A stretch of 64,000 nt of DNA, taken from NCBI GenBank assembly GCA_018056245.1, contig JAGPFZ010000001.1, forward strand, positions 79,241 through 143,240, in the 5' to 3' direction. This document shows positions 1 through 64,000 of the stretch, piece after piece. Numbering within the stretch: the stretch's first letter is position 1; each line of letters opens with the position of its first letter. The notes beneath the pieces are model-generated. The model saw nothing but the letters and a program-made list of their open reading frames with translations. It had not been told where the DNA came from and made no database searches. The position numbers and the translations under genes are program-made. This stretch comes from Bacteroidales bacterium. GTDB taxonomy: Bacteria; Bacteroidota; Bacteroidia; Bacteroidales; VadinHA17.

Positions 1-367
1 CTACTGCCTGGAGGTTGCCTTTAAATAAACCGTTCCCAAAAGCAATTATTAAAAGACCTACAATAGTAATACCCAGAGTCATATCAGGTATTGCCATTAA
101 AAGATATCCGGCAAACATTATTATTAAACCTGATAGAATTACTGTTTTATATCTGTGTGTTGCATCAGCCAGTATGCCTCCTACCAGGGCAAGTGCATAG
201 ATACTGAAATAAAACCAGCTATAAATATCACCAGCCTTTTCTGCTGATAATCCGAATTTAGCCTGAAGAAAGAGTACGAGAATGGCCATCATTGTGTAAA
301 ACCCGAACCTTTCACCCATGTTGGTAAAAAATGCGATAATCAGACCTTTAGGATGATTCTTAAACAT
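1..367 (-). CDS. POT/PTR2-family di-/tripeptide:proton symporter, N-terminal part (gene runs off the window start)
   Basis: Not in the ORF track because there is no stop in the window. The reverse-strand ATG at 367-365 translates to MFKNHPKGLIIAFFTNMGERFGFYTMMAILVLFLQAKFGLS... This shows the conserved N-terminal PTR2 signature and TM pattern of DtpT-type permeases. Confidence 0.8.
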   Translation of the reverse strand, partial: MFKNHPKGLIIAFFTNMGERFGFYTMMAILVLFLQAKFGLSAEKAGDIYSWFYFSIYALALVGGILADATHRYKTVILSGLIIMFAGYLLMAIPDMTLGITIVGLLIIAFGNGLFKGNLQAV

Positions 368-598
368 AATGTCTTTGTATTATTATATAGCTATAAAAGT
401 ATAATTTTAAATTTTAAATTAATTTATTCCGTAATTTTTATTAAAAAGTCAGTGATAAAATATAAGAAAAAAACAACTGTCCAAGTTATAGGTGGTTAAG
501 ACAATTTGATATAGTCTTATGCTTCAAATGAATGGTCCTGAATATAAAATCCAATTTTTATTCCTTTCCATAATCAAAAAATAACTGTATTTTTACAA

Positions 599-1012
599 AT
601 GGTTAAACTTAAAATTAGCAGTTATGAAAAAACAGTTTCATTTGCAGCATTGTTTATTTTGATTGCATTTTCACTTACGGCTCAGAACCAAAAGCTAAAG
701 TATAATCTGACGGGGATATGGAAATTCGATGCTCCTGATGCTCCTTATGGATATACGTCAGGTTCTATGGAGTTCAGATTGAGCGAAGGCAAATATACAG
801 GCTCCGCTTCTTTCACCGGAAGTGATTACAAAATACCGATTCAGATTTTAAAAGCAGCTAATGATTCAATTTCCGGTGGTATGTATGTTGACGGTACCGA
901 CGTCCGGCTTAATCTGAAGATAGAAAACGAGACTAAAATGACCGGAAAAGCATGGACTCCTGACGGTGTAATTGTTGTAACCGCAATTAAAGAAAAACCT
1001 AAACAACCTTAA
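599..1012 (+). CDS. hypothetical secreted/anchored protein
   Basis: 137-aa ORF with an N-terminal hydrophobic segment (VSFAALFILIAFSLTAQ). No catalytic motif recognised. Confidence 0.45.
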   Translation: MVKLKISSYEKTVSFAALFILIAFSLTAQNQKLKYNLTGIWKFDAPDAPYGYTSGSMEFRLSEGKYTGSASFTGSDYKIPIQILKAANDSISGGMYVDGTDVRLNLKIENETKMTGKAWTPDGVIVVTAIKEKPKQP

Positions 1013-1026
1013 GGGATAACTCCCTG

Positions 1027-3003
1027 ATGAAACATCTGTTTTTCACATTACTTCTTTTATCTTTCTCTCTTGTTGATGCCATCACACAGATAGTCGTTAC
1101 TGTGCCTTTGAGCGCAAGGCTTACAGGATATAAAATAGATGCGGTCCTCGATCCGGACGAGAAAATTGTGAAAGGTAAAATGGAAGCATTCTGGGTGAAT
1201 AACTCATCCGATATTGTGCCCGATGTCAGACTTCACATGTACCTCAATGCTTTCAGCAGTAATAAAACCACTTTCTTTAAAGAGTCTGGAGGCACACCGG
1301 GTTCTGACAGGAAAGATATAGGCTGGATAAGAATTTGTTCGTTAAAAGAGTCCAATGGTACTAACCTTGTGCCTTTGATGAAGTTTATAAGCCCTGACGA
1401 CGGCAACCCTGACGACAGAACGGTTCTTCAGGTAGTTTTGCCCAAGCCTGCTCTCCCGGGCGATACGGTATTCATTGTCTCGGAGTTCGAATCCAAACTG
1501 CCTTCACGCATGATACGCACAGGCTATGCCGACGATTTTTTCTTTGTTGGCCAGTGGTTCCCGAAATTCGGAGTTTACGAGTCTGCCGGCATGAGAAACA
1601 GACTTACCGGCGGATGGAACTGCCACCAGTTCCATGCAAATTCGGAGTTCTATGCAAACCATAGCGTTTATGACGTAAACATAACCGTTCCGACTGGTTT
1701 TGTCGTGGGCTCAGGGGGGATGACCTTGAGCGAGAAAGATAACGGCGACAGTACCAAAACTGTAACAATCCGTGCCGAAGATATCGTTGACTTTGCATGG
1801 ACCGCCTGGCCGGGATATAATATATATACCGACCGCTGGAGAAATGTTAATATTATCCTGCTGTGTCCGCCGGAAAAGAAGGGCCTTGTTCAGAGACATC
1901 TCGTCGCAGTAAAGAATGCGCTCGAATACCTCGATGCTAACGTCGGACCTTACCCCTGGCCTCATCTCACATTCGTCGATCCGCCGGTCAAGGGCATGGG
2001 AGCAGGAGGCATGGAATATACCACGTTATTCACAACCGCTTCAGTTCCGGGCCTGCCTGAATATATGCTCTCACCTGAGTCGGTTACGGTTCATGAATTC
2101 GGACATGCTTATTTCATGGGAATACTGGCAAGCAATGAATTTGAAGAACCCTGGCTTGACGAGGGGGTAAATTCATACTGGGAACAAAGGATTATGGACC
2201 ATTACTACGGCAATGGAGCCGGAGTGATAAACCATCCTCTGCTGAAAGTTTCTGACCGCTCGACCGCACGCTCGGATTATGTCACGTCGCCGTCGAAACA
2301 GGCAGTGACTAATGCTGAATATTCATGGAACTACCCTCATGGAACTTATACTATAATGTCATATCGGAAACCGGCCGCAGTACTTCACACTCTTACCGGA
2401 ATCATCGGAGAAGATACTATGAATGAAGTATTCAGAGAATATTACAGAAAATGGGCTTTTAAACACCCGTCAGGGAAAGATTTTATCGAAGTTTTCAATA
2501 ATACAGTTCCCCGCCTCCATGGACAAAAGTATGGAACAGATTTGAACTGGTTCTTCAACCAGACTCTTTATGGTACCGGGATCTGCGATTATAAAGTTAT
2601 TAATATAATCAACAGAAAGATAAGCAGTCTGGAAGGTGCAGCTTCTATATACGATTCAGTTGAGGTAGTTAAAAATGTCACTAAAGACGATTCATTGTAT
2701 TCTTCAGTTGTTCAGCTTCAGCGCGACGGCGAACTGATGCTGCCTGTTGAAATTCTCGTACGTTTCGATAACGGAGAAGAAGTAACAGAACAGTGGCACG
2801 GCAAAACAAGAGTTAAAGATTTAAAATATACCGGAACAAATAAAGTAGAATGGGTGAAGATAGACCCTGAATACAAGAATATGATGGATATTAATTATAT
2901 AAATAATTCAATGACTATTAATGCCGATGAAAAACCGGTAAAGATTTTGTTCAATAAGCTGGTTTCCATCATGATGCTCTTTCTCGATTTTTTATTTGTT
3001 TAA
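1027..3003 (+). CDS. M1-family zinc metallopeptidase (aminopeptidase N-like), secreted
   Basis: 658-aa ORF with a signal peptide. Carries the gluzincin motif HEFGHAYF followed by WLDEG (HEXXH plus distal Glu). Confidence 0.85.
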   Translation: MKHLFFTLLLLSFSLVDAITQIVVTVPLSARLTGYKIDAVLDPDEKIVKGKMEAFWVNNSSDIVPDVRLHMYLNAFSSNKTTFFKESGGTPGSDRKDIGWIRICSLKESNGTNLVPLMKFISPDDGNPDDRTVLQVVLPKPALPGDTVFIVSEFESKLPSRMIRTGYADDFFFVGQWFPKFGVYESAGMRNRLTGGWNCHQFHANSEFYANHSVYDVNITVPTGFVVGSGGMTLSEKDNGDSTKTVTIRAEDIVDFAWTAWPGYNIYTDRWRNVNIILLCPPEKKGLVQRHLVAVKNALEYLDANVGPYPWPHLTFVDPPVKGMGAGGMEYTTLFTTASVPGLPEYMLSPESVTVHEFGHAYFMGILASNEFEEPWLDEGVNSYWEQRIMDHYYGNGAGVINHPLLKVSDRSTARSDYVTSPSKQAVTNAEYSWNYPHGTYTIMSYRKPAAVLHTLTGIIGEDTMNEVFREYYRKWAFKHPSGKDFIEVFNNTVPRLHGQKYGTDLNWFFNQTLYGTGICDYKVINIINRKISSLEGAASIYDSVEVVKNVTKDDSLYSSVVQLQRDGELMLPVEILVRFDNGEEVTEQWHGKTRVKDLKYTGTNKVEWVKIDPEYKNMMDINYINNSMTINADEKPVKILFNKLVSIMMLFLDFLFV

Positions 3004-3880
3004 CCAAATCAAAGTGAAAATAATCAGACATATTTCTTCAGGATTTATCAGGTCGCTCCAATGCTGGAAATGGATACTCGTTATATGGATTTTTTCCCTG
3101 TTGTTGATATTACTTTTTGCCGTACCTCTTAAATCGGCAGTGAAAAGTATCATCGGTTCGAGCATGATTACAGAAAAAATCTCGGAAGGATTCCTGTCGG
3201 ATGTTATTTCCAACAGCGATTCAGGGTTCAATATTGTATTCTCATCTTTTATAACCGGTTTTTCAATTGTAATTCTTCTCAACATACTGATGAATAATTA
3301 TTTTGCAGGTGGCTTATTCGGCTCATTAAAATCTGCGTCAGGACAAGGAAAATCATCAGTTTTTTTCGAAAATGCAGGTTCAAACTTCTGGTCTTTCCTT
3401 CTGATTTACATTATGTTTTTCGTTGCAGTTTTTATTTTTGCCTCATTAATTATCGGGATACCTTCGGTAATTAACTGGAAATCAATATCAGAAAATCCTC
3501 TCGGCATTATTTATAGCTGGCCTGTGATAGTTTTTGTATTTTTAATTCCTGTCTTAACTCTCATTTTAGACTATTCACGGGCATGGCAGGTTTCATCCGA
3601 CAGTAAGAATGGATTCAAAGCAACAGGTAAAGGTGTAAAGCTTCTTTTTAAAAGATTCTTCCCTTCTTACTTTTCTATTCTTCCTGTGTTTATTATTTAT
3701 GTTCTCTACGCTTTATTTGCCGCAAAAGTTGTAATTTATTCACAACCGGTAAATGGCAGCGGTGTTTTTATGGTTTTTATTCTCGGGCAAGTACTGGCAA
3801 TGCTTAAGATTTTTATACGAAGCTGGCGATATGGTGTGGTTACAAACCTGTATGAAACATACTCCTTAAGAATTCAATAA
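2996..3880 (+). CDS. hypothetical polytopic membrane protein
   Basis: 294-aa ORF overlapping the upstream peptidase gene by 8 nt, with multiple hydrophobic helices. The start is uncertain (TTG 2996 or GTG 3014). Confidence 0.5.
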   Translation: MFNQIKVKIIRHISSGFIRSLQCWKWILVIWIFSLLLILLFAVPLKSAVKSIIGSSMITEKISEGFLSDVISNSDSGFNIVFSSFITGFSIVILLNILMNNYFAGGLFGSLKSASGQGKSSVFFENAGSNFWSFLLIYIMFFVAVFIFASLIIGIPSVINWKSISENPLGIIYSWPVIVFVFLIPVLTLILDYSRAWQVSSDSKNGFKATGKGVKLLFKRFFPSYFSILPVFIIYVLYALFAAKVVIYSQPVNGSGVFMVFILGQVLAMLKIFIRSWRYGVVTNLYETYSLRIQ

Positions 3881-3959
3881 CTTTTCATTTAATAAGGATT
3901 TATAATGATTTGTTATCTTTTGTTCAAAGAAATTTTATGTTGATTATTTATAACTTTTT

Positions 3960-6062
3960 ATGACGAACATGATTATCGTTTATAGAAAAAAAATTGGTAT
4001 TTTTTTCTTTATTTGTCTGATTCAGGCATTTACATTGCTGCTTTTTGCACAATATCCGGCAAATTATCAGTACACTCTGCTTCAAAGCGAGATTGTGGAT
4101 GAAATTATCGGAGCATCATCGGGCGAACTTGCATTAAGACATATTATTGAGCTTGCGCCATACACACAACTCAGGTATGACGAGGAGTTCTCAGGGAACT
4201 TCAGGGAAACAGATTACGTACTTAGCGTATTAAGTAAATACGGGCTGAATCATTCTCTCGACAATGTTGGTGAAATACCCACATGGAGAGGGTTACAGGG
4301 CACTTTGTGGGAAATTAGTCCGCGAAAGGAGAAGGTTGCAGATTTCAGTGAGGTTCCCGAAATGCTTGTCGAGGGGAGTCAGCCTGCAGACCTTACTGCC
4401 GAGCTTATATGGGTAGGTGACGGCTCCCCGGTTATTATAGAAGCCAACCGTGAGAAGATAAAGGGTAAAATAATTGTTACTTCAGCCCCTCCATACTCAG
4501 TGCATCTTAGAGCTTTGAATGCCGGCGCAGTCGGGACGATTTCATACTATTCTCCGCGTCCGCTTGTCGATCCAATACAGATACCCAATACAAGCATTCC
4601 TGCTAAAGGGTTTGCCTTTCTTATGCCGCCTCGCGAAGGTGAGATATTAAAGGACAGATTATTGCGCGGAGAAACAATCAGAGTGAGTGTGAAAATCGAA
4701 AGCAAAACCGAACAGGCTAAACTTCAGGTACCATGGTGCATAATACCGGGCACTGACCCTTCCGCAGGAGAGATCATTTTTACAGCCCATCTTTTTGAAG
4801 GCTATACGAAGATGGGAGCAAACGATAACATGTCGGGTTCTGCTGTATTGCTCGAAGTAGCTCATGTGCTTAATGACCTTATCGAAGCAGAGAAAATCGA
4901 TCCTCCTGTAAGAACTATAAGGTTTTTATGGGTACCCGAGTTCGACGGTACTATACCATGGGTAAATCAGAACCTTCAGAAAGTAAAAAAAGCAATTTGC
5001 GACATAAACCTCGATATGGTCGGCATTAACCTTCGGGCAAATAAGAGCTTTATGTGCCTGCATAAATCGGGCTTCTCTACAGCTCACTATGTGAATGATG
5101 TGGTGGAAAACTATTTCAGGTATGTGGGCGAAACAAATGTGGAAGGTATAACGGACCAGCTTGGCCGGCGCGGTTTTTCCAGGAGAATAGTTGCTCCCAC
5201 CGGCACCAACGACCCGTTCTATTACCGGATTTTATCATTGCACGGCTCATCAGATAATGCCGTGTTCAACGACTGGAGCATAAATATACCTGGTGTGAAA
5301 TTAATCACATGGCCCGACAATTACTATCATTCTTCGGAAGACAATCCCGATAAGTGCGATCCTACCCAACTGAGAAGAATAATATTTATTTCGGCCGCCA
5401 GTGCTTATACGATGGCATCAGCAGATGAAAAGATGGCGGTAAGAATTCTTTCTGAAATGTTTTCCAGTGCAACGGCAAGGCTGGGAATACAAATGGCAAA
5501 ATCGTCCGATATGGTGAACAAGGCTGATGCCGTTGAACTTCCGGCCGCTTACAAACGTGCCTGCTATAACCTCGAAGGAACAGCCATGGCTGAGAAATCA
5601 GCAATGGACAAAGTAATACAGTTGTCGGATAAACCTGAAGTGGTGGGTATGATAGAAGTCATAAAGAAAGAAGTGAATAATATACTTCAGATTCATCTGT
5701 CGGCATTAAAGGAACTTATGATTAATCGGACAGCTCAGATGAAAATTCCTCAGATAAACCTCTCTCCTGACAGCATCGAGAAAAAAGCAACGAAGATAAT
5801 CCCATCAGTTACTGATAAGGCTCTCAACATGGGATATGGAGGTGAATGGAATTATATTTCGGCTCTTTCTTCAGACTTTCTTTCAAAAAACTATTACGGC
5901 AATATTGTCAATACAAGTGAAGCAGCCGGTCTTGCTGACGGGAAACGAAATCTTCTCGAGATTAAAAAGATGGTTGATGCACAGTTCGAGAAAGAATCCC
6001 CTTTACAGGATATTATAAATTATTATACAGTGCTTAAAGAGGCCGGATTGATGAAATATTGA
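3960..6062 (+). CDS. M28-fold peptidase-like protein (aminopeptidase-like), secreted
   Basis: 700-aa ORF with an N-terminal signal/anchor. The metal-ligand-like region TAHLFEGYTKMGANDNMSGSAVLLE and the motif DINLDMVG are typical of M28-fold peptidases. Confidence 0.65.
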   Translation: MTNMIIVYRKKIGIFFFICLIQAFTLLLFAQYPANYQYTLLQSEIVDEIIGASSGELALRHIIELAPYTQLRYDEEFSGNFRETDYVLSVLSKYGLNHSLDNVGEIPTWRGLQGTLWEISPRKEKVADFSEVPEMLVEGSQPADLTAELIWVGDGSPVIIEANREKIKGKIIVTSAPPYSVHLRALNAGAVGTISYYSPRPLVDPIQIPNTSIPAKGFAFLMPPREGEILKDRLLRGETIRVSVKIESKTEQAKLQVPWCIIPGTDPSAGEIIFTAHLFEGYTKMGANDNMSGSAVLLEVAHVLNDLIEAEKIDPPVRTIRFLWVPEFDGTIPWVNQNLQKVKKAICDINLDMVGINLRANKSFMCLHKSGFSTAHYVNDVVENYFRYVGETNVEGITDQLGRRGFSRRIVAPTGTNDPFYYRILSLHGSSDNAVFNDWSINIPGVKLITWPDNYYHSSEDNPDKCDPTQLRRIIFISAASAYTMASADEKMAVRILSEMFSSATARLGIQMAKSSDMVNKADAVELPAAYKRACYNLEGTAMAEKSAMDKVIQLSDKPEVVGMIEVIKKEVNNILQIHLSALKELMINRTAQMKIPQINLSPDSIEKKATKIIPSVTDKALNMGYGGEWNYISALSSDFLSKNYYGNIVNTSEAAGLADGKRNLLEIKKMVDAQFEKESPLQDIINYYTVLKEAGLMKY

Positions 6063-6198
6063 TTTCCGGCAAAAAGAATTATGAAAGGAGTAAGTTTAAT
6101 TTTGTGAAAAAATTAAATAGATATAAATTATTAATATAATAAAAAATTTATTATTTTACAAAATATTCTTGATTTAAAGAACAGTAAATTACTTACAT

Positions 6199-7125
6199 AT
6201 GAAAAAATTCATATTCTATTTTCTTCTGATATTAGTTCTTTCTGGCCTTAGTTCTCAGGCACAGGATAAAAATGTAAATCTTCCTGACGGGTCGAAATTC
6301 AATTTCATAATTATAAGTGATTATGGCAGGAACGGCTACTACAACCAGAAGGAAGTCGCCGGCGTAATGGGCAACATTGCAGGAGAATGTAGTGTGAGGT
6401 TTATTGTAACAGGAGGCGACAACTTTCAGACAAGTGGTGTCGAAAGCACTTCCGACCCTCTGTGGTTATCTTCTTTCGAGAATATCTATTTTCATCCTTC
6501 ATTGCATGTTGAGTGGTATCCATGCCTTGGGAACCACGATCACGATGGCAATATACAGGCACAGATTGACTACTCTAATATAAGCCGCCGCTGGAAAATG
6601 CCTGCAAGTTACTATACACTTGTAAAGACCAGAGATGATGTTAGCATAAGACTTGTGATACTTGATACTTATCCACTTGTTCAAGGTTTGGGAAGTCCTG
6701 ACAAAAAATATACCAGAGAAGATGCTTTGAAACAAATTCACTGGACAGACAGTGTGCTTACTGTGGAGAAAGAAGACTGGGTGATAGTGGTGGGGCATCA
6801 TCCCGTTTACAGTGCTCACCCAACACGGCATAATACGGAAGAACTGGTGCAATATCTGAATCCGGTTATGAAGAGACACGATGTTGATTTTTATATCGGT
6901 TCCCACGATCATATATTTCAGCATCTTAAAGACACTGCAAGTAAAATTGACTATTTTGTTAATACCGCAGGCTCACAGGTACGCAGTGCGGCAAAAAATA
7001 ACATGACTGTCTTTACCGTTTCTTCGCCAGGTTTCAGCATAGTATCGGCAACTAAAAAAGACCTTTCGATCTACTTCATTAATATTGACGGCAAAGTAAT
7101 ATACAAATACGTCAGAAATAAATAA
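6199..7125 (+). CDS. purple-acid-phosphatase-type metallophosphoesterase, secreted
   Basis: 308-aa ORF with a signal peptide. Carries the calcineurin-like motifs GDNF, GNHDHD, VVGHHP and GSHDH. Confidence 0.8.
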   Translation: MKKFIFYFLLILVLSGLSSQAQDKNVNLPDGSKFNFIIISDYGRNGYYNQKEVAGVMGNIAGECSVRFIVTGGDNFQTSGVESTSDPLWLSSFENIYFHPSLHVEWYPCLGNHDHDGNIQAQIDYSNISRRWKMPASYYTLVKTRDDVSIRLVILDTYPLVQGLGSPDKKYTREDALKQIHWTDSVLTVEKEDWVIVVGHHPVYSAHPTRHNTEELVQYLNPVMKRHDVDFYIGSHDHIFQHLKDTASKIDYFVNTAGSQVRSAAKNNMTVFTVSSPGFSIVSATKKDLSIYFINIDGKVIYKYVRNK

Positions 7126-7294
7126 TTAATACACACACATTCAGTATATTATATATTATCTGAGTTTTTGAACCCAAACACTATTCTATATCTGTAAGTA
7201 TAAATACCTAATTAAAAATAGGCATTAAGCTCCTGTAATTCGTCGGACACTTTGGATATTTTTGTATTAGTGATATACGATTTTTACAGGTCAA

Positions 7295-8023
7295 ATGGAA
7301 GGTCTATATAATCAACTACTTGAAGATGTACGCTTTCGTGAAGGAATGAATGCATGTATAAATTGCGGGGTATGCACCGCAATATGTCCAGCTGCAGAGT
7401 TCTATAACTACGATCCTCGCAAGATCGTTAACGAAGTTCAAAAGAAAGACGACGAAGTAATTGAGGCTCTTCTGAAATCTGATACTATCTGGTACTGCGG
7501 TGAATGTATGTCGTGCAAAACGAGATGCCCCAGAGGAAACACACCGGGACTGATTATCATGGCTTTAAGAGCATTGTCTCAGAAAACCGGTTATTTCACC
7601 GAAAGTGAGAAAGGTCGTCAGCAGTTTGCAATAAAGAGAACTATCGGAGAAAATATATTCAATTATGGTTATTGTGTTGCCGCCTATGCGGTTAATCCTG
7701 ATATGCATCCCGAACAGGGGCCTATATGGAGATATATCATTGACCATTCAAAGGAAATTTATGAGAGGCTTGGGGTGAAATATGACGAGCTTGGCGAAGG
7801 CCCCCTGCGTAAGATACCCGAAGATGCGAAAGAAGAACTTCGCAAAATTTTTGAAGTTACCGGAGGCTCTGATTTTATGAAGGAAATCGAAAAACATTCG
7901 AAAAGAAAAGCAAAAGAACTTGGGATTCAGATTAGTGAAACCGGAATCAGGAACGAATATTTTACCAAAGTATATACTGAAAACAGTAACCACCATACCC
8001 TGAACGATCAGGAAGAATTATGA
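7295..8023 (+). CDS. HdrC-like 2x[4Fe-4S] protein
   Basis: 242 aa with two ferredoxin-type cysteine motifs, CINCGVCTAICP and CGECMSCKTRCP. Its stop overlaps the next start (ATGA). Confidence 0.75.
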   Translation: MEGLYNQLLEDVRFREGMNACINCGVCTAICPAAEFYNYDPRKIVNEVQKKDDEVIEALLKSDTIWYCGECMSCKTRCPRGNTPGLIIMALRALSQKTGYFTESEKGRQQFAIKRTIGENIFNYGYCVAAYAVNPDMHPEQGPIWRYIIDHSKEIYERLGVKYDELGEGPLRKIPEDAKEELRKIFEVTGGSDFMKEIEKHSKRKAKELGIQISETGIRNEYFTKVYTENSNHHTLNDQEEL

Positions 8024-9081
8024 ACAACGAAAACTATAAACGGATCTGGTCGGATTATCAGAAAGAGATTGCCGATGATCATTTTTTCTTTGTCAGGTCA
8101 TGTATTCGGCAGTCGTTTTTTCCGGGTTCCGAACAATTCTTTCTTCATTTGATGAGGAATATTCTCGGAAAGGATGTTTATGAAAATCCTTCACATACAA
8201 CTTGCACAGGGATTGGATATCATGCCGATATTGTTCCTTTCCCTACTATTATGACTGTTGTGGCAAGGCATTTTGCACTTATGAAAGAGGCAGGATATAA
8301 AAACCTTGCAATTTCTTGTGTGACATCTTTTGGCATTTATACTGAAATAATCGAAACATGGAAGCACTATCCCGAAGAACTTGAGAAAACGAGAGAATAT
8401 CTGTATAAAGCCACAGGCAGAGAATTCGACCTTCCCGAAAATATGGCACATACAAGCGATATTGTTTATAAATTCAGAAATGAAATTACTACAAAGTCAA
8501 GATACAGACTTGTTAACCAGTTTACCGGCAAGCCTCTTAAAGTTGTCGAACACGTTGGATGCCATTATTCGAAAATGTTTCCAAAATATGGTGTGGGAGG
8601 TGCTGAATTTCCGAAAGTTCTTTCAGGCATGGCCGAAGCGTGGGGAGGAGAAGTAATTGATTATCCCGAGCGGCGCCATTGCTGCGGCTTTGGTTTCAGG
8701 CAATATCTAGTACAGGCAAACAGGGGATATTCTCTATCTAACTCGGTCAAGAAATTTGAATCTATGAAACCATATAAACCCGACGTAATTATCACCAACT
8801 GTCCCGGATGCAATATGTTCATGGACAGGTGGCAATATACGATAAAAGAGATGGAGGGAAAGACCTATGGTGAAAACGGGCAATCCATACCTGTGCTTAC
8901 CTATGAAGAGCTCGCAGGGTTAGTGCTCGGCATCAATCCGTGGCAACTGGGTTTGCAATATCACATGGTTCAATCTGAGCCTCTGCTCGACAAACTTGGC
9001 ATACCGTATAACACTGCCGATAAATACAGGACGAAAGAAGGTAAGGAAATGCCGGTACCTGAAAACCTTATTAATGCCTGA
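8020..9081 (+). CDS. HdrB-like CCG-domain protein
   Basis: 353 aa. It has one canonical CCG-domain pattern (VGCHY...HCCGFG...NCPGC). An N-terminal copy is degenerate (C...CTG...SC). Confidence 0.75.
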   Translation: MNNENYKRIWSDYQKEIADDHFFFVRSCIRQSFFPGSEQFFLHLMRNILGKDVYENPSHTTCTGIGYHADIVPFPTIMTVVARHFALMKEAGYKNLAISCVTSFGIYTEIIETWKHYPEELEKTREYLYKATGREFDLPENMAHTSDIVYKFRNEITTKSRYRLVNQFTGKPLKVVEHVGCHYSKMFPKYGVGGAEFPKVLSGMAEAWGGEVIDYPERRHCCGFGFRQYLVQANRGYSLSNSVKKFESMKPYKPDVIITNCPGCNMFMDRWQYTIKEMEGKTYGENGQSIPVLTYEELAGLVLGINPWQLGLQYHMVQSEPLLDKLGIPYNTADKYRTKEGKEMPVPENLINA

Positions 9082-9086
9082 CTATA

Positions 9087-10109
9087 ATGAGCAATGTTGT
9101 TGTTATCGGTGCAGGTGTTGCAGGTCTCGAAGCAGCTGGGCAACTTGCACTTTCGGGTTATAAGGTAACAGTAGCTGAAAAAGGAGAAAAAATAGGAGGT
9201 AATCTTTGCAACTGGCATCACCTTTTCCCTGATCGGCGAAACAGCGAGGAGGTTTTAAATTATCTGAAAAAGCTTGTAAATAAGCCTGATATCACGATAC
9301 TCACAGGAAAGGAAATAACTAATTTATCGAGGAAAGACGGTAAGATATATTTGAGTTTTATAAAGGGCGATAAACTTGAAGCTGATGCTGTTGTAATTGC
9401 AACTGGATTCGACCTTTTTGATAGCCGCCTGAAAGAAGAATACGGATACGGTTTATATGATAATGTAATTTCCTCAGCCGACCTTGAAAAAATGTACAGA
9501 AACGGTGAGGTCAGAATGAAAAATGGGGAGATTCCTGAAAAGATTGGATTTATACATTGTGTAGGATCGCGGGATGAGAAAATAGGAAATCTGTATTGTT
9601 CAAAACTATGCTGTGTGACAGCCGTAAAACAGGCAATAGAGATCAGTGAAAAGATTAATGATATAAAGGCATTTTGTTTTTATATGGATATGCGTATGAG
9701 TGGGGTATTTTATGAAGAGTTATATCGAGAAGCACAGGAAAAGTACGGGATAAGCTTCATAAGAGGCAAAGTGTCTGAAATTTCTGAAAATATCAAAGGA
9801 AAACTTGTGGTAAAGGCAGAAGACACGCTTGCAGGCCGGCCGCTTAAAATGGAGCTCGATATGGTGGTTCTTATGGCTGGGATCGAAATGTCGAAGTCGG
9901 GAGAACATCTTGCCGACAATTCTTCTCTGCGACGTGGAGAGAACCGGTTTTTTTTACCTGCCGACAATCATTTCGGAAACAATGTGAGCAATATGAAAGG
10001 AGTTTTTTATGCAGGTTGCTGTGTGGCTCCAATGAATATAACTGAATCAATTTCTCATGCGAGAGCCGCAGTAAATGAGGTAATTAATTATTTGAGAAAT
10101 ATTTCATAA
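9087..10109 (+). CDS. short HdrA-like FAD-dependent oxidoreductase
   Basis: 340 aa. Dinucleotide-binding motif VVVIGAGVAGLEAA at the N-terminus and the HdrA-type cluster motif CVGSRDEKIGNLYCSKLCC. No ferredoxin or MvhD-type extra domains. Confidence 0.8.
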   Translation: MSNVVVIGAGVAGLEAAGQLALSGYKVTVAEKGEKIGGNLCNWHHLFPDRRNSEEVLNYLKKLVNKPDITILTGKEITNLSRKDGKIYLSFIKGDKLEADAVVIATGFDLFDSRLKEEYGYGLYDNVISSADLEKMYRNGEVRMKNGEIPEKIGFIHCVGSRDEKIGNLYCSKLCCVTAVKQAIEISEKINDIKAFCFYMDMRMSGVFYEELYREAQEKYGISFIRGKVSEISENIKGKLVVKAEDTLAGRPLKMELDMVVLMAGIEMSKSGEHLADNSSLRRGENRFFLPADNHFGNNVSNMKGVFYAGCCVAPMNITESISHARAAVNEVINYLRNIS

Positions 10110-10113
10110 CTGG

Positions 10114-10461
10114 ATGGGCAGATTTGGATATACATTATCGAAACCAAGAGTAATTGATTATGATGCAAATAACAGATGCATAGCTGAGTTCATTGCTGCA
10201 CATGAGCCTACTTTCAATTTATGTATAGAATGTGGCGGCTGTGCGGCAACCTGTACTGCAGGAAATTTTACATCGTTCAGTCTGAGAGAGATGAATATTC
10301 TTCTCAAACGTGGTGAGAATAGCGTCCCGCATGAAAAGATTCGTAGATGCATGATGTGTGGGAAATGTATTCTTGTCTGCCCTCGTGGAGTAAATACCAG
10401 AAATGTGATTGCTCTTGCAAGGGAAGCCTTTATGAAATTCGACAGAAATGAAAGACTTTGA
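10114..10461 (+). CDS. small 2x[4Fe-4S] ferredoxin-like protein (HdrC-like)
   Basis: 115 aa with the motifs CIECGGCAATC and CMMCGKCILVCP. It overlaps the next gene by 14 nt. Confidence 0.7.
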   Translation: MGRFGYTLSKPRVIDYDANNRCIAEFIAAHEPTFNLCIECGGCAATCTAGNFTSFSLREMNILLKRGENSVPHEKIRRCMMCGKCILVCPRGVNTRNVIALAREAFMKFDRNERL

Positions 10462-12355
10462 CATATTTGTAATACCTTTCAATGTAGGATTATACTTTAT
10501 CCTTATTTATTGTGTTGTGCGATTCATCGTCTGGTTCAGGCAGCTCTCACGTGCTGATAAGCTTAGGCTGCAGAGAGGATTTTTTGGCCGAGCATTTGGT
10601 CAAAGCCTGAAGGAAATATTTCTTGAGAGTCTGCTGCACAGAAAGATCATGAAGTCAAAGCCGGTTTTGGGTTACATGCATATGTCGCTTGCTTTCGGCT
10701 GGTTCCTTTTGATTTTGTTCGGCACAATTGAAGCAGACATCTTTAGTGAGAAACATTTGAATCCACCCTATAAGGCAATTTTTTTCAAGTTTTTCAATCC
10801 ATCTCATGGAGAATCGGGTTTTGCCCAATTCTGGTATTTTCTGATGGATCTCATTCTGGCTTTTATATTGTCGGGCCTCCTTCTGGCAATCATTAAAAGA
10901 TTCATTCCCAGTGTTGTTGGAATGAAAAAAACAACAAAACACAGATTGATTGACAGAATTGCACTAACGGCATTGTGGTTAATTTTTCCTTCCAGACTTA
11001 TTGCAGAGAGCCTGACATGTGGGGCAGGTGGTTTAGGAGGTTTTCTGACAGGTACAGCTGGTTCTTTTCTGGCTTCGTTTATGCCTGTGGAGAATCTGGC
11101 TTATCCATTCTGGTGGCTCTATTCTTTATCACTTGGAGTATTTTTTGTTCTTCTTCCCATAACACGATATATGCATATCCCAACTGAATTATTCCTCATT
11201 TTTATGAGAAACTCCGGCATAACTACAGGTGATAAGGCAGGTACTTTTTCAGAAGTGGAGATTCATTCATGCTCATCATGCGGGATATGTATAGATGCAT
11301 GCCAGATGAATTTTGTAACAGGGATTAGAAATATCCAGCCTGTTTACCTGAACCGGGCATTACGGAGAGATGAAAATGTGACAGAAATTGCTGAAAATTG
11401 TCTAATGTGTGGCAGATGTGAACAAGTATGCCCTGTTGGAATCGAGACTACAGCTATAAGGATGATTCAGCGAAGAAATATAAGTAGAGAGCCATTAATA
11501 AAGAACAAATGGTTTGGATATCTTCGTTACCGATCTATTCAGCCCAGAGATAAAGATAATTATGAGCCATCTTATGCTCTAGAGATGAAAGAAGATTTCA
11601 AGCGTGCCAATGTGATATATTTTGCTGGATGTATGACTCATCTTACTCCTGCTATTAAAGAGGCGATGAAGAAGATTTTCAACATTGCCGGAGATAAAAT
11701 CTGGTTTATGGATGAAGAAGGAGGAGCATGTTGCGGTAGGCCGCTTATGCTTGCGGGCCGCGATAGAGAAGCCAGAGAATTGATAAATTATAATTCAGAA
11801 CTAATAAGAAAATCGGGTGCAAAAACTCTGGTAACATCATGCCCAATCTGTTATAATGTTTTCAGAGAAAGTTATTATATTGATGCAGAAATACTTCACC
11901 ATACCGAATATATTAAACGTCTAATAGATGACAAATCTATCCGATTAAATTTTTCTGATAAGAAGGTAGTGTATCACGATCCATGTGAGCTTGGTAGAGT
12001 TGGAAAAATATATGATGAGCCGAGAGATATTCTTACATGGGTGGCTGAATTGATAGAACCAGTAGAAAGAAAGGAAAAAGCTCTTTGCTGCGGCGGAAGC
12101 CTTGCCAATATCAAACTCGACCCAAAGAAAAAATCGGCAATTGCTTTTGATACGATAAAGAGGCTATCGTCGGTAAACCCTGATTATATTGTTACTTCTT
12201 GCCCGCTATGCAAGAAGACATTTGCACAGGTCTCAGATATTAAAGTTGTGGATATAGCAGAAATAGTGGCTGAAGAAATTGCAGGTCTCCAGAGAAGAAA
12301 ACCATCTACTGTTTCATTGAATTTAAAAGAAATGGTCAGGCAATTATTAGATTGA
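10448..12355 (+). CDS. fused membrane (NarI/HdrE/DsrM-like) + 2x[4Fe-4S] + double-CCG (HdrD/DsrK-like) protein
   Basis: 635 aa. The N-terminal ~250 aa contain about 5-6 hydrophobic helices with conserved-looking His residues (YMHMS, RYMHIP). These are followed by CSSCGICIDAC and CLMCGRCEQVCP. Two canonical CCG patterns follow: GCM...ACCGRP...SCPIC and DPCELG...LCCGGS...SCPLC. Confidence 0.75.
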   Translation: MKDFDIFVIPFNVGLYFILIYCVVRFIVWFRQLSRADKLRLQRGFFGRAFGQSLKEIFLESLLHRKIMKSKPVLGYMHMSLAFGWFLLILFGTIEADIFSEKHLNPPYKAIFFKFFNPSHGESGFAQFWYFLMDLILAFILSGLLLAIIKRFIPSVVGMKKTTKHRLIDRIALTALWLIFPSRLIAESLTCGAGGLGGFLTGTAGSFLASFMPVENLAYPFWWLYSLSLGVFFVLLPITRYMHIPTELFLIFMRNSGITTGDKAGTFSEVEIHSCSSCGICIDACQMNFVTGIRNIQPVYLNRALRRDENVTEIAENCLMCGRCEQVCPVGIETTAIRMIQRRNISREPLIKNKWFGYLRYRSIQPRDKDNYEPSYALEMKEDFKRANVIYFAGCMTHLTPAIKEAMKKIFNIAGDKIWFMDEEGGACCGRPLMLAGRDREARELINYNSELIRKSGAKTLVTSCPICYNVFRESYYIDAEILHHTEYIKRLIDDKSIRLNFSDKKVVYHDPCELGRVGKIYDEPRDILTWVAELIEPVERKEKALCCGGSLANIKLDPKKKSAIAFDTIKRLSSVNPDYIVTSCPLCKKTFAQVSDIKVVDIAEIVAEEIAGLQRRKPSTVSLNLKEMVRQLLD

Positions 12356-12480
12356 CAATAAGTAATAAATTTTTTCATCAAGAAATTTCTTTATTGATTT
12401 ATTGAAATATTTTAACTTATTTTGGCGTTAGATAGGGAAGATAATAGATAGTTAATTAAGCTTAAAGATAGTAATGTTAT

Positions 12481-13029
12481 ATGAAGCGAGAAGCTGTAAT
12501 AGTTGTAATGTTTGTTCTTTTAATTTCAGGGTCTTGTGCTAAATCAAGAAGTGATAAGTCAAGTGCAGGAAGTGAATCGGATAAAATTGTACAGAAAGAG
12601 GATGGTACTATATCTCTTTCGCTTGAAAAAGCTGTACTTTATCAAAATAGGAAAGACCCGTCACTTAATACTGCTGAATGGAATTTCGTTATTTCAAAAC
12701 CTGGCAGGTATAATGTATGGCTTTCAAGCTTAACACGTGATACTATGAACCTTGGTTATATGAATACGGTGAAAATCGATCTGAATAATGATGAAAGGCT
12801 GGAAGCCAAACCGGTTGGTAATAAGATTATCAAAAACGTTCAGAATTTTGATAATTCCTATTTCAGAGCAGATTCTTACATGGGATCTTTCTATATTCAG
12901 ACACCTGGTGAACATAGCATTCAGGTAATAAGCGAAAAAATAATAAGCAGTGAAAATATATTAGATTATAGTTCTGCTACGCAAGGCACTATGATTGTTT
13001 CGGTATTTCTTGAGCCTAAGACAAGATAA
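12481..13029 (+). CDS. hypothetical lipoprotein
   Basis: 182-aa ORF with a lipobox-like signal peptide (VMFVLLISGSC). Confidence 0.5.
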   Translation: MKREAVIVVMFVLLISGSCAKSRSDKSSAGSESDKIVQKEDGTISLSLEKAVLYQNRKDPSLNTAEWNFVISKPGRYNVWLSSLTRDTMNLGYMNTVKIDLNNDERLEAKPVGNKIIKNVQNFDNSYFRADSYMGSFYIQTPGEHSIQVISEKIISSENILDYSSATQGTMIVSVFLEPKTR

Positions 13030-13039
13030 TTTTTAAAAA

Positions 13040-16000
13040 TCACGACTTTATTTCTTCAATCCACTTTCTGGCATTGACGAAAGCCTTTAGCCATGGAGTA
13101 GCTTCGTCGTTTTTTCTTTCAGACGGATAGTAACCACATTGCCATGGTAAAAAAGATCTTTCAAGGTGTGGCATCATAGCAAGATGCCGACCGTCATACG
13201 ATGCAATGCCAGCCACATCATAATCGGAACCGTTGGGATTAGCAGGATAAGTATGTCTGCTATATTTCATAACAATATTATACCTGTTCTCTTCGAAGGG
13301 CAAACTAAAACGGCCCTCTCCATGAGCCACCCAGATTCCAAGTTCCATTCCTGAGAGATTTCCAAGCATTACAGAATTATTTTCAGGTATTGTTACATTA
13401 AGGAAAGCAGATTCAAACTTATGCGAAATATTTGGCATAAGTATTGGCATTCTTTTATGCTCTGGATAAATTAAACCAAGTTCAGCCATTAACTGACATC
13501 CGTTGCAGACGCCAAGAGAGAGTGTATCGTCTCTTTTGTAATAATTCTCGAGAGTTTTCCGTGCCTTTTCATTATATCTGAAAGCTCCTGCCCATCCTTT
13601 TGCAGGGCCCAGTACATCTGAATTCGAGAATCCACCCACGAAGACAATTATATTTACGTCGTCAAGTGTTTCCATGCCTGAAACAAGATCGGTCATGTGA
13701 ACATCTTTTACATCAAACCCTGCAAGCCATAAAGCGTAAGCCATCTCACGGTCGCCGTTGATGCCTTTCTCTCTTATTATCGCAGCTCTGATGCCGCTTC
13801 TTTTTCTTCTTGAAGGTGTTATGCCGAGTGATTTGAATGTTCCATGAAAATCGTTCATACGGAAATTCAAAGAGTGGTTCATATAATTTTTATATCTCTC
13901 AAGCGCAGTTTCGTTTCTACATTGTTGGCGGTCGAGCAGATATGATGATTTAAACCAGATATCACGCAGAGTGTCAATATCGAATTCATATTTCCGGTCA
14001 TGATTTACTAAAGTAATTATTCTTTCAAAGATTGGATGTCCGATAGAATAGTATAATATTCCATGTTCGTTCAGTAATTCAGTAACCTCGATTTCGTTTT
14101 TCACCTGTATTATTATTCCCGGATTCTGGCTGAAAAGGAGCTTCACACTATCTTTTTCTCCTAATGCTGTCAGGTCAAGAGATAAACCTCCCTTTGTGCC
14201 GGCAAAACACATTTCGAGGAGTGTTGTAATTATTCCTCCGGCCGAGATATCATGGCCCGAGAGTATTTTATCCGATTTAATGAGTTCCTGTACAGTATTG
14301 AAAACTTCTCTGAAATATCCTGGCTCGATAACTATAGGAGCTTCATTTCCAATAAGATTCAAAACCTGAGCCAGACAACTTCCACCTAATTTCAGATTGT
14401 CTTTACTCATATCGAGATAAATAAGGCTAGTATATGGTTCAGGTTCTAATACAGGTGTGATTATTTTCCTGATATCGGTTACTTCACCGGCTGCTGATAT
14501 AATTACTGTTCCTGGTGAATAGACAGTCAGGTCGGGATACTTTTGCGTCATTGAAAGAGAATCTTTTCCAGTTGGAATATTTATCCCAAGTTCGATAGCA
14601 AAATCACTGGCAGCTTTTACAGCCTCGTAAAGCCTTGCGTCCTCACCTTTATTTTTGCACGGCCACATCCAGTTTGCGGAAAGTGAAATACTTTTAAGGC
14701 CGTTTTTAAGAGGCGCCCATATAATATTTGTAAGAGCTTCGGCGATTGAGAGGATCGAGCCTGAAGATGGACTTATCAGTCCTGCTGCGGGTGCATGGCC
14801 AATGGATATGGCCATACCGCATTTACCCCTGTAATCGAGAGCAATAGCACCAAGGTTACTAAGAGGGAGTTGAAGCGGCCCAACACATTGCTGTCTGGCT
14901 ATTCTACCGGTAACCGATCTGTCAACTTTATTTGTTAGCCAATCTTTGCAAGCAACCTCCTCCAACTGTAAAACTATTTTAAGATATTCATAGACTTTTT
15001 GAGGATTATATTTTAATTTTCTAAATGGTATTTTTGTTCTTGTATCATTTATGACGGTACGGGGAGGGTTGCCGAAAAGTGCATCAAGGCTTAGGTCAAA
15101 AGGTTTTTCACCAGTTTTTGAATTGTAAAATATCAGACGATGGTCACTTGTTACTTCGCCTATGATATAGAAAGGGGCTCTTTCACGCGAAGCAATTTTT
15201 TCAAGGGTTGACGCATCTTTTTTTCTAAGTACTAATCCCATTCTTTCCTGTGATTCATTTCCGAGTATTTCTTTTGATGATAGGGTAGGGTCGCCTATCG
15301 GCAATTTACTAATATCAATCTTACCGCCTGTTGCTTCCACGAGTTCGGAAATACAATTAAGATGGCCGCCTGCTCCATGATCATGAATTGAAATGACCGG
15401 ATTATGGTCCGATTCGCTCAGTGCTCTGGTAGCATTATATACTCTTTTCTGCATCTCAGGATTAGCCCTCTGGACAGCATTAAGTTCTATGGAGCTTCGG
15501 TATTCACCAGTATTGACTGAAGAGACAGCTCCCCCGCCAATGCCTATTCTGTAATTGTCGCCCCCAAGCAAAATGATAAGGTCTCCCTTCTCAGGTATTG
15601 ATTTTAAACAGAAATTTTCTTTACCTGTTCCTATTCCGCCGGCAAGCATAATTACTTTATCGTAACCGTATATTTTTCCGTTTTCCGAGTGCTCTAATGT
15701 AAGAAGGGAACCACAGATTAGTGGCTGACCGAATTTATTTCCGAAATCGCTTGCACCATTCGATGCTTTAATCAGTATATCTTCCGGAGTTTGATAAAGC
15801 CATTTTCTTGGTGGAATCTTTTTCTCCCATTGCCTTCCACCGTCAAGTCGTGGGTAGGATGTCATATATACTGCTGTACCGGCCAAAGGGAAGGAGCCTT
15901 TGCCTCCAGCCATACGATCTCTTATTTCTCCTCCCGTACCTGTAGAAGCTCCATTGAAGGGTTCAACAGTAGTCGGGAAATTATGAGTCTCAGCCTTAAG

Positions 16001-16729
16001 TGACAGAACAGATTCAAAAGACTTTACTACAAAATATTCGGCTTTATCCTGTGAGGCAGGAGCAAATTGTTCAATTACAGGCCCTTTGAGGAAGGCACAG
16101 TTGTCTTTGTAAGCGGAAACGACAAAATTCTTGTTCAGATGAGTTGTATTTTTTATCATCTGAAAAAGCGTTGAATCCATCTCTTCCCCATCTATAATAA
16201 ATATACCGTTGAATATTTTATGACGGCAATGTTCCGAGTTTACCTGCGAGAAACCAAATATTTCACTGTCGGTAAGCTTTCTATTTAATAGCTTCGAGAG
16301 CTCTTCAAGATAAATGATTTCATTTTCGCTAAGAGCAAGTCCTTCTTTTAAATTATATTCTTGTATATCGTTTATATATAATATAGGTTCGGGTTCTCTT
16401 CCGGTTTTGAACAGATTCTGATCAAGCCCTTTATAAACTGTCTGAAGCATTGGATCATAAACAGGATTTTCCTTTTCAGAAGAAATAAATTCTTCGATTC
16501 GTTTGATTCCTTTTATGCCCATATTACATGTGATTTCTACGGCATTAGTGCTCCATGGAGTTACCATCTCTTTGCGAGGTCCTATATATAAACCTTCCAA
16601 CGAGCTGGCAGTTAACATTTGAGCTTTACCGAAAAGCCATATAAGTTTGTCGGTATCCGTTTTACTTAGCTTTCTTATCGCCTCAACTGCATATATTCTG
16701 TTATTTTCTGCTTTAAAGAATATAATCAT
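13040..16729 (-). CDS. purL: phosphoribosylformylglycinamidine (FGAM) synthase, single-chain large form
   Basis: ORF of about 1230 aa with PurL N-terminal and AIR-synthase-like repeats. The C-terminal glutamine amidotransferase domain carries GVCNGCQ. The likely start is the ATG at 16729 (MIIFFKAENN...), not the TTG at 16750 used by the ORF track. Confidence 0.95.
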   Translation of the reverse strand: MIIFFKAENNRIYAVEAIRKLSKTDTDKLIWLFGKAQMLTASSLEGLYIGPRKEMVTPWSTNAVEITCNMGIKGIKRIEEFISSEKENPVYDPMLQTVYKGLDQNLFKTGREPEPILYINDIQEYNLKEGLALSENEIIYLEELSKLLNRKLTDSEIFGFSQVNSEHCRHKIFNGIFIIDGEEMDSTLFQMIKNTTHLNKNFVVSAYKDNCAFLKGPVIEQFAPASQDKAEYFVVKSFESVLSLKAETHNFPTTVEPFNGASTGTGGEIRDRMAGGKGSFPLAGTAVYMTSYPRLDGGRQWEKKIPPRKWLYQTPEDILIKASNGASDFGNKFGQPLICGSLLTLEHSENGKIYGYDKVIMLAGGIGTGKENFCLKSIPEKGDLIILLGGDNYRIGIGGGAVSSVNTGEYRSSIELNAVQRANPEMQKRVYNATRALSESDHNPVISIHDHGAGGHLNCISELVEATGGKIDISKLPIGDPTLSSKEILGNESQERMGLVLRKKDASTLEKIASRERAPFYIIGEVTSDHRLIFYNSKTGEKPFDLSLDALFGNPPRTVINDTRTKIPFRKLKYNPQKVYEYLKIVLQLEEVACKDWLTNKVDRSVTGRIARQQCVGPLQLPLSNLGAIALDYRGKCGMAISIGHAPAAGLISPSSGSILSIAEALTNIIWAPLKNGLKSISLSANWMWPCKNKGEDARLYEAVKAASDFAIELGINIPTGKDSLSMTQKYPDLTVYSPGTVIISAAGEVTDIRKIITPVLEPEPYTSLIYLDMSKDNLKLGGSCLAQVLNLIGNEAPIVIEPGYFREVFNTVQELIKSDKILSGHDISAGGIITTLLEMCFAGTKGGLSLDLTALGEKDSVKLLFSQNPGIIIQVKNEIEVTELLNEHGILYYSIGHPIFERIITLVNHDRKYEFDIDTLRDIWFKSSYLLDRQQCRNETALERYKNYMNHSLNFRMNDFHGTFKSLGITPSRRKRSGIRAAIIREKGINGDREMAYALWLAGFDVKDVHMTDLVSGMETLDDVNIIVFVGGFSNSDVLGPAKGWAGAFRYNEKARKTLENYYKRDDTLSLGVCNGCQLMAELGLIYPEHKRMPILMPNISHKFESAFLNVTIPENNSVMLGNLSGMELGIWVAHGEGRFSLPFEENRYNIVMKYSRHTYPANPNGSDYDVAGIASYDGRHLAMMPHLERSFLPWQCGYYPSERKNDEATPWLKAFVNARKWIEEIKS

Positions 16730-16877
16730 ATAATCAAAAGAAGGGGACAAATATGGTTTATTGGTAATATGATACTAATAAAATTTAATTCTCACATTAC
16801 TTAATCTGATGCTCTTTTAAAGTTTAAAAGAAATATCTGCGCATTCCGTCAGAGGACAAATTATTGCATATAAAGAA

Positions 16878-17255
16878 TCAAAAAGGAAGATCGTTGTATT
16901 CTTCCGGTTCCTGAGGAAGATTTTCAGGGGGTAACTCCTCATTTTTATTTATTTCTTTCGTACCTGTAATTTTTTCGATTTTCCAGGCATCAAGATTAGT
17001 GAAGTAATTCACTTTTCCGTCTTTTTCCCATCGGTTACCCTTTATACTAAACCATACCCTAACATCCTCATTCAGAAAAGAGTCGTCAATTAGGTCGCAT
17101 TTTTCCTGCACAAGCTGAAATTTCACATAATCAATATATACATTATCTCCTCCGGGTTCTTTTTTTTCTATTACAAATTCGCGCTTTCTGAATTTGTCAC
17201 TTAATTTGACAACAGGGAATATATTTACCACTTTTCCTGTCAACTCAAATGCCAT
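16878..17255 (-). CDS. DUF3127-like small OB-fold protein
   Basis: 125 aa. The N-terminus (MAFELTGKVVNIFPV...) and the motif KREFVIE...YFTNLDAWKIEKI resemble the Bacteroidota DUF3127 family. The C-terminal tail is acidic. Confidence 0.55.
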   Translation of the reverse strand: MAFELTGKVVNIFPVVKLSDKFRKREFVIEKKEPGGDNVYIDYVKFQLVQEKCDLIDDSFLNEDVRVWFSIKGNRWEKDGKVNYFTNLDAWKIEKITGTKEINKNEELPPENLPQEPEEYNDLPF

Positions 17256-17296
17256 AATTTATACGATATTATACCGATATTTTACGGTAATGAGTG

Positions 17297-18016
17297 TTAC
17301 TCTTGTTTTATAACTTCAAGCAACTCAACTTCAAAGATAAGAGTGGTAAAAGGTTCTATTACTGAACCAACTCCTGCCGCTCCATAAGCAAGACTTTCAG
17401 GTACATAAATAATAAATTTTGAGCCTTCGGGCATTAATGGGAGAGCTTCCGCCCATCCCTTTATTACTTTGTTAAGCTGAAACTCAACTGGCGCACCCCT
17501 GTCATAAGAAGAATCAAACACCTTGCCGTTAATGAATGTTCCTTTATAATGTACTTTTACTATATCATTTTCGTCAGGTTTCGGACCGGATCCAAGCTTA
17601 ATTATTTTATATTGCAACCCGCTTTCAGTAATAACCACGCCCTCTTTGGTTCTGTTTGCCTGAAGAAATGAATCTCCACTGAAAATATTTTGTTTATATA
17701 TTTCTTTGTTAATTTCTTCCTGCTGTGAAGTACGTTCTTCTTCTATCTTATTAAGATAAGCCAAAATATAAGTTCGGGCAATATTATCATCCATAAATTG
17801 TTTATTATTAGAAGCATCATACATAGCCCTTGCTATTGCACTGGGATTCAAGATTATACTGTCGTTTATAAGTGAGTAGTAAATATTGATTCCAAATGCA
17901 TAAGAAATGGTATCTTCATAAGTTTTAAGCCGAGTGCCTGTAATAGCTTTTTCTCCGCATGAAGAAAGGAGAATTGCCGGTACTGCAAGTAAAATAAGTA
18001 ATTGTTTGATTTTCAT
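17297..18016 (-). CDS. FKBP-type peptidyl-prolyl cis-trans isomerase (Mip/FklB-like lipoprotein)
   Basis: 239 aa with a lipobox signal (LLSSC) and a C-terminal FKBP domain (VKVHYKGTFINGKVFDSSYDRG...VIKGWAEAL...LIFEVELLEV). Confidence 0.85.
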   Translation of the reverse strand: MKIKQLLILLAVPAILLSSCGEKAITGTRLKTYEDTISYAFGINIYYSLINDSIILNPSAIARAMYDASNNKQFMDDNIARTYILAYLNKIEEERTSQQEEINKEIYKQNIFSGDSFLQANRTKEGVVITESGLQYKIIKLGSGPKPDENDIVKVHYKGTFINGKVFDSSYDRGAPVEFQLNKVIKGWAEALPLMPEGSKFIIYVPESLAYGAAGVGSVIEPFTTLIFEVELLEVIKQE

Positions 18017-18284
18017 GATGAATTTCTTTAATAATTTTCAGCAAAGATAATATTTTGAGAATTGAAAAGAACTAAATGTTGATATTTATTCTTGTTTTAA
18101 TTTATAACATATTTAATTTTTATTGTATTAGATTTTTAACGAGATAATTTTTTTATTTTATATTTTGTTTTATTTATATTCATGATTTAACATAGTAATT
18201 TTTGATTTTGCAATCATATATAAGGCATTTGCTTTAAATAATAAATTAAGAGTAAGTAATTTAAATAATAAAAAATTAAAGGTT

Positions 18285-19223
18285 ATGAAAAATAAACAGT
18301 CGAGAAGAGCTTTTATAAAACTCTCTTTTGCAGGAGCTGCTGGAGCCTTTTTGTTTTCTCAACAAGCATGTAAGAGTGCGGGCTCTAAAGCCAAAAAAGG
18401 AGCCGTTGATCCCAAAAGCTTTGGCATCGGACTACAGCTTTATACAATAAGGGATGAGATTTTTAAAGATGTACCTGGTTCTCTCAAGAAGGTTTCCGAT
18501 GCAGGTTACAAATATGTGGAGCTTGCCGGATATGATAACGGCAAGTTTTACGGATATGAACCTGCCGAATTCAAAAAACTTGTCGAAGACCTTGGAATGG
18601 AGATACTGAGCAGTCATACTCAGGTTGAAGCTCAGGGAATTACGCTCGAAAATGCAACGAAAATGGCAGAGGATCACGCCAAACTTGGTGTAAAATACTG
18701 CGTTCAGCCATGGATTGTACCGGAAGCCAGAACAACTATCGCAAGCTATCAGAAGATGGCAGCCGACTGGAACCAGGTGGGACAGATAATGAAAGAATAC
18801 GGAATAAGGTTTGGATACCATAATCATAATTTCGAGTTTGCAAATGTCGAGGGCAAAATACCTTATTTTGATGTTATGCTTGCTGAGCTCGACAAAGAGC
18901 TTGTCACTATGGAATTAGATGTATTCTGGGTTACAAAAGCCGGTTATAACCCGGTTGATATAATAAATAAATATCCCGGCAGATTTGAACTTTTCCACCT
19001 TAAGGATATGTACACAAAGCAAGAGCCATTCTTTACAACCGAGGGAGTCACTGACTTTGCACCGGTAGGAGAAGGTCTGATAGACTTCAAGACGATCATT
19101 GCAACAAAGGAAACAGCAGGAATGAAATATATGATCGTTGAACAGGACCTCACTAAAGACGGAGATTGCTTCGGTGCAATCGAGAAAAGTATTACAAACC
19201 TGACAACGAAGATTCTGGTTTGA
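18285..19223 (+). CDS. sugar phosphate isomerase/epimerase (xylose-isomerase-like TIM barrel) with Tat signal
   Basis: 312 aa with a twin-arginine leader (SRRAFIKLSFAGAAGA). The TIM-barrel pattern is typical of the AP-endonuclease-2/xylose-isomerase-like family. Confidence 0.7.
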   Translation: MKNKQSRRAFIKLSFAGAAGAFLFSQQACKSAGSKAKKGAVDPKSFGIGLQLYTIRDEIFKDVPGSLKKVSDAGYKYVELAGYDNGKFYGYEPAEFKKLVEDLGMEILSSHTQVEAQGITLENATKMAEDHAKLGVKYCVQPWIVPEARTTIASYQKMAADWNQVGQIMKEYGIRFGYHNHNFEFANVEGKIPYFDVMLAELDKELVTMELDVFWVTKAGYNPVDIINKYPGRFELFHLKDMYTKQEPFFTTEGVTDFAPVGEGLIDFKTIIATKETAGMKYMIVEQDLTKDGDCFGAIEKSITNLTTKILV

Positions 19224-19258
19224 TATCAGACTGAGTTGGTTAGAAACAGTAGATAAAC

Positions 19259-19305
19259 AACAGGCAGTCAATCGTTTTTTCAGACTGATTGCCTGTTCTG
19301 TTTTT
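19259..19305 (+). terminator. rho-independent terminator after the isomerase gene
   Basis: 12-bp stem AACAGGCAGTCA / TGATTGCCTGTT with one G-T pair, followed by CTGTTTTT. Confidence 0.55.
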
Positions 19306-19469
19306 AAATATTCATTAACTGTAACCTTTAGCTATTTGGCTTTTGATCTCTTCATTATGATCTCTCCCGATTACCAGGCTCCGATTTACTTTGTGTGCTT
19401 TGAGCTCTTTGCCAAGCCTTTGCTGTCCTTCGGCTAGCTATGGCTTGCAAAGCCTGATCTCTGTGCCCT

Positions 19470-20069
19470 TTACCATGTTGCAGGGAACCATTGTCTTACG
19501 TCGGCTACTGCCATGCCGGCACGTTTAGCAGCTTCAATACCAAGGTCACCATCTTCAAACACTTCAATAAACTGCGGCTCTACTTTCATTAATTCGGCAC
19601 ATTTCAGAAATGTTTCGGGATGAGGTTTGTAGTTTTTAACATCATTTGCCGTAACAACTATATCGAAATATTTTTTAAGACCAGTTACCTCAAGAGTTCG
19701 TTCTACTGCTTCGCGGTGTCCTCCCGTACCAATTGCCATCGGCAGAATACCATAATATCTTTTTACAATTTCAACTACAGGTTCAATCGGTTTAATTCGA
19801 TGCTGGAGCTTTGAAAACTCTTCCAGCTTGATATTAACAATATCTTCAGGTTTGACACTCCCGTCAAGTTTGCAGTTTTCAATAATAGCATTTGCAATCA
19901 ACAAACTTGGACTCCCGGTATGAAGTCGCAGAAATGCAGGGTCAATATGTGCTCCGAATCGCTCACTGGCTTTTTTCCAGCTTGCAAAATGATACGGCAT
20001 AGAATCTGCGAGCGTACCGTCGAGGTCAAAAATCAAGCCTTTTATTCCAGGTTTTATCTCGTAAGACAT
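19470..20069 (-). CDS. HAD-superfamily hydrolase (beta-phosphoglucomutase-like subfamily)
   Basis: 199 aa with HAD motif I LIFDLDGTLADS and downstream motifs (GTGG, K...FEDGDLG). Confidence 0.8.
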   Translation of the reverse strand: MSYEIKPGIKGLIFDLDGTLADSMPYHFASWKKASERFGAHIDPAFLRLHTGSPSLLIANAIIENCKLDGSVKPEDIVNIKLEEFSKLQHRIKPIEPVVEIVKRYYGILPMAIGTGGHREAVERTLEVTGLKKYFDIVVTANDVKNYKPHPETFLKCAELMKVEPQFIEVFEDGDLGIEAAKRAGMAVADVRQWFPATW

Positions 20070-20210
20070 TTGCTTAAAATAAGGTGCAAACGTACAAAAT
20101 TGTTTGTTACAATTATTGTGATATAGTATTTTAAGTTCAATATATATCTATATTATATAATTGATATTTTAACAAAACTTTTAATAGTTGGGCTTATTGC
20201 AGAGATGATT

Positions 20211-22253
20211 TTAATATCTGAACTTCTTGAGTAATTCTTTTACTTGCAGGTAAACATTTTCAGGTGTGAAGCCAAATTTTTCATCAAGAACCTTATAGGG
20301 GGCAGAGTGTCCAAAGGTTTCGAGTCCCCATATTTTCCCCTTCGATTCTACAAAGTGCTGAAGTGTAACTGGCAATCCTGCAGTAAGACCGAAGACAGGA
20401 ATGTCATCTGGGATTATTGATTTTCTGTAATCTTCGGGCTGATTCCGGAATAAACCTTCGGAAGGGGCGGATATTATTCTGTATTTAATGCCGTCATTTT
20501 TGAGAAGCAGTGCTCCTTCGAACAGAGTTGACACTTCCGAACCGTTTGCAACAAGGATAATATCAGGTTTTCCGTCGCAATCATATACAATATAAGCTCC
20601 TTTTTGGAGATTTAACGCATCGTTATATCTGTTTCCTGAAATAGAAGGTATGTCTTTTATATTCTGGCGCGAGAGCAGAAGGGCGGTAGGTGTGTATCTG
20701 TTTTCGAGAGCTGTTTTCCATGCGGCAGTTGTTTCGACAGCATCGGCAGGCCTCAGAACCAGCATGCTATTTTCTCCATGATGGTTTTTAAGATGTTCCA
20801 TCAGTCGCAACTGTGCTTCCTGTTCAACAGGCTGGTGAGTGGGTCCGTCTTCACCCACTCTGAATGCATCGTGCGACCATATATATATTACCGGTATGCG
20901 CATCAGACATGCGAGACGTACAGCGGGTTTCATGAAATCGGAGAATACCAGAAATGTGCCGCAGGCCGGTATTACTCCGCCGTGAAGAGCCATGCCGTTC
21001 ATCACTGCCGCCATGGTCAGTTCCGACACTCCTACCTGAAGAAATGAACCTGTGAAATCATTTTTCACAAAAGGCTTTGTCTTTTTCAGGAAACCATCGG
21101 TTTTATCGGAATTTGAAAGGTCAGCTGAAGCAACTATCATATTCTCAACTTTTCCGGCAAGTACTTCGAGTACGGCCGATGAGGCCACTCTTGTTGAAAC
21201 ACCTTCTTTCTGTTTTATCTGGCTGAAATCAATTGAAGGAATTTTGTTAGAATAGAAGTCGTGAAGTTTTGCCCCCAGAGCCTGATTGGACTTCTCCCAC
21301 TCAGCAAAGTGTTTTTTCCATTCTTCAGCGGCCTTTTGTTTTCTATCGAGGACTTTTCTGTAATATTCCTGAACGTCGTTAAAGATGGCAAAAGGATTCT
21401 CAGGGTCTCCGCCGAGATTGATAACTGATTTCTCGAACGAGCCACCTGCTTCGCTAACAGGCATTCCATGTGTTGATGTCTTTCTTTCAAAACTCTTTCC
21501 TTGTGCGTCAACAAGGCCTTTACCCATTATGGTTTTTCCTATTATAATCGTGGGTTTTTCTTTTTCATTAATAGCTTTTTTGAGAGCATTACGGATTTGA
21601 CTATGGTCGTTTCCATCTATCTCCATCACATTCCAACCCCATGCTCTGTATTTCATTGCAGTGTTTTCGTTTGTGACTGCGTTTGTTTCAGTTGAAAGCT
21701 GGATTCCGTTCGAGTCGTAGAACATTATCAGATTAGATAGTCCAAGGAAACCGGCAAGTCTGCCTGCACCCTGAGATATCTCTTCCTGAATTCCTCCGTC
21801 GGAGATGAATGTGAAAATTTTATGGGAGAAAAATTCGCCAAAGCGAGCTGCAAGAAATCGTTCTGCTATTGCAGCTCCCACTGCAATGGTATGGCCCTGG
21901 CCGAGAGGCCCGGATGTGTTTTCTATCATTCTTTTCCGGTCGAGTTCGGGATGACCTGGCGTAGGGCTCCCCCACTGGCGGAATTGTTTGATATCTTCAA
22001 TTGAAAAATGACCTGTAAGGGTCAGGACTGCATAGAGCATCGGCGACATGTGGCCGGGGTCGAGGAAGAACCTGTCGCGGTTAATCCATTCAGGGTCAGA
22101 GGGATCGAAATTCAGGAATTCAGAAAAAAGAATATGTATAAAATCGGCACCGCCCATAGCACCTCCGGGGTGCCCCGACTTAGCCTTTTCAACCATAGCC
22201 ATGGCAAGTATGCGGATATTGTCGGCAGCTCGTTTATTGATATCTTCACTCAT
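20211..22253 (-). CDS. tkt: transketolase
   Basis: 680 aa. N-terminal ThDP-binding region (SGHPGGAMGGADF; SDGGIQEEISQGA), plus pyrimidine-binding and C-terminal domains. Confidence 0.95.
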   Translation of the reverse strand: MSEDINKRAADNIRILAMAMVEKAKSGHPGGAMGGADFIHILFSEFLNFDPSDPEWINRDRFFLDPGHMSPMLYAVLTLTGHFSIEDIKQFRQWGSPTPGHPELDRKRMIENTSGPLGQGHTIAVGAAIAERFLAARFGEFFSHKIFTFISDGGIQEEISQGAGRLAGFLGLSNLIMFYDSNGIQLSTETNAVTNENTAMKYRAWGWNVMEIDGNDHSQIRNALKKAINEKEKPTIIIGKTIMGKGLVDAQGKSFERKTSTHGMPVSEAGGSFEKSVINLGGDPENPFAIFNDVQEYYRKVLDRKQKAAEEWKKHFAEWEKSNQALGAKLHDFYSNKIPSIDFSQIKQKEGVSTRVASSAVLEVLAGKVENMIVASADLSNSDKTDGFLKKTKPFVKNDFTGSFLQVGVSELTMAAVMNGMALHGGVIPACGTFLVFSDFMKPAVRLACLMRIPVIYIWSHDAFRVGEDGPTHQPVEQEAQLRLMEHLKNHHGENSMLVLRPADAVETTAAWKTALENRYTPTALLLSRQNIKDIPSISGNRYNDALNLQKGAYIVYDCDGKPDIILVANGSEVSTLFEGALLLKNDGIKYRIISAPSEGLFRNQPEDYRKSIIPDDIPVFGLTAGLPVTLQHFVESKGKIWGLETFGHSAPYKVLDEKFGFTPENVYLQVKELLKKFRY

Positions 22254-22295
22254 ATAAACAAAATTTGATTATTACTGAATGCAAAATTAAAATTA

Positions 22296-22826
22296 TTACA
22301 ATTTAATTTTTAATGTTTTTGTAATTTCGTCAGATACTCCTGTAAGTACAGTAAAATTCATTCTTCCGTCATGTTCAAATGAGATTTGAAAGTCGGTAAT
22401 AAAATCGTTGTATTGCCCAAACTGAATACATTTAATTTGTATGTACTCATCGAGCAATTTTCTTTCTTCGCTGTTTTCTTTGCTATTAAACGCTTTCATA
22501 GCATCATTGAGTTTATCTTCTCCAAAAGTTTTCTTTATGATACCACAATTCCATGCAACTACGCCCATAGATATAATGCCCCTTGCATCTTCTTCGTCCT
22601 GTGCTGTAAATAAAATTGGTTTTATCATTTCGAGCAAAACGGTAGAAATTTTTTCTTTTCTGCATAGCAGTGACCTGTCAATAATTTTCACATTGTCTTT
22701 TTCTGCATTTTCAAGGAGCATTTGTTGGTCTTTGAGCAAATTATCATTTAAAAGGGTTTGCTTTTCCCTTTCTTTTTTTCTTTGCCTTAACATCTTTGCC
22801 AGTTTTATATTATTTGATTTAGACAT
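22296..22826 (-). CDS. hypothetical protein
   Basis: 176-aa ORF with no recognisable motif. Its ATG overlaps the stop of the decayed HTH gene upstream (ATGTCTAA). Confidence 0.5.
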   Translation of the reverse strand: MSKSNNIKLAKMLRQRKKEREKQTLLNDNLLKDQQMLLENAEKDNVKIIDRSLLCRKEKISTVLLEMIKPILFTAQDEEDARGIISMGVVAWNCGIIKKTFGEDKLNDAMKAFNSKENSEERKLLDEYIQIKCIQFGQYNDFITDFQISFEHDGRMNFTVLTGVSDEITKTLKIKL

Positions 22827-23095
22827 TTCTCTTTTTTTTGTATTTTAATTGTTTCTCAGCCACCTTCAATGCTGCAAGTCCAAGATCTTCATTTTCAATT
22901 TCGTAAAGTACCTTTTCACTTAAAAACTCAATAAGTAATTTTTCTGAATTAGCATTATAAAGCTTAGCTAATTTTTAAACCAGTTCTTTTGAGAATTTTC
23001 TCTCTCCGCGTTCCATTTTACTCAATACAGCCACGTCAATATCGGCTTGCATTGAGCCTTTCTCAATGATAATCCTTCTTTTTCTAAAATCCTTT
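22819..23095 (-). pseudogene. decayed XRE-family helix-turn-helix regulator gene
   Basis: The reverse-strand reading gives ...ADIDVAVLSKMERGERKFSKELV*KLAKLYNANSEKLLIEFLSEKVLYEIENEDLGLAALKVAEKQLKYKKKRNV, with an in-frame TAA at 22975-22977. The expected first helix (LEKEGLSLRKAQ) lies in a different frame upstream, which implies an additional frameshift near 23050. Confidence 0.45.
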
Positions 23096-23219
23096 TATAC
23101 AAGTTTTATCGATACTTTTTAATGGTATATAAATAATGCAAAAATACCTTCAGAAAAAATCAATTTTTCCGTGAGCCCGATTATACTGAAATCTTAAATT
23201 TGGTTAAATCAACACTATA

Positions 23220-23633
23220 TCAGAGATATTTTCTATCTTCTTCCGGAACTTCAAAATATTTTGAATAACGTTCGGCATCAGGACCTCTCAGTTCAAGCTC
23301 CGAACCTCTTATTTTGTAAGTGCATTTTTCACCGGCAATATCTGAAAAATAAATGTCATATTCTTTTCCGTCTTCATCTATCATAATTATTCTTACCAGA
23401 TGACTATATTTTGCACTGTTGAGCAATGAATGGCATATGGGACATGTATAGAGATATTCCTCGCCCTCTTTCAACGGGAACGTGGGATGAGTAGTAACAG
23501 TATAATTTCCCAGTTCCGGATTAAGGTAAACAAGGCCTCTCTGGGAACTGTTCTTTTTTTGTGCAGCCAGGACGATGGAAGACTTAACATTAAGGTGTCC
23601 CCTGCATGCTTTACATAAATATTCAACTGCCAT
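23220..23633 (-). CDS. hypothetical zinc-ribbon protein, last gene of the hydrogenase operon
   Basis: The ORF track gives 23220..23678. The internal ATG at 23633 (MAVEYLCKAC...) leaves only an 11-nt overlap with the protease gene. It has a CxxC...CPIC cysteine pair. Confidence 0.5.
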   Translation of the reverse strand: MAVEYLCKACRGHLNVKSSIVLAAQKKNSSQRGLVYLNPELGNYTVTTHPTFPLKEGEEYLYTCPICHSLLNSAKYSHLVRIIMIDEDGKEYDIYFSDIAGEKCTYKIRGSELELRGPDAERYSKYFEVPEEDRKYL

Positions 23634-24090
23634 AATGTACCTCCTCTTTATTAATTTTTTTAATAATTTCTTTAGCAACTTTTGTTACAAGATACGAAAT
23701 TTTTTCGCCAAAAATAATAGTTTCGGGTTGAATTCCGAGAATAAAAACTTTTGCAGGGAAAAAATCGGAAATCCGTTTCAGTGAGATATTGTGTGTGTTA
23801 AAAGAAAAATCCCGTATCTCGTCAACAGGCAACAGCCTGCATGTTCCGGGTTGGGCATTCATATCAACACAGTCAATCAGAACAATAATATCCGGATTGA
23901 GTGAATTTATTTTTCCAATATAGTTTTCGATGCTTACTTCAACGGTAAGGGATATAATATTTTTCATGGGTTTTATTCGCCGGCTGATATAAACTCCCAC
24001 GCCGTCGTCACTTTTGAGCACATTACCTATGCCGGCAAAAAGAATTGTTTTGTCTGCCTCAGCCAGAATCTTATCTAGAGCAGGCAACAT
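23623..24090 (-). CDS. hycI: [NiFe]-hydrogenase maturation endopeptidase (HycI/HyaD family)
   Basis: Carries the family motif ILFAGIGNVLKSDDGVGVY. The ATG at 24090 overlaps the stop of the upstream gene (ATGA). The ORF track's longer start (24123) is probably an extension. Confidence 0.8.
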   Translation of the reverse strand: MLPALDKILAEADKTILFAGIGNVLKSDDGVGVYISRRIKPMKNIISLTVEVSIENYIGKINSLNPDIIVLIDCVDMNAQPGTCRLLPVDEIRDFSFNTHNISLKRISDFFPAKVFILGIQPETIIFGEKISYLVTKVAKEIIKKINKEEVHYGS

Positions 24091-24698
24091 CAAAGGTATT
24101 TTATAAGTACCAGTCTCAGGCAATTAGGGCAAAGGACATTAAACATATCTTTCCTTTTGAGCTGGTCTTTCACTTCCACTTCAATATCCTGACCTTCCGA
24201 AAGCTTTAGTTTCTCATTGAGCACATTAAGATCGAGTATGGAGGAATATGCCTTAGGGCCAAGTTTTTTATATATATATTGAAGATGTTCTTTGGTAGTT
24301 ATCACGGCTCCGCAATTTTTGCATATTAAAAGCTCTTTTTCCTGGTAATCAATATTTTCCGTCCTGTCGGTTACAGCAAGATCAAAGATTTTGTCGGATA
24401 GTTTAACTCCTTTCTGTGTTATGCAGTGTTCTTCACACTGACCGCAGAAGATACATTTACCATAGTCTCTTTTTATTATTCTTAATCTTTTTTCGACGTC
24501 GTCGGTAAAGGTTATTGCGCAGGGCGGACAAACATTTGCGCATGTCTCACACCCAACACAGTTATCGTTATCAACCACAGGCCTGCCTCTGAATTTTTCA
24601 AATGGAATATGTTCTTCGTAAGGGAATCTTGTTGTATACGCGGGTGTGAACAATGATATCAATGCCTCTTTCAATTCCCGAATCTTAGGGTATTTCAT
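24090..24698 (-). CDS. NuoI/MbhN/HycF-like 2x[4Fe-4S] subunit with C-terminal Cys-pair extension
   Basis: 202 aa with the motifs CVGCETCANVCP and CIFCGQCEEHC. The extra C-terminal ~75 aa contain CKNCG...CPNC. Confidence 0.8.
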   Translation of the reverse strand: MKYPKIRELKEALISLFTPAYTTRFPYEEHIPFEKFRGRPVVDNDNCVGCETCANVCPPCAITFTDDVEKRLRIIKRDYGKCIFCGQCEEHCITQKGVKLSDKIFDLAVTDRTENIDYQEKELLICKNCGAVITTKEHLQYIYKKLGPKAYSSILDLNVLNEKLKLSEGQDIEVEVKDQLKRKDMFNVLCPNCLRLVLIKYL

Positions 24699-25012
24699 TT
24701 TGCATCATTTTTATAGTCATCCTTTACACTTTTGTCGGTCATTTTTACGCCGAAATGATATGTACCTCTGACGAGTGCATGTGCTGCAACGGTAGCGCTG
24801 AAAAACAACAGAGGTATAGCGATAAGGCCTTTTATGCCAGCATCGGTAAAACCGAAATGGATAAAAACTCCCAGCAAAATACTACAGTATCCCATTGTGA
24901 CACATTTTGTTGCTGCCTGCAGCCTGTTATACACATCAGGCAGCCTTAAAAGTCCTATGCATCCAAAAATATTGAACAGGATTCCGATGCTAATAATAAT
25001 CAGTTCGATCAT
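24695..25012 (-). CDS. Mrp/Mnh antiporter subunit G-like (MbhC-like)
   Basis: 105 aa with 3 TM helices and the MnhG signature LLRLPDVYNRLQAATKCVTMG. Confidence 0.8.
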   Translation of the reverse strand: MIELIIISIGILFNIFGCIGLLRLPDVYNRLQAATKCVTMGYCSILLGVFIHFGFTDAGIKGLIAIPLLFFSATVAAHALVRGTYHFGVKMTDKSVKDDYKNDAK

Positions 25013-25014
25013 AT

Positions 25015-25281
25015 CTATTCGTTTAATTTTTTTCCGCTCAGATATTTGGCAAGGGTAAGGGTTCCGATAAAGCTGAATATAATCCAGGCTATTCCAATAT
25101 CAATGATGAATTTTTTCCCTGTAAGAATAGTAATAATGGCACATACGCCTACAACAAGTATTCCGAAGATGTCGATTGCCACCATTCTGTCGGGGATAGT
25201 TGGACCTCTGATTATCCTGTAAAGGCAGACTCCGCTCAGGGCAATCTGCGTATAAAGAAGTATTTCAAGCCATAAATTCAT
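25015..25281 (-). CDS. Mrp/Mnh antiporter subunit F-like (MbhB-like)
   Basis: 88 aa with 3 TM helices, sitting between the E- and G-like subunits. It overlaps the upstream gene by 4 nt. Confidence 0.7.
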   Translation of the reverse strand: MNLWLEILLYTQIALSGVCLYRIIRGPTIPDRMVAIDIFGILVVGVCAIITILTGKKFIIDIGIAWIIFSFIGTLTLAKYLSGKKLNE

Positions 25282-25766
25282 TCCGCAAAATTTTTAATAT
25301 ATTTTTCAAACGGGCTCATAATTATTCTTGAGTATTCTTCTGGGTTATCCGACCTGATATATATCCAGTGTATGTAAAAGTAGTCGCCTATTATATCAAC
25401 GGTGAGTGTGCCTGGTGTCATGGTTATTGAATTTGCAAGAAGGGTTTTTGCAAAGTCAGATTTCAGGTTTGTCTTTACTTTGACAATTCCCGGTCTTATG
25501 GGAAGTTTTGGGTGAAGCACTCTGTATGCTACGTCGAAATTTGCTTTTATGCACGACCAGATGAAGGTTACAAGGTAAACCAAAAACCAGAACCAGCGGT
25601 GGGGCTGTAAAAATTTGCCTACACCTGTGAAATAATACCTTGCAAAAATTATTGTGCATAAGAGTGATGCGGCTGTACCGACAATAATGTTAGGAACCGT
25701 TATCTTGAAGGTAAGCAGTAACCAGAAAATCAGGCAAAGTATAAAAAAGGCAATGTTTCTCTTCAT
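25278..25766 (-). CDS. Mrp/Mnh antiporter subunit E-like (MbhA-like)
   Basis: 162 aa with two N-terminal TM helices and a soluble C-terminal part. Size and order fit MnhE. Confidence 0.7.
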   Translation of the reverse strand: MKRNIAFFILCLIFWLLLTFKITVPNIIVGTAASLLCTIIFARYYFTGVGKFLQPHRWFWFLVYLVTFIWSCIKANFDVAYRVLHPKLPIRPGIVKVKTNLKSDFAKTLLANSITMTPGTLTVDIIGDYFYIHWIYIRSDNPEEYSRIIMSPFEKYIKNFAE

Positions 25767-25767
25767 A

Positions 25768-27306
25768 TTACATTCCGGTTATTGATATTGTGTAAAGCTG
25801 GGAATCTGTCAGTATCCGTATAGCCGGTGTGAGTATCACGTCTCTTACCTGTGGCAGAGCTATAAGGCTCAACACAAGGCAAAGGACCGCCAGGGTAACC
25901 ATGCTGAACACCATAGGGAACGGCACTTCTTTAGGGCTGTTTTCACTCTTTTCGATTTCTTTGTTATAGAATGCATAACGCTGAAATTTCATGAATGAAG
26001 CAAGTGTAACGATACTTACTATTACTGCAATAACTGCCAGGAGGTAGAATTTTCCAATAATAGCGGCTATAATTATTATCAGTTTGCTGAAGAAGCCGTT
26101 GAATGGCGGTATTCCGGATATTGCCATAGAAGCTACAAATGATGTGGACGATGTGGCAGGCATCAGTCCGGCCAGTCCGCCCATTGATTTAAGGTCACGC
26201 GTCCCTGTTCGGTACTCTATTGCTCCAGCGTTGAGGAACAGAAGGCTCTTAAAGGCGGCATGGTTGATTAGGTGAAACAATCCTCCTGCTATTGCAAGGG
26301 AAGCAACTTCGGGTTTTGTCCCCCGTGCAAGCAGTATCATTCCGATTCCAGCCGACATAACCACGTAGCCCATCTGGCTTATGCTATGGTAAGCCAGCAG
26401 CCTCTTGATATCCCACTGGCCTATCGCAAGCAATACACCTACAGCCATGGATAATGCGCCGAGTGTTGTTATCAGTACAGCCATTTCTTCAGTTATAATA
26501 AACATATTGAAGAAGAGCCTTAAAATGACATATATTCCGGCAGCCTTGATAAGCACGCCTGAAAGCATTGCAGAGATAGGCGAAGGAGCCGAGGAGTGTG
26601 CATCGGGCAGCCATGCATGGAAAGGAATGATTGCTGCTTTAAGCCCAAAACCACTGAGTAAAAGTAATTGCACAGGAATATAAAATGATTTTTCAGTATT
26701 TGTACCCAGTGCAGCTTTAATATCAGCAATGTTAAGTGTTTTTGCTTTCCAGTAAATGAAACTTATACCAATAAGGATGAGCATAGATGCAAGACCACCG
26801 AGAACCTGGTATTTGAAAGTAGCCTCGAGCTGTTCTCTCTCCACACCAAATGCCACAAGAGCATAGGAAGATATTGCAGAAATCTCGAGAAAAACATAAA
26901 TATTGAAAATATCACCGCTGAGCACTATTCCATTCATTCCGGCAATCATCAGGCAGAAAAGGGAATAAAAATAATTTTCGGAGGTGTACTGACTGACGTA
27001 TGTAAATGAGTAAACTATTGACAGGAAACCTATTGTATTTATTATACATAATAATATTGCGGAAAGGCTGTCGAGTACCATATAAATGCCGATAGGTGTT
27101 CCATTTACCGGTTCCCATCCGCCCACTTTATAAACGCTGATTTTTCCGGACAATCCCGCAATGGAAATATAACTTATTACCATAAGGAATAATAGTACGG
27201 TCATGCCGATATACTTATTGGCGCTCCTGAAAAATTTCCCAATGATCATTATCAGGAAAGCACCGCCCAGCGGTACGGCAACGAATAATGGAATAAGCGG
27301 ATTCAT
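25768..27306 (-). CDS. MrpD/NuoN/NuoM-like antiporter-type subunit
   Basis: 512 aa and polytopic, with proton-conducting-transporter family motifs (FHAWLPDAHSSAPSPISAMLSGVLIK...LLAYHSISQMGY). Confidence 0.85.
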   Translation of the reverse strand: MNPLIPLFVAVPLGGAFLIMIIGKFFRSANKYIGMTVLLFLMVISYISIAGLSGKISVYKVGGWEPVNGTPIGIYMVLDSLSAILLCIINTIGFLSIVYSFTYVSQYTSENYFYSLFCLMIAGMNGIVLSGDIFNIYVFLEISAISSYALVAFGVEREQLEATFKYQVLGGLASMLILIGISFIYWKAKTLNIADIKAALGTNTEKSFYIPVQLLLLSGFGLKAAIIPFHAWLPDAHSSAPSPISAMLSGVLIKAAGIYVILRLFFNMFIITEEMAVLITTLGALSMAVGVLLAIGQWDIKRLLAYHSISQMGYVVMSAGIGMILLARGTKPEVASLAIAGGLFHLINHAAFKSLLFLNAGAIEYRTGTRDLKSMGGLAGLMPATSSTSFVASMAISGIPPFNGFFSKLIIIIAAIIGKFYLLAVIAVIVSIVTLASFMKFQRYAFYNKEIEKSENSPKEVPFPMVFSMVTLAVLCLVLSLIALPQVRDVILTPAIRILTDSQLYTISITGM

Positions 27307-27309
27307 CTG

Positions 27310-27648
27310 TTATCCTCTTAGATTTTTAATCTCTCTTATATCCAGGGTTTTATATTTTCTGTAAATCCTGATTATCACTGCCATAAGCATTGCCGTAGTT
27401 GCCAGTCCTATTACAATAGCAGTCAGCACCATAGCTTGTGGCAAGGGGTCAACATAAATTACGTCGGGTTTTGCAGGGTCAACTATAGGAGGAACACCGT
27501 TTTTTACATATCCGATTAAGGCAAGAAAAAGAAAAGTGCTGAACTCCATGATTGACAATGATATTGCAATCTTCATAAGATTTCTTCTTGTGATAACGCC
27601 ATAAAGCCCGACAAGAAACAAAACAAAGCAGAGCAGGTAGAGTATCAT
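27310..27648 (-). CDS. MrpC/NuoK-like subunit (MbhG-like)
   Basis: 112 aa with 3 TM helices and a NuoK-like pattern. It overlaps the upstream gene by 4 nt. Confidence 0.8.
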   Translation of the reverse strand: MILYLLCFVLFLVGLYGVITRRNLMKIAISLSIMEFSTFLFLALIGYVKNGVPPIVDPAKPDVIYVDPLPQAMVLTAIVIGLATTAMLMAVIIRIYRKYKTLDIREIKNLRG

Positions 27649-28082
27649 CTTGTAATTTCTTCTTTAAATATTAATAATGCAAGAAAAATTGTTAGTATAG
27701 AAGCAGCGACTTCAATACCGATGAAAATGTTATACAGCGGGATTACTCCGGCACTTATGAGTTCACCAACTTTACCTTTAGGCAGCCAGTTCAGGAAAAA
27801 GACTTTTGTGCCGAGTGCCATACCGATCAGGGCAATTATTAAAGCGACAAGTACTCCAAAGTTTTCTGTAATGGTGGAGCCAGTCTCTTCCCTGGTAAGA
27901 TGCATAAAGTCGCTTCCAAAGGCAAGAATCAGAAGAATGAATGAGCCGGCAACGATTACACCGCCGGCAAAACCACCTCCGGGTGTCAGATGCCCGTGTA
28001 CAATCACATATACGCCGTAAAGAAAAACCATTCCACAAATCAACTGTGTTGTTTTCTTTACTATTACGGTCATTCCTTTCAT
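27645..28082 (-). CDS. MrpB-like subunit (MbhF-like)
   Basis: 145 aa with the motif HGHLTPGGGFAGGV, typical of MnhB-type subunits. Confidence 0.75.
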   Translation of the reverse strand: MKGMTVIVKKTTQLICGMVFLYGVYVIVHGHLTPGGGFAGGVIVAGSFILLILAFGSDFMHLTREETGSTITENFGVLVALIIALIGMALGTKVFFLNWLPKGKVGELISAGVIPLYNIFIGIEVAASILTIFLALLIFKEEITR

Positions 28083-28115
28083 TTTGTATTGTTTTCTTTT
28101 CTTAATTAACTATAT

Positions 28116-28643
28116 TCATTTCCTCCCCTTAATCCTTAAGATAGTCAGCACTCCCAGTACTGCCGTAACCAGCACTGTTGCCTCGCCAAGCGTATCATAT
28201 CCTCTGAAATCGAACACGACTCCCGTCACAAGGTTTGCACTTCCGGTTTTTTCAGCGGCACCTTCGATGTAGTGCTTTGCCATTCTAAGAGTCCCTTCGC
28301 CAAATTTATCGAGCGATCCTGTAGCCGTTTTCAGGAAGAAAAAAATCGCTATTACCAGAATCAATGCTGTGGCAATATTTATATATCCCTGTGGATCGGG
28401 TTTTGTGAATGGTTCGTCGCGGGTGCAGTCGAGCACTACAGCAACCATGATTACCAGAGTGATTGTTTCGACCACAATCTGAACTATTGCCAGATCGGGG
28501 GCTTTTAATAGCAGGAAACATATAACCAGTCCATACCCTACGATACTGCAGGAAATAACTGCCGACAGAAGGTCTTTTGCATGGATGGCAAAAATTGCTC
28601 CGAGAATCATCAAAACCAGTATAACCGATAGTGCAACTTCCAT
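28116..28643 (-). CDS. MrpA C-terminal-domain-like / MbhD-MbhE-like membrane subunit
   Basis: 175 aa. N-terminal TM helices are followed by the MnhB-domain motif [21 protein letters not shown]. Confidence 0.65.
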
Positions 28644-28655
28644 ATAGAAGCTTAA

Positions 28656-30506
28656 TTATAACATTATCAATAACATAATAAGTAATCCGGCAAATACCCA
28701 TAGTACGTAAGTGGATAATACGCCTGTATGCATTTTACTGAACAGGCCGCTGCAATAGAGGAGAGCCTGTTTCGATAAGTCATAGATATCGAACCATTTT
28801 TCCTGAGCCTTCCTGTATATTGCCGAGAAAAAGCCGAATTCGGTGATCGTCTTATAAAATTCCGGTGCAGGGTAAGCAGCTTTGTCGTAAAATTTCTCTC
28901 CTCCGATAAAACTGTCAGCAACACGGAATTTGCGTAAGCTTGTTGCAAGATAGATTAATATTCCAAGCAGAATTGAAACAAGTATCATGAATGATGCCAG
29001 GCTTGAGTTATATATGCCTGAGAATTTAAATGTGCCAGTCACGGGCATAAGCAGACGCGGAACAACAACTCCTGTGGCAAACACACCGAAAAATATACAA
29101 ATTAGTGCAATAATTGCAAGAGGGAACCACATCAGCGCGGGCACTTCCTTAATATTTTCCAATTCATTTTTTCGTCTTCCAAGAAAAATCCCGCCGATGA
29201 ATTTTATGAAGCTTGCCAGGGTAAATGCCGAACCGAGGACTGCCAGCACAAGCCACAGCACCCATAATTTATTAGGTATTCCCGAGCCTCCGCCGAAATC
29301 AATTATTGCCTGATAAATCATCCATTTCGAAGCGAATCCGTTCAGAGGAGGGATTCCGGAAATAGACATGGCACAAATCAGAGCAGATATGAATGTAACC
29401 GGCATAGCTTTCGAGAGGCCGCCAAGGTCTTCTATTTCGGTTTTTCCTGTGCGTTGTTCAACAGCACCTGCCGCAAGGAAAAGTCCACTTTTATAAAAAG
29501 CATTGTTCAACATGTGAAAAAGCCCTGCTGCAATGCCAATAAATGAACCCAGACTAAGTCCGACAATCATATAGCCTACCTGTGAAACAGCATGGTAGCC
29601 CAGAAGCCTTTTGTAGTTATGTTGTACAAGGGCCATCATTACAGCCGTAATAATCGTAATAACACCAAGTGTCAAGAGGAGCAGGGTGACCCACTCGCCC
29701 GGCACGAATATATCTGTTAAAATTCTGGTAAGTAGATATATACCAAGCAGTTTATCGAGTGAGGCCGGCATATATGCTGACGATGACGCCGGTGCATCCT
29801 TTGTATAATCAGGCACCCATGTATGGAACGGGAAAGCTCCGGCTTTCGTAAAACTGCCTGTGAGCATTGCAAGGAAAGCTGTTAACGCAAGAGCACTACC
29901 TGTGGGGACCTGCATTTCACTCATATTAAGCGAGCCTGTCATCTTCCACAATATTGCAATGCCCATTATCATAATAGTATCGGACGAACCGATCAAGATA
30001 AGGGTTTTTTTAGCCGTGGCAGAACCTTCCTCGCTTTTGTCCTGAATGAGTTTGTAAAGTGTCAAACCAAGGATGCCCCAGAAAGTGATGAAAACGAGCA
30101 TGTTATCAGCCAGTGCGGCGCCGTAGGAAAAACCAAGTGTTAAAAGGAAATAGGGATAGTAGTTATTGATTCTATGATTACCCTTATATGCCAGAGAATA
30201 AAGATTTATGAGGAAACTGAAAAAACTTATAAACAAAACTATAAGCTTTGCAAGATTATCAACATTGAATGTAAAAAATGATGTAATTTCCGGGGCTATG
30301 TAAGGTGGAAGAAAGATTGCGGGAACAAAGCTTTCCAGATTCATCTTTACATTTCCCGATCGGTATACGATTATTGTAAACCAGAATGTCACTGTGGTTA
30401 TTGCAAGTGAAACGATTCCCTTGAAAAGTTTGAGTTTGTCGGGAACCAGGAATAATAGCAGCCCTGTAATTACTGGAAGAAATAATATTAAGAAGTATTC
30501 GTTCAT
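28656..30506 (-). CDS. MrpA/NuoL-like antiporter-type subunit (MbhH-like)
   Basis: 616 aa and polytopic, with the motifs FHTWVPDYTKDAPASSSAYMPASLDKLLG and LLGYHAVSQVGYM of the complex-I antiporter-like family. Confidence 0.85.
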   Translation of the reverse strand: MNEYFLILFLPVITGLLLFLVPDKLKLFKGIVSLAITTVTFWFTIIVYRSGNVKMNLESFVPAIFLPPYIAPEITSFFTFNVDNLAKLIVLFISFFSFLINLYSLAYKGNHRINNYYPYFLLTLGFSYGAALADNMLVFITFWGILGLTLYKLIQDKSEEGSATAKKTLILIGSSDTIMIMGIAILWKMTGSLNMSEMQVPTGSALALTAFLAMLTGSFTKAGAFPFHTWVPDYTKDAPASSSAYMPASLDKLLGIYLLTRILTDIFVPGEWVTLLLLTLGVITIITAVMMALVQHNYKRLLGYHAVSQVGYMIVGLSLGSFIGIAAGLFHMLNNAFYKSGLFLAAGAVEQRTGKTEIEDLGGLSKAMPVTFISALICAMSISGIPPLNGFASKWMIYQAIIDFGGGSGIPNKLWVLWLVLAVLGSAFTLASFIKFIGGIFLGRRKNELENIKEVPALMWFPLAIIALICIFFGVFATGVVVPRLLMPVTGTFKFSGIYNSSLASFMILVSILLGILIYLATSLRKFRVADSFIGGEKFYDKAAYPAPEFYKTITEFGFFSAIYRKAQEKWFDIYDLSKQALLYCSGLFSKMHTGVLSTYVLWVFAGLLIMLLIML

Positions 30507-30513
30507 ACTGTCA

Positions 30514-31716
30514 TCAAAGTTTTTTCATTATCTCGCGAGTTTTTTGAGCCGAGGCTTTTATAATTTCATCTCCGTTCATTATTTTGTCGCCTGTAGTGAT
30601 ATCATAAGCTACAGCAAGTCTTTCCGTACAACAGTAGCAAGGGTCAACGGCAGCAAGGGTAAGTATTGCGTCGGAGATACTTTGTCCGATGCACGACTTT
30701 TTGAAAGTTGAAATATTCATATAGCTTGGTGCCCTTATTTTGTGCCGCGCAGGTGAATTGGAGCCGTCGGAAAAGACACAATGGAACACCTCGCCCCTTG
30801 GAGCTTCGGCTCGTCCTGTCCCTATACCTTCTGGTATATTCTTAATTTTTAATTCAATATCACCTTCTTTTTCCTTCTTCAGTCTGTCGAGGCATTGTTC
30901 AATTATTGATATTGATTCTGATATTTCAAGAAGTCTGACCTGAGCTTTGGCAAAGACATCACCTGTTACGGCTGTAATTACTTTCCAGTTAACGAGAGGA
31001 TAGGCAGCGTAGGGGTCGTCTCTCCGCACATCTATTGCAATTCCCGATGCCCTTGCAGTGGGGCCTACAGCACCAAAATCAATTATATCTTCCTTGGTAA
31101 GAACACCCACTCCTTTTGTACGTGCATGAAATACCGGGTCATCCATAACCGCTCCGGTTAGAAGTTCGGTCTTTTTCTTTACATCGGACAGAACTTTGCT
31201 AATGGCATTTATTTTTGATTCTTCTATATCTCTTCTTACTCCGCCCACTTTGAACATTGCATAACTGTTACGGTTGCCTGTAATCATTTCGAACAGGTCG
31301 AGAACTGGTTCACGGTATTTCCACGCCCACATGAAAAGGGTATTGTAGCCCAGAAAGTGTCCGGCAAGTCCTACCCAGAGAAGATGACTGTGAATCCTTT
31401 CAAGTTCGGCTATGATGCTTCTTATATACTTTGCTCGGTTTGGTATTTCGACTCCGCATATTTCTTCAACTGTATTTGCAAATGCGAAAGGATGAGATGT
31501 TGAGCATATTCCGCATATTCTTTCCACAAGGAAGAATACCTGATCGTACGTCTTGGATTCGGCCAGTTTTTCGATACTACGGTGGTTATATCCCGTTTCC
31601 CATTTGATATCTTTTACAATTTCACCGTCGCAATAGAGCTTGAAAAGCTCAGGTTCTTCCTGTAATGGATGATAAGGGCCAACCGGTATGAGAAACTTGT
31701 TGCTCATATTTTTCAT
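30514..31716 (-). CDS. group-4 [NiFe]-hydrogenase large subunit (NuoD/MbhL/HycE-like)
   Basis: 400 aa. N-terminal Ni-Fe ligand motif RICGICSTSH and C-terminal motif DPCYCCTER. A 34-residue tail follows the C-terminal motif. Confidence 0.9.
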   Translation of the reverse strand: MKNMSNKFLIPVGPYHPLQEEPELFKLYCDGEIVKDIKWETGYNHRSIEKLAESKTYDQVFFLVERICGICSTSHPFAFANTVEEICGVEIPNRAKYIRSIIAELERIHSHLLWVGLAGHFLGYNTLFMWAWKYREPVLDLFEMITGNRNSYAMFKVGGVRRDIEESKINAISKVLSDVKKKTELLTGAVMDDPVFHARTKGVGVLTKEDIIDFGAVGPTARASGIAIDVRRDDPYAAYPLVNWKVITAVTGDVFAKAQVRLLEISESISIIEQCLDRLKKEKEGDIELKIKNIPEGIGTGRAEAPRGEVFHCVFSDGSNSPARHKIRAPSYMNISTFKKSCIGQSISDAILTLAAVDPCYCCTERLAVAYDITTGDKIMNGDEIIKASAQKTREIMKKL

Positions 31717-32150
31717 TTAAACTCTTTTCTGTATGGATACACACCTTCGGGCCAGTTGCCGTCTGAAAGAAGCTTCTCCATGTTAGGGTGATTGACAAAA
31801 TCTATTCCGAACAATTCATGTATCTCACGTTCAATCCAGTTCGATGCATTTAATATATTCGAAAGAGATTCTATCCGGGGATTTTCCTGACTGAGAATTA
31901 CATGTATGTTCAGCACAAGCCCTGTTTCGTCTTTGCTGAAGTGATAATATATCTCAAAGCCTTTCTTTGTGTGCAGTGCCGATGCAATAATAAACCTGCA
32001 TCCAGCCTCTTTGTATAGAAATTCGGTTATCTGAACTATAGAAGATGGATTTATAGTAACAACATATCTTTTGTCATGCCTTTTTACCGTTTCGGTAATA
32101 TCAGCATTAAACTTGTTGTTCAATTCCTTTATGATTGCTTCCGTATCCAT
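31713..32150 (-). CDS. NuoC/MbhK-like 30-kDa-type subunit
   Basis: 145 aa with the motif ASNWIEREIHELFGIDFVNHP, typical of the NuoC/HycE N-terminal domain. It overlaps the large subunit gene by 4 nt. Confidence 0.8.
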   Translation of the reverse strand: MDTEAIIKELNNKFNADITETVKRHDKRYVVTINPSSIVQITEFLYKEAGCRFIIASALHTKKGFEIYYHFSKDETGLVLNIHVILSQENPRIESLSNILNASNWIEREIHELFGIDFVNHPNMEKLLSDGNWPEGVYPYRKEFK

Positions 32151-32237
32151 TTATTTAATAATCAATTACTTAAACTATCTCATTATCAATATGTTATATT
32201 ATCTCTTTACCCCTCTATACTTAATACCTCTGTACCA

Positions 32238-32269
32238 TTTCTCCCATTCTTCCTTTCTCACATTCTTCC
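32238..32269. repeat. 16-nt tandem direct repeat inside the intra-operon spacer
   Basis: TTTCTCCCATTCTTCC at 32238-32253 is followed directly by TTTCTCACATTCTTCC at 32254-32269, with one mismatch. It lies in a 134-nt non-coding gap that is strongly pyrimidine-rich on the plus strand, so purine-rich in the mRNA. Confidence 0.6.
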
Positions 32270-32284
32270 ATCACCCATTTTTTC

Positions 32285-32698
32285 TCACAGGCTATTTACA
32301 AGTTTCATTATTCCTGCAATAATTGCCTCTGGTTTTGGCGGGCAGCCAGGTATATAAGCATTTACCGGTATAATTTTATCCACAGGCCCTGCAAAAGTGT
32401 TTCCTTCGGCAAATATACCTCCTGTGCATCCGCATCCTCCAATAGCCACAACCAGCACAGGTTTTGGTGCCTGGTTGTATATTTCGAGGAGTCTGTCTTT
32501 ATCCCGTATGTTTATCGAGCCGCTTACAAGGATCACGTCGGCATGGCGTATGCTTCCTGCAAGAAGTATCCCAAAACGTTCCACGTCGTATCGCGGTGTG
32601 AGACAGTCGAGAATCTCAATATCGCAATTGTTACACGATGCTCCGGCGAAGTGGAAAACCCACAGTGATTTTTTGAAACAAAAACTTTTAAAGCCCAC
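32285..32698 (-). CDS. group-4 [NiFe]-hydrogenase small subunit (NuoB/MbhJ-like)
   Basis: 137 aa with the four Cys of the proximal [4Fe-4S] cluster (SCNNCDIE, GGCGCTGG, PGCPPKPE). Confidence 0.9.
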   Translation of the reverse strand: MGFKSFCFKKSLWVFHFAGASCNNCDIEILDCLTPRYDVERFGILLAGSIRHADVILVSGSINIRDKDRLLEIYNQAPKPVLVVAIGGCGCTGGIFAEGNTFAGPVDKIIPVNAYIPGCPPKPEAIIAGIMKLVNSL

Positions 32699-32709
32699 CT
32701 CTTAATTTT

Positions 32710-33642
32710 TTAATATCCAAAAAATGCCAATACTATTGCAACAATGGCCAGAAGATTCATCCATACAAGGAAGAAACTCATTGCCTGTTTAATTTTTATT
32801 CTTGGGTTAGTATTCCTGATAAGAGTCAGTAGAAGCACAATCCCGGCCACTTTCAATACAGTCCACAGAATGTTTATTCCGTTAAGGTTGAATCCGTTCA
32901 TAAACAAGCCTGTAAGGAAAGCCGGAAGAATAAAAAGCATTATATATTTTGTGAGTTTGATCAGTGCATAAGGCGGACCCGAGTATTCGATAAATGTTCC
33001 TTCCGCAATTTCTGTTTCCGCCTCTGCCATATCGAAAGGCACAAGTCCGAGTTTTGCCTGCACACAAAATATACCAGGAATAAAAAGCAATATTCCCGAG
33101 ATACTTCCTATGAAAGGAGATGAATTTTGTTGTATTAAAATTACTGAATTCAGGTCGAAGTTTTGTGAAGCTTTGACTATAATGCCGGCGATTACCAGAA
33201 GGAAAGTTGATTCATAGCTCATAATCAGTTTCATTTCACGCGAGCTGCCTACTGCAGCAAGCGGGTTTCCTGATGCCAGCGACCCTATGATATATGAGAA
33301 CGAGGGTATTGTAAGCAGGTAAAAGATGACGATAAGGTCGCCCTTAAATCCTGTGGTTATGTTGAACAGAGGAAGAAGGATAAAAGCTGCTGCAAGTACG
33401 GCTCCCGATAAAGCGAAAATTGGTGCCATCAGGAATAAAATCGGGGATCCCTGTTTGGGTAATATGGTTTCCTTTACCAGAAGAAGCTTAAAAAAATCAT
33501 AAAATGGCTGTAAAATAGGAGGACCCTTTCGAAATTGAACTCTTGCAGTTATTTTTCTGTCGAACCATGAAAGAAAGGCTCCGATAACTGAAGAGAACAG
33601 GAGTCAGGGAAAGACAAGCAGATAAAACAAATACAACGCCAT
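32710..33642 (-). CDS. NuoH/MbhM/HycD-like membrane subunit, interrupted by an in-frame TGA at 33604-33606 (intact ATG-started ORF is 32710..33429)
   Basis: The ORF track gives only 239 aa. The same frame continues upstream through the family's conserved loop [31 protein letters not shown] to an ATG at 33642, which is 3 nt after the upstream gene's stop. Codon 13 of that reading is TGA (MALYLFYLLVFP*LLFSSVIGAFLSWFDRK...). Confidence 0.8.
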
Positions 33643-33645
33643 TTT

Positions 33646-34143
33646 TTACTCTTTATCAGTTTTATATATGAAGTCTTTGATTAAAACTCTTTCGTTAAGT
33701 TTGAAAATATTTTCTTCCGGCGATTCTTTCATATCGGTAATAGAAACGGTTCCCGGAGGAGAGGCTTCGATAAATTTAATCATCTCCTCACTATCTGTCA
33801 GGTCGTAATACAGGTCTTTGTTCCTGTGGTGTTTAAAAAAGTCCGTCATCATAGTTCCGAAAGGGCATATAGAAACACACGATTTACATGACACACATAG
33901 ATTTATGCTCCGATTTATTAACCCTTCCTCATCTTTTTCCAGTGCGTCGGCGGGGCATGAGGCAATGCATGGTGCGTCCTCGCATTTTCTGCATGAGTAC
34001 CTGAATACTGCAAGCTCTCTTATCGTTTTAAGCCCGTTAATGTTGTGAACAGGATAAAACACGGCTTCGGGCAGTTGAAGGTCGTGATTTTCAGCCATCG
34101 CCGCTCTCAGTTTTACCATGTCTATAAGAATCCTTTTTGCCAT
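33646..34143 (-). CDS. 2x[4Fe-4S] ferredoxin-like electron-transfer protein (HycB-like)
   Basis: 165 aa with the motifs CRKCEDAPCIASCP and CVSCKSCVSICP. Confidence 0.75.
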   Translation of the reverse strand: MAKRILIDMVKLRAAMAENHDLQLPEAVFYPVHNINGLKTIRELAVFRYSCRKCEDAPCIASCPADALEKDEEGLINRSINLCVSCKSCVSICPFGTMMTDFFKHHRNKDLYYDLTDSEEMIKFIEASPPGTVSITDMKESPEENIFKLNERVLIKDFIYKTDKE

Positions 34144-34147
34144 AGCA

Positions 34148-34969
34148 TTACCATATATGAGGCTGGTCTTTTATTTCATTCCAGGTAAATACAGGGCCGT
34201 CTTTGCACACGAAATATTTTCCCATCATACAGTGGCCGCATTTTCCCAGGCCGCACGACATGTTCTTTTCCATCGAAAGATAGATATCATTTTCGGGATA
34301 ACCCATCTGCAATAGTTTTTGAGTTCCGAACTTCATCATTACAGGCGGGCCGCAGACTACTGCTACCGAGTTTTCGACATCCACTTTCACATCGTCGAGA
34401 AGAAGAGTGACAACACCCACTTTTTCTGTCCAGTTGGAGTCGGCTTTATCCACACTTCTGAATACTTCGAATTTTGGTGTTCTTCTGAGCTCGGATATAT
34501 AAGGCTTGTAAATACAATCTTCAGGCGTTTTTGAGCCGTAACATAGAATGACCTTTCTGAGTTTGTCGGTTATGGCTGCCAGGTTATACAGTAATGAACG
34601 TATTGGAGCAAAGCCGCATCCGCCGCCAAGAATTAGTATTTCCTTGTTATAGAACTTTTCGACAGGATAACCTCTACCGAAAGGTCCTCTTATGCCCATA
34701 AAAGCACCTGGTTTTAAGTTATGCATGTATTCCGTCACATAACCGGTCTTCATCACTGTTACTTCTATCTTATCCTTTACAAGCGGCGATGAAGACGGAG
34801 TAAATGGCGCCTCTCCAATGCCGTCAACAGTGAGTTCAATAAACTGCCCCGTACTGAAAGAAAAATATTCCTCAGGAATAAGAACAAAAGTCTTGATAGT
34901 CGGTGATTCATCAATTATATCAGCAACTTTTGCCCTTAAAGGTTTATATATATTAATGTCGGCTGGCAT
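34148..34969 (-). CDS. FAD/NAD(P)H-binding oxidoreductase with C-terminal [2Fe-2S] (sulfhydrogenase gamma / AsrB / PyrK-like)
   Basis: 273 aa with a ferredoxin-reductase-type FAD fold (FMGIRGPFG), an NAD(P)-binding GGGCGFAP motif and a C-terminal CGLGKCGHCMMGKYFVC cluster motif. Confidence 0.8.
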   Translation of the reverse strand: MPADINIYKPLRAKVADIIDESPTIKTFVLIPEEYFSFSTGQFIELTVDGIGEAPFTPSSSPLVKDKIEVTVMKTGYVTEYMHNLKPGAFMGIRGPFGRGYPVEKFYNKEILILGGGCGFAPIRSLLYNLAAITDKLRKVILCYGSKTPEDCIYKPYISELRRTPKFEVFRSVDKADSNWTEKVGVVTLLLDDVKVDVENSVAVVCGPPVMMKFGTQKLLQMGYPENDIYLSMEKNMSCGLGKCGHCMMGKYFVCKDGPVFTWNEIKDQPHIW

Positions 34970-34975
34970 GCGAAA

Positions 34976-35968
34976 TTATTTTGCCATTTCAACGAAAATA
35001 TTGTTTTTGTTTATTTTGCCTATGCATGCTTCGATACACCGCCCGCAGCCTGTGCAGGCAAGGTGATTGAATCTTTCAGGTTTCCATACATATTTACACA
35101 AGTACCTGTTTTTGAAGCGTTCATGAAGTTCTTTTAGGGGATCCTCACCCGCTGCTGTTCTTTCGAAACCCGGATACTGACATGCATCCAGTTGTTTGAT
35201 CTTCCTGAAGTCCGGCTTATCAATTAACAGGAAGCAGGTACATGTGGGACATATAGCAGTACATGCGCCGCACGAAACACAGGTTGCGGAATTTTTAATC
35301 CATACCGGCTTTTCAAGTTTGTTTAGAATACTTCCGGTCTCCTTGTAGCCGGGTAAATCTTTGTTGGTTCTCTGCAGAATCCCCTCTATTTCCCTGTGCC
35401 TGGCATCTACAAATGACAAAATACTGTTGTCATTGACTTTTGAGGCACCAATAGTATTGGAAACAAAGTTTCTTCCCTTCTGAGAAATAACCCTGAAAAA
35501 GAACTGGTCATCTTTTACAACTATTGAAAGGTCGGCTATCCTTTCAGCCCACGGGTTCACTCCATACGTTGTGCAATGACAATGTTCGACAACATCGAAA
35601 CAATCTGAACTTATGATTAAAGTGTTTTCTCTTTGTCTTTTGTAAAAAAGATCCTCAAAATTCTTATCCAGATATATTTCGTCGAGAATACCAAGTGCTT
35701 CAATATCACATGCCGGAGCCCCTATAATAATCCGTGATTTATCATCTTTTCTTTCATCAGTTACATTTTCCTTAACCGGAAGGAAGAATAACTTAAGAGG
35801 CGTTACAGGTTTGGGTTTATTGTATATAATATCTTTAATTGATGCCGGAGTAAGAAGCTCGTAATCCTTGCTGAATTCATTCGAAAGAGGAGCAAAAATG
35901 TTGTGAGAATCAAGCAGTTTCTCAAGCATTTTATTCCATTCTGCCTTGCTAATGAAGAAATAATCCAT
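34976..35968 (-). CDS. multi-[4Fe-4S] protein (sulfhydrogenase beta / AsrA-like); first gene of the hydrogenase operon
   Basis: 330 aa with the Cys clusters APACDIEALG, CFDVVEHCHC, CVSCGACTAICPTCTC and CTGCGRCIEAC. It lies 7 nt upstream of the gamma-like gene. Confidence 0.75.
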   Translation of the reverse strand: MDYFFISKAEWNKMLEKLLDSHNIFAPLSNEFSKDYELLTPASIKDIIYNKPKPVTPLKLFFLPVKENVTDERKDDKSRIIIGAPACDIEALGILDEIYLDKNFEDLFYKRQRENTLIISSDCFDVVEHCHCTTYGVNPWAERIADLSIVVKDDQFFFRVISQKGRNFVSNTIGASKVNDNSILSFVDARHREIEGILQRTNKDLPGYKETGSILNKLEKPVWIKNSATCVSCGACTAICPTCTCFLLIDKPDFRKIKQLDACQYPGFERTAAGEDPLKELHERFKNRYLCKYVWKPERFNHLACTGCGRCIEACIGKINKNNIFVEMAK

Positions 35969-36040
35969 TTTAAATTATTCTTTCATTGAATAAATATAAA
36001 ATATAATAAAACAAAAAGGAAAATAATTCTTAATAAATAA

Positions 36041-36056
36041 TGTGAAAAAATTCACA
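36041..36056. promoter_or_regulatory. Rex operator (palindrome TGTGAA-AAAA-TTCACA)
   Basis: The extended sequence aTGTGAAAAAATTCACAat has perfect inverted half-sites matching the published Rex box TTGTGAA-N4-TTCACAA. It sits 73 nt upstream of the operon start at 35968 and about 95 nt upstream of rex. Confidence 0.7.
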
Positions 36057-36150
36057 ATAAATTTAAAAAACATTATATCAGATTGATAGGTCTTTACTTT
36101 TATAGAGAAAATTTTTTTAACTTGCATCAATATCGGAAATATCGCGTTTA

Positions 36151-36166
36151 TGTGAAAAAAATCACA
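36151..36166. promoter_or_regulatory. second Rex-box-like site overlapping the rex start codon
   Basis: TGTGAAAAAAATCACA has one mismatch in the right half-site. The GTG start of rex (36152) lies inside it. Confidence 0.55.
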
Positions 36167-36793
36167 AAAAATGTAATCAAAGACAGCCTTAAGAGGATAT
36201 TTCTCTATAGAGCATGTCTTTACAAACTCAAGATGATGGGTATGGAGAGAGTGTTTTCTTATATCATAGCTGAAGAGGCAGGTGTAACAGCCGACCAGGT
36301 CAGAAAAGATTTTTCGGAGTTCGGTATAAAAGGGAATAAACGCGGCGGTTATTTAATTACCGACCTACTTGAAAAAATGGAGAATATCTTTTATAGAAAT
36401 AGCGAACATAATATAATACTTGTGGGAATGGGCAATCTCGGACTGGCTCTTTCTGGATATTCTATGTTTGCACAACGTCACCTGAATGTGATTGCTGCTT
36501 TTGACATTGATCCTTTGAAATTCAAGATTAGACACAAAATTCCTGTTTACCCTATGAGTAAACTAAATGAGGTAATTCAGTGTTATAAGGTAAAGGCAGC
36601 AATAATAACGGTTCCGGAGATTTCGGCCCAGCAGGCGTGTGATGAACTGGTGAAATGTGGAATTAAGGGAATAATAAATTTTGCTCCTGTTTTGCTGAAG
36701 GCTCCTGCCGATGTTATAATAAATAATGTTAATCTTTGTGACGAACTCGAGAGTGTGATATATTATGTGGATAATCCTCTCAAGTTGAGATGA
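36152..36793 (+). CDS. rex: redox-sensing transcriptional repressor Rex
   Basis: Winged-helix segment IIAEEAGVTADQVRKDFSEFGIKGNKRGGY and Rossmann motif ILVGMGNLGLAL. The likely start is the in-frame GTG at 36152 (214 aa). The ORF track's TTG at 36083 adds an implausible extension. Confidence 0.85.
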   Translation: MKKITKNVIKDSLKRIFLYRACLYKLKMMGMERVFSYIIAEEAGVTADQVRKDFSEFGIKGNKRGGYLITDLLEKMENIFYRNSEHNIILVGMGNLGLALSGYSMFAQRHLNVIAAFDIDPLKFKIRHKIPVYPMSKLNEVIQCYKVKAAIITVPEISAQQACDELVKCGIKGIINFAPVLLKAPADVIINNVNLCDELESVIYYVDNPLKLR

Positions 36794-36803
36794 CTTAAAA
36801 TTT

Positions 36804-39074
36804 TTGAGTATTATACAGGGATATGAAATATCTGTGAAAGGGCTTGTTCAGGGAGTGGGGTTCAGGCCTTTCATCTATCGTCTTGCTAAATTACATAACC
36901 TTAAAGGTATGGTGGATAACAGGACTAATGGTGTTTTAATAATTGTGGAAGGCCAGGAAGATGATATTCTGAAGTTCAGGGAAGAAATTACAATTAAAGC
37001 GCCGCCGGCATCCAGGGTTAAATCAGTTGAGTCAAAGCCTGTAAGCTTTGTGGGTTATACTGAATTCGTTATTGCTCCCAGTATTAACGGAGGTGAACAG
37101 ATAACAGAAATAAGTCCGGATATTGCGGTTTGTCCTGAGTGCCTTTCAGATATGGAAAATGATCCTTCAAGAATTGACTATCCGTTTGTTAATTGTACAA
37201 ACTGCGGCCCTCGTTTTACAATTATAGAATCACTTCCATACGACCGCCAGTCAACCTCGATGAAAGAGTTCCGGATGTGCCGTAAATGCTATGAGGAATA
37301 CAACGATATTAACGACAGGAGGTTTCATGCCGAGCCTGTTGCATGCAATAACTGCGGACCTTTTTATACTTATGAAGACGGCTCGGGAAAAACTTCCGAC
37401 ATAAATGTAATATTATCAAAAGTTTGCAATAGGATTGATGCCGGTGAAATTATTGCAGTGAAAGGACAGGGGGGCTATCATCTTATTTGTAACGCTCTTG
37501 ATGCCGGTGCAGTTCAAACTCTCAGAAAACGAAAGAACCGTGATGCAAAACCTTTTGCAGTTATGTTTAGAGATACCGGAAGCCTTCTCGAATATTGTCA
37601 TGCAAACAAGATCGAATTGGATAATTTAACTTCATGGCGCAGGCCAGTCGTTATACTCAATCAGAAAAAGGGAATGCCTGCTGAAATAAACAGCGGGCTC
37701 GGTACAATCGGCGCCATACTTCCTTACATGCCCTTTCATTATCTGCTTTTCAGGCACCTGAACACTCCGGCTATTATTTTTACCAGCGGAAATATTTCGG
37801 AAGAACCTGTGATAAAAGACGATTCTATAGCCCGTAAGATTCTTTTACCTGTTGCAGGAGCGATTCTTTACTACAATCGCGAAATAGTGAACAGAGCAGA
37901 TGATTCCGTAATAAGAATTGCTGCAGGAGGAACGTGCATTATCAGACGTTCGAGAGGATACGTTCCTTCACCCATTGACCTTGCATTCAATGCGGAAGGT
38001 ATTCTTGCCCTCGGAGCCGAACAAAAGAATTGTTTCTGCATAGGTAAAGAGTATCAAGCTGTTATGAGTCAGCATATCGGCGACCTTAAAAATCTTCCTT
38101 CTTATGACTTTCTAAAAGAATCGGTGGAAAATTTCAAAAGACTTTTTCTTTTTAACCCGCAGCTTCTTGCCTGCGATATGCATCCGGAATATCTTTCGAC
38201 ACTCTATGCGGAAGAATTGAATAAAGAGAAGGGAATCCCTCTTGTCAGAGTTCAGCATCACCATGCTCATATTGCCTCCTGCATGGCAGAGAATAACCTC
38301 GATGAGATAGTCACAGGAATAAGCTTCGACGGAACAGGATACGGCACCGATGGTAATATTTGGGGAGGTGAATTTCTTATTGCCGGCCTGAACGGATTCG
38401 AAAGATACACTCACTTTGACTATGTGCCTCTTCCGGGAGGAGATAAGGTTATTCAGGAGCCATGGCGGACAGCTTTTTCATATCTGTATAAATACTTCAG
38501 ACATACAATTGATTATAAGAAAATACCCGGATTCAAAACAATACCTATGGAAAAAATGGAGATAATAGCTGAGATGATAGATAAAAATATCAACTCACCG
38601 CTTAGTTCGGCAGCTGGCAGACTGTTCGACGCTGTTTCGGCTTTGCTCGGTCTGTGTACCGTTTCCACATTCGATTCTGAGGCTCCAATGAGGCTGGAAT
38701 CGGTAATTGTCGGAGGTATAGATGATTATTATCCGTTTAACTTATCTGATGTGGTTGATTTCAGCCCTGCTCTCGAGGCAATAATTTACGATTCAGGTAA
38801 AAAAGATATTTCTTATATTTCGGCAAAATTTCACAACACACTGGCGGTTGTATCACTCAGGATTGCTGAAAAAATAAGAGAAGAGAGGTCAATCAACAAA
38901 GTGTTGGTCTCAGGCGGGGTTTTTCAAAATAAATATCTTCTTGAAAAAACCTTTGATGTTCTTAAAGGTTCAGGGTTCAGGATTTTTACAAATAGGCTTG
39001 TCCCTGCCAATGATGGCGGGATTGCCCTTGGTCAACTGGCTGTTGCATCTAAAACAAAGGAAATATGTGTTTGA
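36804..39074 (+). CDS. hypF: [NiFe]-hydrogenase maturation carbamoyltransferase HypF
   Basis: 756 aa. Acylphosphatase-like N-terminus (VKGLVQGVGFRPF), two zinc-finger CxxC pairs (CPECLSDM...CTNCGPRF; CRKCYEEY...CNNCGP), and YrdC-like and Kae1-like domains. The TTG start is 10 nt after the rex stop. Confidence 0.95.
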   Translation: MSIIQGYEISVKGLVQGVGFRPFIYRLAKLHNLKGMVDNRTNGVLIIVEGQEDDILKFREEITIKAPPASRVKSVESKPVSFVGYTEFVIAPSINGGEQITEISPDIAVCPECLSDMENDPSRIDYPFVNCTNCGPRFTIIESLPYDRQSTSMKEFRMCRKCYEEYNDINDRRFHAEPVACNNCGPFYTYEDGSGKTSDINVILSKVCNRIDAGEIIAVKGQGGYHLICNALDAGAVQTLRKRKNRDAKPFAVMFRDTGSLLEYCHANKIELDNLTSWRRPVVILNQKKGMPAEINSGLGTIGAILPYMPFHYLLFRHLNTPAIIFTSGNISEEPVIKDDSIARKILLPVAGAILYYNREIVNRADDSVIRIAAGGTCIIRRSRGYVPSPIDLAFNAEGILALGAEQKNCFCIGKEYQAVMSQHIGDLKNLPSYDFLKESVENFKRLFLFNPQLLACDMHPEYLSTLYAEELNKEKGIPLVRVQHHHAHIASCMAENNLDEIVTGISFDGTGYGTDGNIWGGEFLIAGLNGFERYTHFDYVPLPGGDKVIQEPWRTAFSYLYKYFRHTIDYKKIPGFKTIPMEKMEIIAEMIDKNINSPLSSAAGRLFDAVSALLGLCTVSTFDSEAPMRLESVIVGGIDDYYPFNLSDVVDFSPALEAIIYDSGKKDISYISAKFHNTLAVVSLRIAEKIREERSINKVLVSGGVFQNKYLLEKTFDVLKGSGFRIFTNRLVPANDGGIALGQLAVASKTKEICV

Positions 39075-39286
39075 GTTTACCTGCAAAAGTTATTGAAATA
39101 AAAGGCGATATGGCAGATGTATCCGTAGGTGGAACTGTCTTCAAAGCCGGCCTTCAGCTTGTGGATGATGTTAAACCTGGCGATTATGTGCTTCTGCATG
39201 CCGGATTTGCAATTCAAAAGATTGACGAGAAAGAGGCTCAGGAAACACTTCAGCTTCTTGAAGAGATAAGAAATTCTGCAGGATAA
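39065..39286 (+). CDS. hypC: hydrogenase assembly chaperone HypC
   Basis: 73 aa with the invariant N-terminus MCLSLPAKV. Confidence 0.9.
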   Translation: MCLSLPAKVIEIKGDMADVSVGGTVFKAGLQLVDDVKPGDYVLLHAGFAIQKIDEKEAQETLQLLEEIRNSAG

Positions 39287-39295
39287 AGAACAGGG

Positions 39296-40387
39296 ATGAA
39301 ATACGTCGGCGAATATCGTGAAGCCAGTGTCGTTAAGGCTCTGGGTGAGACAATCAGAAGAGAAGCCACAGGTGAATATTCGTTTATGGAAGTCTGCGGC
39401 GGTCATACATCGGCAATACATCGCTTTGGCATCCCTTCTCTGCTGCCTGAAAATATCCGGCTTCTTTCGGGTCCGGGCTGCCCTGTCTGCGTTACATCTA
39501 TAAGCTATATAGACCGCCTTGTCAGACTTTCTTCGGAACAAGATGTTATTATTGCATGTTTTGGCGATCTTATTAGGGTGCCGGGTTCTGCATTGTCGCT
39601 TGAAAAAGAAAAGGCAAGAGGCGCCGACGTGAGGATTGTTTTTTCCGCCCTCGATGCTATCGAAATTGCACGCAATAACAGAAACAAAAAGATAATATTT
39701 CCCGGAATTGGCTTCGAAACAACTGCACCGGGGACTGCTGCCGCAATAACTTCTGCATACAATTCGGGGATTGATAACTTCTTTGTGTTGAGCGCACATA
39801 AAATTATGCCGCCGGCAATTGAATCATTGATAGTAAACGGTACGGCCGTGAACGGATTTATTTGTCCCGGACATGTTGCAACAATTACGGGTGCCGACTC
39901 TTTCAGTTTTATTTCGGACAAGTATAAACTCGGATGTGTTATTTCTGGCTTCGAACCGGCCGATATAATGCTTTCGGTACTGATGCTCGTGCGTCAGATA
40001 AACAGCAGGCGATTCAGAACGGAAATTCAATATTCGAGAGCTGTGACGCCACAGGGCAATCTCAAGGCGAAAGCAATTCTCGGAGAGGTTTTTTCCCTGT
40101 CGGATACGGAATGGAGAGGCCTCGGTGTGATTAAATCGAGCGGACTTAAGATAAGAGAGAAATATTCAGATTTAGATACTGATTCGGTTTTTGATTCAGG
40201 GCCTGAAGTAACTGAAGTCAGGGAAAATGTTTTATGTTTGTGCGGTGAAGTTCTTAGGGGAAATAAAATTCCTCCCGACTGCAGGCTTTTCGCAAAATCG
40301 TGTACGCCTGAGAATCCTGTGGGCGCATGTATGGTGTCGGCTGAAGGCGCCTGTAATGCTTTTTTCAGATACAGGAGAAATGGATGA
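39296..40387 (+). CDS. hypD: hydrogenase formation protein HypD
   Basis: 363 aa with the motifs CGGHT, GPGCPVCV and FETTAP. Confidence 0.95.
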   Translation: MKYVGEYREASVVKALGETIRREATGEYSFMEVCGGHTSAIHRFGIPSLLPENIRLLSGPGCPVCVTSISYIDRLVRLSSEQDVIIACFGDLIRVPGSALSLEKEKARGADVRIVFSALDAIEIARNNRNKKIIFPGIGFETTAPGTAAAITSAYNSGIDNFFVLSAHKIMPPAIESLIVNGTAVNGFICPGHVATITGADSFSFISDKYKLGCVISGFEPADIMLSVLMLVRQINSRRFRTEIQYSRAVTPQGNLKAKAILGEVFSLSDTEWRGLGVIKSSGLKIREKYSDLDTDSVFDSGPEVTEVRENVLCLCGEVLRGNKIPPDCRLFAKSCTPENPVGACMVSAEGACNAFFRYRRNG

Positions 40388-41387
40388 GTTTATAACACTT
40401 GGACATGGAAGCGGTGGCAAGCTTACAGGCGAACTAATAATGAATATTTTTGCCCGCCGATTCGATATGAATGAGCCTCTTACCGATTCGGCAGTAGTGG
40501 AAAATGAGGGAGATGCAATGGCGTTTACTACCGACTCTTATGTGGTTGACCCTCCCTTTTTCCCCGGAGGGAACATAGGAAAACTGGCTGTGTGCGGTAC
40601 AGTGAACGACCTTGCCGTATCAGGGGCAATACCGCGATATCTTTCGGCTTCTTTTATCATCGAGGAAGGATTTCCGGTAAAAAAGCTTACAGAAATAGCT
40701 GAATCAATGGCAATGGAAGCAAAGAAGGCAGGAGTGAAAATTGTAACCGGCGATACGAAAGTGGTTGAAAAAGGAAAATGTGACGGGATTTTCATAACCA
40801 CTTCCGGAACGGGAGTAATAAGAAAAGGATGTAAAGATATTGGAACCGGTCGGTTAGTAAAGCCGGGCGATAAGCTTATAATAAACGGTGCGGTTGGAAA
40901 TCATAGCATTGCAGTGATGGGAGCAAGGAAACAGCTTTCTTTCGTATCGGATGTTGTTTCCGATTGCGCCGCACTGAACCATCTTATCGGCAAAGTGCTT
41001 GATATAAGCAATGCGGTTCATTTCATGCGCGATGTAACACGTGGCGGGCTTGCGGCAATTTTGAACGAACTATCGGACATGACAGGGCTGGGGATTTTTG
41101 TAGATGAGGAAAATATACCGGTTGATGAGTCTGTAAGAGGTTTGTGCGAGATGCTGGGCTTCGACCCTCTCTGCCTTGCCAATGAGGGTAAGGTTTTGAT
41201 TGTTGCCGGAGCAGAAGACGCCGAACGGATACTCGATTGCCTGAGAACAGATGAACCTGGAAGAAATGCTTCTGTGATTGGTGAAATAACAGAAGATAGA
41301 GTCAAAGAAGTTATACTTAAAACACTTTCGGGCGGGAATCGCATTCTCGATGCTTTTTCGGGCTTGCAGCTTCCGCGTATATGTTAA
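40380..41387 (+). CDS. hypE: hydrogenase expression/formation protein HypE
   Basis: PurM-like fold ending in the C-terminal PRIC motif. The start at ATG 40380 (MDEFITLGHGSGG) overlaps the hypD stop. The ORF-track start at 40227 lies inside hypD. Confidence 0.95.
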   Translation: MDEFITLGHGSGGKLTGELIMNIFARRFDMNEPLTDSAVVENEGDAMAFTTDSYVVDPPFFPGGNIGKLAVCGTVNDLAVSGAIPRYLSASFIIEEGFPVKKLTEIAESMAMEAKKAGVKIVTGDTKVVEKGKCDGIFITTSGTGVIRKGCKDIGTGRLVKPGDKLIINGAVGNHSIAVMGARKQLSFVSDVVSDCAALNHLIGKVLDISNAVHFMRDVTRGGLAAILNELSDMTGLGIFVDEENIPVDESVRGLCEMLGFDPLCLANEGKVLIVAGAEDAERILDCLRTDEPGRNASVIGEITEDRVKEVILKTLSGGNRILDAFSGLQLPRIC

Positions 41388-41402
41388 TTTAAATAGAATC
41401 CG

Positions 41403-41744
41403 ATGCATGAACTATCTATAGCTGAAAACCTTTCAGAGATTGTCATTGAAGTTGCTGAAAAGGAAAAACTCTCAAAAGTTACAAGGGTAAATGTCAGCTT
41501 TGGGAAGATGGTGCAGATAATTCCGGAGTTTTTCGAAACAGCATTCAGGGCTGCCGTAGCCGGTACAATTGCAAATGATGCAGAAATAAACATAGAAGAG
41601 GTTCCTGTCAAAATCAGATGTAATAATTGTAACCTCGAGTTGACTCTTGATGACTACAATTTTGTGTGTGAACGATGTGGTTCTTCCGATATTGATATTA
41701 TAACGGGAAGAGAGCTATATGTTAAAAGCATAGAAGGAGAATAA
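41403..41744 (+). CDS. hypA: hydrogenase nickel-insertion protein HypA
   Basis: 113 aa with the N-terminal MHELS motif and a zinc site (CNNC...CERCG). Confidence 0.9.
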   Translation: MHELSIAENLSEIVIEVAEKEKLSKVTRVNVSFGKMVQIIPEFFETAFRAAVAGTIANDAEINIEEVPVKIRCNNCNLELTLDDYNFVCERCGSSDIDIITGRELYVKSIEGE

Positions 41745-41746
41745 CG

Positions 41747-42397
41747 ATGGAAATAAAAATTATGAAAAACATCCTCGACAGCAACCAGAACAGAGCAGAG
41801 GAGGTTAGGTCGGTAATGAAAGAAAAGAATGTGTGTATGATTAACATTATCAGTTCGCCTGGAGCAGGAAAAACAACATTGCTCGAAAGGGTATGCGAAA
41901 AGCTGTCCGGCCGGCTAAAGATTGGAGTGATTGAAGGAGATATTACTACCGACCGTGATGCACAGCGGCTGAAAAAGTTCGACATACCAATTGTGGTGAT
42001 AAACACAGGGGGAGCATGTCATCTCGATTCCCACAGCATTTCGAAAGTACTGGGTTATTTCAATCTCGACGACCTTGATGTTCTTTTCGTGGAGAATGTG
42101 GGCAACCTTATTTGTCCGACATCCTTCGACCTTGGTGAGTCGTTCAGACTGGCCGTAATAAGCACTACGGAAGGAGATGATAAGCCGGCTAAATACCCTA
42201 TGATTTTCAGACAGGCAAAAGCGCTGGTTTTGAATAAGACAGACCTTATTCCCTATACCGATTTCAAATATGAGAACTTTAAAAACGATATCAGGAAACT
42301 GAACCCTTCGCTTCCTGTATTCAGGATTTCAGCTACACGCGGTGACGGAGTGGATGAGTTTACTAAATGGCTTGAAGAACAAATTATACTAAGATAG
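41747..42397 (+). CDS. hypB: hydrogenase nickel-incorporation GTPase HypB
   Basis: 216 aa with the P-loop SSPGAGKTTLLE and the NKTD guanine-specificity motif. Confidence 0.9.
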   Translation: MEIKIMKNILDSNQNRAEEVRSVMKEKNVCMINIISSPGAGKTTLLERVCEKLSGRLKIGVIEGDITTDRDAQRLKKFDIPIVVINTGGACHLDSHSISKVLGYFNLDDLDVLFVENVGNLICPTSFDLGESFRLAVISTTEGDDKPAKYPMIFRQAKALVLNKTDLIPYTDFKYENFKNDIRKLNPSLPVFRISATRGDGVDEFTKWLEEQIILR

Positions 42398-42686
42398 TCC
42401 GGCATAAGTATATGAATCTTCATTTAGATTCCAATTGTTTAATTATTAATAAAAGTTAAAATAACATTATTGTAAAATTAAACCTAAACATAAACCTAAA
42501 ACTTATTTATTGGCTCGTATAATAAATTCTATCTTGATTTATACTAAATTATATTAGTTAAGTTTTGTTAATATATCAATAAATTCTTAAATCATGATAA
42601 TTAATAGTTTTTTTATTATAAATTGAAACTATCTTTACCCCTTATTTTAAATCGTAAAAATTTTTAAATCAAAAAAATATTATAAA

Positions 42687-43151
42687 ATGTATAATTACGG
42701 AAATTTAGTAAAAGAATTAACTGAGAAACATGGGAAGAAGAGGGATAGTTTGCTCCCCATTCTCCAGGGAATTGTTGAGAAGTTCAACTGGCTTTCCGAT
42801 GAAGTGATGGTGGAAGTAGCAAAGGCTCTTGAAATTTCCGCTGCGGAAGTTTACGGCACTGCCTCGTTTTACTCTTTTCTCGATACTCAGCCTCGTGGTA
42901 AATATGTTATAAGAGTATGTAAAACAATTACATGCTCTATGAAAGGCAAAAATGAAATTGTGGAAACGATTGAAGACATGTTAAAGATTAAGGTTGGCGA
43001 GACAACTTCAGATAATCTGTTCAGTCTTTTTGAGACAAATTGCATAGGTTGGTGTCATAAAGCGCCTGCAATGTTGATTAATGAAACACCTTATACTGAA
43101 CTAACTTCGGAAAAAGTTGTTGATATACTTAAGAGTTATATGAAAAAATAA
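42687..43151 (+). CDS. NuoE/HydC-like thioredoxin-fold [2Fe-2S] subunit
   Basis: 154 aa with the Cys pattern C78...C83...C119...C123 (VCKTITC...NCIGWC), typical of NuoE. Confidence 0.85.
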   Translation: MYNYGNLVKELTEKHGKKRDSLLPILQGIVEKFNWLSDEVMVEVAKALEISAAEVYGTASFYSFLDTQPRGKYVIRVCKTITCSMKGKNEIVETIEDMLKIKVGETTSDNLFSLFETNCIGWCHKAPAMLINETPYTELTSEKVVDILKSYMKK

Positions 43152-43165
43152 ACATTTTTTATCTT

Positions 43166-44329
43166 ATGGCAACAAATAATGGTTTAAATAAAGTTGACCT
43201 CATATTTGAGCAGGTTAATGCGAAAGAAGTAATTAAGAAAGCATTTGAAATGACCAGTAATGAGATTATAAATCAGATACTGGAGTCGGGGCTTAAAGGT
43301 CGTGGTGGTGCCGGATTTCCTACTGGTTTAAAATGGAAGTATACGGCAGCCGCTAATGATCCTGAAAAATATATTGTGTGTAATGCCGATGAAGGTGAAC
43401 CGGGGACCTTTAAGGACAGAGAGATACTCGACCGTGTGGCATATAAGGTATATACAGGGATGACGATCGCAGCACTAGCTGTTGGAGCAAAACAGGGTTT
43501 TGTTTATTTAAGGGGTGAATACAAATTCCTCCTTTCCAAACTTTTAAAAGAGCTCGACTCGTTTCACAAACTTTTGGAAGAAATAGGATTTGATTTCAGA
43601 ATTTCTTACCGCCTTGGAAGCGGAGCATATATATGTGGAGAGGAAAGTGCTCTCTTTGAGTCTATTCAGGGTGAAAGAGGAGAACCGAGAAATAAACCTC
43701 CATATCCAACAACATCTGGATTATTTTTCAAACCTACAGTAATAAATAATGTTGAGACATTTGTCAGTGCAATGATGATAATACATCACGGTCCTGAGGT
43801 TTATACAAGGCTCGGTACAAAAGACTCACGGGGTTCGAAAGTATTCTCAGTTTCGGGTGATACGCCCAATCCGGGGATATATGAACTTGAGCTTGGGATG
43901 ACTGTTCAACAGTTTGTAAATGAATTTGGTGACGGCGATACTAAGGCAGTTCAGGTAGGAGGTGCATCAGGTTTTTGTGTTCCAAGAAAAAATTTCCCTG
44001 AAACAATTATCGGATTCGAAGGTGTTCCTACAGGAGGATCTATGAAGCTTTTCAACAGCTCCCGTTCAATGTACAATGTATTGCATAATTATCTTGAATT
44101 CTTTACCGAAGAATCATGTGGGCAATGTACACCTTGCAGAGTAGGATGCCAGCAGTTGCTTAAGGGCATTGAAAAAGTAAAAAAAGGAGAGATCAAACCC
44201 TCTTATCTTAACGAACTTCTGAAACTTTCCGAGACTATGAGGATAGCATCAAAGTGTGGACTCGGACAATCGGTAGGTAATGCCTTCAGAACTATTGTAG
44301 AGAATTTCAGAGAAGAAATCATTTATTAA
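43166..44329 (+). CDS. NuoF/HydB-like FMN- and NAD(P)H-binding subunit (minimal form)
   Basis: 387 aa with GLKGRGGAGFPTGLKW, CNADEGEPGTFKDR and the N3-type cluster motif ESCGQCTPCR...KCGLG. It has no extra N- or C-terminal ferredoxin domains. Confidence 0.9.
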   Translation: MATNNGLNKVDLIFEQVNAKEVIKKAFEMTSNEIINQILESGLKGRGGAGFPTGLKWKYTAAANDPEKYIVCNADEGEPGTFKDREILDRVAYKVYTGMTIAALAVGAKQGFVYLRGEYKFLLSKLLKELDSFHKLLEEIGFDFRISYRLGSGAYICGEESALFESIQGERGEPRNKPPYPTTSGLFFKPTVINNVETFVSAMMIIHHGPEVYTRLGTKDSRGSKVFSVSGDTPNPGIYELELGMTVQQFVNEFGDGDTKAVQVGGASGFCVPRKNFPETIIGFEGVPTGGSMKLFNSSRSMYNVLHNYLEFFTEESCGQCTPCRVGCQQLLKGIEKVKKGEIKPSYLNELLKLSETMRIASKCGLGQSVGNAFRTIVENFREEIIY

Positions 44330-44368
44330 CCAGAATTATTAATTAACACGTTTATAAATAAGAAAATT

Positions 44369-46150
44369 ATGATAAATCTTTCGATAAACGACCAAAAAAT
44401 ATCGGTTGAACCTGGGACAACCGTGTTGGAAGCGGCAAAGAAAATGAAAATAAATATTCCAACACTATGCAATCATCCTGACTTATGTGTGGCAGGAAAC
44501 TGCAGAGTGTGTGTTGTTGAACAAATAGGATCACGGACACTGATTGCATCATGTGCCACTCCTGTTTTTGAAGGCATGAGAATCCAGACAAATAGCCTTA
44601 AAGTCCGTAATGCACGTAAACATATTGTGGAACTTCTTCTTTCTGAGCATAGAAGCGACTGTACGAAGTGTTATAAAAATCAGAAATGTGAATTACAGGC
44701 ACTTGCCAATGAATTTGCGTTTGGAGACACTATTTTTCTTGACCTTGTGGAAGACCATCGTTACATTATTGACAGGTCGTCGCCTTCATTTATTAAAGAT
44801 GACAGTAAATGCATACATTGTCAGCGTTGCGTAAGGACATGTTCCGAACTGCAATATATTTCAGCTATTTCTGTGGCAAATAAAGGGGCAAATCAGAAGA
44901 TATCATCATTCCATGACAGGCCTATGAGCCATGTTGTATGCACGAATTGTGGTCAGTGTGTCAACCGTTGCCCAACAGGCGCACTTATTGAAAAAACTCA
45001 TATTGACTATGTTTGGGACGCAATATATGATCCTGATAAACATGTAGTGGTGCAAACCGCTCCGGCCGTAAGAGTGGCTCTTGGAGAAGATCTCGGATAT
45101 GATCCTGGTGAAAGAGTGACAGGTAAACTTGTAACTGCACTTCGACAGCTTGGTTTCGATTCCGTACTCGATACTGATTTTGCTGCCGACCTTACAATTA
45201 TAGAAGAAGGCAATGAACTTCTTTCCCGGTTGAGAAAAGTTCTCGTTGAAGGCGATAAGAAGACTGCTTTGCCAATGATAACATCCTGCTCGCCTGGATG
45301 GATTAAGTTCATCGAACACAAATATCCCGAATTTCTAAATAATCTTTCCACTTGCAAATCTCCTCAGCAAATGTTTGGTGCTCTGGCCAAAACATATTAT
45401 GCAAATAAACGGAAACTCGATCCTGCAAAAATTGTTTCTGTATCAATAATGCCTTGTACGGCAAAGAAGTTTGAAGCAGAACGACCTGAAATGTGGTCGA
45501 GCGGCTACAGAGATATTGATTATGTCCTGACAACACGTGAGCTTGCCGTAATGATAAAACAAGCAGGGATTGATTTCAGAGAACTTGAACCTTCATTCTA
45601 CGATTCGGTGATGGGCGAATCAACAGGGGCCGGCGTTATTTTCGGTGCCACAGGAGGAGTTATGGAAGCTGCACTTCGTACTGCCTATGAGATAATCACT
45701 GGCCGCGAGGTTCCATTCAAAAATCTGAACATTACTCCGGTAAGAGGCTTAGAAGGAGTTAAAGAAGCTTCAATTAAAATTGAAGGTTGCACCGATGAAT
45801 GGAAATTCCTTGAAGGAGTGGAACTTAAGGTAGCTGTTGCCCACGGTTTGTCGAATGCAAATAAGCTGATGAGCAAAATGCGTAAGGATAAAGTTGATTA
45901 TCATTTTATAGAAATAATGGCATGCCCCGGCGGATGTATAGGAGGAGGCGGTCAACCTATCCCAACAGATCAGGAAATACGACGCAAACGTGTTGAAGCG
46001 ATTTATTCAGAAGATGAGAACATGCCTTATCGTAAATCACACGAAAATCCAGAAATAATTGGTGTATATGAAGAATTCCTTGGAAAACCTAATAGTCCAA
46101 AAGCCCATGAATTACTTCATACACATTATACTCAGCGCGAGAGCTATTAG
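44369..46150 (+). CDS. hydA: [FeFe]-hydrogenase catalytic subunit
   Basis: 593 aa. An N-terminal [2Fe-2S] plus FeS domains, then the H-cluster motifs TSCSPGW, MPCTAKKFE and EIMACPGGCIGGGGQP. Confidence 0.95.
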   Translation: MINLSINDQKISVEPGTTVLEAAKKMKINIPTLCNHPDLCVAGNCRVCVVEQIGSRTLIASCATPVFEGMRIQTNSLKVRNARKHIVELLLSEHRSDCTKCYKNQKCELQALANEFAFGDTIFLDLVEDHRYIIDRSSPSFIKDDSKCIHCQRCVRTCSELQYISAISVANKGANQKISSFHDRPMSHVVCTNCGQCVNRCPTGALIEKTHIDYVWDAIYDPDKHVVVQTAPAVRVALGEDLGYDPGERVTGKLVTALRQLGFDSVLDTDFAADLTIIEEGNELLSRLRKVLVEGDKKTALPMITSCSPGWIKFIEHKYPEFLNNLSTCKSPQQMFGALAKTYYANKRKLDPAKIVSVSIMPCTAKKFEAERPEMWSSGYRDIDYVLTTRELAVMIKQAGIDFRELEPSFYDSVMGESTGAGVIFGATGGVMEAALRTAYEIITGREVPFKNLNITPVRGLEGVKEASIKIEGCTDEWKFLEGVELKVAVAHGLSNANKLMSKMRKDKVDYHFIEIMACPGGCIGGGGQPIPTDQEIRRKRVEAIYSEDENMPYRKSHENPEIIGVYEEFLGKPNSPKAHELLHTHYTQRESY

Positions 46151-47067
46151 ATATTTTCATCTTCCTTTTCTTCATTTCGGGGAAGTGAATACAAATCATT
46201 AATATTTAATTTATTTTCAGATCCTTCTTCATCGGAGGTTCTTTTGAACGGTTCTTCTGCAGCCCTGCCGTTGAAATAAAGAATGAAACTAAAAATTGGA
46301 ATAAGCGGAAGTAATAATGCGTTTACTACCGCGGAAAGGATAATATATAACGGAGAGTTAAATACATCTGCTATATTATTGTTTGCTTCGGTAGGATTTG
46401 AAAGAAAGCTTAAAAAACTGCCTGAAAAAATAGCCATTGTCAATCCTGAAAGTATCAGGGAAATAACTATATAAAGAAGGAAGAAAACTGCAGTCCATCC
46501 TAAATTTGGCCAGAAATTAGTGTGCGATAACTTAATGGTGTGCACTATCACTTTCCCTATATCATTTCCTTCTGTTATCATTACAGGAAGTATAAATAAT
46601 GATATCATCCCGAGATATAATGCGGCAAAAAATACTCCCACTATTAATAACAGTAACCCAGCAGCCACTACAAAAGATCCTGCAAAAGCAAAAAGTATAA
46701 TAATGATGAAATATGGGATAATAAAGTTTAACGACTTCAATATGCAAACGAAAATATTGCATGATTCATCAATGGGTTTGAAGAGCACATAATAATGATA
46801 AATAATGCTGAACCACAGACTCACAGCTGCAAGACCGAGCAGAGGTATGAAATTTGATCTTATAAGAGCCAGTATTTCCTCCGGATCAGTTACATTCTGA
46901 AATTCCGAAATGTTTATTAAAGTGGAAATATATTGAGTGATAAGCGACATCACAAGAGAAATAATAAAAAGTGGAAGGAACCTCGATTTATAAAACAACC
47001 ATAATGACCTCATTGCACTGTCGAGATCATGTCTTCTATAAAGAGGATGGCTACTGATTTGATTCAT
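46147..47067 (-). CDS. hypothetical polytopic membrane protein
   Basis: 306-aa ORF with about 6 TM helices and an acidic C-terminal tail. It is convergent with hydA, and the stop codons overlap. Confidence 0.5.
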   Translation of the reverse strand: MNQISSHPLYRRHDLDSAMRSLWLFYKSRFLPLFIISLVMSLITQYISTLINISEFQNVTDPEEILALIRSNFIPLLGLAAVSLWFSIIYHYYVLFKPIDESCNIFVCILKSLNFIIPYFIIIILFAFAGSFVVAAGLLLLIVGVFFAALYLGMISLFILPVMITEGNDIGKVIVHTIKLSHTNFWPNLGWTAVFFLLYIVISLILSGLTMAIFSGSFLSFLSNPTEANNNIADVFNSPLYIILSAVVNALLLPLIPIFSFILYFNGRAAEEPFKRTSDEEGSENKLNINDLYSLPRNEEKEDENI

Positions 47068-47153
47068 CGCTAAATATATTAATCAGGTTCAAAGATTTAA
47101 AAATAATAATAAAAACAAACTGTTAAAGTATAAACTGAATAAGTTTTCAGATT

Positions 47154-50105
47154 TTAACCTATTATTTCCAGAATATTTTTATAGTCTATATCTTTCAACG
47201 GATTATTGCTCTGAATGAATGTATCTGCAAGCTTTGATTTTTTGTCCTGCAATTTTACAATCTTTTCTTCAATACTGTCGGTAGAGATATATCTGAAAAC
47301 GAAAACATTTTTGTCCTGTCCGATTCTGTGTGCCCGACTCATTGCCTGTAATTCTGCGGCCGGATTCCACCATGGATCCAGAATGAAAACATAGTCGGCT
47401 GCTGTCAGATTGAGCCCCAGACCTCCAGCCTTCAAGGAAATAAGGAATATTTTATTAGAAGGATCTTTCTGAAAATCATTTATTATTCTGTCCCTGTTTC
47501 TACTTGCACCTGTAAGAATTGAAAAGTTTATCTCATTTTTAGAGAGATAATCGGAATATAATGAAAGGTGCTTCACAAATGAAGAAAAGACAAGTATTTT
47601 ATGATTTTCAGCAATAATATTTTCAAGGTCACGAATAACGGTTTCAAATTTTCCCGACCCTCCGGTATATTCTTCAATTATCAGCGAAGGGTGATTCGAT
47701 ATCTGTCTCAGCTTCATAAGGCCTCTTAAAATCAGGATAACTGATTTTTCATTGTCCGACGCTTCCATTTTCCTCATAATAGTGTTTCTTACAACTGATT
47801 TTTCTCTTTCGTATATCTCGGTCTGTTCTTCAGTCATGTCGCAGTAAACAGTATGCTCGGAAACGGATGGAAGGTCAGAAGCAACCATTTCTTTAGTTCT
47901 CCTTAAAATGAACGGCTTTATTATTTTCTTCAGTTTTTGTTCTTTTTCAATATTTCTATGTTTTTCAATAGGTGTTACATATTCACGTTTAAAAAAAGCA
48001 ATGCTACCAAGTAGCCCAGGATTGACAAAAGATAGTTGCGTCCATAGATCGATCAGCGAGTTTTCCATCGGTGTACCGGTCAAAACCAAACGGTAACTTG
48101 ACTTAAGTGTTGAGACTGTTTTGAAGATCATTGAAGATGGGTTTTTTATTGCCTGGCTTTCATCAAGAATGATGTAGTGAAAATGGAATTCGGATAATAC
48201 ATCAATATCCTGTCGTACAATGTGGTAACTTGAAAGTATTATATCGAAATAATTGAAATAAGAAAAAATATTTTTATTTCTCTGGCTACCTTTATAACTG
48301 TAAATTTTAAGCGTCGGCGCGAATTTTCTAATTTCATTTTCCCAGTTATATATAATTGAAGCAGGTACAATAATCAATGAAACTGGATTTTGAATCTGCT
48401 GGTCGAACAATGTTGGCTCGGAATGGTTTATTTCAGCTATTTTTAAACGTGCGGAATTTTCTTTATTAAAAACAAGTAGAGCCAGGGTTTGTATTGTTTT
48501 TCCGAGACCCATATCGTCGGCGAGGCAGCCACCGAGGCCTGCCGATTGAAGCCATACCATCCAGTTAACGCCGTCAATCTGATATTTTCTCAATTCAGTC
48601 GTGAGTCCGGCAGGAAGAATATGTTCCGGTATGAATTCAGGAGTAAGAAATTTGTCAAGTTGATAACCGGCAATAGATTCTTTGTCGGAAAATGCTTCAG
48701 AAATAATTGAAAAATGTTGCTTGTGTATTTTCAGAATATTCCCATGAACTTTACCGAATTCAAAAATACTTCGGTATTTTGAAAACCAAACTTCAGGTAG
48801 AATGGCAGTTGTCTTATCAGGAAGTTCAAACTCCCTTGTTCCGGAAAGAATATATGATTTTAGCCGTACAAATGGAAATTCATACTCTCCAATTTTTACA
48901 ATAGATTTCAGATCGAACCAGTCTCCTTCAACATTATGATCAGTAAATATTTTGACGGGATATAGGTTATATTTTTTCTCCAGTTTATCCGAATTTATTA
49001 TAAAACCTAAGGAAGTGAGTTCGTCATAAGAATTATTTATTGCCTCGATAGTATTATATAAGTCAGTATCGTAATTTCCTGTTATGTTGCTGATAGTAAA
49101 GCTGATATCATCCTCACTATAAAAATCTGCGTCGTTCAGAATTTTGATGCAATTTTTTTCCCATTCAAAGTCGCGTGTATATTTCCTGAATATAAATTCG
49201 CCGTTATTATCTTCAAATTTTGTAATTGCTCTCTCTTTTTCGGTATGATAAAAAAATGTCCCGGAATAATTAAATCTAAGAATAGCGGAAGGATAACCTC
49301 TCAGTTCCTGTTCAATATCGAGATAAACTTTTTTATCGGAAAGTGGATATTCTATCCTGAATCCGGAAGTCTCAGTCCTGAACCGGTTAATAACTGAAAG
49401 CACAAAAGTTGAAAAATATTTCTTTTCCGAGATTTTTGGAATAATGAGGAATTCCTTTGTAATGAATGGTCTGAGTTTTGCCGCATCTATTTCAGACACA
49501 AATACAAGTTTATTTCCGCAAATAATGACGCATGGATTATTGCATAATATTTCAGTCTGATTATTTCTGATATCCAGGTGTTTATCTTCGAGTTCAAGAG
49601 AAAGGCTATAAGTACTCTGTATTGCATTTCTTTCGAATCTGAAAATTGGTAAAACAGGTTCTGTTATGATTTCAAGTTTGTCGTCACTATGAAAAGATTT
49701 TATGCTTGATCTCTTTATGAATATCGGTATACTTTCGTCCCGCGCAATTTCAACGCATTTGTACAAGCTTTTCTCAATATAAGGTCTTATATGCCTGTTT
49801 ATTATGTCGGGAGTTACATTTAACAGAAAATCCTTTACGTTTCTTTCTTTTGAGAAGAGCTTAAAAAGTTGTCGGTCGCTATATTGATTGAGAATTTCGA
49901 CAGTCTCACGTTCTTCAGGGAACAGCGATGTAACTATTTCTTCGGAAGGAAATGGGAAGAGCGATTCGGAAATAGTGAAATACTCTTTACCTTTTATCTT
50001 TTTTAATATACATGGAATAATAATATTTCCCCATATTCGGTTTTTAGTTACAACCAGGGAAAAAAGTTGTTCATCTGTACCCAGAGGAGATTCCATGTAA
50101 TTCAT
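47154..50105 (-). CDS. SNF2-family helicase/ATPase with large uncharacterised N-terminal region
   Basis: 983 aa with motif I DDMGLGKTIQT, motif II DESQAIKN and the helicase-C motifs LKAGGLGLNLT...QAMSRAHRIGQ. The first ~500 aa have no motif I recognise. Confidence 0.85.
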   Translation of the reverse strand: MNYMESPLGTDEQLFSLVVTKNRIWGNIIIPCILKKIKGKEYFTISESLFPFPSEEIVTSLFPEERETVEILNQYSDRQLFKLFSKERNVKDFLLNVTPDIINRHIRPYIEKSLYKCVEIARDESIPIFIKRSSIKSFHSDDKLEIITEPVLPIFRFERNAIQSTYSLSLELEDKHLDIRNNQTEILCNNPCVIICGNKLVFVSEIDAAKLRPFITKEFLIIPKISEKKYFSTFVLSVINRFRTETSGFRIEYPLSDKKVYLDIEQELRGYPSAILRFNYSGTFFYHTEKERAITKFEDNNGEFIFRKYTRDFEWEKNCIKILNDADFYSEDDISFTISNITGNYDTDLYNTIEAINNSYDELTSLGFIINSDKLEKKYNLYPVKIFTDHNVEGDWFDLKSIVKIGEYEFPFVRLKSYILSGTREFELPDKTTAILPEVWFSKYRSIFEFGKVHGNILKIHKQHFSIISEAFSDKESIAGYQLDKFLTPEFIPEHILPAGLTTELRKYQIDGVNWMVWLQSAGLGGCLADDMGLGKTIQTLALLVFNKENSARLKIAEINHSEPTLFDQQIQNPVSLIIVPASIIYNWENEIRKFAPTLKIYSYKGSQRNKNIFSYFNYFDIILSSYHIVRQDIDVLSEFHFHYIILDESQAIKNPSSMIFKTVSTLKSSYRLVLTGTPMENSLIDLWTQLSFVNPGLLGSIAFFKREYVTPIEKHRNIEKEQKLKKIIKPFILRRTKEMVASDLPSVSEHTVYCDMTEEQTEIYEREKSVVRNTIMRKMEASDNEKSVILILRGLMKLRQISNHPSLIIEEYTGGSGKFETVIRDLENIIAENHKILVFSSFVKHLSLYSDYLSKNEINFSILTGASRNRDRIINDFQKDPSNKIFLISLKAGGLGLNLTAADYVFILDPWWNPAAELQAMSRAHRIGQDKNVFVFRYISTDSIEEKIVKLQDKKSKLADTFIQSNNPLKDIDYKNILEIIG

Positions 50106-50133
50106 TGTTAAATATGCAATATTAATATGAATA

Positions 50134-50733
50134 CTATTTTCCTCCCCTCCAACGTCTTAAAATATTTGTAAACGGGAATACTGTATCGGTCTTTTTTGAT
50201 GGGAATATTCCTTCGCTGGCCGATCGTATGTCTTCGATTGTGTAAAAAACATCCGGTTGAAAATTATTTATTACCTCGAGTGCCTTTGGAATGTCATTGC
50301 GTTGCAGGATAGTATAAACAAGGTCAACATCTTCTCTTGCCCCACGAGCTTTTACCATTGTCGCCCCATATCCGTTGGAATTCAACATATGTACCAATTT
50401 CATCCCGTCCAGTTTTGTAAACACCCTTATCAGTTGAGTCCCGACAGCAAGTCTTTCCTCAATTATCATGCCTATAAGGTTGCCTGTAGCAAAACCTAAA
50501 GCGTAGGCTACATAACAGATATAGTTATTAAGGTTCTCCATGATTTTGCTGATAGCTATAATCCATATCAGAACTTCAAAAAATCCGAGCAGTGGAGCAA
50601 TGTTTTTCTTGCCTTTTGATACAAAAATTATTCTTACTGTGCCAATAGAAACATCACATATACGAGCACAAAAGATCAGAAATGGCAAGACAACATAATT
50701 AAAAAGATCAATATTTAAAAATGAGCTTTCCAT
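50134..50733 (-). CDS. UPF0316/DUF2179-type membrane protein
   Basis: Start taken at the ATG at 50733 (MESSFLNIDLF...). Three TM helices with the motif DVSIGTVRIIFVSKG, followed by a soluble C-terminal domain, as in UPF0316 proteins. Confidence 0.55.
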   Translation of the reverse strand: MESSFLNIDLFNYVVLPFLIFCARICDVSIGTVRIIFVSKGKKNIAPLLGFFEVLIWIIAISKIMENLNNYICYVAYALGFATGNLIGMIIEERLAVGTQLIRVFTKLDGMKLVHMLNSNGYGATMVKARGAREDVDLVYTILQRNDIPKALEVINNFQPDVFYTIEDIRSASEGIFPSKKTDTVFPFTNILRRWRGGK

Positions 50734-50820
50734 GATAAAAACTTTTAAGATGCAAATTTGGCCTAAATATTGTAATTTTGTCAATTTCGCAAAAAACAAA
50801 ATTTTATTATAGGCATCGAA

Positions 50821-50850
50821 ATAAAAAACCGATGATTTATTTCACCGGTT
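50821..50850 (-). terminator. candidate rho-independent terminator after the 323-aa gene
   Basis: Minus-strand hairpin ACCGGTGA-AATAAA-TCATCGGT with one G-T pair, followed by TTTTTTAT. Confidence 0.45.
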
Positions 50851-50892
50851 CTATGAATTTTCAATCAAAAATGATTTTCACATTCGTCACTT

Positions 50893-51864
50893 TTATTTGA
50901 CTGTTGTTACTGTTCCTGTTCTGACAACTTGATTTTTTCTCCATTCATATTTTTTCCCGTCTCCTATATTCAGGAGAACATCAAAAGTACCAGGAGAACA
51001 GGGAAATTTAGAAGTTGCCGGTTCGCATACCAAAAACTCCATTGATTTTTCGGGTTTTGCCACTCCATTTAGTTTGTCGTAAGTACCTGAAGGATAAAGA
51101 TGAAGTTTGCTTACATTTCTTAATACTCCACCATATACAATTTCACCTGCATTCATGTTTACAGATACCTTGTAATTAGTATTTGCCTTTAAGGTGAAAT
51201 TTTCCAGCCATACTTTCTGGTTATATCCGGGTATCTCAATTGTTAAAAGCACATCATAAGTTCCCGGTTTGATTTTGACTTTATTACTTGCGGTTATTTC
51301 ATCCGGAGTCAATTTGTTGTCTCTATTACCTCTTGCATAGAATGATGGCACACCCCGATTAAAATTCTGTTCGGGGTTGCCTTTATAGCGGTTTACGATA
51401 AATTCGCATGAGGCAAGTCCACCTGATGTAGTTGTTGTTTCATCAATATTTATCTGATAATCATAGATAGTAACTGTGACAACCGTTTTCATTTTTGGTT
51501 TTACCTCAATGCCGTTTACGTTTATCACAATATTTCCGGGTTTACCTACAAGGGCTGATGTTATTTGAAGGTCATAAGTTCCGGGTGCAGCATCTTTGAG
51601 TTTTATATCCTTACCTGCGCTTGTAAGCTTGAAGTTATGGCCTTTTGTAAGTTCACCCATAACTCTAATACTTACCACAACCGATTGAGGCTGTTCGGAA
51701 GGGTTGAAAGCTTCATGTGCTTGCTGAACCCATACCCGCGACCATGTACGTTCAGTTTTAACTGTAATTCCATTATCAAGTTTATAGGAATAGGCAGACA
51801 CTTTTTGGGCATTAACTTCAAGGTTAAATGCGAAGAGTACCAATAAAACAATATATTTTTTCAT
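50893..51864 (-). CDS. hypothetical secreted protein with three internal PGT[YF]D-containing repeats
   Basis: 323 aa with a signal peptide. The segments PGTYDLQIT..., PGTYDVLLT... and PGTFDVLLN... recur, suggesting repeated beta-sandwich modules. Confidence 0.5.
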   Translation of the reverse strand: MKKYIVLLVLFAFNLEVNAQKVSAYSYKLDNGITVKTERTWSRVWVQQAHEAFNPSEQPQSVVVSIRVMGELTKGHNFKLTSAGKDIKLKDAAPGTYDLQITSALVGKPGNIVINVNGIEVKPKMKTVVTVTIYDYQINIDETTTTSGGLASCEFIVNRYKGNPEQNFNRGVPSFYARGNRDNKLTPDEITASNKVKIKPGTYDVLLTIEIPGYNQKVWLENFTLKANTNYKVSVNMNAGEIVYGGVLRNVSKLHLYPSGTYDKLNGVAKPEKSMEFLVCEPATSKFPCSPGTFDVLLNIGDGKKYEWRKNQVVRTGTVTTVK

Positions 51865-52077
51865 AGTGGTAACTTTGAATTACTATTGGTCGTATATTAT
51901 CAAAGTTAATAAATATTTTTGAATTTTAATATAAAAAAATAATATTATTGGTATTTTAAATTTTCAATTTGGAGGAAAAGCATCTTCTGCGCAAGAGCCT
52001 TATAAAGATATTGATAACTATAACGGAATATATTGAGATTCCAGAATAAGTATTTAACAATTTGAACTGTAACAAAA

Positions 52078-53499
52078 TTAAAGTTCTGCCGTAATATTTT
52101 CTTTTTTTAAGAGCGGTATAAGATCTTTTCCTGCAAGTTTAAATTTTTCAGGATCTGATGGTTCGATAATATAAATAGAAGCTCCATGTTTGAGGCCATG
52201 TTTTATGATAGTCATTTTTTCATTCGATTCCCCTGGTATTACAACTTGTTTAAATTTGTTTCGTGTGTAAACGAAAGGAATACTGTCGGCAGTGGAATAA
52301 ATACACTCTGTAGGAATATAAATGGCATCGTCAATTTCTTTTATGACGATTTTATTGGTTGTTGTCATTGAGGGTCTTATGTCAGGATCACCGCCTTCAA
52401 TTTTTATTATTGTTTCATACACTTTGGTATCGCTGTTTGGCAGTGTCTCTCCTATATTGGCTATCCTTGTAATAGTTCCCTTCAAAGACTTTCCGGGGAA
52501 AGCGTCCATTGTGATTTCAACCGGCAAACCTGTATTTATTTTATTTATGTCTATTTCGGATATATAAACTTTTGATAACATAACCGACAGGTCGGGTATA
52601 GTAGCTACAACCCTGTCGAATGGAGGAATCATAGAGCCAACTTTTCTTTTAACGCCGGTTGGGTCACGTTTATATAATAGCATTCCATCGGCAGGAGCTG
52701 TTATTGTAAATTCTTTTAGAAGTTCTTCGAGGCGTGAAATTGTTTCTTCCAGTTGTGATATTTGGAACTGCAGGTTCGTAATAATCTGTAAATTCTGAGC
52801 CTGTCTTAGAACATAAGATCTTTGCTTCTGTTCAAGTGTTATTTTAGCCTTGTCAAGATTAATTTCTGCTTTTCTTATTATATCAGGTGCTTCATATTTG
52901 GAATTACGGTATTTCATTTCAGCTTCCTCGATAAGGAATATCTGATTTTTTATATCATCCCTCAGGCCTGATAACATTACTGCACTGTCAAGAATTCTTA
53001 ATTCGAGCTGTGATTTATATGTTGTTAATTGTTCTCTGTATGTTTTCAGGGTGTTATCGTATTCAGATTTATCGAGTTGAGCTATATAGTCGCCTTTTTT
53101 TATTATTGTACCTTCCGGGACTATATCGGTTATTCTTAGTGGGGCCAGACGTATGTTGCCACCTGAATTTGGACCTCCGCTTACCATACGCATCATAGAG
53201 CTACTGCTAAAGCCACCTGAAAAGCCCTGACCTCTCTGTCCGCTACGATTACCCTGAGTTTGTTGTTGGCGTTGTTGCCTTGACTGATCCTCCTGCTGAA
53301 CAATACTTGGAGCAAGCACATCTATCGATTTTTCAGCTTCAAGTTCACCGGTTATTGTGAGAGTCAATTCAAATTTGCCTTTTTGGACGTCGGTAAAATA
53401 ATATGAAATATTTTTTCTTGAGGAAATATAATTAATTGCAATTAAAACAAGTATTGACGATATAACTATTATTCCTGTAGTAATGAGATTTTTTTTCAT
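52078..53499 (-). CDS. HlyD/MFP-family periplasmic adaptor-like protein
   Basis: 473 aa with an N-terminal anchor, long heptad-like coiled-coil segments and a C-terminal beta-barrel-like region. There is a Q/G/S-rich low-complexity insert near residues 68-115. Confidence 0.6.
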   Translation of the reverse strand: MKKNLITTGIIVISSILVLIAINYISSRKNISYYFTDVQKGKFELTLTITGELEAEKSIDVLAPSIVQQEDQSRQQRQQQTQGNRSGQRGQGFSGGFSSSSMMRMVSGGPNSGGNIRLAPLRITDIVPEGTIIKKGDYIAQLDKSEYDNTLKTYREQLTTYKSQLELRILDSAVMLSGLRDDIKNQIFLIEEAEMKYRNSKYEAPDIIRKAEINLDKAKITLEQKQRSYVLRQAQNLQIITNLQFQISQLEETISRLEELLKEFTITAPADGMLLYKRDPTGVKRKVGSMIPPFDRVVATIPDLSVMLSKVYISEIDINKINTGLPVEITMDAFPGKSLKGTITRIANIGETLPNSDTKVYETIIKIEGGDPDIRPSMTTTNKIVIKEIDDAIYIPTECIYSTADSIPFVYTRNKFKQVVIPGESNEKMTIIKHGLKHGASIYIIEPSDPEKFKLAGKDLIPLLKKENITAEL

Positions 53500-53758
53500 T
53501 TTTAATTTATCATCTGTTGGAAATGCAAAATTAACTAATAAAGTTTATCAATAAAGAAAGTTGTAATAGTATAATGATGCAATTTAACTATTATTAACAA
53601 AAATACATCCAGATTTGTCGGGAATTAAATTGAAGCATAAAATATTAAAAATTGTTAAATAAAAAATAATCTATTACAGGAATATATAACTTTGATTAGT
53701 TGTCTATTTATCATAACAAAAATTAATCATTTTAAAGTTAACTTTAAAAATAAAGACT

Positions 53759-54274
53759 ATGAAAAACAAAGTAATCGGCATTTTTGCTTTTGCAGTAATT
53801 ATGGCATTCATAATTCCTGCATCGGTTAAAGGCCAGGCAAAACCTAATTTTTCCGGCACGTGGGCATATAATGCTTCGAAGAGCGATCAGCCTCAAGGCC
53901 AGGGTGGCGGTCAGAGAGCTTTCGGAGGCGGTGATTTCGTGGTAAAACAGGATGCCAACACTCTTACTGTTGAAAGAACAAGAACAACTCAGGATGGACA
54001 AAGTGTCACCACTACTACGAAGTACACTTTAGATGGAAAAGAAACTGTTAATACCGCACCGGGCGGAAGAGGTGGCGAAAGCAAATCAACCGCAACATGG
54101 TCGCCTGATGGTAAAAGTCTAACTATAGTTACTACACGTACTTTTAATGACAGAACAATGACTACGAGAGAGGTATGGACTTTAACTGATCCGAATACAC
54201 TTACAATTACAAGTACAGTTGATACTCCAAATGGTCAGATGACGATTAAAAGAGTTTACGACAAAAAGCAATAG
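53759..54274 (+). CDS. hypothetical secreted Thr-rich beta-strand protein
   Basis: 171 aa with a signal peptide. No catalytic motif recognised. Confidence 0.5.
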   Translation: MKNKVIGIFAFAVIMAFIIPASVKGQAKPNFSGTWAYNASKSDQPQGQGGGQRAFGGGDFVVKQDANTLTVERTRTTQDGQSVTTTTKYTLDGKETVNTAPGGRGGESKSTATWSPDGKSLTIVTTRTFNDRTMTTREVWTLTDPNTLTITSTVDTPNGQMTIKRVYDKKQ

Positions 54275-54304
54275 GCGTTACTAAGTTAATTAAAAAGAAT
54301 TTAT

Positions 54305-54343
54305 AAAATAAGAAAGGGCTCATTTGAAGCCCTTTCTTATTTT
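54305..54343. terminator. bidirectional terminator hairpin
   Basis: Perfect 16-bp stem AAAATAAGAAAGGGCT / AGCCCTTTCTTATTTT with a 7-nt loop, flanked by A/T runs. It lies between convergent genes. Confidence 0.65.
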
Positions 54344-54364
54344 ATAATGGAATTGCAAAATTTA

Positions 54365-54403
54365 TTCATAAATCAGCTTATCATTAATAAGCTGATTTAT
54401 GAA
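54365..54403 (-). terminator. hairpin at the asnB 3' end
   Basis: Perfect 17-bp stem TTCATAAATCAGCTTAT / ATAAGCTGATTTATGAA. One arm is formed by the last asnB codons, and on the minus strand the stem is followed by TAAATTTTG. Confidence 0.5.
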
Positions 54404-56048
54404 TAGTTTTTACAGCTCTTCCTGAAGGGTCGTTGATATTATTAAAAGAGGAATCCCATGCAAGGGCTTCAGGAGTACTACAGGCTACCGAAGGAACTGA
54501 AGGCACAGTTGCTGCAGCGCTTTCCGACGGGAAATATTCGCTGAAAATGGACCTGTATAAATATTCCTCTTTTGTAAGCGGAGGATTAATCATAAATCTG
54601 AATTTTGCAGTTTTCATCTGATTATCGGTTACTTTTTTATTTGCCAGTTCCTTCAGGGTATCAATCCAGTTGTAACCGACGCCATCGGAAAATTGTTCTT
54701 TTTGTCTCCACACCACACTTTCGGGCAGAATATCTTCGAAAGCTTTTCTAAGAATCCACTTTTCCATACGACCGTTTACAGGCATTTTGTCTTTTGGATT
54801 AAGCCTCATAGCTACATCGAGAAACTCTTTGTCGAGGAAAGGTACTCTTCCCTCAATACCCCATGCAGCGAGAGATTTGTTGGCTCTTAAACAATCGTAA
54901 AGATGGAGTTGGTTTAATTTTCTTACGGTTTCCTCATGAAAAGATCTGGCATCTGGAGCTTTATGGAAATAAAGATAACCGCCAAATACTTCGTCGGCTC
55001 CTTCACCGGTCAGAACCATTTTAACTCCCATTGACCTTATTGCCCTGGCAAGCAAATACATAGGAGTCGAAGCTCTAACAGTTGTTACATCATAGGTTTC
55101 GAGATGATAGATAACGTCTGAAATCGCGTCAAGACCCTCTTGTATTGTAAATATAACTTCGTGATGCACTGTTCCGATATAGTCGGCTACTTTTCGAGCA
55201 GCAGCCAGGTCAGGAGAGCCTTTCAAGCCAACAGCGAATGAATGCAATCTTGGCCACCATGCTTCACTTAAATCCTGAGCTTCGACACGCATTGCTGCAT
55301 ATTTTTTCGTAATTGCGGATATAATAGATGAATCGAGCCCTCCTGAAAGTAGTACACCATAAGGCACATCGGACATTAGCTGGCGATGTACAGCATCCTC
55401 AAGAGCTTTCCTTAATTCAGTGATATTGCTTGTATTGTCCTTTACAGCTTCATACGACAACCAGTCGGGATTATACCATCTTTTCTCCTCGCCTTCGGTG
55501 CTAAGAAGGTAATGACCCGGAGCAAAAATCTCAATTCTTGGACATATTCCTTCAAGAGCCTTTAATTCAGAAGCAATATAGAAATTGCCATTTTTATCCC
55601 AACCTTTGTATAACGGTACAATGCCAAGATGATCCCGTGCAATTAAATATATGTCTTTTTCGGCATCGTAGAGGGCAAAAGCGAAAATCCCGTTCAGCTC
55701 ATTAAGAAATGACGCACCCTTTTCCCTGTAAAGCGCAAGTATTACTTCGCAGTCGGTATTTGTAAGGAATTCATAATTCGTTTTAAGGTTTTTTCTTAAT
55801 TCCTGATGATTATATATCTCTCCGTTTATTGCCAGTAATAATTTTTCGTCACTGCTTTTGAGTGGCTGAGCTCCCGAAACAGGATCAACTATTGCAAGCC
55901 TCTCGTGCGCTAATATCGCTTTATCGCTGCAATAGATTCCTGACCAGTCTGGACCGCGATGCCTCAGTTTTTTTGACATGGATAACACCTGAGGCCTTAA
56001 TTCTTCAGATTTCTGTTTAAGATCAAATACTCCTATAATTCCGCACAT
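54384..56048 (-). CDS. asnB: asparagine synthase (glutamine-hydrolysing)
   Basis: 554 aa with the N-terminal nucleophile MCGIIG and the PP-loop SGGLDSS. Confidence 0.95.
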   Translation of the reverse strand: MCGIIGVFDLKQKSEELRPQVLSMSKKLRHRGPDWSGIYCSDKAILAHERLAIVDPVSGAQPLKSSDEKLLLAINGEIYNHQELRKNLKTNYEFLTNTDCEVILALYREKGASFLNELNGIFAFALYDAEKDIYLIARDHLGIVPLYKGWDKNGNFYIASELKALEGICPRIEIFAPGHYLLSTEGEEKRWYNPDWLSYEAVKDNTSNITELRKALEDAVHRQLMSDVPYGVLLSGGLDSSIISAITKKYAAMRVEAQDLSEAWWPRLHSFAVGLKGSPDLAAARKVADYIGTVHHEVIFTIQEGLDAISDVIYHLETYDVTTVRASTPMYLLARAIRSMGVKMVLTGEGADEVFGGYLYFHKAPDARSFHEETVRKLNQLHLYDCLRANKSLAAWGIEGRVPFLDKEFLDVAMRLNPKDKMPVNGRMEKWILRKAFEDILPESVVWRQKEQFSDGVGYNWIDTLKELANKKVTDNQMKTAKFRFMINPPLTKEEYLYRSIFSEYFPSESAAATVPSVPSVACSTPEALAWDSSFNNINDPSGRAVKTIHKSAY

Positions 56049-56279
56049 ATTTTATTAATTAATCAATTATAAAAAATTAAGCAAAAGTATTTAATAAATT
56101 TAAATATGCAAAAAATATTTTAATTTATTTAACAAATAATGTTTAAAATTACGAAAATACTAAAAAATATGTTTTTAAAATATATTAAAACACTACCGAA
56201 AGAAATTTTTTGAATCGGGACATTTTATTTTAGAACATATTCACTAAAAGAAAACATTAAATTAGCACAAAATAAATTT

Positions 56280-56762
56280 ATGAATCTAAATTTCAGAACT
56301 ATTCCTGAAAAGAAAGATATTCAGCGGGTCCGGGAAATTGTTGAATCAACCGGATTTTTCTATGACTTCGAAACTGAAATTGCTGTTGAACTGGTGAAGG
56401 AGTATTTGAAAAATGGCGAAGAATCAGGTTACTATTTTGTGTTTGCCGAGGCCGACGGAATAACAGTTGCTTATACGTGTTACGGGCACGACGAGATGAC
56501 AAAATCATGCTTTGAACTATACTGGATCGTGACACATAATGATTTCAGGGGTAAAGGTATCGGTCAAAGGCTGCTTGAAGAAACTTACAAAAGCATCCGT
56601 AAAATGGGAGGCACAATGGTTGTTGCGGAAACTTCAGGAAGACCTTATTATGCAACAACCCGGGCATTTTACGAAAAAGCAGGGTATATCCTTGAGGCCG
56701 TCATAAGAGACTATTACGACAAGGGCGATGATAAATGCTTCTATGTTAAACGCATGGAATAG
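56280..56762 (+). CDS. GNAT-family N-acetyltransferase
   Basis: 160 aa with the acetyl-CoA-binding motif A (RGKGIGQRLLEE). Confidence 0.75.
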   Translation: MNLNFRTIPEKKDIQRVREIVESTGFFYDFETEIAVELVKEYLKNGEESGYYFVFAEADGITVAYTCYGHDEMTKSCFELYWIVTHNDFRGKGIGQRLLEETYKSIRKMGGTMVVAETSGRPYYATTRAFYEKAGYILEAVIRDYYDKGDDKCFYVKRME

Positions 56763-56858
56763 TTAATCAATTTCCGTATCTCATATCGCCGTGCCCTCTG
56801 TTTTCCCGATTCTCGGGTCTCCGCTCAGCTTCGTGTGCCCTGTACTCTCTACTCTGTG

Positions 56859-58517
56859 CTATCTCCCCATCATATTCAGAACCGAAATATAATAATCTTT
56901 ATCAACACTTATTTCATGATTTGATGTTTCGAGCTTTATAGTATTCCATCTGGTTGAAGGATTAAGGTTTAAAGCTATATCTCCATCATAAAGTTTCACT
57001 TGCATATTGAAACCTGGCACACAATTATTCCATCTGAAGTTCAGATAATCTCCCTTGACATAATATTCTAAAACCGGGATTCTGACATCTCTTAGATACT
57101 GGTCGAAAAAGGGTTTCAGGTCCATGTTGGTTCTTTTGCCGATATATTCCTCAATCTGCCGCCCATCAACAGTCTGATGGTAAAACTCGCTGTTAAGTCC
57201 CCTGAGTATATCTCGCCATTTTACGTCGTCGTTGATAATTTGCCTTAGTGTATGCAGCATATTTCCGCCTTTCGAATACATATCTCCCGAACCTTCATAG
57301 TTGACATTATAAATACCGGTTATTGGCCGGTCGTTAAGAATACTCCGCCTTGTACCTCTCACGTATTCTGCACCGGCTTCCTTGCCGTTATAGTATTCGA
57401 CAAAAAGACTTTCGGAATAATTTCCGAAGCTTTCATGCACCCACATATCGGCAATATCTCTGTAAGTGATGTTGTTTGCAAACCATTCATGACTTGATTC
57501 GTGTACAATAATAAAATCCCATGAGTAGCCCCAGCCTGTTCCGCTCAAATCTCTTCCAAGATACCCGTTCTGATAACCATTGCCGTAAGTTACCGAGCTC
57601 TGGTGTTCCATACCCAGATACGGTACCTCTACAAGTTTGTATCCATCTTCATAGAAAGGATAAGGTCCGAACCAGTATTCAAATGCTTTCAGCATCATGG
57701 ATGCCTGTCTGAAATGAACTTTAGCTTTATTGAGATTATAACTTAGGACCCAGTAATCACAGTCGAGTATCCCTTTTTCTCCGTTATATTTTTCGGAGAA
57801 ATGCACATAATCGCCTATGTTGATGTTTACTCCATAGTTGTTTATCGGATTTGATACAAACCAGTTCCATGTTTTTGTCTTATTTTTTTTGTTGGGAACA
57901 ACACTTCTGAGGCGTCCGTTCGATACATCAATAAGGTTATCGGGAACTGTGACACTGATTAACATGCTGTCGGGTTCGTCATACATGTGGTCTTTACAAG
58001 GCCACCACAGGCTTGCACCATCTCCCTGACAGGATGAGGCAATAAACGGAAGATTGTTTTTGTCGCGCTTCCATGTGATTCCTCCCTGCCAGGGCGGATT
58101 TGGAGCAATCCTAGGCCTCCCTCCATATTCAATAACAACATAAGTAACACTTCCCGGAGCCTGAGTATCATTGAGATATATGAAATGTGCGTTTCCTTCA
58201 TGAATAATTTTCAATTCTTTGCCGTTTTGTCTGGCACTTATCATCACAAGCGGAGGTTGAAGGTCTATCTGCATAATGTTTTTGCTTTCCAGAACTCTGT
58301 AATAAACTGTATTTGTTCCATGGATGGTACTGTCGGATGGATTTACGGTTATATCAAGATGATAGTAGGTCAAATTCCACCACGATCTTTCCGGAGTTAT
58401 CGAACCTCGAAGTGTATCCTGCCTTGTAAAAACCGGTTGTTGAGGTAAAACTTTAGTTGTTGATAAAATAAAAGTAAACAAAACTGATAGGAATCTTATA
58501 GAACTGAAATTATTCAT
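56859..58517 (-). CDS. M1-family zinc metallopeptidase, secreted
   Basis: 552 aa with a signal peptide and the motif HESSHEWF followed by WVHESF (HEXXH plus distal Glu). Confidence 0.8.
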   Translation of the reverse strand: MNNFSSIRFLSVLFTFILSTTKVLPQQPVFTRQDTLRGSITPERSWWNLTYYHLDITVNPSDSTIHGTNTVYYRVLESKNIMQIDLQPPLVMISARQNGKELKIIHEGNAHFIYLNDTQAPGSVTYVVIEYGGRPRIAPNPPWQGGITWKRDKNNLPFIASSCQGDGASLWWPCKDHMYDEPDSMLISVTVPDNLIDVSNGRLRSVVPNKKNKTKTWNWFVSNPINNYGVNINIGDYVHFSEKYNGEKGILDCDYWVLSYNLNKAKVHFRQASMMLKAFEYWFGPYPFYEDGYKLVEVPYLGMEHQSSVTYGNGYQNGYLGRDLSGTGWGYSWDFIIVHESSHEWFANNITYRDIADMWVHESFGNYSESLFVEYYNGKEAGAEYVRGTRRSILNDRPITGIYNVNYEGSGDMYSKGGNMLHTLRQIINDDVKWRDILRGLNSEFYHQTVDGRQIEEYIGKRTNMDLKPFFDQYLRDVRIPVLEYYVKGDYLNFRWNNCVPGFNMQVKLYDGDIALNLNPSTRWNTIKLETSNHEISVDKDYYISVLNMMGR

Positions 58518-58629
58518 CTTATATTATATATGAAAAAAGTTAATATTCTAAAATTCTTTAACAATGACTAATGCAATCATTTTCTTAATTCTTGAATTAC
58601 ATGATAAAAATAATTTAAGTTTTGAAATT

Positions 58630-59304
58630 TCAGTCAATAATAGCTATTGATATAAGTTCCATATTTCCCACATCGAGCGCGGAAAGGTAACCATAATTCA
58701 TCTCCCGGCCATAAACACAGCCTGTATCAATAGGTATTACTTTCGATTTTTCTTTTACCATTTTCCTTGAATATTCCAGTAATTTTGGTCTGTGCCCATG
58801 AACAATCGTTTTTCCTGTAAAAACAGGATTTGAATAAGAGAGCCTCGATTCCCAGAGCATTGCTTCTTTGTCGGAAAAAGGATCTTCCAGAGTGTCATTA
58901 AAGCCTCCATGAACAAAGTAAAAATCTCCTACCTTCTCATAAAATATTAAATTTCTGAAGAACTTAATATATTCATTTTCAATGTTTCTGATATTTGCTA
59001 TACCGAAACTCTCAAGCGTTGTTATTCCTTCGTTCAAATACCATAATGGCAACATACGGGGATCATCGTATGAATTGACAAGCATCCACTCATGATTCCC
59101 CATAAGAGGCGTCACATTAAACCCCATTTCTATAAGTTCCATAATATAATCAACAACTTCCCTGATGCCAGGCCCACGATCAATATAGTCTCCAAGCAAA
59201 ATAATTCTGTCACTTTTTTCGGGATGAATATGGCTGTTAACCAGTTCATAAAAAGTCCTGAAACAACCGTGAATATCACCTATGGCAAAAAGCCTGTTCA
59301 TCAT
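58630..59304 (-). CDS. PPP-family metallophosphoesterase (Ser/Thr phosphatase / ApaH-like)
   Basis: 224 aa with the motifs GDIHGC, GDYIDRGP, GNHE, VHGG and GH. Confidence 0.8.
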   Translation of the reverse strand: MMNRLFAIGDIHGCFRTFYELVNSHIHPEKSDRIILLGDYIDRGPGIREVVDYIMELIEMGFNVTPLMGNHEWMLVNSYDDPRMLPLWYLNEGITTLESFGIANIRNIENEYIKFFRNLIFYEKVGDFYFVHGGFNDTLEDPFSDKEAMLWESRLSYSNPVFTGKTIVHGHRPKLLEYSRKMVKEKSKVIPIDTGCVYGREMNYGYLSALDVGNMELISIAIID

Positions 59305-59547
59305 TTTGGGGATCGGTTAAAAGTCAAAATTTTTAAAATTATGTTACTCTTTCCGGGAAACATTTGGTTAATGCCGATTAACTTACACAAAGTTTTTAAA
59401 ATTTATATATACTTCAAAACAGATATTGAATTTAATAGTTTTCTCATAAAATGTAGAAATATTGATTTATTTTGTTATAGATTATTTTGAAATAGATAAT
59501 CAATTTTTTGCAGGAGATTTATTTTTTGTTATTAAAAAATTTATGAA

Positions 59548-60588
59548 ATGAAAAGGATACCGTTTTTTTTAATCTCTCTTTTGATGATACTCTCCTGCAA
59601 GACGCAGGAGCTTTATCTTAATGTGATTGAGCCAGCTCCTGTTACTTTGCCCCTTGAAGCAAAAAGTGCAGGTATTGCCGACAGAAGCGAAGCATCAAAA
59701 GAAGCAGGAGCTCTTGATGCTCTCGATAAAGTAATTACCCTTGAAGGTGCTGAGCTTGACAGGGCAGGAGCAGAAGCTTGCATTACAAGACTTTTTGACA
59801 GACTTTCTGAAAATACACGTTTCGAAGAAGTAAAGAAAATTGACGAAAAGTTTGCTTCTGTAACCTTACCTGGCGTATTTCCTTCTCCGGTTGAATGGCC
59901 TGTTGTTGAACTCGTTTGCAGAGAGAATGAAGTTGACTTGTTATTTTCGCTCGAAACTTTTGATACCGATACAAAAATCAATTATCAGATAATAAAGAAT
60001 GGTAATCCAAAAACTATACTCGGTATTGTAACTAAAGTTGAACATCAGGCGAATATGCAGACACTGGTTAAAACAGGCTGGAGAATATATTATCCTGCAG
60101 GCCAGATGATAATTGATGAATTTCCGATGGTTCACAATCTTAATTTTTCGGCAACCGGTTTAACCTCGGTAGCTGCGGCTGCAGCACTTGTTAACCGCAA
60201 AGAGGCAGTAAAAAGAGTAGCTGAACAGGCAGGAGAAATATATGCTTCGCGAATAATTCCTTATGAAATTACAGTCACAAGAGATTACTATGTAAAAGGT
60301 ACAAATAATTTCAAAATTGCAATGAGGAAAGCAAGAACAGGAAACTGGGACAAGGCAGGCGAACTATGGAAAATAGAGACTGAGAATCCGAAACGCAAAA
60401 TCGCAGCACGTGCATGCTATAATATGGCTATAATAGCCGAAATAAAAGGGAACCTGGGTGTTGCCCTTGAATGGGCTCAGAAAGCTTACGAAGATTACAA
60501 CCTTCGTAAAGCGCTGGAATATGTTAGAATACTTGAAAACAGAATGAACAGAAACCAGCTATTGGAACTGCAGGAGGAAGGTATTTAA
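59548..60588 (+). CDS. hypothetical lipoprotein with TPR-like C-terminus
   Basis: 346 aa with a lipobox (LLMILSC). The C-terminal helical repeats resemble TPR. Confidence 0.5.
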   Translation: MKRIPFFLISLLMILSCKTQELYLNVIEPAPVTLPLEAKSAGIADRSEASKEAGALDALDKVITLEGAELDRAGAEACITRLFDRLSENTRFEEVKKIDEKFASVTLPGVFPSPVEWPVVELVCRENEVDLLFSLETFDTDTKINYQIIKNGNPKTILGIVTKVEHQANMQTLVKTGWRIYYPAGQMIIDEFPMVHNLNFSATGLTSVAAAAALVNRKEAVKRVAEQAGEIYASRIIPYEITVTRDYYVKGTNNFKIAMRKARTGNWDKAGELWKIETENPKRKIAARACYNMAIIAEIKGNLGVALEWAQKAYEDYNLRKALEYVRILENRMNRNQLLELQEEGI

Positions 60589-60631
60589 TTAGCAATAAAC
60601 TTATTATTCAAAGTTTCTAAATTCTAAAAAG

Positions 60632-61134
60632 ATGAGAAAAAGTGTTACTCAAAAATCGAGGAGAGAATTTCTTTCAAAAGCAACAATGGCGGCAGCCGGT
60701 CTGGCGTTTAGTGGTTCTACACTTACAGCCGGCAAGTACCGCAAGGCTTCAAGGCCTCAGGAAAAAATAAGGATGGGATTTATCGGCCTGGGTAACCGTG
60801 GTTCCCAGCTCCTAAGGCTGTTTATGTCGCATACGAAAATAATATTCCCTGTTTCTGTGCCGACCTTACTGTGAACCCAATACTTGTGGAATGGAACAAA
60901 AATGTTGCCGCACGTCTTAAACCGTTCCCCGGTATAGGACTCGGACTTCTTGAAACAAACGGCCATCAGAACTATAAGAACTGGGCGATAATGAAGTCCT
61001 ATCATCCTTTCCCTGATGCCTTATGGGCAAATGCCCGAAACGGTATTTTTGAACTTGACAATGATTTTTACAGTAAAAGCGGAGGAATCTTCATACAGTC
61101 GCCACATTATATAAATATGGTAGATTTAATATAA
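60632..61134 (+). pseudogene. remnant of a Tat-exported Gfo/Idh/MocA-family oxidoreductase gene
   Basis: The first ORF has a Tat leader (SRREFLSKATMAAAGLA) and a Rossmann start (IRMGFIGLGNRG), then stops after 80 aa. A second short ORF in another frame continues for 87 aa. The total of about 165 aa is far shorter than I would expect for this family. Confidence 0.4.
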
Positions 61135-61275
61135 AAAGATTGTTTCTGTTTTTTCATTCGTAAATTTTTAACGAGTAATGTTTTTCTAAATACCTGTTAT
61201 TAAGAAAAATTTGTTTTTAAACTACTATTGTAAATTACAAAATTTTATCGGATTATACTAATTAAAATATTAACA

Positions 61276-62343
61276 ATGAGCAAAAAGGAAAATGTTTTTA
61301 TTTCAGGTATTCATTATGAAACAGGCGAGTATATTGAAATTGAGATTTCAGACGGTTTTATAGGGGAAATCAGATGTAGCGGAAAACAGATTAATAAAGG
61401 ATGCGAAACTTATATAGCTCCGGGTCTTATTGACAGTCAGACTAATGGTTATTTAGGTATCAATTTTCAGGATGAGCTTTTTTCAGTCGAGAGGATGAGA
61501 TTTGCTGCCAAAGCAATTTGGAAAGATGGAGTTACTACGTATGTTCCAACCCTTGTTACCGAAAGTCGTGAAAATTTACTGAGGAACTTTCGGATTCTTG
61601 CTATGGCTATTGAAGATAAGCAACTGATGGGATGCATTCCAGGTTTTCACCTTGAAGGTCCTTATCTTTCATCTATTCAGGGTTTTTATGGATGTCATAA
61701 TGCAAAATATTTACGGAATCCTTCTATAGATGAATTCAATGAGCTACAGGAAGCTGCACAGGGCCACATAATAATTGTTACAATTGCTCCGGAACTTGAA
61801 GGTGCGATCGAATTCATCAAATATTGCTCTGAAAATGGTGTTGTGGTATCAATAGGTCATACAAATGCAACTACTGAACAGATTTACAGAGCGGTTGACA
61901 ATGGTGCAAGGATGTCAACCCATCTGGGGAACGGATGTGCGAACATGATTAACCGCTACCGGAATCCATTATGGCCACAGCTTGCAAATGATAGTCTCAC
62001 ACTTTCAATTATTGCCGACGGATTTCATCTTTTGCCAGAAGAAATAAAGACCTTTTATAAGGCAAAAGGAGACAATAATATAACTATTACTTCAGATGTA
62101 ACTCATCTAGCAGGAATGCCTCCGGGTAAATATTCGTATATGGGAAGTGAAGTAGTGATGAACGATGAAGGGCGTATTTTTAATCCTTCTCTTAATTGTC
62201 TTGCAGGTGCATCGAGCCCGCTTAAAAAGGGAATCGAAACTATGATGAGATTTACCGGTTGCACACTGGGTCAGGCAGCCAACCTTGCAGGCAGAAATGT
62301 TGCACGGCTTCTTGGCCTTTCCGACCGTGGTATTATAGAGTAG
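61276..62343 (+). CDS. nagA: N-acetylglucosamine-6-phosphate deacetylase-like amidohydrolase, ending at a TAG that looks premature
   Basis: 355 aa with the motifs GLIDSQTNGY, HLEGPYLS, SIGHTNAT and STHLGNG. After the TAG at 62341-62343 the same frame continues for 33 codons (GKRADIILFTLAHGKVTIKETWVAGRRVYPDRQ) to a TGA at 62443-62445. That stretch resembles the usual NagA C-terminus. Confidence 0.8.
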   Translation: MSKKENVFISGIHYETGEYIEIEISDGFIGEIRCSGKQINKGCETYIAPGLIDSQTNGYLGINFQDELFSVERMRFAAKAIWKDGVTTYVPTLVTESRENLLRNFRILAMAIEDKQLMGCIPGFHLEGPYLSSIQGFYGCHNAKYLRNPSIDEFNELQEAAQGHIIIVTIAPELEGAIEFIKYCSENGVVVSIGHTNATTEQIYRAVDNGARMSTHLGNGCANMINRYRNPLWPQLANDSLTLSIIADGFHLLPEEIKTFYKAKGDNNITITSDVTHLAGMPPGKYSYMGSEVVMNDEGRIFNPSLNCLAGASSPLKKGIETMMRFTGCTLGQAANLAGRNVARLLGLSDRGIIE

Positions 62344-62507
62344 GGCAAAAGAGCCGATATCATCCTTTTCACTCTTGCCCATGGCAAGGTAACTATAAAA
62401 GAAACATGGGTGGCAGGCAGGAGAGTATATCCTGACCGGCAATGAGATAATGTCCTTTCGACATGATGATATAGAGTCGAATTTATTTTAATCTAACCAA
62501 TGAGAAA

Positions 62508-62966
62508 AGCCTGACTCGTCGTCCGGAAAAACTAAAACCTCCGGCTGGTGCCGGAGGTGTAATTTGCCGGTGCGGAGAGAGGGGGATTATTCGCTTCGCT
62601 CATGATCCCATGAGGGAGGGTCTTGCACCGTCAAATTCCCTCGTCACGCTTTGCGTGCCTTGCGTTTTCGTTTTTCCTTACTCCTCCTTCAGGCAGAGCC
62701 TGACTCGTCGTCTGAAAAAACTAAAACCTCCGGCTGGTGCCGGAGGTGTAATTTACCGGTGCGGAGAGAGGGGGATTATTCGCTTCGCTCATGATCCCAT
62801 GAGGGAGGGCCTTGCACCGTCAAATTCCCTCGTCACGCTTTGCGTGCCTTACATTTTCGTTTTTCCTTACTCCTCCTTCAGGCAAAGCCTGACTCGTCGT
62901 CCGGAAAAACTAAAACCTCCGGCTGGTGCCGGAGGTGTAATTTGCCGGTGCGGAGAGAGGGGGATT
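62508..62966. repeat. tandem array, exact 189-bp period, 2.4 copies, reiterating the tRNA-Ser 3' end plus its trailer and terminator
   Basis: Units are 62508-62696, 62697-62885 and a partial unit 62886-62966. I counted 7 substitutions between the two full units. The first 81 bp of unit 1 are identical to the tRNA-proximal partial unit. Confidence 0.85.
62905..62935 (-). terminator. rho-independent terminator of tRNA-Ser (copies at 62716-62746 and 62527-62557)
   Basis: Minus-strand stem CCTCCGGC-ACCA-GCCGGAGG followed by TTTTAGTTTTT. Confidence 0.7.
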
Positions 62967-63039
62967 CGAACCCCCGTTCCGCCGGAAGGCGGAAAACGGT
63001 TTTCGAGACCGTCCCATTCAACCACTCTGGCATCTCTCC
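62951..63039 (-). tRNA. tRNA-Ser (anticodon CGA)
   Basis: The 89-nt cloverleaf was read by hand. Acceptor GGAGAGA/TCTCTCC with discriminator G. Anticodon stem ACGGT/ACCGT with loop CTCGAAA. Long variable arm TTCCGCC-TTCC-GGCGGAA. T-arm GGGGG-TTCGAAT-CCCCC. CCA is not encoded. Confidence 0.93.
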
Positions 63040-63322
63040 CTTCAACTGCCACAGCCCATCTATCTGGAAAAGGAAGTATTTGTTCCCATAAACATGAGAA
63101 AACAGCTTTTAACCAACATATCCGTATAAGGATATGGCTTTTTAACCATCTTCCCGATTAATATATGCTGCAATAATTCAGTATTAATTTTCTATGTAAC
63201 GGCACAAATATAGTTAAAATGAAATTTTAAATCTGCCTTTTATTGTTCGTACCTTTATTTGAAAGGTCATTCAAAACTTTTATCTTCGCTCACTTTAAAG
63301 AAAATAAATTTATTATCACACA

Positions 63323-64000
63323 GTGAAAACAAAAATTTATTTTATAGTGTTGCCATTAATAGTGTTGCCATTAATAATGGGGACATTAATAATTTCATGT
63401 AAAAATATTGAAAAACAAAAAGAAATGAGTAATCCGTTTTTCAGTGAATACCAAACACCTTTCGATCTTCCTCCATTTGAAAAGATTCAGGCAGGACATT
63501 ATATGCCGGCATTTCAAAAAGGTTTGGAAGAAGCCAGAAAAGAACTCGAAGTAATAGTTACGGATGATAATCCTCCAACATTTGATAATACTGTGGAAGC
63601 TCTCGATAAAATGGGAAAACTGCTCCAGAAAGTAAGCTATGTTTTTTTTGCTCAGGCATCGGCAAATACGAATGATTCTATACAAAAGATTGAAATTGAG
63701 ATTTCACCGGTGTTGTCTGCCTTTGAAGATGAAGTCAGGCTTAATCCTGTTTTATTCAATAGAATCAAATCAGTTTACGATAGCCGCGAAAAATTGAATC
63801 TGAATGAGGAACAAAAATTTTTACTCGAAAACCTTTATAAGAACTTTGTAAGAAATGGAGCAGGACTTAGCAAACAGGATCAGGATTCTTTGAAAATACT
63901 GAACGGAAAACTGTCAGTCCTCACAGTAAAATATAGCCAGAATGTACTTTCCGAAACAAATAACTATAAGATGATAATAACTGATTTGGCAGACCTTGCA
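63323..64000 (+). CDS. dcp: M3-family peptidyl-dipeptidase (Dcp-like), N-terminal part (gene runs off the window end)
   Basis: Not in the ORF track because there is no stop in the window. The frame is open from GTG 63323 to 64000. It has a lipoprotein-type leader (...GTLIISC), then NPFFSEYQTPFDLPPFEKIQAGHYMPAFQKGLEEARKELEVIV...PTFDNTVEALD, typical of the Dcp N-terminus. The start is uncertain (GTG 63323 or ATG 63377). Confidence 0.8.
   Translation, partial: MKTKIYFIVLPLIVLPLIMGTLIISCKNIEKQKEMSNPFFSEYQTPFDLPPFEKIQAGHYMPAFQKGLEEARKELEVIVTDDNPPTFDNTVEALDKMGKLLQKVSYVFFAQASANTNDSIQKIEIEISPVLSAFEDEVRLNPVLFNRIKSVYDSREKLNLNEEQKFLLENLYKNFVRNGAGLSKQDQDSLKILNGKLSVLTVKYSQNVLSETNNYKMIITDLADLA
63346..63375 (+). 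repeat. perfect 15-bp tandem duplication inside the Dcp signal peptide
   Basis: AGTGTTGCCATTAAT occurs twice, head to tail. It is in frame and encodes the duplicated IVLPL. Confidence 0.8.

Follow-up and report, generated by a model that had tools for sequence, protein, structure and literature searches.

The five plus-strand genes at positions 7295 to 12355 of the window, the 64,000-nucleotide stretch of Bacteroidales DNA analysed here, probably encode an iron-sulfur flavoprotein complex wired to the membrane quinone pool. On balance we favour the reading that their products form one membrane-anchored, menaquinone-linked complex resembling heterodisulfide reductase (Hdr), specific to the Bacteroidia, whose probable role is to oxidise a dithiol or persulfide in the cytoplasm. 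The parts are homologous to HdrC, HdrB, HdrA and EtfD, and judging from their sequences the complex would join components of the sHdr type to a membrane cytochrome of the EtfD/HdrDE type. The original prediction had named clear orthology of the whole cluster to an already characterised five-gene complex as evidence against it; no complex of this architecture was found, nor any published account of the present one in the literature searched.

A conserved five-gene block

The genes encode, in order, an HdrC-like protein of 242 aa (7295-8023), an HdrB-like protein of 353 aa (8020-9081), a short HdrA-like flavoprotein of 340 aa (9087-10109), an HdrC-type di-cluster ferredoxin of 115 aa (10114-10461) and a 635-aa fusion of membrane, Fe-S and CCG domains (10448-12355), each read as an open reading frame. 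The first two genes overlap by 4 nt and the last two by 14 nt, with gaps of 5 nt before and 4 nt after the third gene, in agreement with the tight linkage first proposed, and domain and motif analysis bears out all five product assignments, including the pairing of a canonical with a degenerate CCG domain in the HdrB-like protein. Upstream, the plus-strand octamer TATTTTTG (7257..7264), about 31 nt 5′ of the first ATG, fits the Bacteroidetes promoter -7 consensus TAnnTTTG and is a candidate promoter element by consensus match only; promoter matches in a sigma-70 scan were not in excess over shuffled sequences, and the leader matched no Rfam family.

A survey of genome context found the identical arrangement again at about 80 independent loci, a recurrence that is not due to chance. 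The order is kept in 44 of the 47 testable metagenome loci, in 23 genome loci with identities down to 46%, in loci of Alistipes MAGs where identity is about 35% and in Lentimicrobiaceae genomes, and the flanking genes differ between loci while the block stays intact. The five genes are a conserved, self-contained unit across the Bacteroidales, gut Alistipes-type genomes included. At two loci the C-B pair stands alone, indicating that this module can occur without the HdrA, ferredoxin and fusion genes nearby. In the Alistipes loci an operon of the fumarate reductase/succinate dehydrogenase type, with flavoprotein and Fe-S subunits identified by Pfam, lies about 4 kb away. Pfam scans of the window identified a group 4 [NiFe] and a HydABC-type [FeFe] hydrogenase, both ferredoxin-linked, and the hosts of the cluster look like H2-producing anaerobic fermenters.

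The cytoplasmic subunits

The HdrC-like protein matches Pfam Fer4_8, has HdrC as its best NCBIfam match, also matches the HdrC chain 5odc_C in the PDB, and carries two cubane [4Fe-4S] sites whose eight cysteines are all invariant in 14 orthologs. It is closer to sHdrC1 (31% identity, E 1e-28) than to sHdrC2 (E 1e-8). The HdrB-like protein, with HdrB as its best NCBIfam match and a 108-bit match to methanogen HdrB 9sfi_C, presents a single Pfam CCG stretch (residues 177-268) corresponding to a canonical C-terminal CCG domain (C181, C221, C222, C261 and C264). Its N-terminal CCG domain is degenerate, retaining only C28, C62 and C100 with CCG replaced by CT and CxxC by CxxS, and this degeneracy is kept across 16 orthologs. 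In the alignment its motifs (T/S)CT..YH, CxTSFGxY and CCGFGFR are common only to sHdrB1. No other protein of the block is as well conserved, its median identity over 80 loci being 70%.

The HdrA-like protein (Pfam Pyr_redox_2, best NCBIfam match HdrA2) consists of an FAD-binding fold and one [4Fe-4S] site, formed by C158, C171, C175 and C176 within CVGSRDEKIGNLYCSKLCC (residues 158-176), all four being invariant in 20 orthologs. Residues 2-338 align with residues 2-342 of sHdrA (6tjr, 171 bits), the full length of the protein, and residues 98-332 align with methanogen HdrA, to which core identity is higher (40%) than to sHdrA (31%). The derived motifs of the three genes are common to sHdrC1, sHdrB1 and sHdrA, and the alignments support sHdrC1 and sHdrB1 as the best matches of HdrC and HdrB. 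By overall sequence similarity, however, the HdrA-like and HdrB-like proteins are not placed inside the sHdr clades, the latter scoring equally against methanogen HdrB and its sHdr counterpart.

The 115-aa protein is a helical ferredoxin of the HdrC type; it carries two [4Fe-4S] sites and lacks a C-terminal extension. Its best NCBIfam and PDB matches are to the N-terminal part of HdrC, its eight cysteines are all invariant in 22 orthologs, and it is 37% identical to sHdrC1 over 83 aa. No similarity to sHdrH was found in this protein, and its candidature as an sHdrH counterpart was rejected. The sHdr-like order C-B-A-(small protein)-C-B first proposed stands for the C-B-A part, which shares the sHdrC1/B1/A motifs, and falls for the small protein.

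These subunits could belong to a genuine sulfur-oxidising sHdr system converting sulfane sulfur to sulfite, with LbpA, the lipoylation enzymes and TusA/DsrE encoded elsewhere and the fusion replacing sHdrC2B2 or B3-EtfAB-EMO as electron exit. Such a system would account for the C1-B1-A order, the short HdrA and the sHdrB1-specific motifs; moreover, type II sHdr likewise ends in a membrane and CCG protein feeding menaquinone (PMC11094781, PMC4378227), and at one variant locus, L070, a 68%-identical HdrB adjoins two DsrE-family genes and Qmo-like genes. Yet the L070 accessory genes recur at no other locus and one of the DsrE proteins has a lipoprotein-type signal, while the C-terminal CCG domain that is canonical here is altered in sHdrB1. 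According to published descriptions, shdr genes inevitably occur together with lbpA (PMC6067878) and sulfur transferases always accompany them (PMC11094781). As originally noted, no such genes lie nearby: Pfam scans of the 43 flanking window ORFs revealed no LbpA, DsrE, TusA, Qmo, Dsr or Etf gene, tblastn with genuine sHdr accessory proteins found nothing in the whole window, and sHdrH, LbpA, TusA and DsrE were not found in 26 related loci (421 kb). Nor did the window or these 26 loci show any candidate substrate carrier beside the cluster. Given also the apparently fermentative hosts, we regard sulfur oxidation of this kind as unlikely.

Flavin-based bifurcation or confurcation presents another reading, in which the HdrA flavin would split the electrons of a mid-potential donor at HdrB between high-potential menaquinone, through the fusion, and a low-potential ferredoxin, through the 115-aa protein (compare EtfABCX and the proposals for Qmo). 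HdrA is the bifurcating subunit of methanogen HdrABC (PMC5861303), three separate Fe-S arms meet here at one flavoprotein with a similar core, both hydrogenases of the window are ferredoxin-linked, and a menaquinone-coupled case is known in EtfABCX (PMC10734219). Bifurcating HdrA nevertheless has N-terminal, inserted and C-terminal ferredoxin domains that are missing from the short HdrA-like protein, and the overlap of the ferredoxin gene with the fusion gene suggests that this ferredoxin is an internal wire and not an exit arm. We consider bifurcation unlikely.

The membrane-anchored fusion protein

Residues 1-258 of the fusion (10448..11221, plus strand) form a five-helix membrane domain of the NarI/EtfD type according to profile alignment and an AF2 model (pLDDT 89.4), which places the helices at residues 6-32, 72-99, 124-152, 167-194 and 214-238 and supplies the topology check originally called for. 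A two-cubane ferredoxin part follows (11243..11485, plus strand; Fer4_8 at residues 272-332) with invariant cysteines, aligning to clusters D3/D4 of EtfD. Residues 385-612 (11600..12283, plus strand) comprise a non-cubane-cluster-binding domain of two canonical CCG half-domains (two Pfam CCG matches), whose ten cysteines (C395, C428, C429, C465, C468, C513, C547, C548, C585 and C588) vary little or not at all among 52 sequences. Foldseek matches this half to HdrB and LutA.

EtfD of M. smegmatis (PDB 9OJN; PMC13083937) and EMO of S. aciditrophicus (bioRxiv 10.64898/2026.08.18.745454) are ETF:(methyl)menaquinone oxidoreductases and experimentally shown electron wires to menaquinone. The fusion aligns over its full length with mycobacterial EtfD (profile E 1.5e-86, beginning at residue 11), 9ojn is its only full-length fold match (E 1.6e-19; TM 0.64 query-normalised, 0.56 target-normalised), and the profile also aligns to NarI 1q16_C (E 4e-6). 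H64, H78 and H243 do not vary among 33 orthologs, confirming the conservation of the two candidate heme b ligands proposed earlier, H78 in YMHMS and H243 in RYMHIP. These align with His78 and His241 of EtfD, and W85 and F232 with Phe85 and Phe230 (PMC13083937), so that the fusion retains heme ligands as well as aromatic residues at the menaquinone contacts. The original prediction had identified loss of conserved heme or quinone-site residues as evidence against it; their retention instead supports a quinone-linked complex of the Hdr type in which a cytoplasmic flavin site would communicate with the membrane pool, and for which substrate and direction are inferred. Among the 33 orthologs no conserved histidine pair was detected that could hold a distal heme, and one heme is more likely than two.

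An ordinary ETF:menaquinone oxidoreductase serving EtfAB encoded elsewhere, with the Hdr-like adjacency functionally meaningless, would explain why EtfD is the sole full-length structural and sequence match. We find this highly improbable: the overlapping genes stay together in about 80 loci, at identities down to 35% and with changing neighbours, no etfAB was found in any Pfam-annotated locus, and the non-cubane site differs at diagnostic positions, C429 standing for Thr539 of EtfD and I467 for His583. The fusion lacks the substitutions by which the EtfD site has become non-catalytic.

This last feature, with all ten Hdr-type cysteines kept (compare PMC13083937; bioRxiv 10.64898/2026.08.18.745454), speaks for a reductive, HdrDE- or DsrMK-like role, in which menaquinol, possibly with a second donor via HdrA, would reduce a cytoplasmic disulfide or trisulfide at the ten-Cys site as terminal reductase. 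The nearest sequence tier outside the Bacteroidia has archaeal named members, one annotated HdrD, the closest outgroup including archaeal fused HdrD-like proteins, and the DsrK and TfrB models match in part. However, the DsrK match reaches 66 bits against a cut-off of 400, menaquinol at about -74 mV (PMC10734219) would reduce ordinary disulfides only poorly, and HdrE and NarI rely on two hemes for their trans-membrane redox loops (bioRxiv 10.64898/2026.08.18.745454) where one is predicted here. Beside the cluster there is also no DsrC, sulfite reductase or other acceptor system. A reductive role seems unlikely.

Proposed electron route

In the favoured oxidative complex, the core would be a dimer of the short FAD/[4Fe-4S] HdrA, as in sHdrA and HdrABC, one side of which would carry the HdrC-HdrB pair with the sHdrB1-like, best-conserved HdrB as the likely substrate site. 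On the other side the 115-aa ferredoxin would link to the fusion, where an EtfD-like wire is predicted to run from the non-cubane clusters through the two cubane clusters and one heme b (H78/H243) to menaquinone. Most likely a cytoplasmic dithiol or protein persulfide would be oxidised and menaquinone reduced, the menaquinol then being re-oxidised by fumarate reductase. The logic would be that proposed for type II sHdr with EtfAB and EMO, minus the Etf step. Because the full ten-Cys site is kept, a disulfide may be a further substrate of the fusion itself. How the subunits touch, whether heme is bound and quinone used, and which way electrons flow are in each case deduced from homology.

Comparison with known systems

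Among documented systems the type II sHdr cluster comes closest. It has the composition shdrC1B1AH-B3-etfAB-emo and is known from Sulfobacillus, Chloroflexota and Actinobacteriota (PMC11094781; called hdr cluster II in PMC4378227); in it C1B1A is already paired with a membrane and CCG protein. From the published descriptions, both begin with HdrC1-HdrB1 and a short HdrA, and both have a membrane protein with about five to six TM helices, two CCG domains and proposed electron delivery to menaquinone; degenerate N-terminal CCG motifs are common to both as tested against a type I sHdrB1. The present cluster differs in lacking sHdrH, sHdrB3, EtfAB, an LbpA/GcvH-like protein, lipoate ligase, TusA and DsrE, an HdrC-type ferredoxin holding the place of H, B3 and Etf, in its canonical C-terminal HdrB CCG domain, and in its hosts, anaerobic fermentative Bacteroidia that are not known sulfur oxidisers.

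For the fusion, the closest solved relative is EtfD/EMO and not DsrMK, one of the likenesses first suggested. EtfD/EMO similarly combine a five-helix NarI-type membrane domain, two cubanes and a non-cubane-cluster domain in one polypeptide, with one heme in M. smegmatis EtfD as is probable here. The fusion is shorter (635 against 1042 aa), missing the long disordered C-terminal tail of EtfD, and its gene is not beside etfAB but always with the HdrC/B/A and ferredoxin genes.

In QmoABC, a quinone-interacting membrane-bound oxidoreductase found in sulfate reducers, HdrA-like flavoproteins also reach the quinone pool, via a single protein in which an HdrC-like Fe-S module is joined to a cytochrome b membrane domain. 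That complex, however, contains a pair of HdrA-like subunits and lacks CCG domains, and in QmoC the Fe-S part precedes the membrane domain, opposite to the order in the fusion; the match of the qmoC model is confined to ferredoxin parts here (46 bits against a cut-off of 300), and no aprAB lies near the five-gene cluster.

HdrDE, the fused archaeal HdrD-like proteins and HdrF share with the fusion a cytochrome b module, two cubanes and a ten-Cys CCG/NCB domain, although HdrE is a separate di-heme subunit. HdrDE is the membrane-bound heterodisulfide reductase of cytochrome-containing methanogens, whereas the hosts here are bacteria, which are not known to produce CoM-S-S-CoB or methanophenazine. 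The same architecture of TM domains fused to HdrD is found in ‘HdrF’ of Desulfobacterium autotrophicum (PMC2702500), but HdrF genes adjoin glpAB or etfAB whereas the fusion gene here adjoins HdrCBA.

Gene organization and domain content

The five plus-strand open reading frames lie where the original prediction had placed them, and searches with Pfam and NCBIfam bear out the domain content then assigned. They encode an HdrC-like dicluster ferredoxin of 242 aa (7295-8023) whose top NCBIfam match is HdrC, an HdrB-like protein of 353 aa (8020-9081) with one recognisable CCG domain and HdrB as top match, an HdrA-like Pyr_redox_2 flavoprotein of 340 aa (9087-10109) matching HdrA2 best, a small 2x[4Fe-4S] ferredoxin of 115 aa (10114-10461) whose top matches are to the N-terminal part of HdrC, and a fusion protein of 635 aa (10448-12355) in which a Fer4 dicluster and two CCG domains follow a hydrophobic N-terminal region without any Pfam match. 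From 5' to 3' the gene junctions consist of a 4-nt overlap, a 5-nt gap, a 4-nt gap and a 14-nt overlap. None of the five proteins reaches a curated equivalog cut-off in NCBIfam, the scores being 267 bits against 1100 for HdrA2, 141 against 450 for HdrB and 94 against 350 for HdrC. An exact-sequence look-up of the fusion matched no record, the leader of the cluster matched no Rfam family, and scans for sigma-70 promoters and terminators gave counts not above those of shuffled sequences.

The cluster is bordered by genes for an M28 peptidase, a metallophosphatase lipoprotein and a small lipoprotein, and by purL. No LbpA, TusA, DsrE, Qmo, Dsr, Apr or Etf protein was found by Pfam among the 43 flanking open reading frames of the window, in agreement with the earlier claim that sulfur-carrier, Qmo and Dsr genes are absent from the vicinity. 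Elsewhere in the window, the minus strand (22296-35968) encodes a membrane-bound [NiFe] hydrogenase of group 4 that includes Mrp-antiporter-like subunits; by Pfam this gene cluster comprises HycI protease, MnhE, two Proton_antipo_M proteins, MbhD/E, the NiFe large subunit (Complex1_49kDa) and a NuoH-like protein. Its upstream end is occupied by the genes of an FAD/NAD-binding DHODB-type Fe-S protein (34148-34969, minus strand) and a Fer4_22 protein (34976-35968, minus strand), putative beta/gamma subunits of the sulfhydrogenase or Nfn type to judge from their domains. On the plus strand (36083-46150) a Rex-like redox regulator (Put_DNA-bind_N and CoA_binding) is followed by hypF, hypD, hypE and hypB and then by a HydABC-type NADH-linked [FeFe] hydrogenase, made up of a thioredoxin-like 2Fe-2S protein (42687-43151), a NuoF-like protein (43166-44329) and the large subunit (44369-46150), all on that strand. 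The two hydrogenases fit an H2-evolving anaerobe.

Conservation and distribution

Homologs of the fusion at E <= 1e-10 number 6448, the best 120 of which align over their full length at 63-91% identity, the named ones being Bacteroidales metagenome-assembled genomes (MAGs). The order C-B-A-ferredoxin-fusion is kept across 23 species-representative genome loci wherever the contig is long enough, and this holds in MAGs of Lentimicrobiaceae and other Bacteroidetes with as little as ~46% identity. A more divergent branch with ~35% identity to the window protein occurs in Rikenellaceae and Alistipes MAGs, and three Alistipes loci present the five genes in unchanged order among wholly different neighbours. 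All named members of the ortholog clade, which include Breznakibacter, are Bacteroidia, and every one is a MAG. The cluster thus defined occurs in Bacteroidia of digesters, sediments and the gut, its proteins being annotated merely as "(Fe-S)-binding protein".

A metagenome scan with the HdrB motifs, for which the query was a mixed Bacteroidales/sHdrB1 alignment, matched at least 600 stretches, 558 of these being relatives; among the matches listed there were close relatives only (>=66% identity), and neither type II sHdr (sulfur-oxidising heterodisulfide reductase-like) systems nor intermediate architectures. Eighty metagenome loci were kept, and the whole cluster, co-oriented, was present in 44 of the 47 with enough room. 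Median identity across the 80 was highest for the HdrB-like subunit (70%) and lowest for the fusion (48%). The three exceptions are L087 and L102, with C-B only, and L070, with a variant context.

Several individual loci merit description. In L087 (7312-9071) and L102 (4369-6178) the HdrC-HdrB pair, 57-68% identical to that of the window, is flanked by unrelated genes (GH97, PMT_2 glycosyltransferase), and HdrA, ferredoxin and fusion are not nearby. In the Alistipes MAG loci L024-L026 a fumarate reductase/succinate dehydrogenase-type operon follows ~4-5 kb beyond the cluster on its downstream side; it encodes an unannotated protein (228-251 aa), a flavoprotein of 648 aa and an Fe-S subunit of 247 aa, and GH43, uvrC and a 5-FTHF cyclo-ligase gene stand in between. 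One locus labelled Chloroflexota (L007, JBLNAO010000171.1) has the whole cluster with the lipoprotein and purL arranged as in the window and proteins 60-72% identical to the Bacteroidales ones; its label is likely to reflect bin contamination.

The membrane-bound fusion protein

From 33 close homologs AlphaFold2 gave an unusably poor model of the fusion (pLDDT 59.7), and the usable model was obtained from a 52-sequence alignment with divergent representatives added (pLDDT 89.4, pTM 0.85); it places five long helices within residues 6-238. The only full-length fold match found by Foldseek in the PDB is Mycobacterium smegmatis EtfD, an ETF:menaquinone oxidoreductase (9ojn; E 1.6e-19; TM 0.64 query-normalised and 0.56 target-normalised), all other matches being to the CCG half only. 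The family profile aligns to EtfD residues 11-747 (E 1.5e-86) and, in the membrane region, to NarI (E ~4e-6). In the profile alignment H78 and H243 of the fusion correspond to His78 and His241, the heme b ligands of EtfD, while W85 and F232 correspond to Phe85 and Phe230, which there contact a putative menaquinone (PMC13083937). The histidines that had been singled out as candidate heme ligands are those aligned with the EtfD heme ligands, and both, together with H64, are invariant in 33 orthologs. H64 itself lies in an amphipathic cytoplasmic helix before TM2, a position not expected of a heme ligand. As H103 and H120 are conserved among the closest relatives only, and no histidine was found at the outer end of TM5, a single proximal heme appears more likely than the di-heme arrangement of NarI and HdrE.

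The non-cubane clusters of EtfD and EMO are non-catalytic, a histidine ligand filling the open site of one while the other lacks one cysteine (PMC13083937; bioRxiv 10.64898/2026.08.18.745454). The fusion differs from EtfD in keeping all ten cysteines, with C429 (in CCG) in place of Thr539 and Ile467 (in CPIC) in place of His583. The next sequence tier outside the orthologs (640-727 aa, 22-28% identity) also keeps ten cysteines, and its named members are archaeal, one of them annotated HdrD. The fold and profile match to EtfD, the ten retained cysteines and this ten-cysteine outgroup together identify the fusion as an EtfD-fold protein with an HdrD-type site. They also bear on the alternative that the fusion is simply an unrelated EMO: like EMO and EtfD it is a single chain with a predicted five-helix NarI-like heme b domain, two cubanes and a non-cubane domain, but no Etf domain occurs in the annotated neighbours of the window cluster or of the related loci L020, L023 and L024-L026. 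In Desulfobacterium autotrophicum this architecture of transmembrane segments plus HdrD has received the name HdrF and adjoins glpAB or etfAB (PMC2702500); the "HdrF" of the Geobacter and Thiomargarita papers, also considered, is a different, NAD(P)H-binding subunit.

A second alternative assigns the cluster a reductive role like that of HdrDE or DsrMK. The fusion does contain an HdrD-type module, with two cubanes and a ten-cysteine CCG domain, but HdrE is a separate di-heme subunit with two histidine pairs, whereas here the membrane domain is fused and only H78 and H243 are positioned for heme. The host is a Bacteroidales bacterium, and bacteria are not known to make CoM-S-S-CoB or methanophenazine, the substrate and donor of HdrDE. 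As to DsrMK(JOP), the DsrK model stays far below its cut-off on the cluster (65.8 bits against 400), and Pfam found no dsr genes in the window.

Relationship to sHdr

The window cluster begins C-B-A, as does the hdr part of the type I sHdr reference locus L027 (DsrE-C1-B1-A-H-C2-B2-...-LbpA-TusA-SoxT), whose best-matching proteins are C1 (E 1e-28), B1 (E 3e-30) and A (E 5e-56). The HdrC-like protein matches sHdrC2 of that locus at only E 1e-8, and the HdrB-like protein aligns with sHdrB1 over its full length whereas sHdrB2 aligns to its C-terminal half only. Residues 2-338 of the HdrA-like protein align to residues 2-342 of the crystallised Hyphomicrobium sHdrA (6tjr), while the alignment to methanogen HdrA is limited to the thioredoxin-reductase-like core. 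The protein thus has the short architecture, in which FAD and a single [4Fe-4S] site are predicted and ferredoxin domains are lacking; C158, C171, C175 and C176 are invariant among orthologs. Overall identities of the HdrA- and HdrB-like proteins do not favour sHdr, however. The former is 29% identical to sHdrA overall, below the value for the methanogen HdrA core, and within the core itself the figures are 40% for methanogen HdrA and 31% for sHdrA; the HdrB-like protein is 27% identical to both references.

In a multiple alignment, Bacteroidia HdrB and sHdrB1 have three derived motifs in common, (T/S)-C-T...Y-H for CCG, C-x-T-S-F-G-x-Y for CxxC, and CCGFGFR, all of which are absent from methanogen HdrB, from sHdrB2 and from the CCG domain of the fusion itself. 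They differ in that the C-terminal CxxC is canonical in the window protein and degenerate (DTGC) in sHdrB1, and in that Cys111 of sHdrB1 has no counterpart here. Six histidines of the HdrB-like protein (H59, H68, H116, H144, H178, H182) are invariant in 16 orthologs, and H68 aligns with the YH of sHdrB1. In the N-terminal CCG domain, which is degenerate, H68 could join C28, C62 and C100 as fourth ligand of an unusual metal site. At the position of sHdrH, which in L027 has 282 aa and no Fe-S motif, the window encodes the 115-aa protein, which shows no similarity to it and is an HdrC-type helical ferredoxin.

A tblastn search of the window and 26 related loci (421 kb, neighbourhoods only) found no LbpA, DsrE, TusA, SoxT, sHdrH or lipoate-maturation proteins. 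Published work describes lbpA as an inevitable (PMC6067878) and sulfur transferases as a constant (PMC11094781) companion of shdr genes, so the cluster fails defining features of sHdr, though its C-B-A core is sHdr-like. The alternative of a true sHdr whose accessory genes are unlinked draws on that core and on the shared sHdrB1 motifs, and has against it these published constant companions, none of which was found in the window or the 26 loci searched.

Two loci were considered in this connection. In L070 (7472-15607) the order is a DUF4405 membrane protein, HdrB (68% identical to that of the window), two DsrE-family genes, with a lipoprotein-type signal on one of their products, then MvhD, and lastly genes resembling QmoA, QmoB and QmoC. 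The qmoC model aligns end to end with the last of these, scoring 157 bits where the cut-off is 300. This link to sulfur transferases was set aside as evidence for a sulfur substrate, as it is confined to L070, whose accessory genes recur in no other locus. In L023 a BPL_LplA_LipB-family ligase gene (11025-11807, minus strand) stands 1 kb downstream of the cluster; a lipoate link was rejected, the gene adjoining rsfS and not being conserved in other loci. The biotin ligase gene birA usually stands next to rsfS, and the enzyme is probably a housekeeping biotin ligase.

Proposed electron path

The set of cofactor sites, the conservation of those sites, the operon and the homologies are established, and the mechanism proposed here is an inference. 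An HdrA dimer would form the core of the complex, the C-B arm would carry the likely substrate site, and the ferredoxin and fusion together would wire it to menaquinone by way of one heme b. Electrons would pass from HdrA to the ferredoxin, then through the non-cubane and cubane clusters of the fusion to heme and menaquinone, a path that fits both the 14-nt overlap of the ferredoxin and fusion genes and the entry of electrons into EtfD and EMO at the non-cubane end (PMC13083937; bioRxiv 10.64898/2026.08.18.745454). Oxidation of a thiol or persulfide with reduction of menaquinone is the thermodynamically easier direction, and it parallels the one proposed for type II sHdr (PMC11094781, PMC4378227).

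A bifurcating complex is a further alternative. On the most far-reaching reading, anaerobic Bacteroidia, gut Alistipes-type organisms among them, would have a previously unrecognised module of energy metabolism: a quinone-dependent Hdr complex whose short-HdrA flavin links menaquinone reduction to the oxidation of a cytoplasmic dithiol or persulfide carrier and may bifurcate the second electron to ferredoxin via the small HdrC-like protein. We regard this as improbable; were it true, the membrane-bound enzymes of flavin-based bifurcation would gain a new class, and sHdrB1-type catalytic subunits would work without lipoate-binding proteins. The HdrA-like protein departs from HdrABC, where HdrA is ~650 aa long and has ferredoxin domains at its N-terminus, at its C-terminus and as an insertion, in having 340 aa that align to the core only.

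Under the linear path, electrons from thiols or sulfur carriers entering the menaquinone pool would constitute an unrecognised branch of the Bacteroidales anaerobic respiratory chain. A full-text literature search found no description of the five-gene Bacteroidia cluster, and Bacteroidota are not mentioned in the EMO, EtfD and sHdr-distribution papers (for PMC11094781, the article apart from its supplement).

Comparison with known systems

The cluster is distinct from QmoABC, which has two flavoproteins, QmoA and QmoB, against a single HdrA-like gene here, and in which QmoC carries its Fe-S part first and cytochrome b second, an order reversed in the fusion, which has CCG domains in addition. 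The qmoC model matches ferredoxin parts only (46 and 23 bits, where the cut-off is 300), and aprAB, which adjoins Qmo, has no counterpart among the Pfam matches in the window. Closer in composition are the type II sHdr clusters shdrC1B1AH-B3-etfAB-emo, which include a membrane protein with CCG domains (PMC11094781, PMC4378227). The parts of the Bacteroidia cluster all come from known families, and type II sHdr and Qmo offer precedents for its overall logic. Its interest lies mainly in its abundance, its hybrid nature and what its substrate may be. It is a natural hybrid of sHdr and EMO/EtfD, both under active study, and combines an EtfD-type scaffold with a ten-cysteine site of the Hdr type; as such it could help to test what makes non-cubane clusters catalytic rather than devoted to electron transfer only, and what role sHdrB1-type subunits play without LbpA.

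Follow-up and report, generated by a model that had tools for sequence, protein, structure and literature searches.

Group-4 hydrogenases export ions while evolving H2; in the opposite direction, H2 oxidation is driven by ion import. The operon analyzed here matches Hun (hunA-P), which Glass et al. (bioRxiv 10.1101/536078) described as 16 subunits of a Ni-Fe hydrogenase joined to a Na+/H+ antiporter, and which Kosmotoga also carries according to that work. The name and the first description date from 2019-2021, and a related cluster has been reported in Saganbacteria. The published operon lists a regulator, hunR, and AsrC is likewise absent from it.

The hun operon and its relatives

The window, a 64-kb stretch of DNA from an uncultured Bacteroidales genome, carries hunR-hunA-P, with the hydrogenase genes head-to-head with rex-hypFCDEAB (Table 1). 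In a Pfam search the series of domains and the gene order corresponded one to one to hunR and hunA-hunP as published, and the rex gene has the same two Pfam domains, PF06971 and PF02629, as hunR in Table S5 of Glass et al. (10.1101/536078). A preliminary description of this DNA gave the content, order, strand and spacing of the operon correctly, including the 134-nt spacer between hunE and hunF and the 33-nt gap at 28083-28115, and needs correction in its gene count: 18 co-directional minus-strand genes, not 19, lie between 23220 and 35968. The gene facing the operon, at 36152-36793, was identified as rex, with a second Rex box (36167-36150) across its start codon. The two genes 3' of hunP, for a hycI protease and a Zn-ribbon protein specific to Bacteroidales, are extras.

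Table 1. Features of the hun region, in window coordinates.
Feature	Coordinates	Strand	Evidence or remark
hunA, AsrA / sulfhydrogenase-beta-like multi-[4Fe-4S], 330 aa	34976-35968	-	PF17179 Fer4_22
hunB, AsrB / sulfhydrogenase-gamma-like FAD + NAD(P)-binding + [2Fe-2S], 273 aa	34148-34969	-	PF00970 + PF00175 + PF10418
hunC, HycB/CooF-like 2x[4Fe-4S] connector ferredoxin, 165 aa	33646-34143	-	PF13247 Fer4_11
hunD, NuoH/MbhM-like membrane anchor, 310 codons	32710-33642	-	PF00146, 1.6e-63, stop read as X
hunE, NuoB/MbhJ-like small subunit, 137 aa	32285-32698	-	PF01058; NCBIfam NuoB subfamily above cut-off
hunE-hunF spacer, purine-rich	32151-32284		
hunF, NuoC/MbhK-like subunit, 145 aa	31713-32150	-	PF00329
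hunG, group-4 [NiFe]-hydrogenase large subunit, 400 aa	30514-31716	-	PF00346 + PF00374
hunH, MrpA-N/NuoL/MbsH'-like antiporter-like subunit, 616 aa	28656-30506	-	PF00361
hunI, MbhD+MbhE fusion, MrpA C-terminal-like, 175 aa	28116-28643	-	PF13244 + PF20501
hunJ, MnhB/MrpB-like	27645-28082	-	PF04039
hunK, MrpC/NuoK-like	27310-27648	-	PF00420
hunL, MrpD-like antiporter-like subunit, 512 aa	25768-27306	-	PF00361 + PF00662
hunM, MrpE-like	25278-25766	-	PF01899
hunN, MrpF-like	25015-25281	-	PF04066
hunO, MrpG-like	24695-25012	-	PF03334
hunP, NuoI/HycF-like 2x[4Fe-4S], 202 aa	24090-24698	-	Fer4 family matches
hycI-type endopeptidase, HunG C-terminal processing	23623-24090	-	PF01750
Zn-ribbon-like gene, 137 aa, CxxC...CxxC	23220-23633	-	no Pfam match
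rex / hunR, redox-sensing repressor, heads rex-hypFCDEAB	36152-36793	+	PF06971 + PF02629
hypF-hypC-hypD-hypE-hypA-hypB, maturation genes downstream of rex	36804-42397	+	
Proximal predicted Rex operator, TTGTGAATTTTTTCACAT	36040-36057 (palindrome 36057-36040)		13/14; 71 nt upstream of hunA ATG
Distal predicted Rex operator, TTGTGATTTTTTTCACAT	36150-36167	-	12/14; overlaps GTG start of rex/hunR

The arrangement of the hun genes is conserved far beyond chance: 57 of 61 related loci are collinear, and in 37 of the 61 none of the 16 hun genes is missing or out of order. The AsrA/AsrB/ferredoxin trio, hunABC, is present in every locus with enough upstream DNA (41/41), and the trio-bearing loci are spread over Bacteroidales, Cloacimonadota, Desantisbacteria, Latescibacteria and Aerophobetes. 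A variant in Aerophobetes keeps hunABCDEFG and hunP and lacks Mrp genes next to them. The preliminary description had put forward the architecture as possibly new, and had said that this novelty would be lost if the large subunit fell within a characterised subgroup that routinely carries the same beta/gamma-like genes. Genes of the asrA/asrB type do routinely precede the hydrogenase genes, and because Hun had already been published as hunR-hunA-P, the regulator and the missing AsrC included, the architecture is not new.

The hycI gene was found in 41 related loci and the Zn-ribbon gene in 32, the latter, among related loci, in Bacteroidales only. The Zn-ribbon gene has 548 homologues, of which the few with a named organism come without exception from Bacteroidales, including one Odoribacter; the AF2 model of its product, with a pLDDT of 48, is too poor to use. 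A separate trimeric [FeFe] hydrogenase is encoded nearby.

Electron-input module and hydrogenase core

The first two gene products, described earlier as AsrA/AsrB-like, show clear homology to sulfhydrogenase I beta and gamma, the NADPH-linked subunits of that enzyme: HunA matches 9nez_B (7e-32) and has 16 conserved cysteines, while HunB matches 9nez_C (2e-47) over residues 6-270. HunA matches the NCBIfam ShyB/HydB/AsrA profiles only below their cut-offs, and the NCBIfam scores of both HunA and HunB fall far short of every equivalog cut-off, which counts against the reading favored below. In 48 HunB sequences, down to 51% identity, the motifs GEAPFTPSS, GGGxGxAP and CGPP and the four [2Fe-2S] cysteines are invariant. 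HunC has eight invariant cysteines, and its PDB matches include HycB (7z0s_B, 3e-8). HunP, which has an additional conserved CxxC...CxxC in a C-terminal extension, is closest in the PDB to HycF (7z0s_F, 5.5e-17). Because HunC is HycB/CooF-like and HunP is HycF-like, the earlier proposal that the trio plugs into the NuoI/NuoB input site is a sound model.

The closest PDB match of HunG is the Mbh large subunit 6cfw_L (1.2e-83). Its Ni-Fe ligands are intact, as had been noted: the L1 and L2 motifs read CGIC (RICGICSTSH) and CYCC (DPCYCCTER), a signature shared with the HunG of Glass et al. (10.1101/536078), and among the homologues C68, C71, C360 and C363 are invariant and C362 is 98% conserved. 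HunG also has a 33-aa C-terminal extension beyond DPCYCCTER. Together with the HycI encoded in the operon and the adjacent hypFCDEAB genes, this extension indicates that the [NiFe] enzyme would be matured and active. In the membrane arm, residues 2-539 of HunH align with the MBS chain 6u8y_X (618 aa, MbsH'; 8e-44), and as in MBS the arm has two antiporter-like subunits.

Rex and the shared control region

A divergent rex gene adjoins hun in 32 Bacteroidales loci, and the divergence of rex-hypF/D/E from hunA is conserved in most loci of this order; in Latescibacteria, Aerophobetes and a third lineage, rex is instead co-directional and immediately upstream of hunA. Of 42 related loci, 33 have a Rex box matching at least 12/14 positions in the 300 nt before hunA, against a background of 7 such matches in 583 kb. 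In the 64-kb window itself the only matches at this threshold are the two boxes in Table 1 and one 12/14 match at 10092. Three related loci of 21 kb each have no matches other than those next to rex or hunA: in L059 and L060 boxes that are perfect or nearly so directly precede hunA, and in L061 two perfect boxes directly precede rex.

Most of these 33 loci are explained by a box at the distal position, ~185-190 nt before hunA. The window shares the proximal box with L002, the locus most closely related to it; L006, L008 and L020 have boxes at comparable distances of 68-86 nt. That the conserved box overlaps the rex start codon ~185 nt from hunA, and that the proximal one is limited to a few close relatives, counts against the reading favored below. 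The link to Rex made in the preliminary description is real and conserved across phyla, but it does not establish NADH as the donor. In Caldicellulosiruptor bescii Rex represses a membrane [NiFe] hydrogenase that uses ferredoxin, so Rex control is no specific proof of an NADH substrate.

Electron donor, direction and the state of hunD

We consider it somewhat unlikely that Hun depends on ferredoxin, i.e., that ferredoxin reduced by PFOR and other oxidoreductases feeds HunABC, or HunP directly, that protons are reduced to H2 while H+/Na+ exported through the Mrp-like arm powers ATP synthesis, and that the flavin domain of HunB is merely a wire or a docking domain. Under standard conditions the formation of H2 from NAD(P)H is endergonic (E0' -320 versus -414 mV). 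For this reaction a pumping arm with three paths seems too large, and only ferredoxin would provide enough driving force for an arm that, like that of MBS, has three paths for protons. Ferredoxin is also the donor of all characterised Mbh and Ech enzymes, the C. bescii enzyme is a precedent for placing such a hydrogenase under Rex, and a ferredoxin donor is what MAG papers assume by default for 'group 4g Mbh + Mrp' and what feeds HunABC in the sole published model (Glass et al., 10.1101/536078). However, Mbh takes ferredoxin directly at MbhN without an added module, whereas in Hun a three-protein module of ~770 aa is obligatory, and its FAD and NAD(P)-binding motifs in HunB do not vary. The characterised homologues of HunB, sulfhydrogenase I gamma and AsrB, are NAD(P)H enzymes. 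Because of the homology to sulfhydrogenase I and the invariance of the HunB motifs, we favor NAD(P)H as the donor, as the preliminary description did. It is quite improbable that Hun works in the uptake direction, oxidizing H2 and reducing NAD(P)+ with inward ion flow pulling the reaction at trace H2, or as a three-way node between ferredoxin, H2 and NAD(P)H. Such an enzyme would recycle H2, acting like a sulfhydrogenase I anchored in the membrane; to the beta and gamma subunits of sulfhydrogenase I HunA and HunB are related; group-4 enzymes are reversible, with ion import known to drive H2 oxidation, and the [FeFe] hydrogenase could be the H2 producer. The Aerophobetes variant, which suggests that the pump is dispensable for the redox core, also fits. 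But de-repression by Rex at high NADH/NAD+ better suits an enzyme that consumes NADH than one that produces it, the hosts are, judging by the titles of their sequence records, fermenters in low-H2 methanogenic habitats, and spending an ion gradient on reducing NAD+ with H2 would be wasteful because that reaction is already exergonic at moderate H2.

The preliminary description overlooked an in-frame TGA, confirmed on checking, at codon 13 of hunD (33606-33604), a position that is Gly in 48/48 homologues; L002 reads CCA GGA and the window CCC TGA. This hunD copy may have lost its function, or the stop may stem from a wrong base call or a faulty assembly; the interruption counts against the reading favored below. 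It is unlikely that the nonsense codon removes the start of the membrane anchor, inactivates the complex and leaves a decaying pseudo-operon in this genome, even though ATG, GTG and TTG are absent between the stop and codon 72, and the hunE-hunF spacer contains an unusual insertion of ~119 nt relative to L002 (the gap in related loci ranges from -17 to 304 nt). All 17 other genes are intact, with 88-99% identity to their L002 counterparts. TGA is moreover a leaky stop, and the NCBI annotation has a 296-aa hunD product beginning just past it. Because the change is a single G-to-T in a metagenome-assembled contig, strain heterogeneity or an error in the reads or the assembly is no less likely.

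The reading that we favor as a whole, and consider somewhat probable, is that of a Rex-controlled, Mrp-coupled hun operon with an NAD(P)H path that would most likely vent electrons as H2; the analysis shows which genes these are, their homologies, conserved motifs and synteny, and that rex genes and Rex boxes occur with them, whereas the path, donor, direction, coupling and Rex binding are what we infer. It retains the beta/gamma homology, the input trio and the Rex link of the preliminary description and drops the novelty. The idea that ion-motive force is spent to vent NAD(P)H as H2 is a weak point of that description, as it would need a coupling polarity opposite to the one known for group-4 hydrogenases. 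In the favored mechanism, HunB would exchange hydride with NAD(P)(H), and electrons would then pass via the [4Fe-4S] clusters of HunA to HunC, from there through HunP to the proximal cluster of HunE, and on to the [NiFe] site of HunG, seated on the HunD anchor. HunH-O would form a complete Mrp-like arm coupling catalysis to H+/Na+ movement. Rex (HunR) would bind the operators of the shared control region, so that a rise in NADH/NAD+ de-represses the hydrogenase and maturation genes together. The reaction would be reversible, with ion export possible only at very low H2, and in H2-scavenged habitats the electrons of NAD(P)H would most likely be vented as H2.

An operon already described as Hun

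The minus-strand genes run unbroken from 35968 to 23220 (ORF listing and translation). The preliminary description, which read them as an operon for an NAD(P)H-linked group-4 [NiFe]-hydrogenase with an Mrp module, was right about content, strand, gene gaps, a 134-nt spacer and a 33-nt gap, but counted 19 genes where ORF listing, Pfam and NCBIfam find 18. HMM searches of the subunits (Pfam, NCBIfam) agree with the identities it proposed, and both of its Ni-Fe ligand motifs, RICGICSTSH and DPCYCCTER, are found in the translated large subunit. It did not include the in-frame TGA in hunD, the identity of the neighbouring gene as rex, or the fact that there are two Rex-type palindromes rather than one.

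Features of the hun operon and of other loci in the window
Feature	Coordinates	Strand	Pfam match or score	Remark
hunA, AsrA/HydB-like		minus	Fer4_22	
hunB, AsrB/HydG-like		minus	FAD_binding_6, NAD_binding_1, DHODB_Fe-S_bind	
hunC, 2x[4Fe-4S] ferredoxin		minus	Fer4_11	
hunD, NuoH-like		minus	NADHdh	
In-frame TGA in hunD	33606-33604	minus		codon 13
hunE, NuoB-like		minus	Oxidored_q6	
hunE-hunF spacer	32151-32284			
hunF, NuoC-like		minus	Complex1_30kDa	
hunG, NuoD-like large subunit		minus	Complex1_49kDa+NiFeSe_Hases	
hunH, antiporter-like		minus	Proton_antipo_M	616 aa
hunI, MbhD+MbhE fusion		minus	MbhD	
hunJ, MnhB		minus	MnhB	
hunK, MrpC		minus	Oxidored_q2	
hunL, second antiporter-like		minus	Proton_antipo_M/N	512 aa
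hunM, MrpE		minus	MNHE	
hunN, MrpF		minus	MrpF_PhaF	
hunO, MrpG		minus	PhaG_MnhG_YufB	
hunP, NuoI/HycF-like ferredoxin subunit	24090-24698	minus	Fer4_7	
HycI protease		minus	Pfam/NCBIfam match	
Zn-ribbon gene, small Cys-rich CxxC...CxxC protein	23220-23633	minus	without Pfam match	137 aa; last gene of the operon
Proximal candidate Rex operator	36040-36057		13/14	71 nt upstream of hunA
Distal candidate Rex operator	36150-36167		12/14	overlaps likely GTG start of rex
hunR (rex)	36083/36152-36793	plus	PF02629 + PF06971	Put_DNA-bind_N and CoA_binding domains
rex-hypF-hypC-hypD-hypE-hypA-hypB	36152 to 42397	plus		full maturation set
Trimeric [FeFe]-hydrogenase cluster	42687-46150	plus		directly after hypB
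Heterodisulfide-reductase-like cluster	7295-12355	plus		
Weak Rex-like match	10092		12/14	within heterodisulfide-reductase-like cluster

The 'Hun' Ni-Fe hydrogenase-Na+/H+ antiporter supercomplex, as defined by Glass et al. (bioRxiv 10.1101/536078), has 16 subunits; HunAB are AsrAB-like and come without AsrC, and HunG falls in HydDB group 4g as a distinct sub-cluster, with CGIC...CYCC as its distinguishing pair of motifs. Table S5 of that paper gives Pfam families for hunR and hunA-hunP, with hunR as PF02629 + PF06971 (Rex family). The Pfam series in the window is the same list, gene for gene and in identical order, including a hunR that adjoins the operon. HunG carries the L1 CGIC and L2 CYCC motifs, and the third Cys of CYCC (C362) is conserved in 98% of 57 HunG relatives. 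The absence of AsrC was also read correctly at the outset: no operon gene has an NIR_SIR/AsrC match, nor do the 42 ORFs scanned of the 52 in the window with at least 140 aa.

The carriers named by Glass et al. (10.1101/536078) are Atribacteria, Firmicutes, Omnitrophica, Elusimicrobia, Bacteroidetes and Kosmotoga isolates; those from Bacteroidetes are MAGs, wastewater 'ADurb' bins among them, and one of our related loci, at 81% identity, is 'Bacteroidetes bacterium ADurb.Bin145'. Cloacimonadota relatives are 72-73% identical in the large subunit, and published work assigns the Cloacimonadota Mbh+Mrp enzymes to group 4g. A cluster of cooF, asrA, asrB, Mrp-like and group-4 hydrogenase genes was also reported from Saganbacteria RX5A and read as an 'oxidoreductase module' (Matheus Carnevali et al. 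2019, PMC6349859); it carries a molybdopterin oxidoreductase, whereas the window operon has none.

The window operon is thus the published Hun system, with the same 16 genes, and its architecture, regulator included, was already known. The preliminary observation is essentially correct, but the novelty that it thought possible is gone because the operon had already been described. What the window adds is only comparative support, in the form of motif conservation and a cross-phylum link to Rex, and one possibly defective copy.

This copy departs from published Hun in several respects. In the Bacteroidales hunR is divergent and heads hypFCDEAB, whereas the published hunR is co-directional, and hycI and the Zn-ribbon gene are appended to the operon. 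The Zn-ribbon gene has 548 homologues, the organism-named ones all from Bacteroidales, and is absent from the Hun operons of other phyla, one of which (L061) has hypA after hycI. In that locus hypA, hypF, hypC, hypD and hypE lie downstream of hycI in the same direction, and cbiM with a PDGLE-domain gene (Ni/Co uptake components) sits between hunD and hunE (8050-9064 of L061). The predicted structure of the Zn-ribbon protein is unusable (AF2 pLDDT 48, from a 24-sequence alignment), and the contig look-up had no encoding contig on record for the exact protein.

Specific to the window copy are the hunD stop and the long hunE-hunF spacer. The TGA replaces a Gly conserved in 48 of 48 HunD homologues examined; in the nearest relative, L002 (HunD 97% identical), CCA GGA stands in place of the window's CCC TGA. 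The first canonical start after the stop is codon 72, and the NCBI record of a Bacteroidales MAG contig, which contains the exact proteins found here, annotates a 296-aa HunD product starting directly after the stop. Recoding of TGA, as Gly (code 25) or selenocysteine, is ruled out because TGA serves as an ordinary stop in other operon genes, hunE for example; the host also belongs to the Bacteroidales, and L002 simply has GGA. Since the sequence comes from a MAG, the TGA is just as likely to be an error of sequencing or consensus as a true nonsense mutation. The hunE-hunF spacer holds ~119 extra purine-rich nt relative to L002, where the gap is 15 nt, and among relatives this gap ranges from -17 to 304 nt. 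Scanned for sigma-70 promoters and for terminators, with a consensus not suited to Bacteroidota, the operon gave counts equal to the shuffled expectation and no internal terminator signal, and an Rfam scan of the window found only tRNA-Ser.

Subunits compared with solved complexes

The best structural match of HunG is Pyrococcus furiosus MbhL (6cfw_L, 1.2e-83), then HycE of formate hydrogenlyase (FHL, 3.3e-76), with the L subunit of MBS weaker at 2.5e-50. Mbh (group 4d; 6CFW) thus offers the nearest solved large subunit, and it shares with Hun an MbhJ/K/L/M/N-type peripheral module on a membrane anchor and an Mrp-derived Na+ module with MbhD/E, MnhB and MrpE/F/G homologues. However, Mbh has one antiporter-like subunit (MbhH) and a separate MbhI, whereas Hun has two and an arm like that of MBS/Mrp; and Mbh takes ferredoxin directly, whereas Hun adds HunABC and a HycF-like HunP extended by a Cys-rich tail. 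The second antiporter-like subunit, the obligatory HunABC module and a HunP nearer to HycF than to MbhN rule out the 14-subunit Mbh (MbhA-N).

MBS/Mbx (6U8Y) also has two antiporter-like subunits and the full Mrp complement, and HunH aligns over residues 2-539 with its 618-aa MbsH'. Because of this match and the second antiporter-like subunit, the membrane arm of Hun is of the MBS/Mrp type, for which a review gives three proton paths and a Na+ module. But MBS reduces polysulfide and is without the Ni-Fe cysteine ligands, whereas HunG retains all four (C68, C71, C360 and C363, invariant) and the Hun locus has HycI and Hyp maturation genes. With the weaker large-subunit match, the invariant ligands rule out MBS/Mbx.

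HunA matches the beta subunit of sulfhydrogenase I (SHI; 9nez_B, 7e-32), and HunB residues 6-270 match its gamma subunit (9nez_C, 2e-47). The homology to SHI beta/gamma (group 3b; 9NEZ/9NF0) and to AsrAB is whole-length, with the FAD, NAD(P)-binding and [2Fe-2S] motifs kept, but the partner in Hun is a membrane-bound group-4 core instead of a cytosolic group-3 alpha/delta dimer or the siroheme protein AsrC. NCBIfam scores of HunA and HunB are far under the equivalog cut-offs (132 vs 690, 176 vs 600, 117 vs 323 and 199 vs 289 bits). A group 3b sulfhydrogenase is ruled out, since only the beta/gamma homologues are there, the large subunit is of the Complex1_49kDa / group-4 type, and ShyA/HydA score 35 and 25 bits against cut-offs of 700 and 880; AsrABC is ruled out by the last two of the former scores (TIGR02910 and TIGR02911) and the lack of AsrC.

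HunC resembles HycB-type connectors, and HunP is nearest to HycF of FHL. Because the subunits match SHI beta/gamma, HycB-type and HycF proteins, the design appears to be like that of E. coli FHL (group 4a; 7Z0S) and the CO-dependent Coo/Mch complexes, in which a soluble substrate module feeds the [NiFe] core through HycB/CooF-type and HycF/CooX-type proteins, here HunC and HunP. The substrate module is FdhF or CODH in those systems, but a flavin/NAD(P)-type pair in Hun, which also has a full Mrp arm; FHL membership was considered and fails on a defining feature. Electrons would then pass from the flavin/NAD(P)-type module through a HycB/CooF-like wire to the HycF-like subunit, the small subunit and the [NiFe] site.

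Conservation was scored over 44-57 homologues, depending on the protein. Invariant or nearly so are the FAD motif GEAPFTPSS, the NAD(P) motif GGGxGxAP, CGPP and the four [2Fe-2S] cysteines of HunB, sixteen cysteines of HunA, eight of HunC, and eight of HunP with four more in its C-terminal extension. This extension (residues 126-193) holds its extra cysteines as CxxC...CxxC, and the HycF and MbhN alignments end before residue 190 and so do not reach the second CxxC pair; the extension could bind Zn or be the domain on which HunC docks. In HunG, DPCYCCTER is followed by an extension of 33 residues, which fits processing by the operon's HycI protease.

Distribution and association with Rex

One large-subunit scan of species-representative genomes gave 58 loci, and protein look-ups three more. 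By tblastn, 57 of these 61 loci are strictly collinear with the window and 37 have all 16 core genes in the same order. A survey of neighbourhoods, as the preliminary description had proposed, finds the AsrA/AsrB/ferredoxin trio 5' of the NuoH-like gene in every locus with enough upstream DNA (41/41). Carriers are mostly uncultured Bacteroidales of digesters, fens and sediments, the others being Cloacimonadota, Desantisbacteria, Latescibacteria, Aerophobetes and unclassified bacteria. In Bacteroidales alone, homologues of the large subunit with more than 80% identity number in the thousands, and at least eight other lineages have relatives.

Across unrelated phyla the large subunits are 59-73% identical to that of the window, but HunA only ~30-35% (L040-L053 and L059-L061), which suggests horizontal spread of the operon with much weaker constraint on HunA. 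A variant from Aerophobetes (L060, 4311-11978) has rex, hunABCDEFG and hunP and no adjacent Mrp-type genes; it adjoins an [FeFe]-hydrogenase-like sensor histidine kinase and response regulators. Because this variant keeps the redox genes without adjacent Mrp genes, it suggests that redox core and pump are separable modules.

The divergent neighbour in the window is rex, which probably forms one transcription unit with hypFCDEAB; the rex-hypF/D/E arrangement is kept in most Bacteroidales loci. We scanned up to 300 nt upstream of hunA for the canonical operator TTGTGAAnnnnTTCACAA with a 4-nt spacer, requiring at least 12/14 matches. A box was found in 33 of 42 loci, against a background of 7 in 583 kb. 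The palindrome first described at 73 nt upstream is the proximal box, found at 71 nt; at this position it is confined to the window and L002, with similar distances (68-86 nt) in three other loci. The distal box is the one conserved in Bacteroidales; given its overlap with the rex start, coding constraint or autoregulation could account for some of that conservation. In three lineages, Latescibacteria, Aerophobetes and one more, rex immediately precedes hunA on the same strand, with perfect or near-perfect boxes immediately upstream of hunA in the former two and two perfect boxes immediately upstream of rex in the third, and such boxes are found nowhere else in each 21-kb locus. Given this independent support from distant phyla and the enrichment of boxes, the regulatory association of Rex with hun appears robust: candidate operators lie in the control region, and the Rex gene itself is present. 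The link is implicit in the published hunR.

Beyond hypB, the [FeFe]-hydrogenase cluster encodes a NuoE-like protein (154 aa), an unusually short NuoF-like protein (387 aa) and HydA (593 aa), with no Rex box of at least 12/14 upstream. The heterodisulfide-reductase-like cluster consists of a Fer4 protein, a CCG-domain protein, a pyridine-nucleotide-disulfide oxidoreductase and a 635-aa Fer4+CCG fusion.

Redox partner and direction of coupling

Glass et al. (10.1101/536078) predicted that H2 evolution by Hun is coupled to H+/Na+ translocation, with ferredoxin as the proposed donor; Rex, NADH and NAD(P)H coupling go unmentioned there. Their donor is a serious rival, since ferredoxin alone supplies enough driving force for the large pumping arm. 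However, we favour NAD(P)(H) as the genuine partner, because the three-protein module appears obligatory in Hun while Mbh accepts ferredoxin without any, because the nucleotide and flavin motifs of HunB are strictly conserved, and because both characterised homologue systems, SHI beta/gamma and AsrAB, are NAD(P)H-linked. The Rex link is not decisive for the substrate, because the membrane [NiFe] hydrogenase that Rex represses in Caldicellulosiruptor bescii depends on ferredoxin. To our knowledge, coupling of NAD(P)H to ions by a [NiFe] hydrogenase has been biochemically shown for no member of the complex-I / Mbh superfamily, and our literature searches found no biochemical study of an NADH/NADPH-dependent Mrp-linked group-4 hydrogenase and no follow-up on Hun. 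On the sequence evidence the functional reading first proposed is reasonable and arguably better than the published model; that Hun is as a whole an NAD(P)H-linked, ion-translocating group-4 [NiFe] hydrogenase under control of Rex (HunR) we hold to be possible, though not quite an even bet.

Group-4 hydrogenases in the HydDB table, and Ech, Eha and Ehb as is well established, export ions when they form H2 and use ion import to power the oxidation of H2. One option in the preliminary description, that the ion gradient drives NADH to H2, now looks unlikely, because it would require inverted coupling, opposite in polarity to Ech, Eha and Mbh. Since the E0' values of the NAD(P)H and H2 couples are -320 and -414 mV, NAD(P)H-driven H2 evolution with conserved polarity would export ions only where H2 is very low and the NADPH pool is reduced. 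These conditions agree with the habitats of the carriers. Alternatively, Hun may work in the uptake direction.

Research on fermentation and syntrophy has long asked by what route anaerobes release the electrons of NADH as H2, and the accepted answers are [FeFe] hydrogenases that are confurcating or NADH-dependent. Hun is abundant and routinely annotated as a ferredoxin-dependent 'Mbh/4g' enzyme. The interest rests on a testable question: is it an NAD(P)H-linked pumping hydrogenase? If it is, the published ferredoxin model would be wrong, and fermenters and syntrophs of low-H2 habitats (digesters, sediments and the deep subsurface) could turn NAD(P)H over to H2 with neither ferredoxin nor electron confurcation. 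If the flavin/NAD(P) module does link a pumping hydrogenase to pyridine nucleotides, the metabolism of digester, sediment and subsurface communities would have to be modelled anew, and Hun would join the complex-I family as a new member whose NAD(P)H input is not NuoEFG.

Follow-up and report, generated by a model that had tools for sequence, protein, structure and literature searches.

A tandem array bracketed by tRNA-Ser(CGA) 3' ends in a Bacteroidales genome, possibly an amplified relic of an integrative element

The tRNA-Ser(CGA) gene and the array behind it

The tRNA-Ser(CGA) gene lies on the minus strand at 62950..63039 and was called by ARAGORN and by the Rfam tRNA model (58.5 bits). 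It is the single tRNA that ARAGORN finds in the window, the 64,000-nucleotide stretch of Bacteroidales contig JAGPFZ010000001.1 analysed here. CCA is not encoded: after the discriminator G (62951) the sequence reads CA. No further tRNA-like genes were detected in the repeats by either ARAGORN or the Rfam model. A regex scan of 62500-63300 with the motif definition familiar from Bacteroidetes promoters found one -7 box, TAtaTTTG, on the minus strand at 63205..63212, about 165 nt upstream of the tRNA, and none inside the array units. The same box sequence is present in the sister species (L002), and the box is presumed to be the tRNA promoter.

Behind the tRNA, a terminator scan called an intrinsic terminator, hpT, on the minus strand at 62905..62936 (ACCTCCGGC-ACCA-GCCGGAGGT then TTTAGTTTTT), with identical copies on that strand at 62716-62747 and 62527-62558. 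A 9-bp stem (7 G-C pairs), a 4-nt loop and TTTAGTTTTT define it as an intrinsic terminator at all three places, in agreement with the original prediction of a strong terminator with an ACCA loop after the tRNA.

Read on the minus strand and compared base by base, the tRNA is followed by X(81)-Y(108)-X-Y-X with a period of 189. TRF places the repeat at 62506-62966 and counts 2.4 copies at a period of 189, with 95% matches and 0 indels, and a repeat search recovers one 189-nt pair and three 83-nt copies at a spacing of 189/189. Block X1 (81 nt; 62886..62966, minus strand) contains the core, trailer, terminator hairpin, U-run and CCGGACGACGAGTCAGGCT in order; X2 (81 nt; 62697..62777, minus strand) departs by 3 transitions from both X1 and X3, and X3 (81 nt; 62508..62588, minus strand) shows no differences from X1. 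Segments Y1 (108 nt; 62778..62885, minus strand; allele 'a', TGT / GGC) and Y2 (108 nt; 62589..62696, minus strand; allele 'b', CGC / GAC) differ at 4 positions. The two full 189-bp units are 96% identical, and every one of their 7 differences is a transition. These comparisons confirm to the base an array that had been predicted to reiterate the tRNA 3' end, trailer and terminator at an exact 189-bp period, with 7 differences between full units, a distal 81-bp block equal to the proximal one and a middle block off by 3. No real ORF was found within the repeat unit.

The 16-nt core, AATCCCCCTCTCTCCG, is present 3 times in the window, where chance would give 0.01. Copy 1 (62951..62966, minus strand) is wholly inside the tRNA, where it spans the end of the T loop, the 3' strands of the T stem and acceptor stem, and the discriminator. 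Copy 2 (62762-62777, minus strand) is entered directly from module D of unit 1, described below, and copy 3 (62573-62588, minus strand) lies within X3. X3 itself is a truncated third unit that holds core copy 3, the 5' strand of helix P1, the terminator and the U-run, and from which the pairing partners are missing. Directly past it begins a unique flank, TCTCATTGGTTAG, homologous to the empty-site flank in the sister species.

The genes flanking the array in the window are housekeeping genes; the gene order of the 8 kb downstream recurs in a relative, and no integrase or other mobile-element gene lies in those 8 kb within the window. Two signs of decay reported earlier both hold: the premature TAG in nagA, which is strain-specific, and the Gfo/Idh/MocA remnant, which arises from a ~3.3-kb deletion. 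With a private 15-bp duplication, this 3.3-kb deletion and the nonsense mutation all nearby, the window strain accumulates structural changes.

Copy number in the species and its sister species

Among strains with flanks differing by 1% or less, the array contains 0, 1 or 2 Y units. In the window species, where flanks differ by 0-0.8%, the six contigs L082-L087 read X-Y-X, and the window and L001, an independent ENA activated-sludge contig, read X-Y-X-Y-X. L001 has the same locus with 2.4 copies and a different arrangement of unit alleles: allele 'a' of Y1 is the Y of the six one-unit contigs and the distal unit of L001.

An assembly artefact, in the form of a collapsed or expanded repeat, might be suspected, given that the six short-read contigs of this species show one unit against two in the window and that 189-bp repeats are near the limit of short-read resolution. 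Two independent assemblies, however, each hold two units with internally distinct alleles, and arrays of the same design sit in contigs of 405 kb and 1.17 Mb. Because the independent contig has both the same locus and the same copy number, we conclude that the window array is not such an artefact, an explanation that is now very improbable.

The sister species differs from the window species by 10-13% in its flanks, and its Y is 87.5% identical. One Y is present in L002, L089 and L098 and zero in L090 and L092, and the NagA proteins of L089 (one Y) and L090 (no Y) are identical. The empty-site junction in this species lies inside a 37-nt repeat past the terminator and not at the core, as homologous recombination gives; no integrase-type excision at the core is seen, because the empty-site deletion used this repeat. 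Divergence of Y between the two close species is about that of the coding flanks and not clearly faster, and since Y has diverged in step with its flanks, vertical descent of Y is indicated. Unequal-crossover duplication, one of the alternatives offered in the original prediction, is supported as the route of copy-number change by the presence of 0, 1 or 2 Y at flank differences of at most 1%. The 81-bp X blocks would have served as the substrate, either for unequal homologous recombination or for slippage, with gain or loss of X+Y units.

The fold of modules M and D

Beyond the core, the unit contains two modules. Module M, defined by the RNAfold minimum free energy (MFE) fold, helix positions and covariation counts, spans 62814..62951 in unit 1 and 62625..62762 in unit 2 on the minus strand, the helices of unit 2 being those of unit 1 shifted by 189. 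Its 13-bp closing helix, P1, begins at the tRNA discriminator and pairs GCACCGGCAAATT (62939-62951) with AATTTGACGGTGC (62814-62826). In unit 1, P1 encloses hpT, helix P2, in which the U-run (62903-62912) pairs with an A-run (62857-62866), hairpin hpA (TCAGGC-TTT-GCCTGA, ~62878-62892) and hairpin hpB (CACGC-AAA-GCGTG, 62834-62846).

Module D, on the minus strand at 62770..62807 in unit 1 and, by base-by-base comparison, at 62581-62618 in unit 2, reads CTCCC-TCAT-GGGAT-C-[ATGAGCGAAGCGAATA]-ATCCCCC. Alignment to the local tRNA 3' third identifies it as a decayed duplicate of the variable and T arms of tRNA-Ser, with z values of 8.4 in L121, 8.1 in the sister species, 4.9 in the window and 4.1 in the viral contig L124. 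The tail of D in L124 copies the divergent T stem of that locus (14/18 to its own tRNA vs 11/18 to the window tRNA). The pseudo T-arm/acceptor previously recognised at the end of Y is therefore, by alignment, a decayed tRNA-Ser 3' third; its acceptor-strand part decays in single-unit lineages. Two wider derivations of Y, from an entire decayed tRNA or from the region upstream of the tRNA, were rejected, as local alignment backs the 3' third only; a GACGGT match of Y to the anticodon stem was taken as chance. The motif GGGATC-N-AATCCC occurs only in tRNA-Ser trailers among 124 loci (~1.1 Mb) and the 64-kb window, in which no other, dispersed (REP/MITE-type) copy was found. Four other hits to the D pattern fall in coding sequence and look like chance.

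Related loci were sought through neighbouring genes. The search via NagA was uninformative, with no tRNA adjoining nagA in genomes at ~50% or contigs at ~70% NagA identity, and the search via the upstream neighbour Dcp gave informative loci. M-D stands behind tRNA-Ser(CGA) in four more distant Bacteroidales lineages and is absent from L120. Arrays are found in L121 (185 bp x2.6) and L122 (305 bp x7.9). Chromosomal M-D is always behind the same tRNA, and the downstream neighbour is different in every lineage examined; gene tables of the related chromosomal loci list no integrase or other mobile-element gene within 4-10 kb.

MFE folds computed separately for units of W, S, L117, L121 (two units), L122, L123 and L124 share one layout, in which P1 at the discriminator is succeeded by hpT, then by a helix of U-run and A-run that hpA caps, optionally by hpB, and last by a 3' hairpin of the form GGGAT-C-[tip]-A-ATCCC. 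In L124, P1 begins just past an encoded CCA instead of at the discriminator. Covariation was counted on a helix-only alignment, in which 96.4% of cells pair and 29/34 pairs change on both sides, counts that are inflated because the helix strands were hand-picked for pairing; 0/500 shuffles match the observed pairing, and slid controls pair at 31-51%. A whole-unit MAFFT/RNAalifold alignment is a rough check only, because the 3' strand of P1 is off register by one column. Between the L121 units, P2 carries a compensatory G-C to A-U change, and the non-Watson-Crick pairs on the tRNA-sense strand comprise 6 G.U and 0 A.C; selection on an RNA is favoured by these compensatory changes and by the restriction to G.U on that strand. 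Rfam release 15 returned tRNA and tRNA-overlapping families only (E up to 10 for the window; E up to 1 for L117 and L121-L123), and the Rfam scan proposed with the original prediction added no other family for the repeat.

The shared layout, the two-sided changes, the L121 compensation, the G.U pattern and the fixed place of the module behind one tRNA despite changing downstream neighbours make it possible, though only tentatively so, that the module is a host-encoded functional structured RNA in the tRNA-Ser(CGA) 3' trailer, either a new ncRNA or a cis element; this is the main rival to the relic reading preferred below. Such an RNA might be transcribed together with the tRNA when polymerase reads through the terminator, or be freed by RNase Z cleavage at the discriminator base, and might act in 3'-end maturation, in termination or as a stable trailer RNA. 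D could then be a T-arm mimic, and the arrays could have arisen from AATCCCCC, which is common to D and the tRNA. The module is, however, dispensable, being absent from L120 and from L090 and L092, whose species also has carriers; no -7 box lies inside the unit, and little of M-D may be transcribed, because the canonical terminator precedes most of the structure. Decay of the acceptor-strand part of D in single-unit lineages and the inflated pairing counts also weaken the case for a trailer RNA, as does the fact that templated (quasi-palindrome) mutation can hold hairpins complementary without selection. The integrase and tRNA fragment of L124, and a core that is also a provirus repeat (see below), would be unexpected for a purely host RNA. 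For the terminator-bounded small RNAs proposed earlier, the part that stands is a fold conserved and co-varying in seven lineages; as separately initiated units they lack a promoter box.

In E. coli, 3'ETS-leuZ is an RNA from a tRNA 3' external transcribed spacer that is released by tRNA 3' processing. The putative RNA here is similar in lying directly behind a tRNA and ending at the operon's intrinsic terminator, but most of its conserved structure lies past the terminator, in a tandem module with a pseudo-tRNA 3' end.

Attachment sites and the origin of the unit

The 16-nt core plus CA(A), AATCCCCCTCTCTCCGCAA, is found at both ends of the 39,765-bp provirus contig IMGVR_UViG_3300010210_000006, and the left boundary AATCCCCC is common to the provirus terminal repeat and the window repeat. 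The PF00589 integrase gene of this provirus starts 120 nt past the left copy. Three other viral contigs contain tRNA-Ser 3' fragments that end in the core and are each followed by their own hairpin or terminator, and an integrase gene follows the fragment in two of the three (L130 and L132). M-D was not found in the proviruses sharing the core.

It had been argued that an att duplication would not normally include the trailer and terminator. This premise is weak: direct repeats at tRNA-gene islands measure 15-221 bp (bioRxiv 10.1101/2020.11.02.365908), and the viral att fragments carry their own hairpin or terminator past the tRNA end. The 81-bp repeat is within that range of island repeats but far above the usual 20-25 bp. 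IntN2 of NBU2 likewise has its att site in the tRNA-Ser 3' end, in Bacteroides and Phocaeicola (PMC8816746). NBU2, the provirus and the window array have the same target, with a repeat that runs from the T loop through the discriminator, and elements at tRNA-Ser att sites supply their own tRNA 3' end and a hairpin or terminator, as here. Unlike them, the window has no integrase or cargo, and its 81-bp repeat spans trailer and terminator.

In the 8.4-kb stretch read of viral contig L124, the 39,996-bp IMGVR_UViG_3300025298_000065, M-D lies behind a tRNA 3' fragment, with no full tRNA, and adjoins repeated TAGGGTAGCAA motifs and a 587-aa ORF. The best 10 PDB matches to the predicted fold of this ORF are all tyrosine recombinases (probability 0.97-1.0) and include XerH, Tn1549 Int, lambda Int and VchIntIA; R415, R528, H552 and Y564 are invariant in its family. 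Judged from its predicted fold, the ORF is a divergent tyrosine integrase.

Integron attC arrays and CALINs are tandem, gene-poor and conserved in fold and not in sequence. The units described here are also tandem, structured and gene-less, with a conserved fold and variable sequence, and an integron integrase is among the structural matches of the L124 recombinase. An attC-type array of single-stranded-DNA recombination sites (CALIN) is nevertheless far-fetched: the RYYYAAC / GTTRRRY (R/L) boxes are missing from the closing helices (GCACCGGCAAATT / AATTTGACGGTGC and variants), a tRNA 3' end brackets the units, which is not so for attC sites, the G.U pattern fits the tRNA-sense strand, and the L124 ORF resembles recombinases of the lambda and Xer types just as closely.

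Searching for exact matches to parts of Y gave 0 hits in viral contigs, 0 in GTDB species genomes and, in metagenome contigs, the same locus L001 only. A 17-mer of Y had 14 hits in viral contigs, all by chance, none of which extends beyond 17-28 nt. W/S-type trailers had 0 hits in viral contigs, and the array had no blastn match in the phage or plasmid collections. A match of the 108-bp segment to the end of a known integrative element, which the original prediction had named as evidence against it, appeared in neither the phage/plasmid blastn nor the scans. None of the searches, which covered phages, plasmids, viral contigs, genomes and metagenomes, turned up a parent element carrying M or Y, and the sole link to one is M-D beside the tyrosine recombinase in L124.

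The unit could be an active miniature integrative element, analogous to a MITE, in which the M-D-core unit leaves as a ~189-bp circle and is integrated repeatedly by a tyrosine integrase acting in trans; an integrase from a co-resident phage or island would re-insert it at the tRNA-Ser core. Consistent with this are the att-core brackets with the boundary of a real provirus repeat, the position of M-D next to an integrase in L124, the presence/absence and copy-number polymorphism among near-identical strains, and a shared Y allele at different array positions in the window and L001. Mobility of this kind is nonetheless unlikely, as the only readable deletion junction is in the 37-nt repeat and not the core, Y and flanks diverge in step between species, the D motif is nowhere else in ~1.1 Mb of loci or the 64-kb window, and no integrase is near any chromosomal locus.

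Neutral local tandem duplication, with neither mobile-element history nor function, would account for the variable copy number and the 96% identity of the units, and is in keeping with the three private changes of the window strain (15-bp duplication, 3.3-kb deletion, nonsense mutation). One round of tandem duplication of unique sequence, however, cannot produce X-Y-X, because the third partial copy needs a pre-existing repeat. The unit boundary also coincides with the att core, L121, L122 and L124 repeat the design with different sequences, and the folds, D alignments and covariation counts contradict the unrelatedness of these related arrays that it requires. We regard this explanation as quite unlikely.

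CIMEs of the ICESt1 type are decayed elements in which attL and attR persist at the 3' end of a target gene after loss of the genes for integration and transfer (PMC5704250). At the present locus, att ends are retained (three copies of the core, the provirus terminal repeats and decayed D), and integrase and transfer genes are lost (an ORF-free unit and housekeeping neighbours). Both keep att ends and occur in tandem structures at an att site. The unit here differs from a CIME in measuring only ~189 bp, with no gene remnant and no similarity found to any known element; in contrast to CIME accretion, its copies are near-identical, probably made by homologous recombination and not successive integrations, and its fold is conserved across genera. 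The original suggestion of stacked element remnants stands as far as the origin of the bracket is concerned, given the provirus direct repeat, the integrase-adjacent cores and the decayed D, but independent stacking of two elements is unsupported, because the units are 96% identical with identical boundaries.

Our preferred reading, held at about even confidence, is that the array is an amplified, gene-less, att-bracketed (CIME-like) relic with conserved structure in the tRNA-Ser(CGA) trailer. The unit would combine the 16-nt att core of tRNA-Ser-targeting tyrosine-integrase elements with modules M and D. An integrative element would have duplicated the 3' part of the tRNA as attL/attR and later lost all its genes, leaving a CIME-like relic between the tRNA end and a copy of that end. 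As the comparisons across the Bacteroidales clade show, this presumed relic stays with the tRNA locus through speciation, with its fold conserved. The population comparison shows that arrays form by gain and loss of units, with 0, 1 or 2 Y in close relatives and 2.6 or ~8 units in other genera. At present the first hairpin and U-run probably terminate the tRNA transcript; the remainder of the module appears dispensable, because some strains have lost it, yet structurally constrained.

Several observations run counter to the relic. Seven lineages preserve the helix architecture through compensatory changes, where a dead relic should decay, and Y does not diverge clearly faster than the coding flanks, as junk would. 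The parent element was not found, and the core-sharing proviruses are without M-D; in the 8.4-kb stretch of L124, M-D may belong either to the element or to a host trailer. A bolder and rather doubtful proposal is that M-D represents an undescribed family of structured gene-less modules at the tRNA-Ser att site of Bacteroidales and relatives, expanding into arrays of up to at least 8 units, either as a structured trailer RNA carried or exchanged by tyrosine-integrase elements or as a miniature element that such integrases move in trans.

If the relic reading is true, tRNA att sites can hold long-lived relics of <200 bp that keep a defined fold, supply the tRNA terminator and vary in copy number inside one species. 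Lacking an ORF, an Rfam family and a nearby integrase, such relics escape genome annotation entirely; a survey motif is now defined by the closing helix from the discriminator, the hairpin and U-run, the A-run partner and GGGATC-[tip]-AATCCC. Should the module instead prove to be a trailer RNA with a function, or a miniature element mobilised in trans, it would constitute a new class. Relics of the kind proposed would place additional or decoy att cores next to a tRNA that is essential and single-copy, and they mark the spot of broken downstream synteny in every lineage examined.

A polymorphic array behind tRNA-Ser(CGA)

The sole tRNA gene in the window, tRNA-Ser(CGA) (62950-63039, minus strand), is followed by a tandem array with a period of 189 bp, 2.4 copies, 95% matches, and zero indels (TRF; 62506-62966). 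Its minus-strand order is X1-Y1-X2-Y2-X3, with X blocks of 81 nt and Y segments of 108 nt. Each X opens on the final 16 nt of the tRNA (AATCCCCCTCTCTCCG, the core) and runs on through the trailer, a strong hairpin and its U-run, and 19 more bases. X1 and X3 are identical, X2 differs at 3 positions, and Y1 and Y2 differ at 4; the two full units show 7 differences, all of them transitions. The original prediction had described this array down to the difference counts, including the identity of the distal and tRNA-proximal blocks, the 3 changes in the middle block, and the 7 between full units, and each particular proved exact. The core occurs three times in the window versus 0.01 expected by chance, and neither it nor Y has further copies elsewhere in the 64 kb. 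Three hairpin-plus-T-run terminators were called by a scan of the tRNA strand, the first of which is probably the working terminator of tRNA-Ser. The only Bacteroidetes -7 box in 62500-63300 lies upstream of the tRNA (63205-63212) and none falls inside a unit, so the distal units would be transcribed by read-through only.

Copy number was compared among strains and with a sister species. An ENA activated-sludge contig of the window species (L001) has two Y units at the same locus, with different alleles in a different order. Six further contigs of the window species (five JGI samples, one ENA sample) were retrieved via intact NagA; all contain one Y unit (X-Y-X), and their flanks diverge from those of the window by 0-0.8%. 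In the sister species (a sludge-digester Bacteroidales MAG), NagA shares 91% identity and the flanks differ by 10-13%. Three of its loci (L002, L089, and L098) contain one Y-like unit, 87.5% identical to the window Y, and two (L090 and L092) contain zero Y, with tRNA, trailer, terminator, and flank directly consecutive. L089 and L090 encode identical NagA proteins, and their flanks differ at 1/900 and 3/900 positions. With 0, 1, and 2 units thus coexisting across the two species, the array is confirmed as real and as naturally variable in copy number. At the empty site, the junction falls in a 37-nt repeat past the terminator, as recombination or slippage between X blocks would leave it. Given this junction and the coexisting copy numbers, unequal homologous recombination between X repeats would be the simplest mechanism for adding and removing units. 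At the end of contig L088 (window species, compared with L082), the tRNA-proximal block has the sister-type terminator loop CTCTGGCGTTAGCC and the distal unit is of window type, a mosaic that suggests either recombination between the two species at the array or an old polymorphism.

The window strain has other private changes, two of which concern genes that had been described as decayed. The premature TAG in nagA (61276-62445, plus strand) is in frame at codon 356 (62341-62343), and the frame reads on to a normal stop; this codon is CAG in L001, and NagA is intact (389 aa) in six contigs (L082-L087). The TAG is a nonsense mutation private to this strain, or else an error of sequencing, and not a recoding signal. 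The decayed Gfo/Idh/MocA remnant is the product of a ~3.3-kb deletion at ~60761-60826 in comparison with relatives both near and far (blastn, L082 and L099), which joins a short 5′ piece of that gene to the last ~310 nt of an MR_MLE_C gene and eliminates the AP_endonuc_2 gene along with the greater part of gfo and of MR_MLE. A tandem repeat of 15 bp, ATAGTGTTGCCATTA (3.2 copies, 63344-63391), separates the start of dcp from the tRNA promoter. TAGTGTTGCCATTAA is present in two full copies in the window versus one each in L001, L002, L082, L086, L089, and L090.

The module in distant relatives and its predicted fold

Distant loci were fetched via Dcp, encoded across the tRNA from the array (68-72% protein identity). 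In L121, a 185-bp array with 2.6 copies comes after tRNA-Ser(CGA); its units each begin with AATCCCCCTCTCTCCG, have their own different trailer and terminator, and finish in GGGATCACCGAAGGT. In L122, a 1.17-Mb contig, one L121-type unit and then a 305-bp array (686-3011, 7.9 copies, 95% matches) lie downstream of tRNA-Ser(CGA). Each 305-bp unit contains GGGATCACCGCAGGTAATCCCCC and consists of a long helix-closed multi-hairpin plus a GGGATC...AATCCCCC hairpin; from the fifth copy on, they appear to be variants of 281 bp. A single unit is present in L123 and two diverged ones in L117, and in L099 the 3′ motif lies upstream of the same aldo-keto reductase gene. L120 has a plain terminator and no module; a CT-rich tract of about 120 nt with CACTCTCACA-like repeats follows its tRNA-Ser terminator (~1650-1770, minus strand). 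The gene downstream of the module varies by lineage (nagA, aldo-keto reductase, nucleoside transporter, Por-tail protein, or GH53 enzyme), and the gene tables of the chromosomal loci list no integrase within 4-10 kb. Across 124 fetched loci (about 1.1 Mb) plus the window, GGGATC-N(5-30)-AATCCC is confined to tRNA-Ser trailers, barring four matches in coding sequence that look like chance. An Rfam scan, suggested as a check on the array, recovered the tRNA; no Rfam family matches the module.

Units were folded individually from the window, the sister species, L117, L121 (both units), L122, L123, and the viral contig L124. All are predicted to share a layout of P1, hpT, P2, hpA, often hpB, and a 3′ hairpin; we call the part closed by P1 M and the 3′ part D. 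P1, a long helix, begins on the discriminator base of the tRNA (GCA...; in L124, just past the encoded CCA) and closes with ...TGC, after which A(A)GG comes next except in L124. Within it lie the terminator hairpin hpT and then P2, which pairs the terminator U-run with a downstream A-run and is capped by the hairpin hpA; a small hairpin, hpB, is often present. Beyond P1 is the 3′ hairpin, GGGAT-C-[variable tip, often C-GAA-G]-A-ATCCC. Nine units representing seven lineages were aligned on their helices only; 96.4% of the aligned cells are standard pairs and 29/34 pairs change on both sides, counts that overstate statistical support because strands were selected by eye for pairing and hairpins were aligned by position only. 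None of 500 shuffles reached the observed helix pairing values, and sliding the partners lowers pairing to 31-51%. Between the two L121 units, a G-C pair of P2 is replaced by A-U, a compensatory change, and non-Watson-Crick pairs on the tRNA-sense strand are G.U (6) and never A.C (0). Despite the hand-picked strands, the long-range P1 and P2, different in sequence in each lineage, are not trivial.

Attachment-site identity and tRNA ancestry

Searched with the core plus CA, the viral contigs yielded eight loci, two of which are the ends of one 39,765-bp provirus contig. The 19-nt sequence AATCCCCCTCTCTCCGCAA is present at each end, this repeat begins at the same base as the window repeat (AATCCCCC), and a PF00589 integrase gene starts 120 nt past the left copy. 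Three other viral contigs contain tRNA-Ser 3′ fragments that run from the anticodon arm to the same core, with no full tRNA found there by ARAGORN. Each fragment is trailed by the element's own hairpin or terminator, and in two of the three, genes with Arm-DNA-bind_5, Phage_int_SAM_5, and Phage_integrase domains come next. Elements targeting tRNA-Ser therefore do supply the tRNA 3′ end together with a terminator. This weakens the earlier argument that an att duplication would not normally include trailer and terminator, as do the 15-221 bp direct repeats reported at tRNA-gene islands (bioRxiv 10.1101/2020.11.02.365908). NBU2-type integrases use the tRNA-Ser 3′ end in Bacteroides and Phocaeicola (PMC8816746). 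Judged by these matches, the bracket of the unit is evidently an integrase attachment site. The end of viral contig L128 (13370-13430) has the core, a hairpin, and then an inverted copy of the core's end, GCGGAGAGAG. Two viral contigs matched through full tRNA genes: L131 (~3670-4030), where three tandem tRNA-Pro(TGG) genes ~70 nt apart directly follow a tRNA-Ser end, and the 335-kb L125 (150-3900), with a 13-tRNA cluster.

D was aligned globally with the tRNA against shuffled controls, giving z scores of 8.4 for L121, 8.1 for the sister species, 4.9 for the window, 4.1 for L124, 3.8 for L117, 2.3 for L122, and 1.2 for L123. In L121, D aligns nearly gap-free from the variable arm through the discriminator; in the sister species, it has the variable arm TCCGCCGGCCGGCGGA joined to TAATCCCCCTCTCTACG. 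D is a decayed 3′ third of a tRNA.

L124 (IMGVR_UViG_3300025298_000065) was a match of a D-motif scan in viral contigs. Read along one strand, it contains a divergently transcribed 587-aa open reading frame (5473-7236, plus strand), three or four TAGGGTAGCAA repeats, a tRNA 3′ fragment, M, and D. The fragment comes from a different tRNA (T stem GCGGG/CCCGC, CCA encoded), with no full tRNA. M is complete, with the common fold in unrelated sequence, and the tail of D copies the local tRNA end (AATCCCGCCCT..., 14/18). The 587-aa product has zero matches in Pfam, PHROGs, NCBIfam, and PDB sequences. Its predicted structure (pLDDT 72.9) has tyrosine recombinases as 10/10 top PDB matches, and R415, R528, H552, and Y564 are invariant in its 12-member family (P0244-P0255). 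Together, the predicted fold and these residues point to a divergent tyrosine recombinase bearing a long N-terminal extension. In L124, M-D may belong to an arm of the element; alternatively, the element may have integrated into a host tRNA whose resident trailer is M-D (accretion).

Origin and standing of the unit

The polymorphic array, its conserved fold, the attachment-site identity of its core, the tRNA ancestry of D, and the absence of genes stand as findings. An old integration would have duplicated the tRNA 3′ part, and the element would then have shrunk to a gene-less relic resembling a CIME, a decayed integrative element keeping its att sites (PMC5704250). The relic would have stayed with the locus, with unequal recombination making and removing units; Y and the flanks are similarly diverged between the two species, which argues for vertical descent. 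Decay to a relic leaves the continued covariation of the helices unexplained. This covariation keeps two rival readings alive, one in which M-D acts as a functional trailer RNA and another in which integrases carry or move it as a structured module.

The tandem array is real and polymorphic, and its unit is an uncatalogued, structurally conserved module at the tRNA-Ser attachment site. Its nearest known kind is best given as the decayed att-flanked elements and tandem att structures, of which the array would be a variant.
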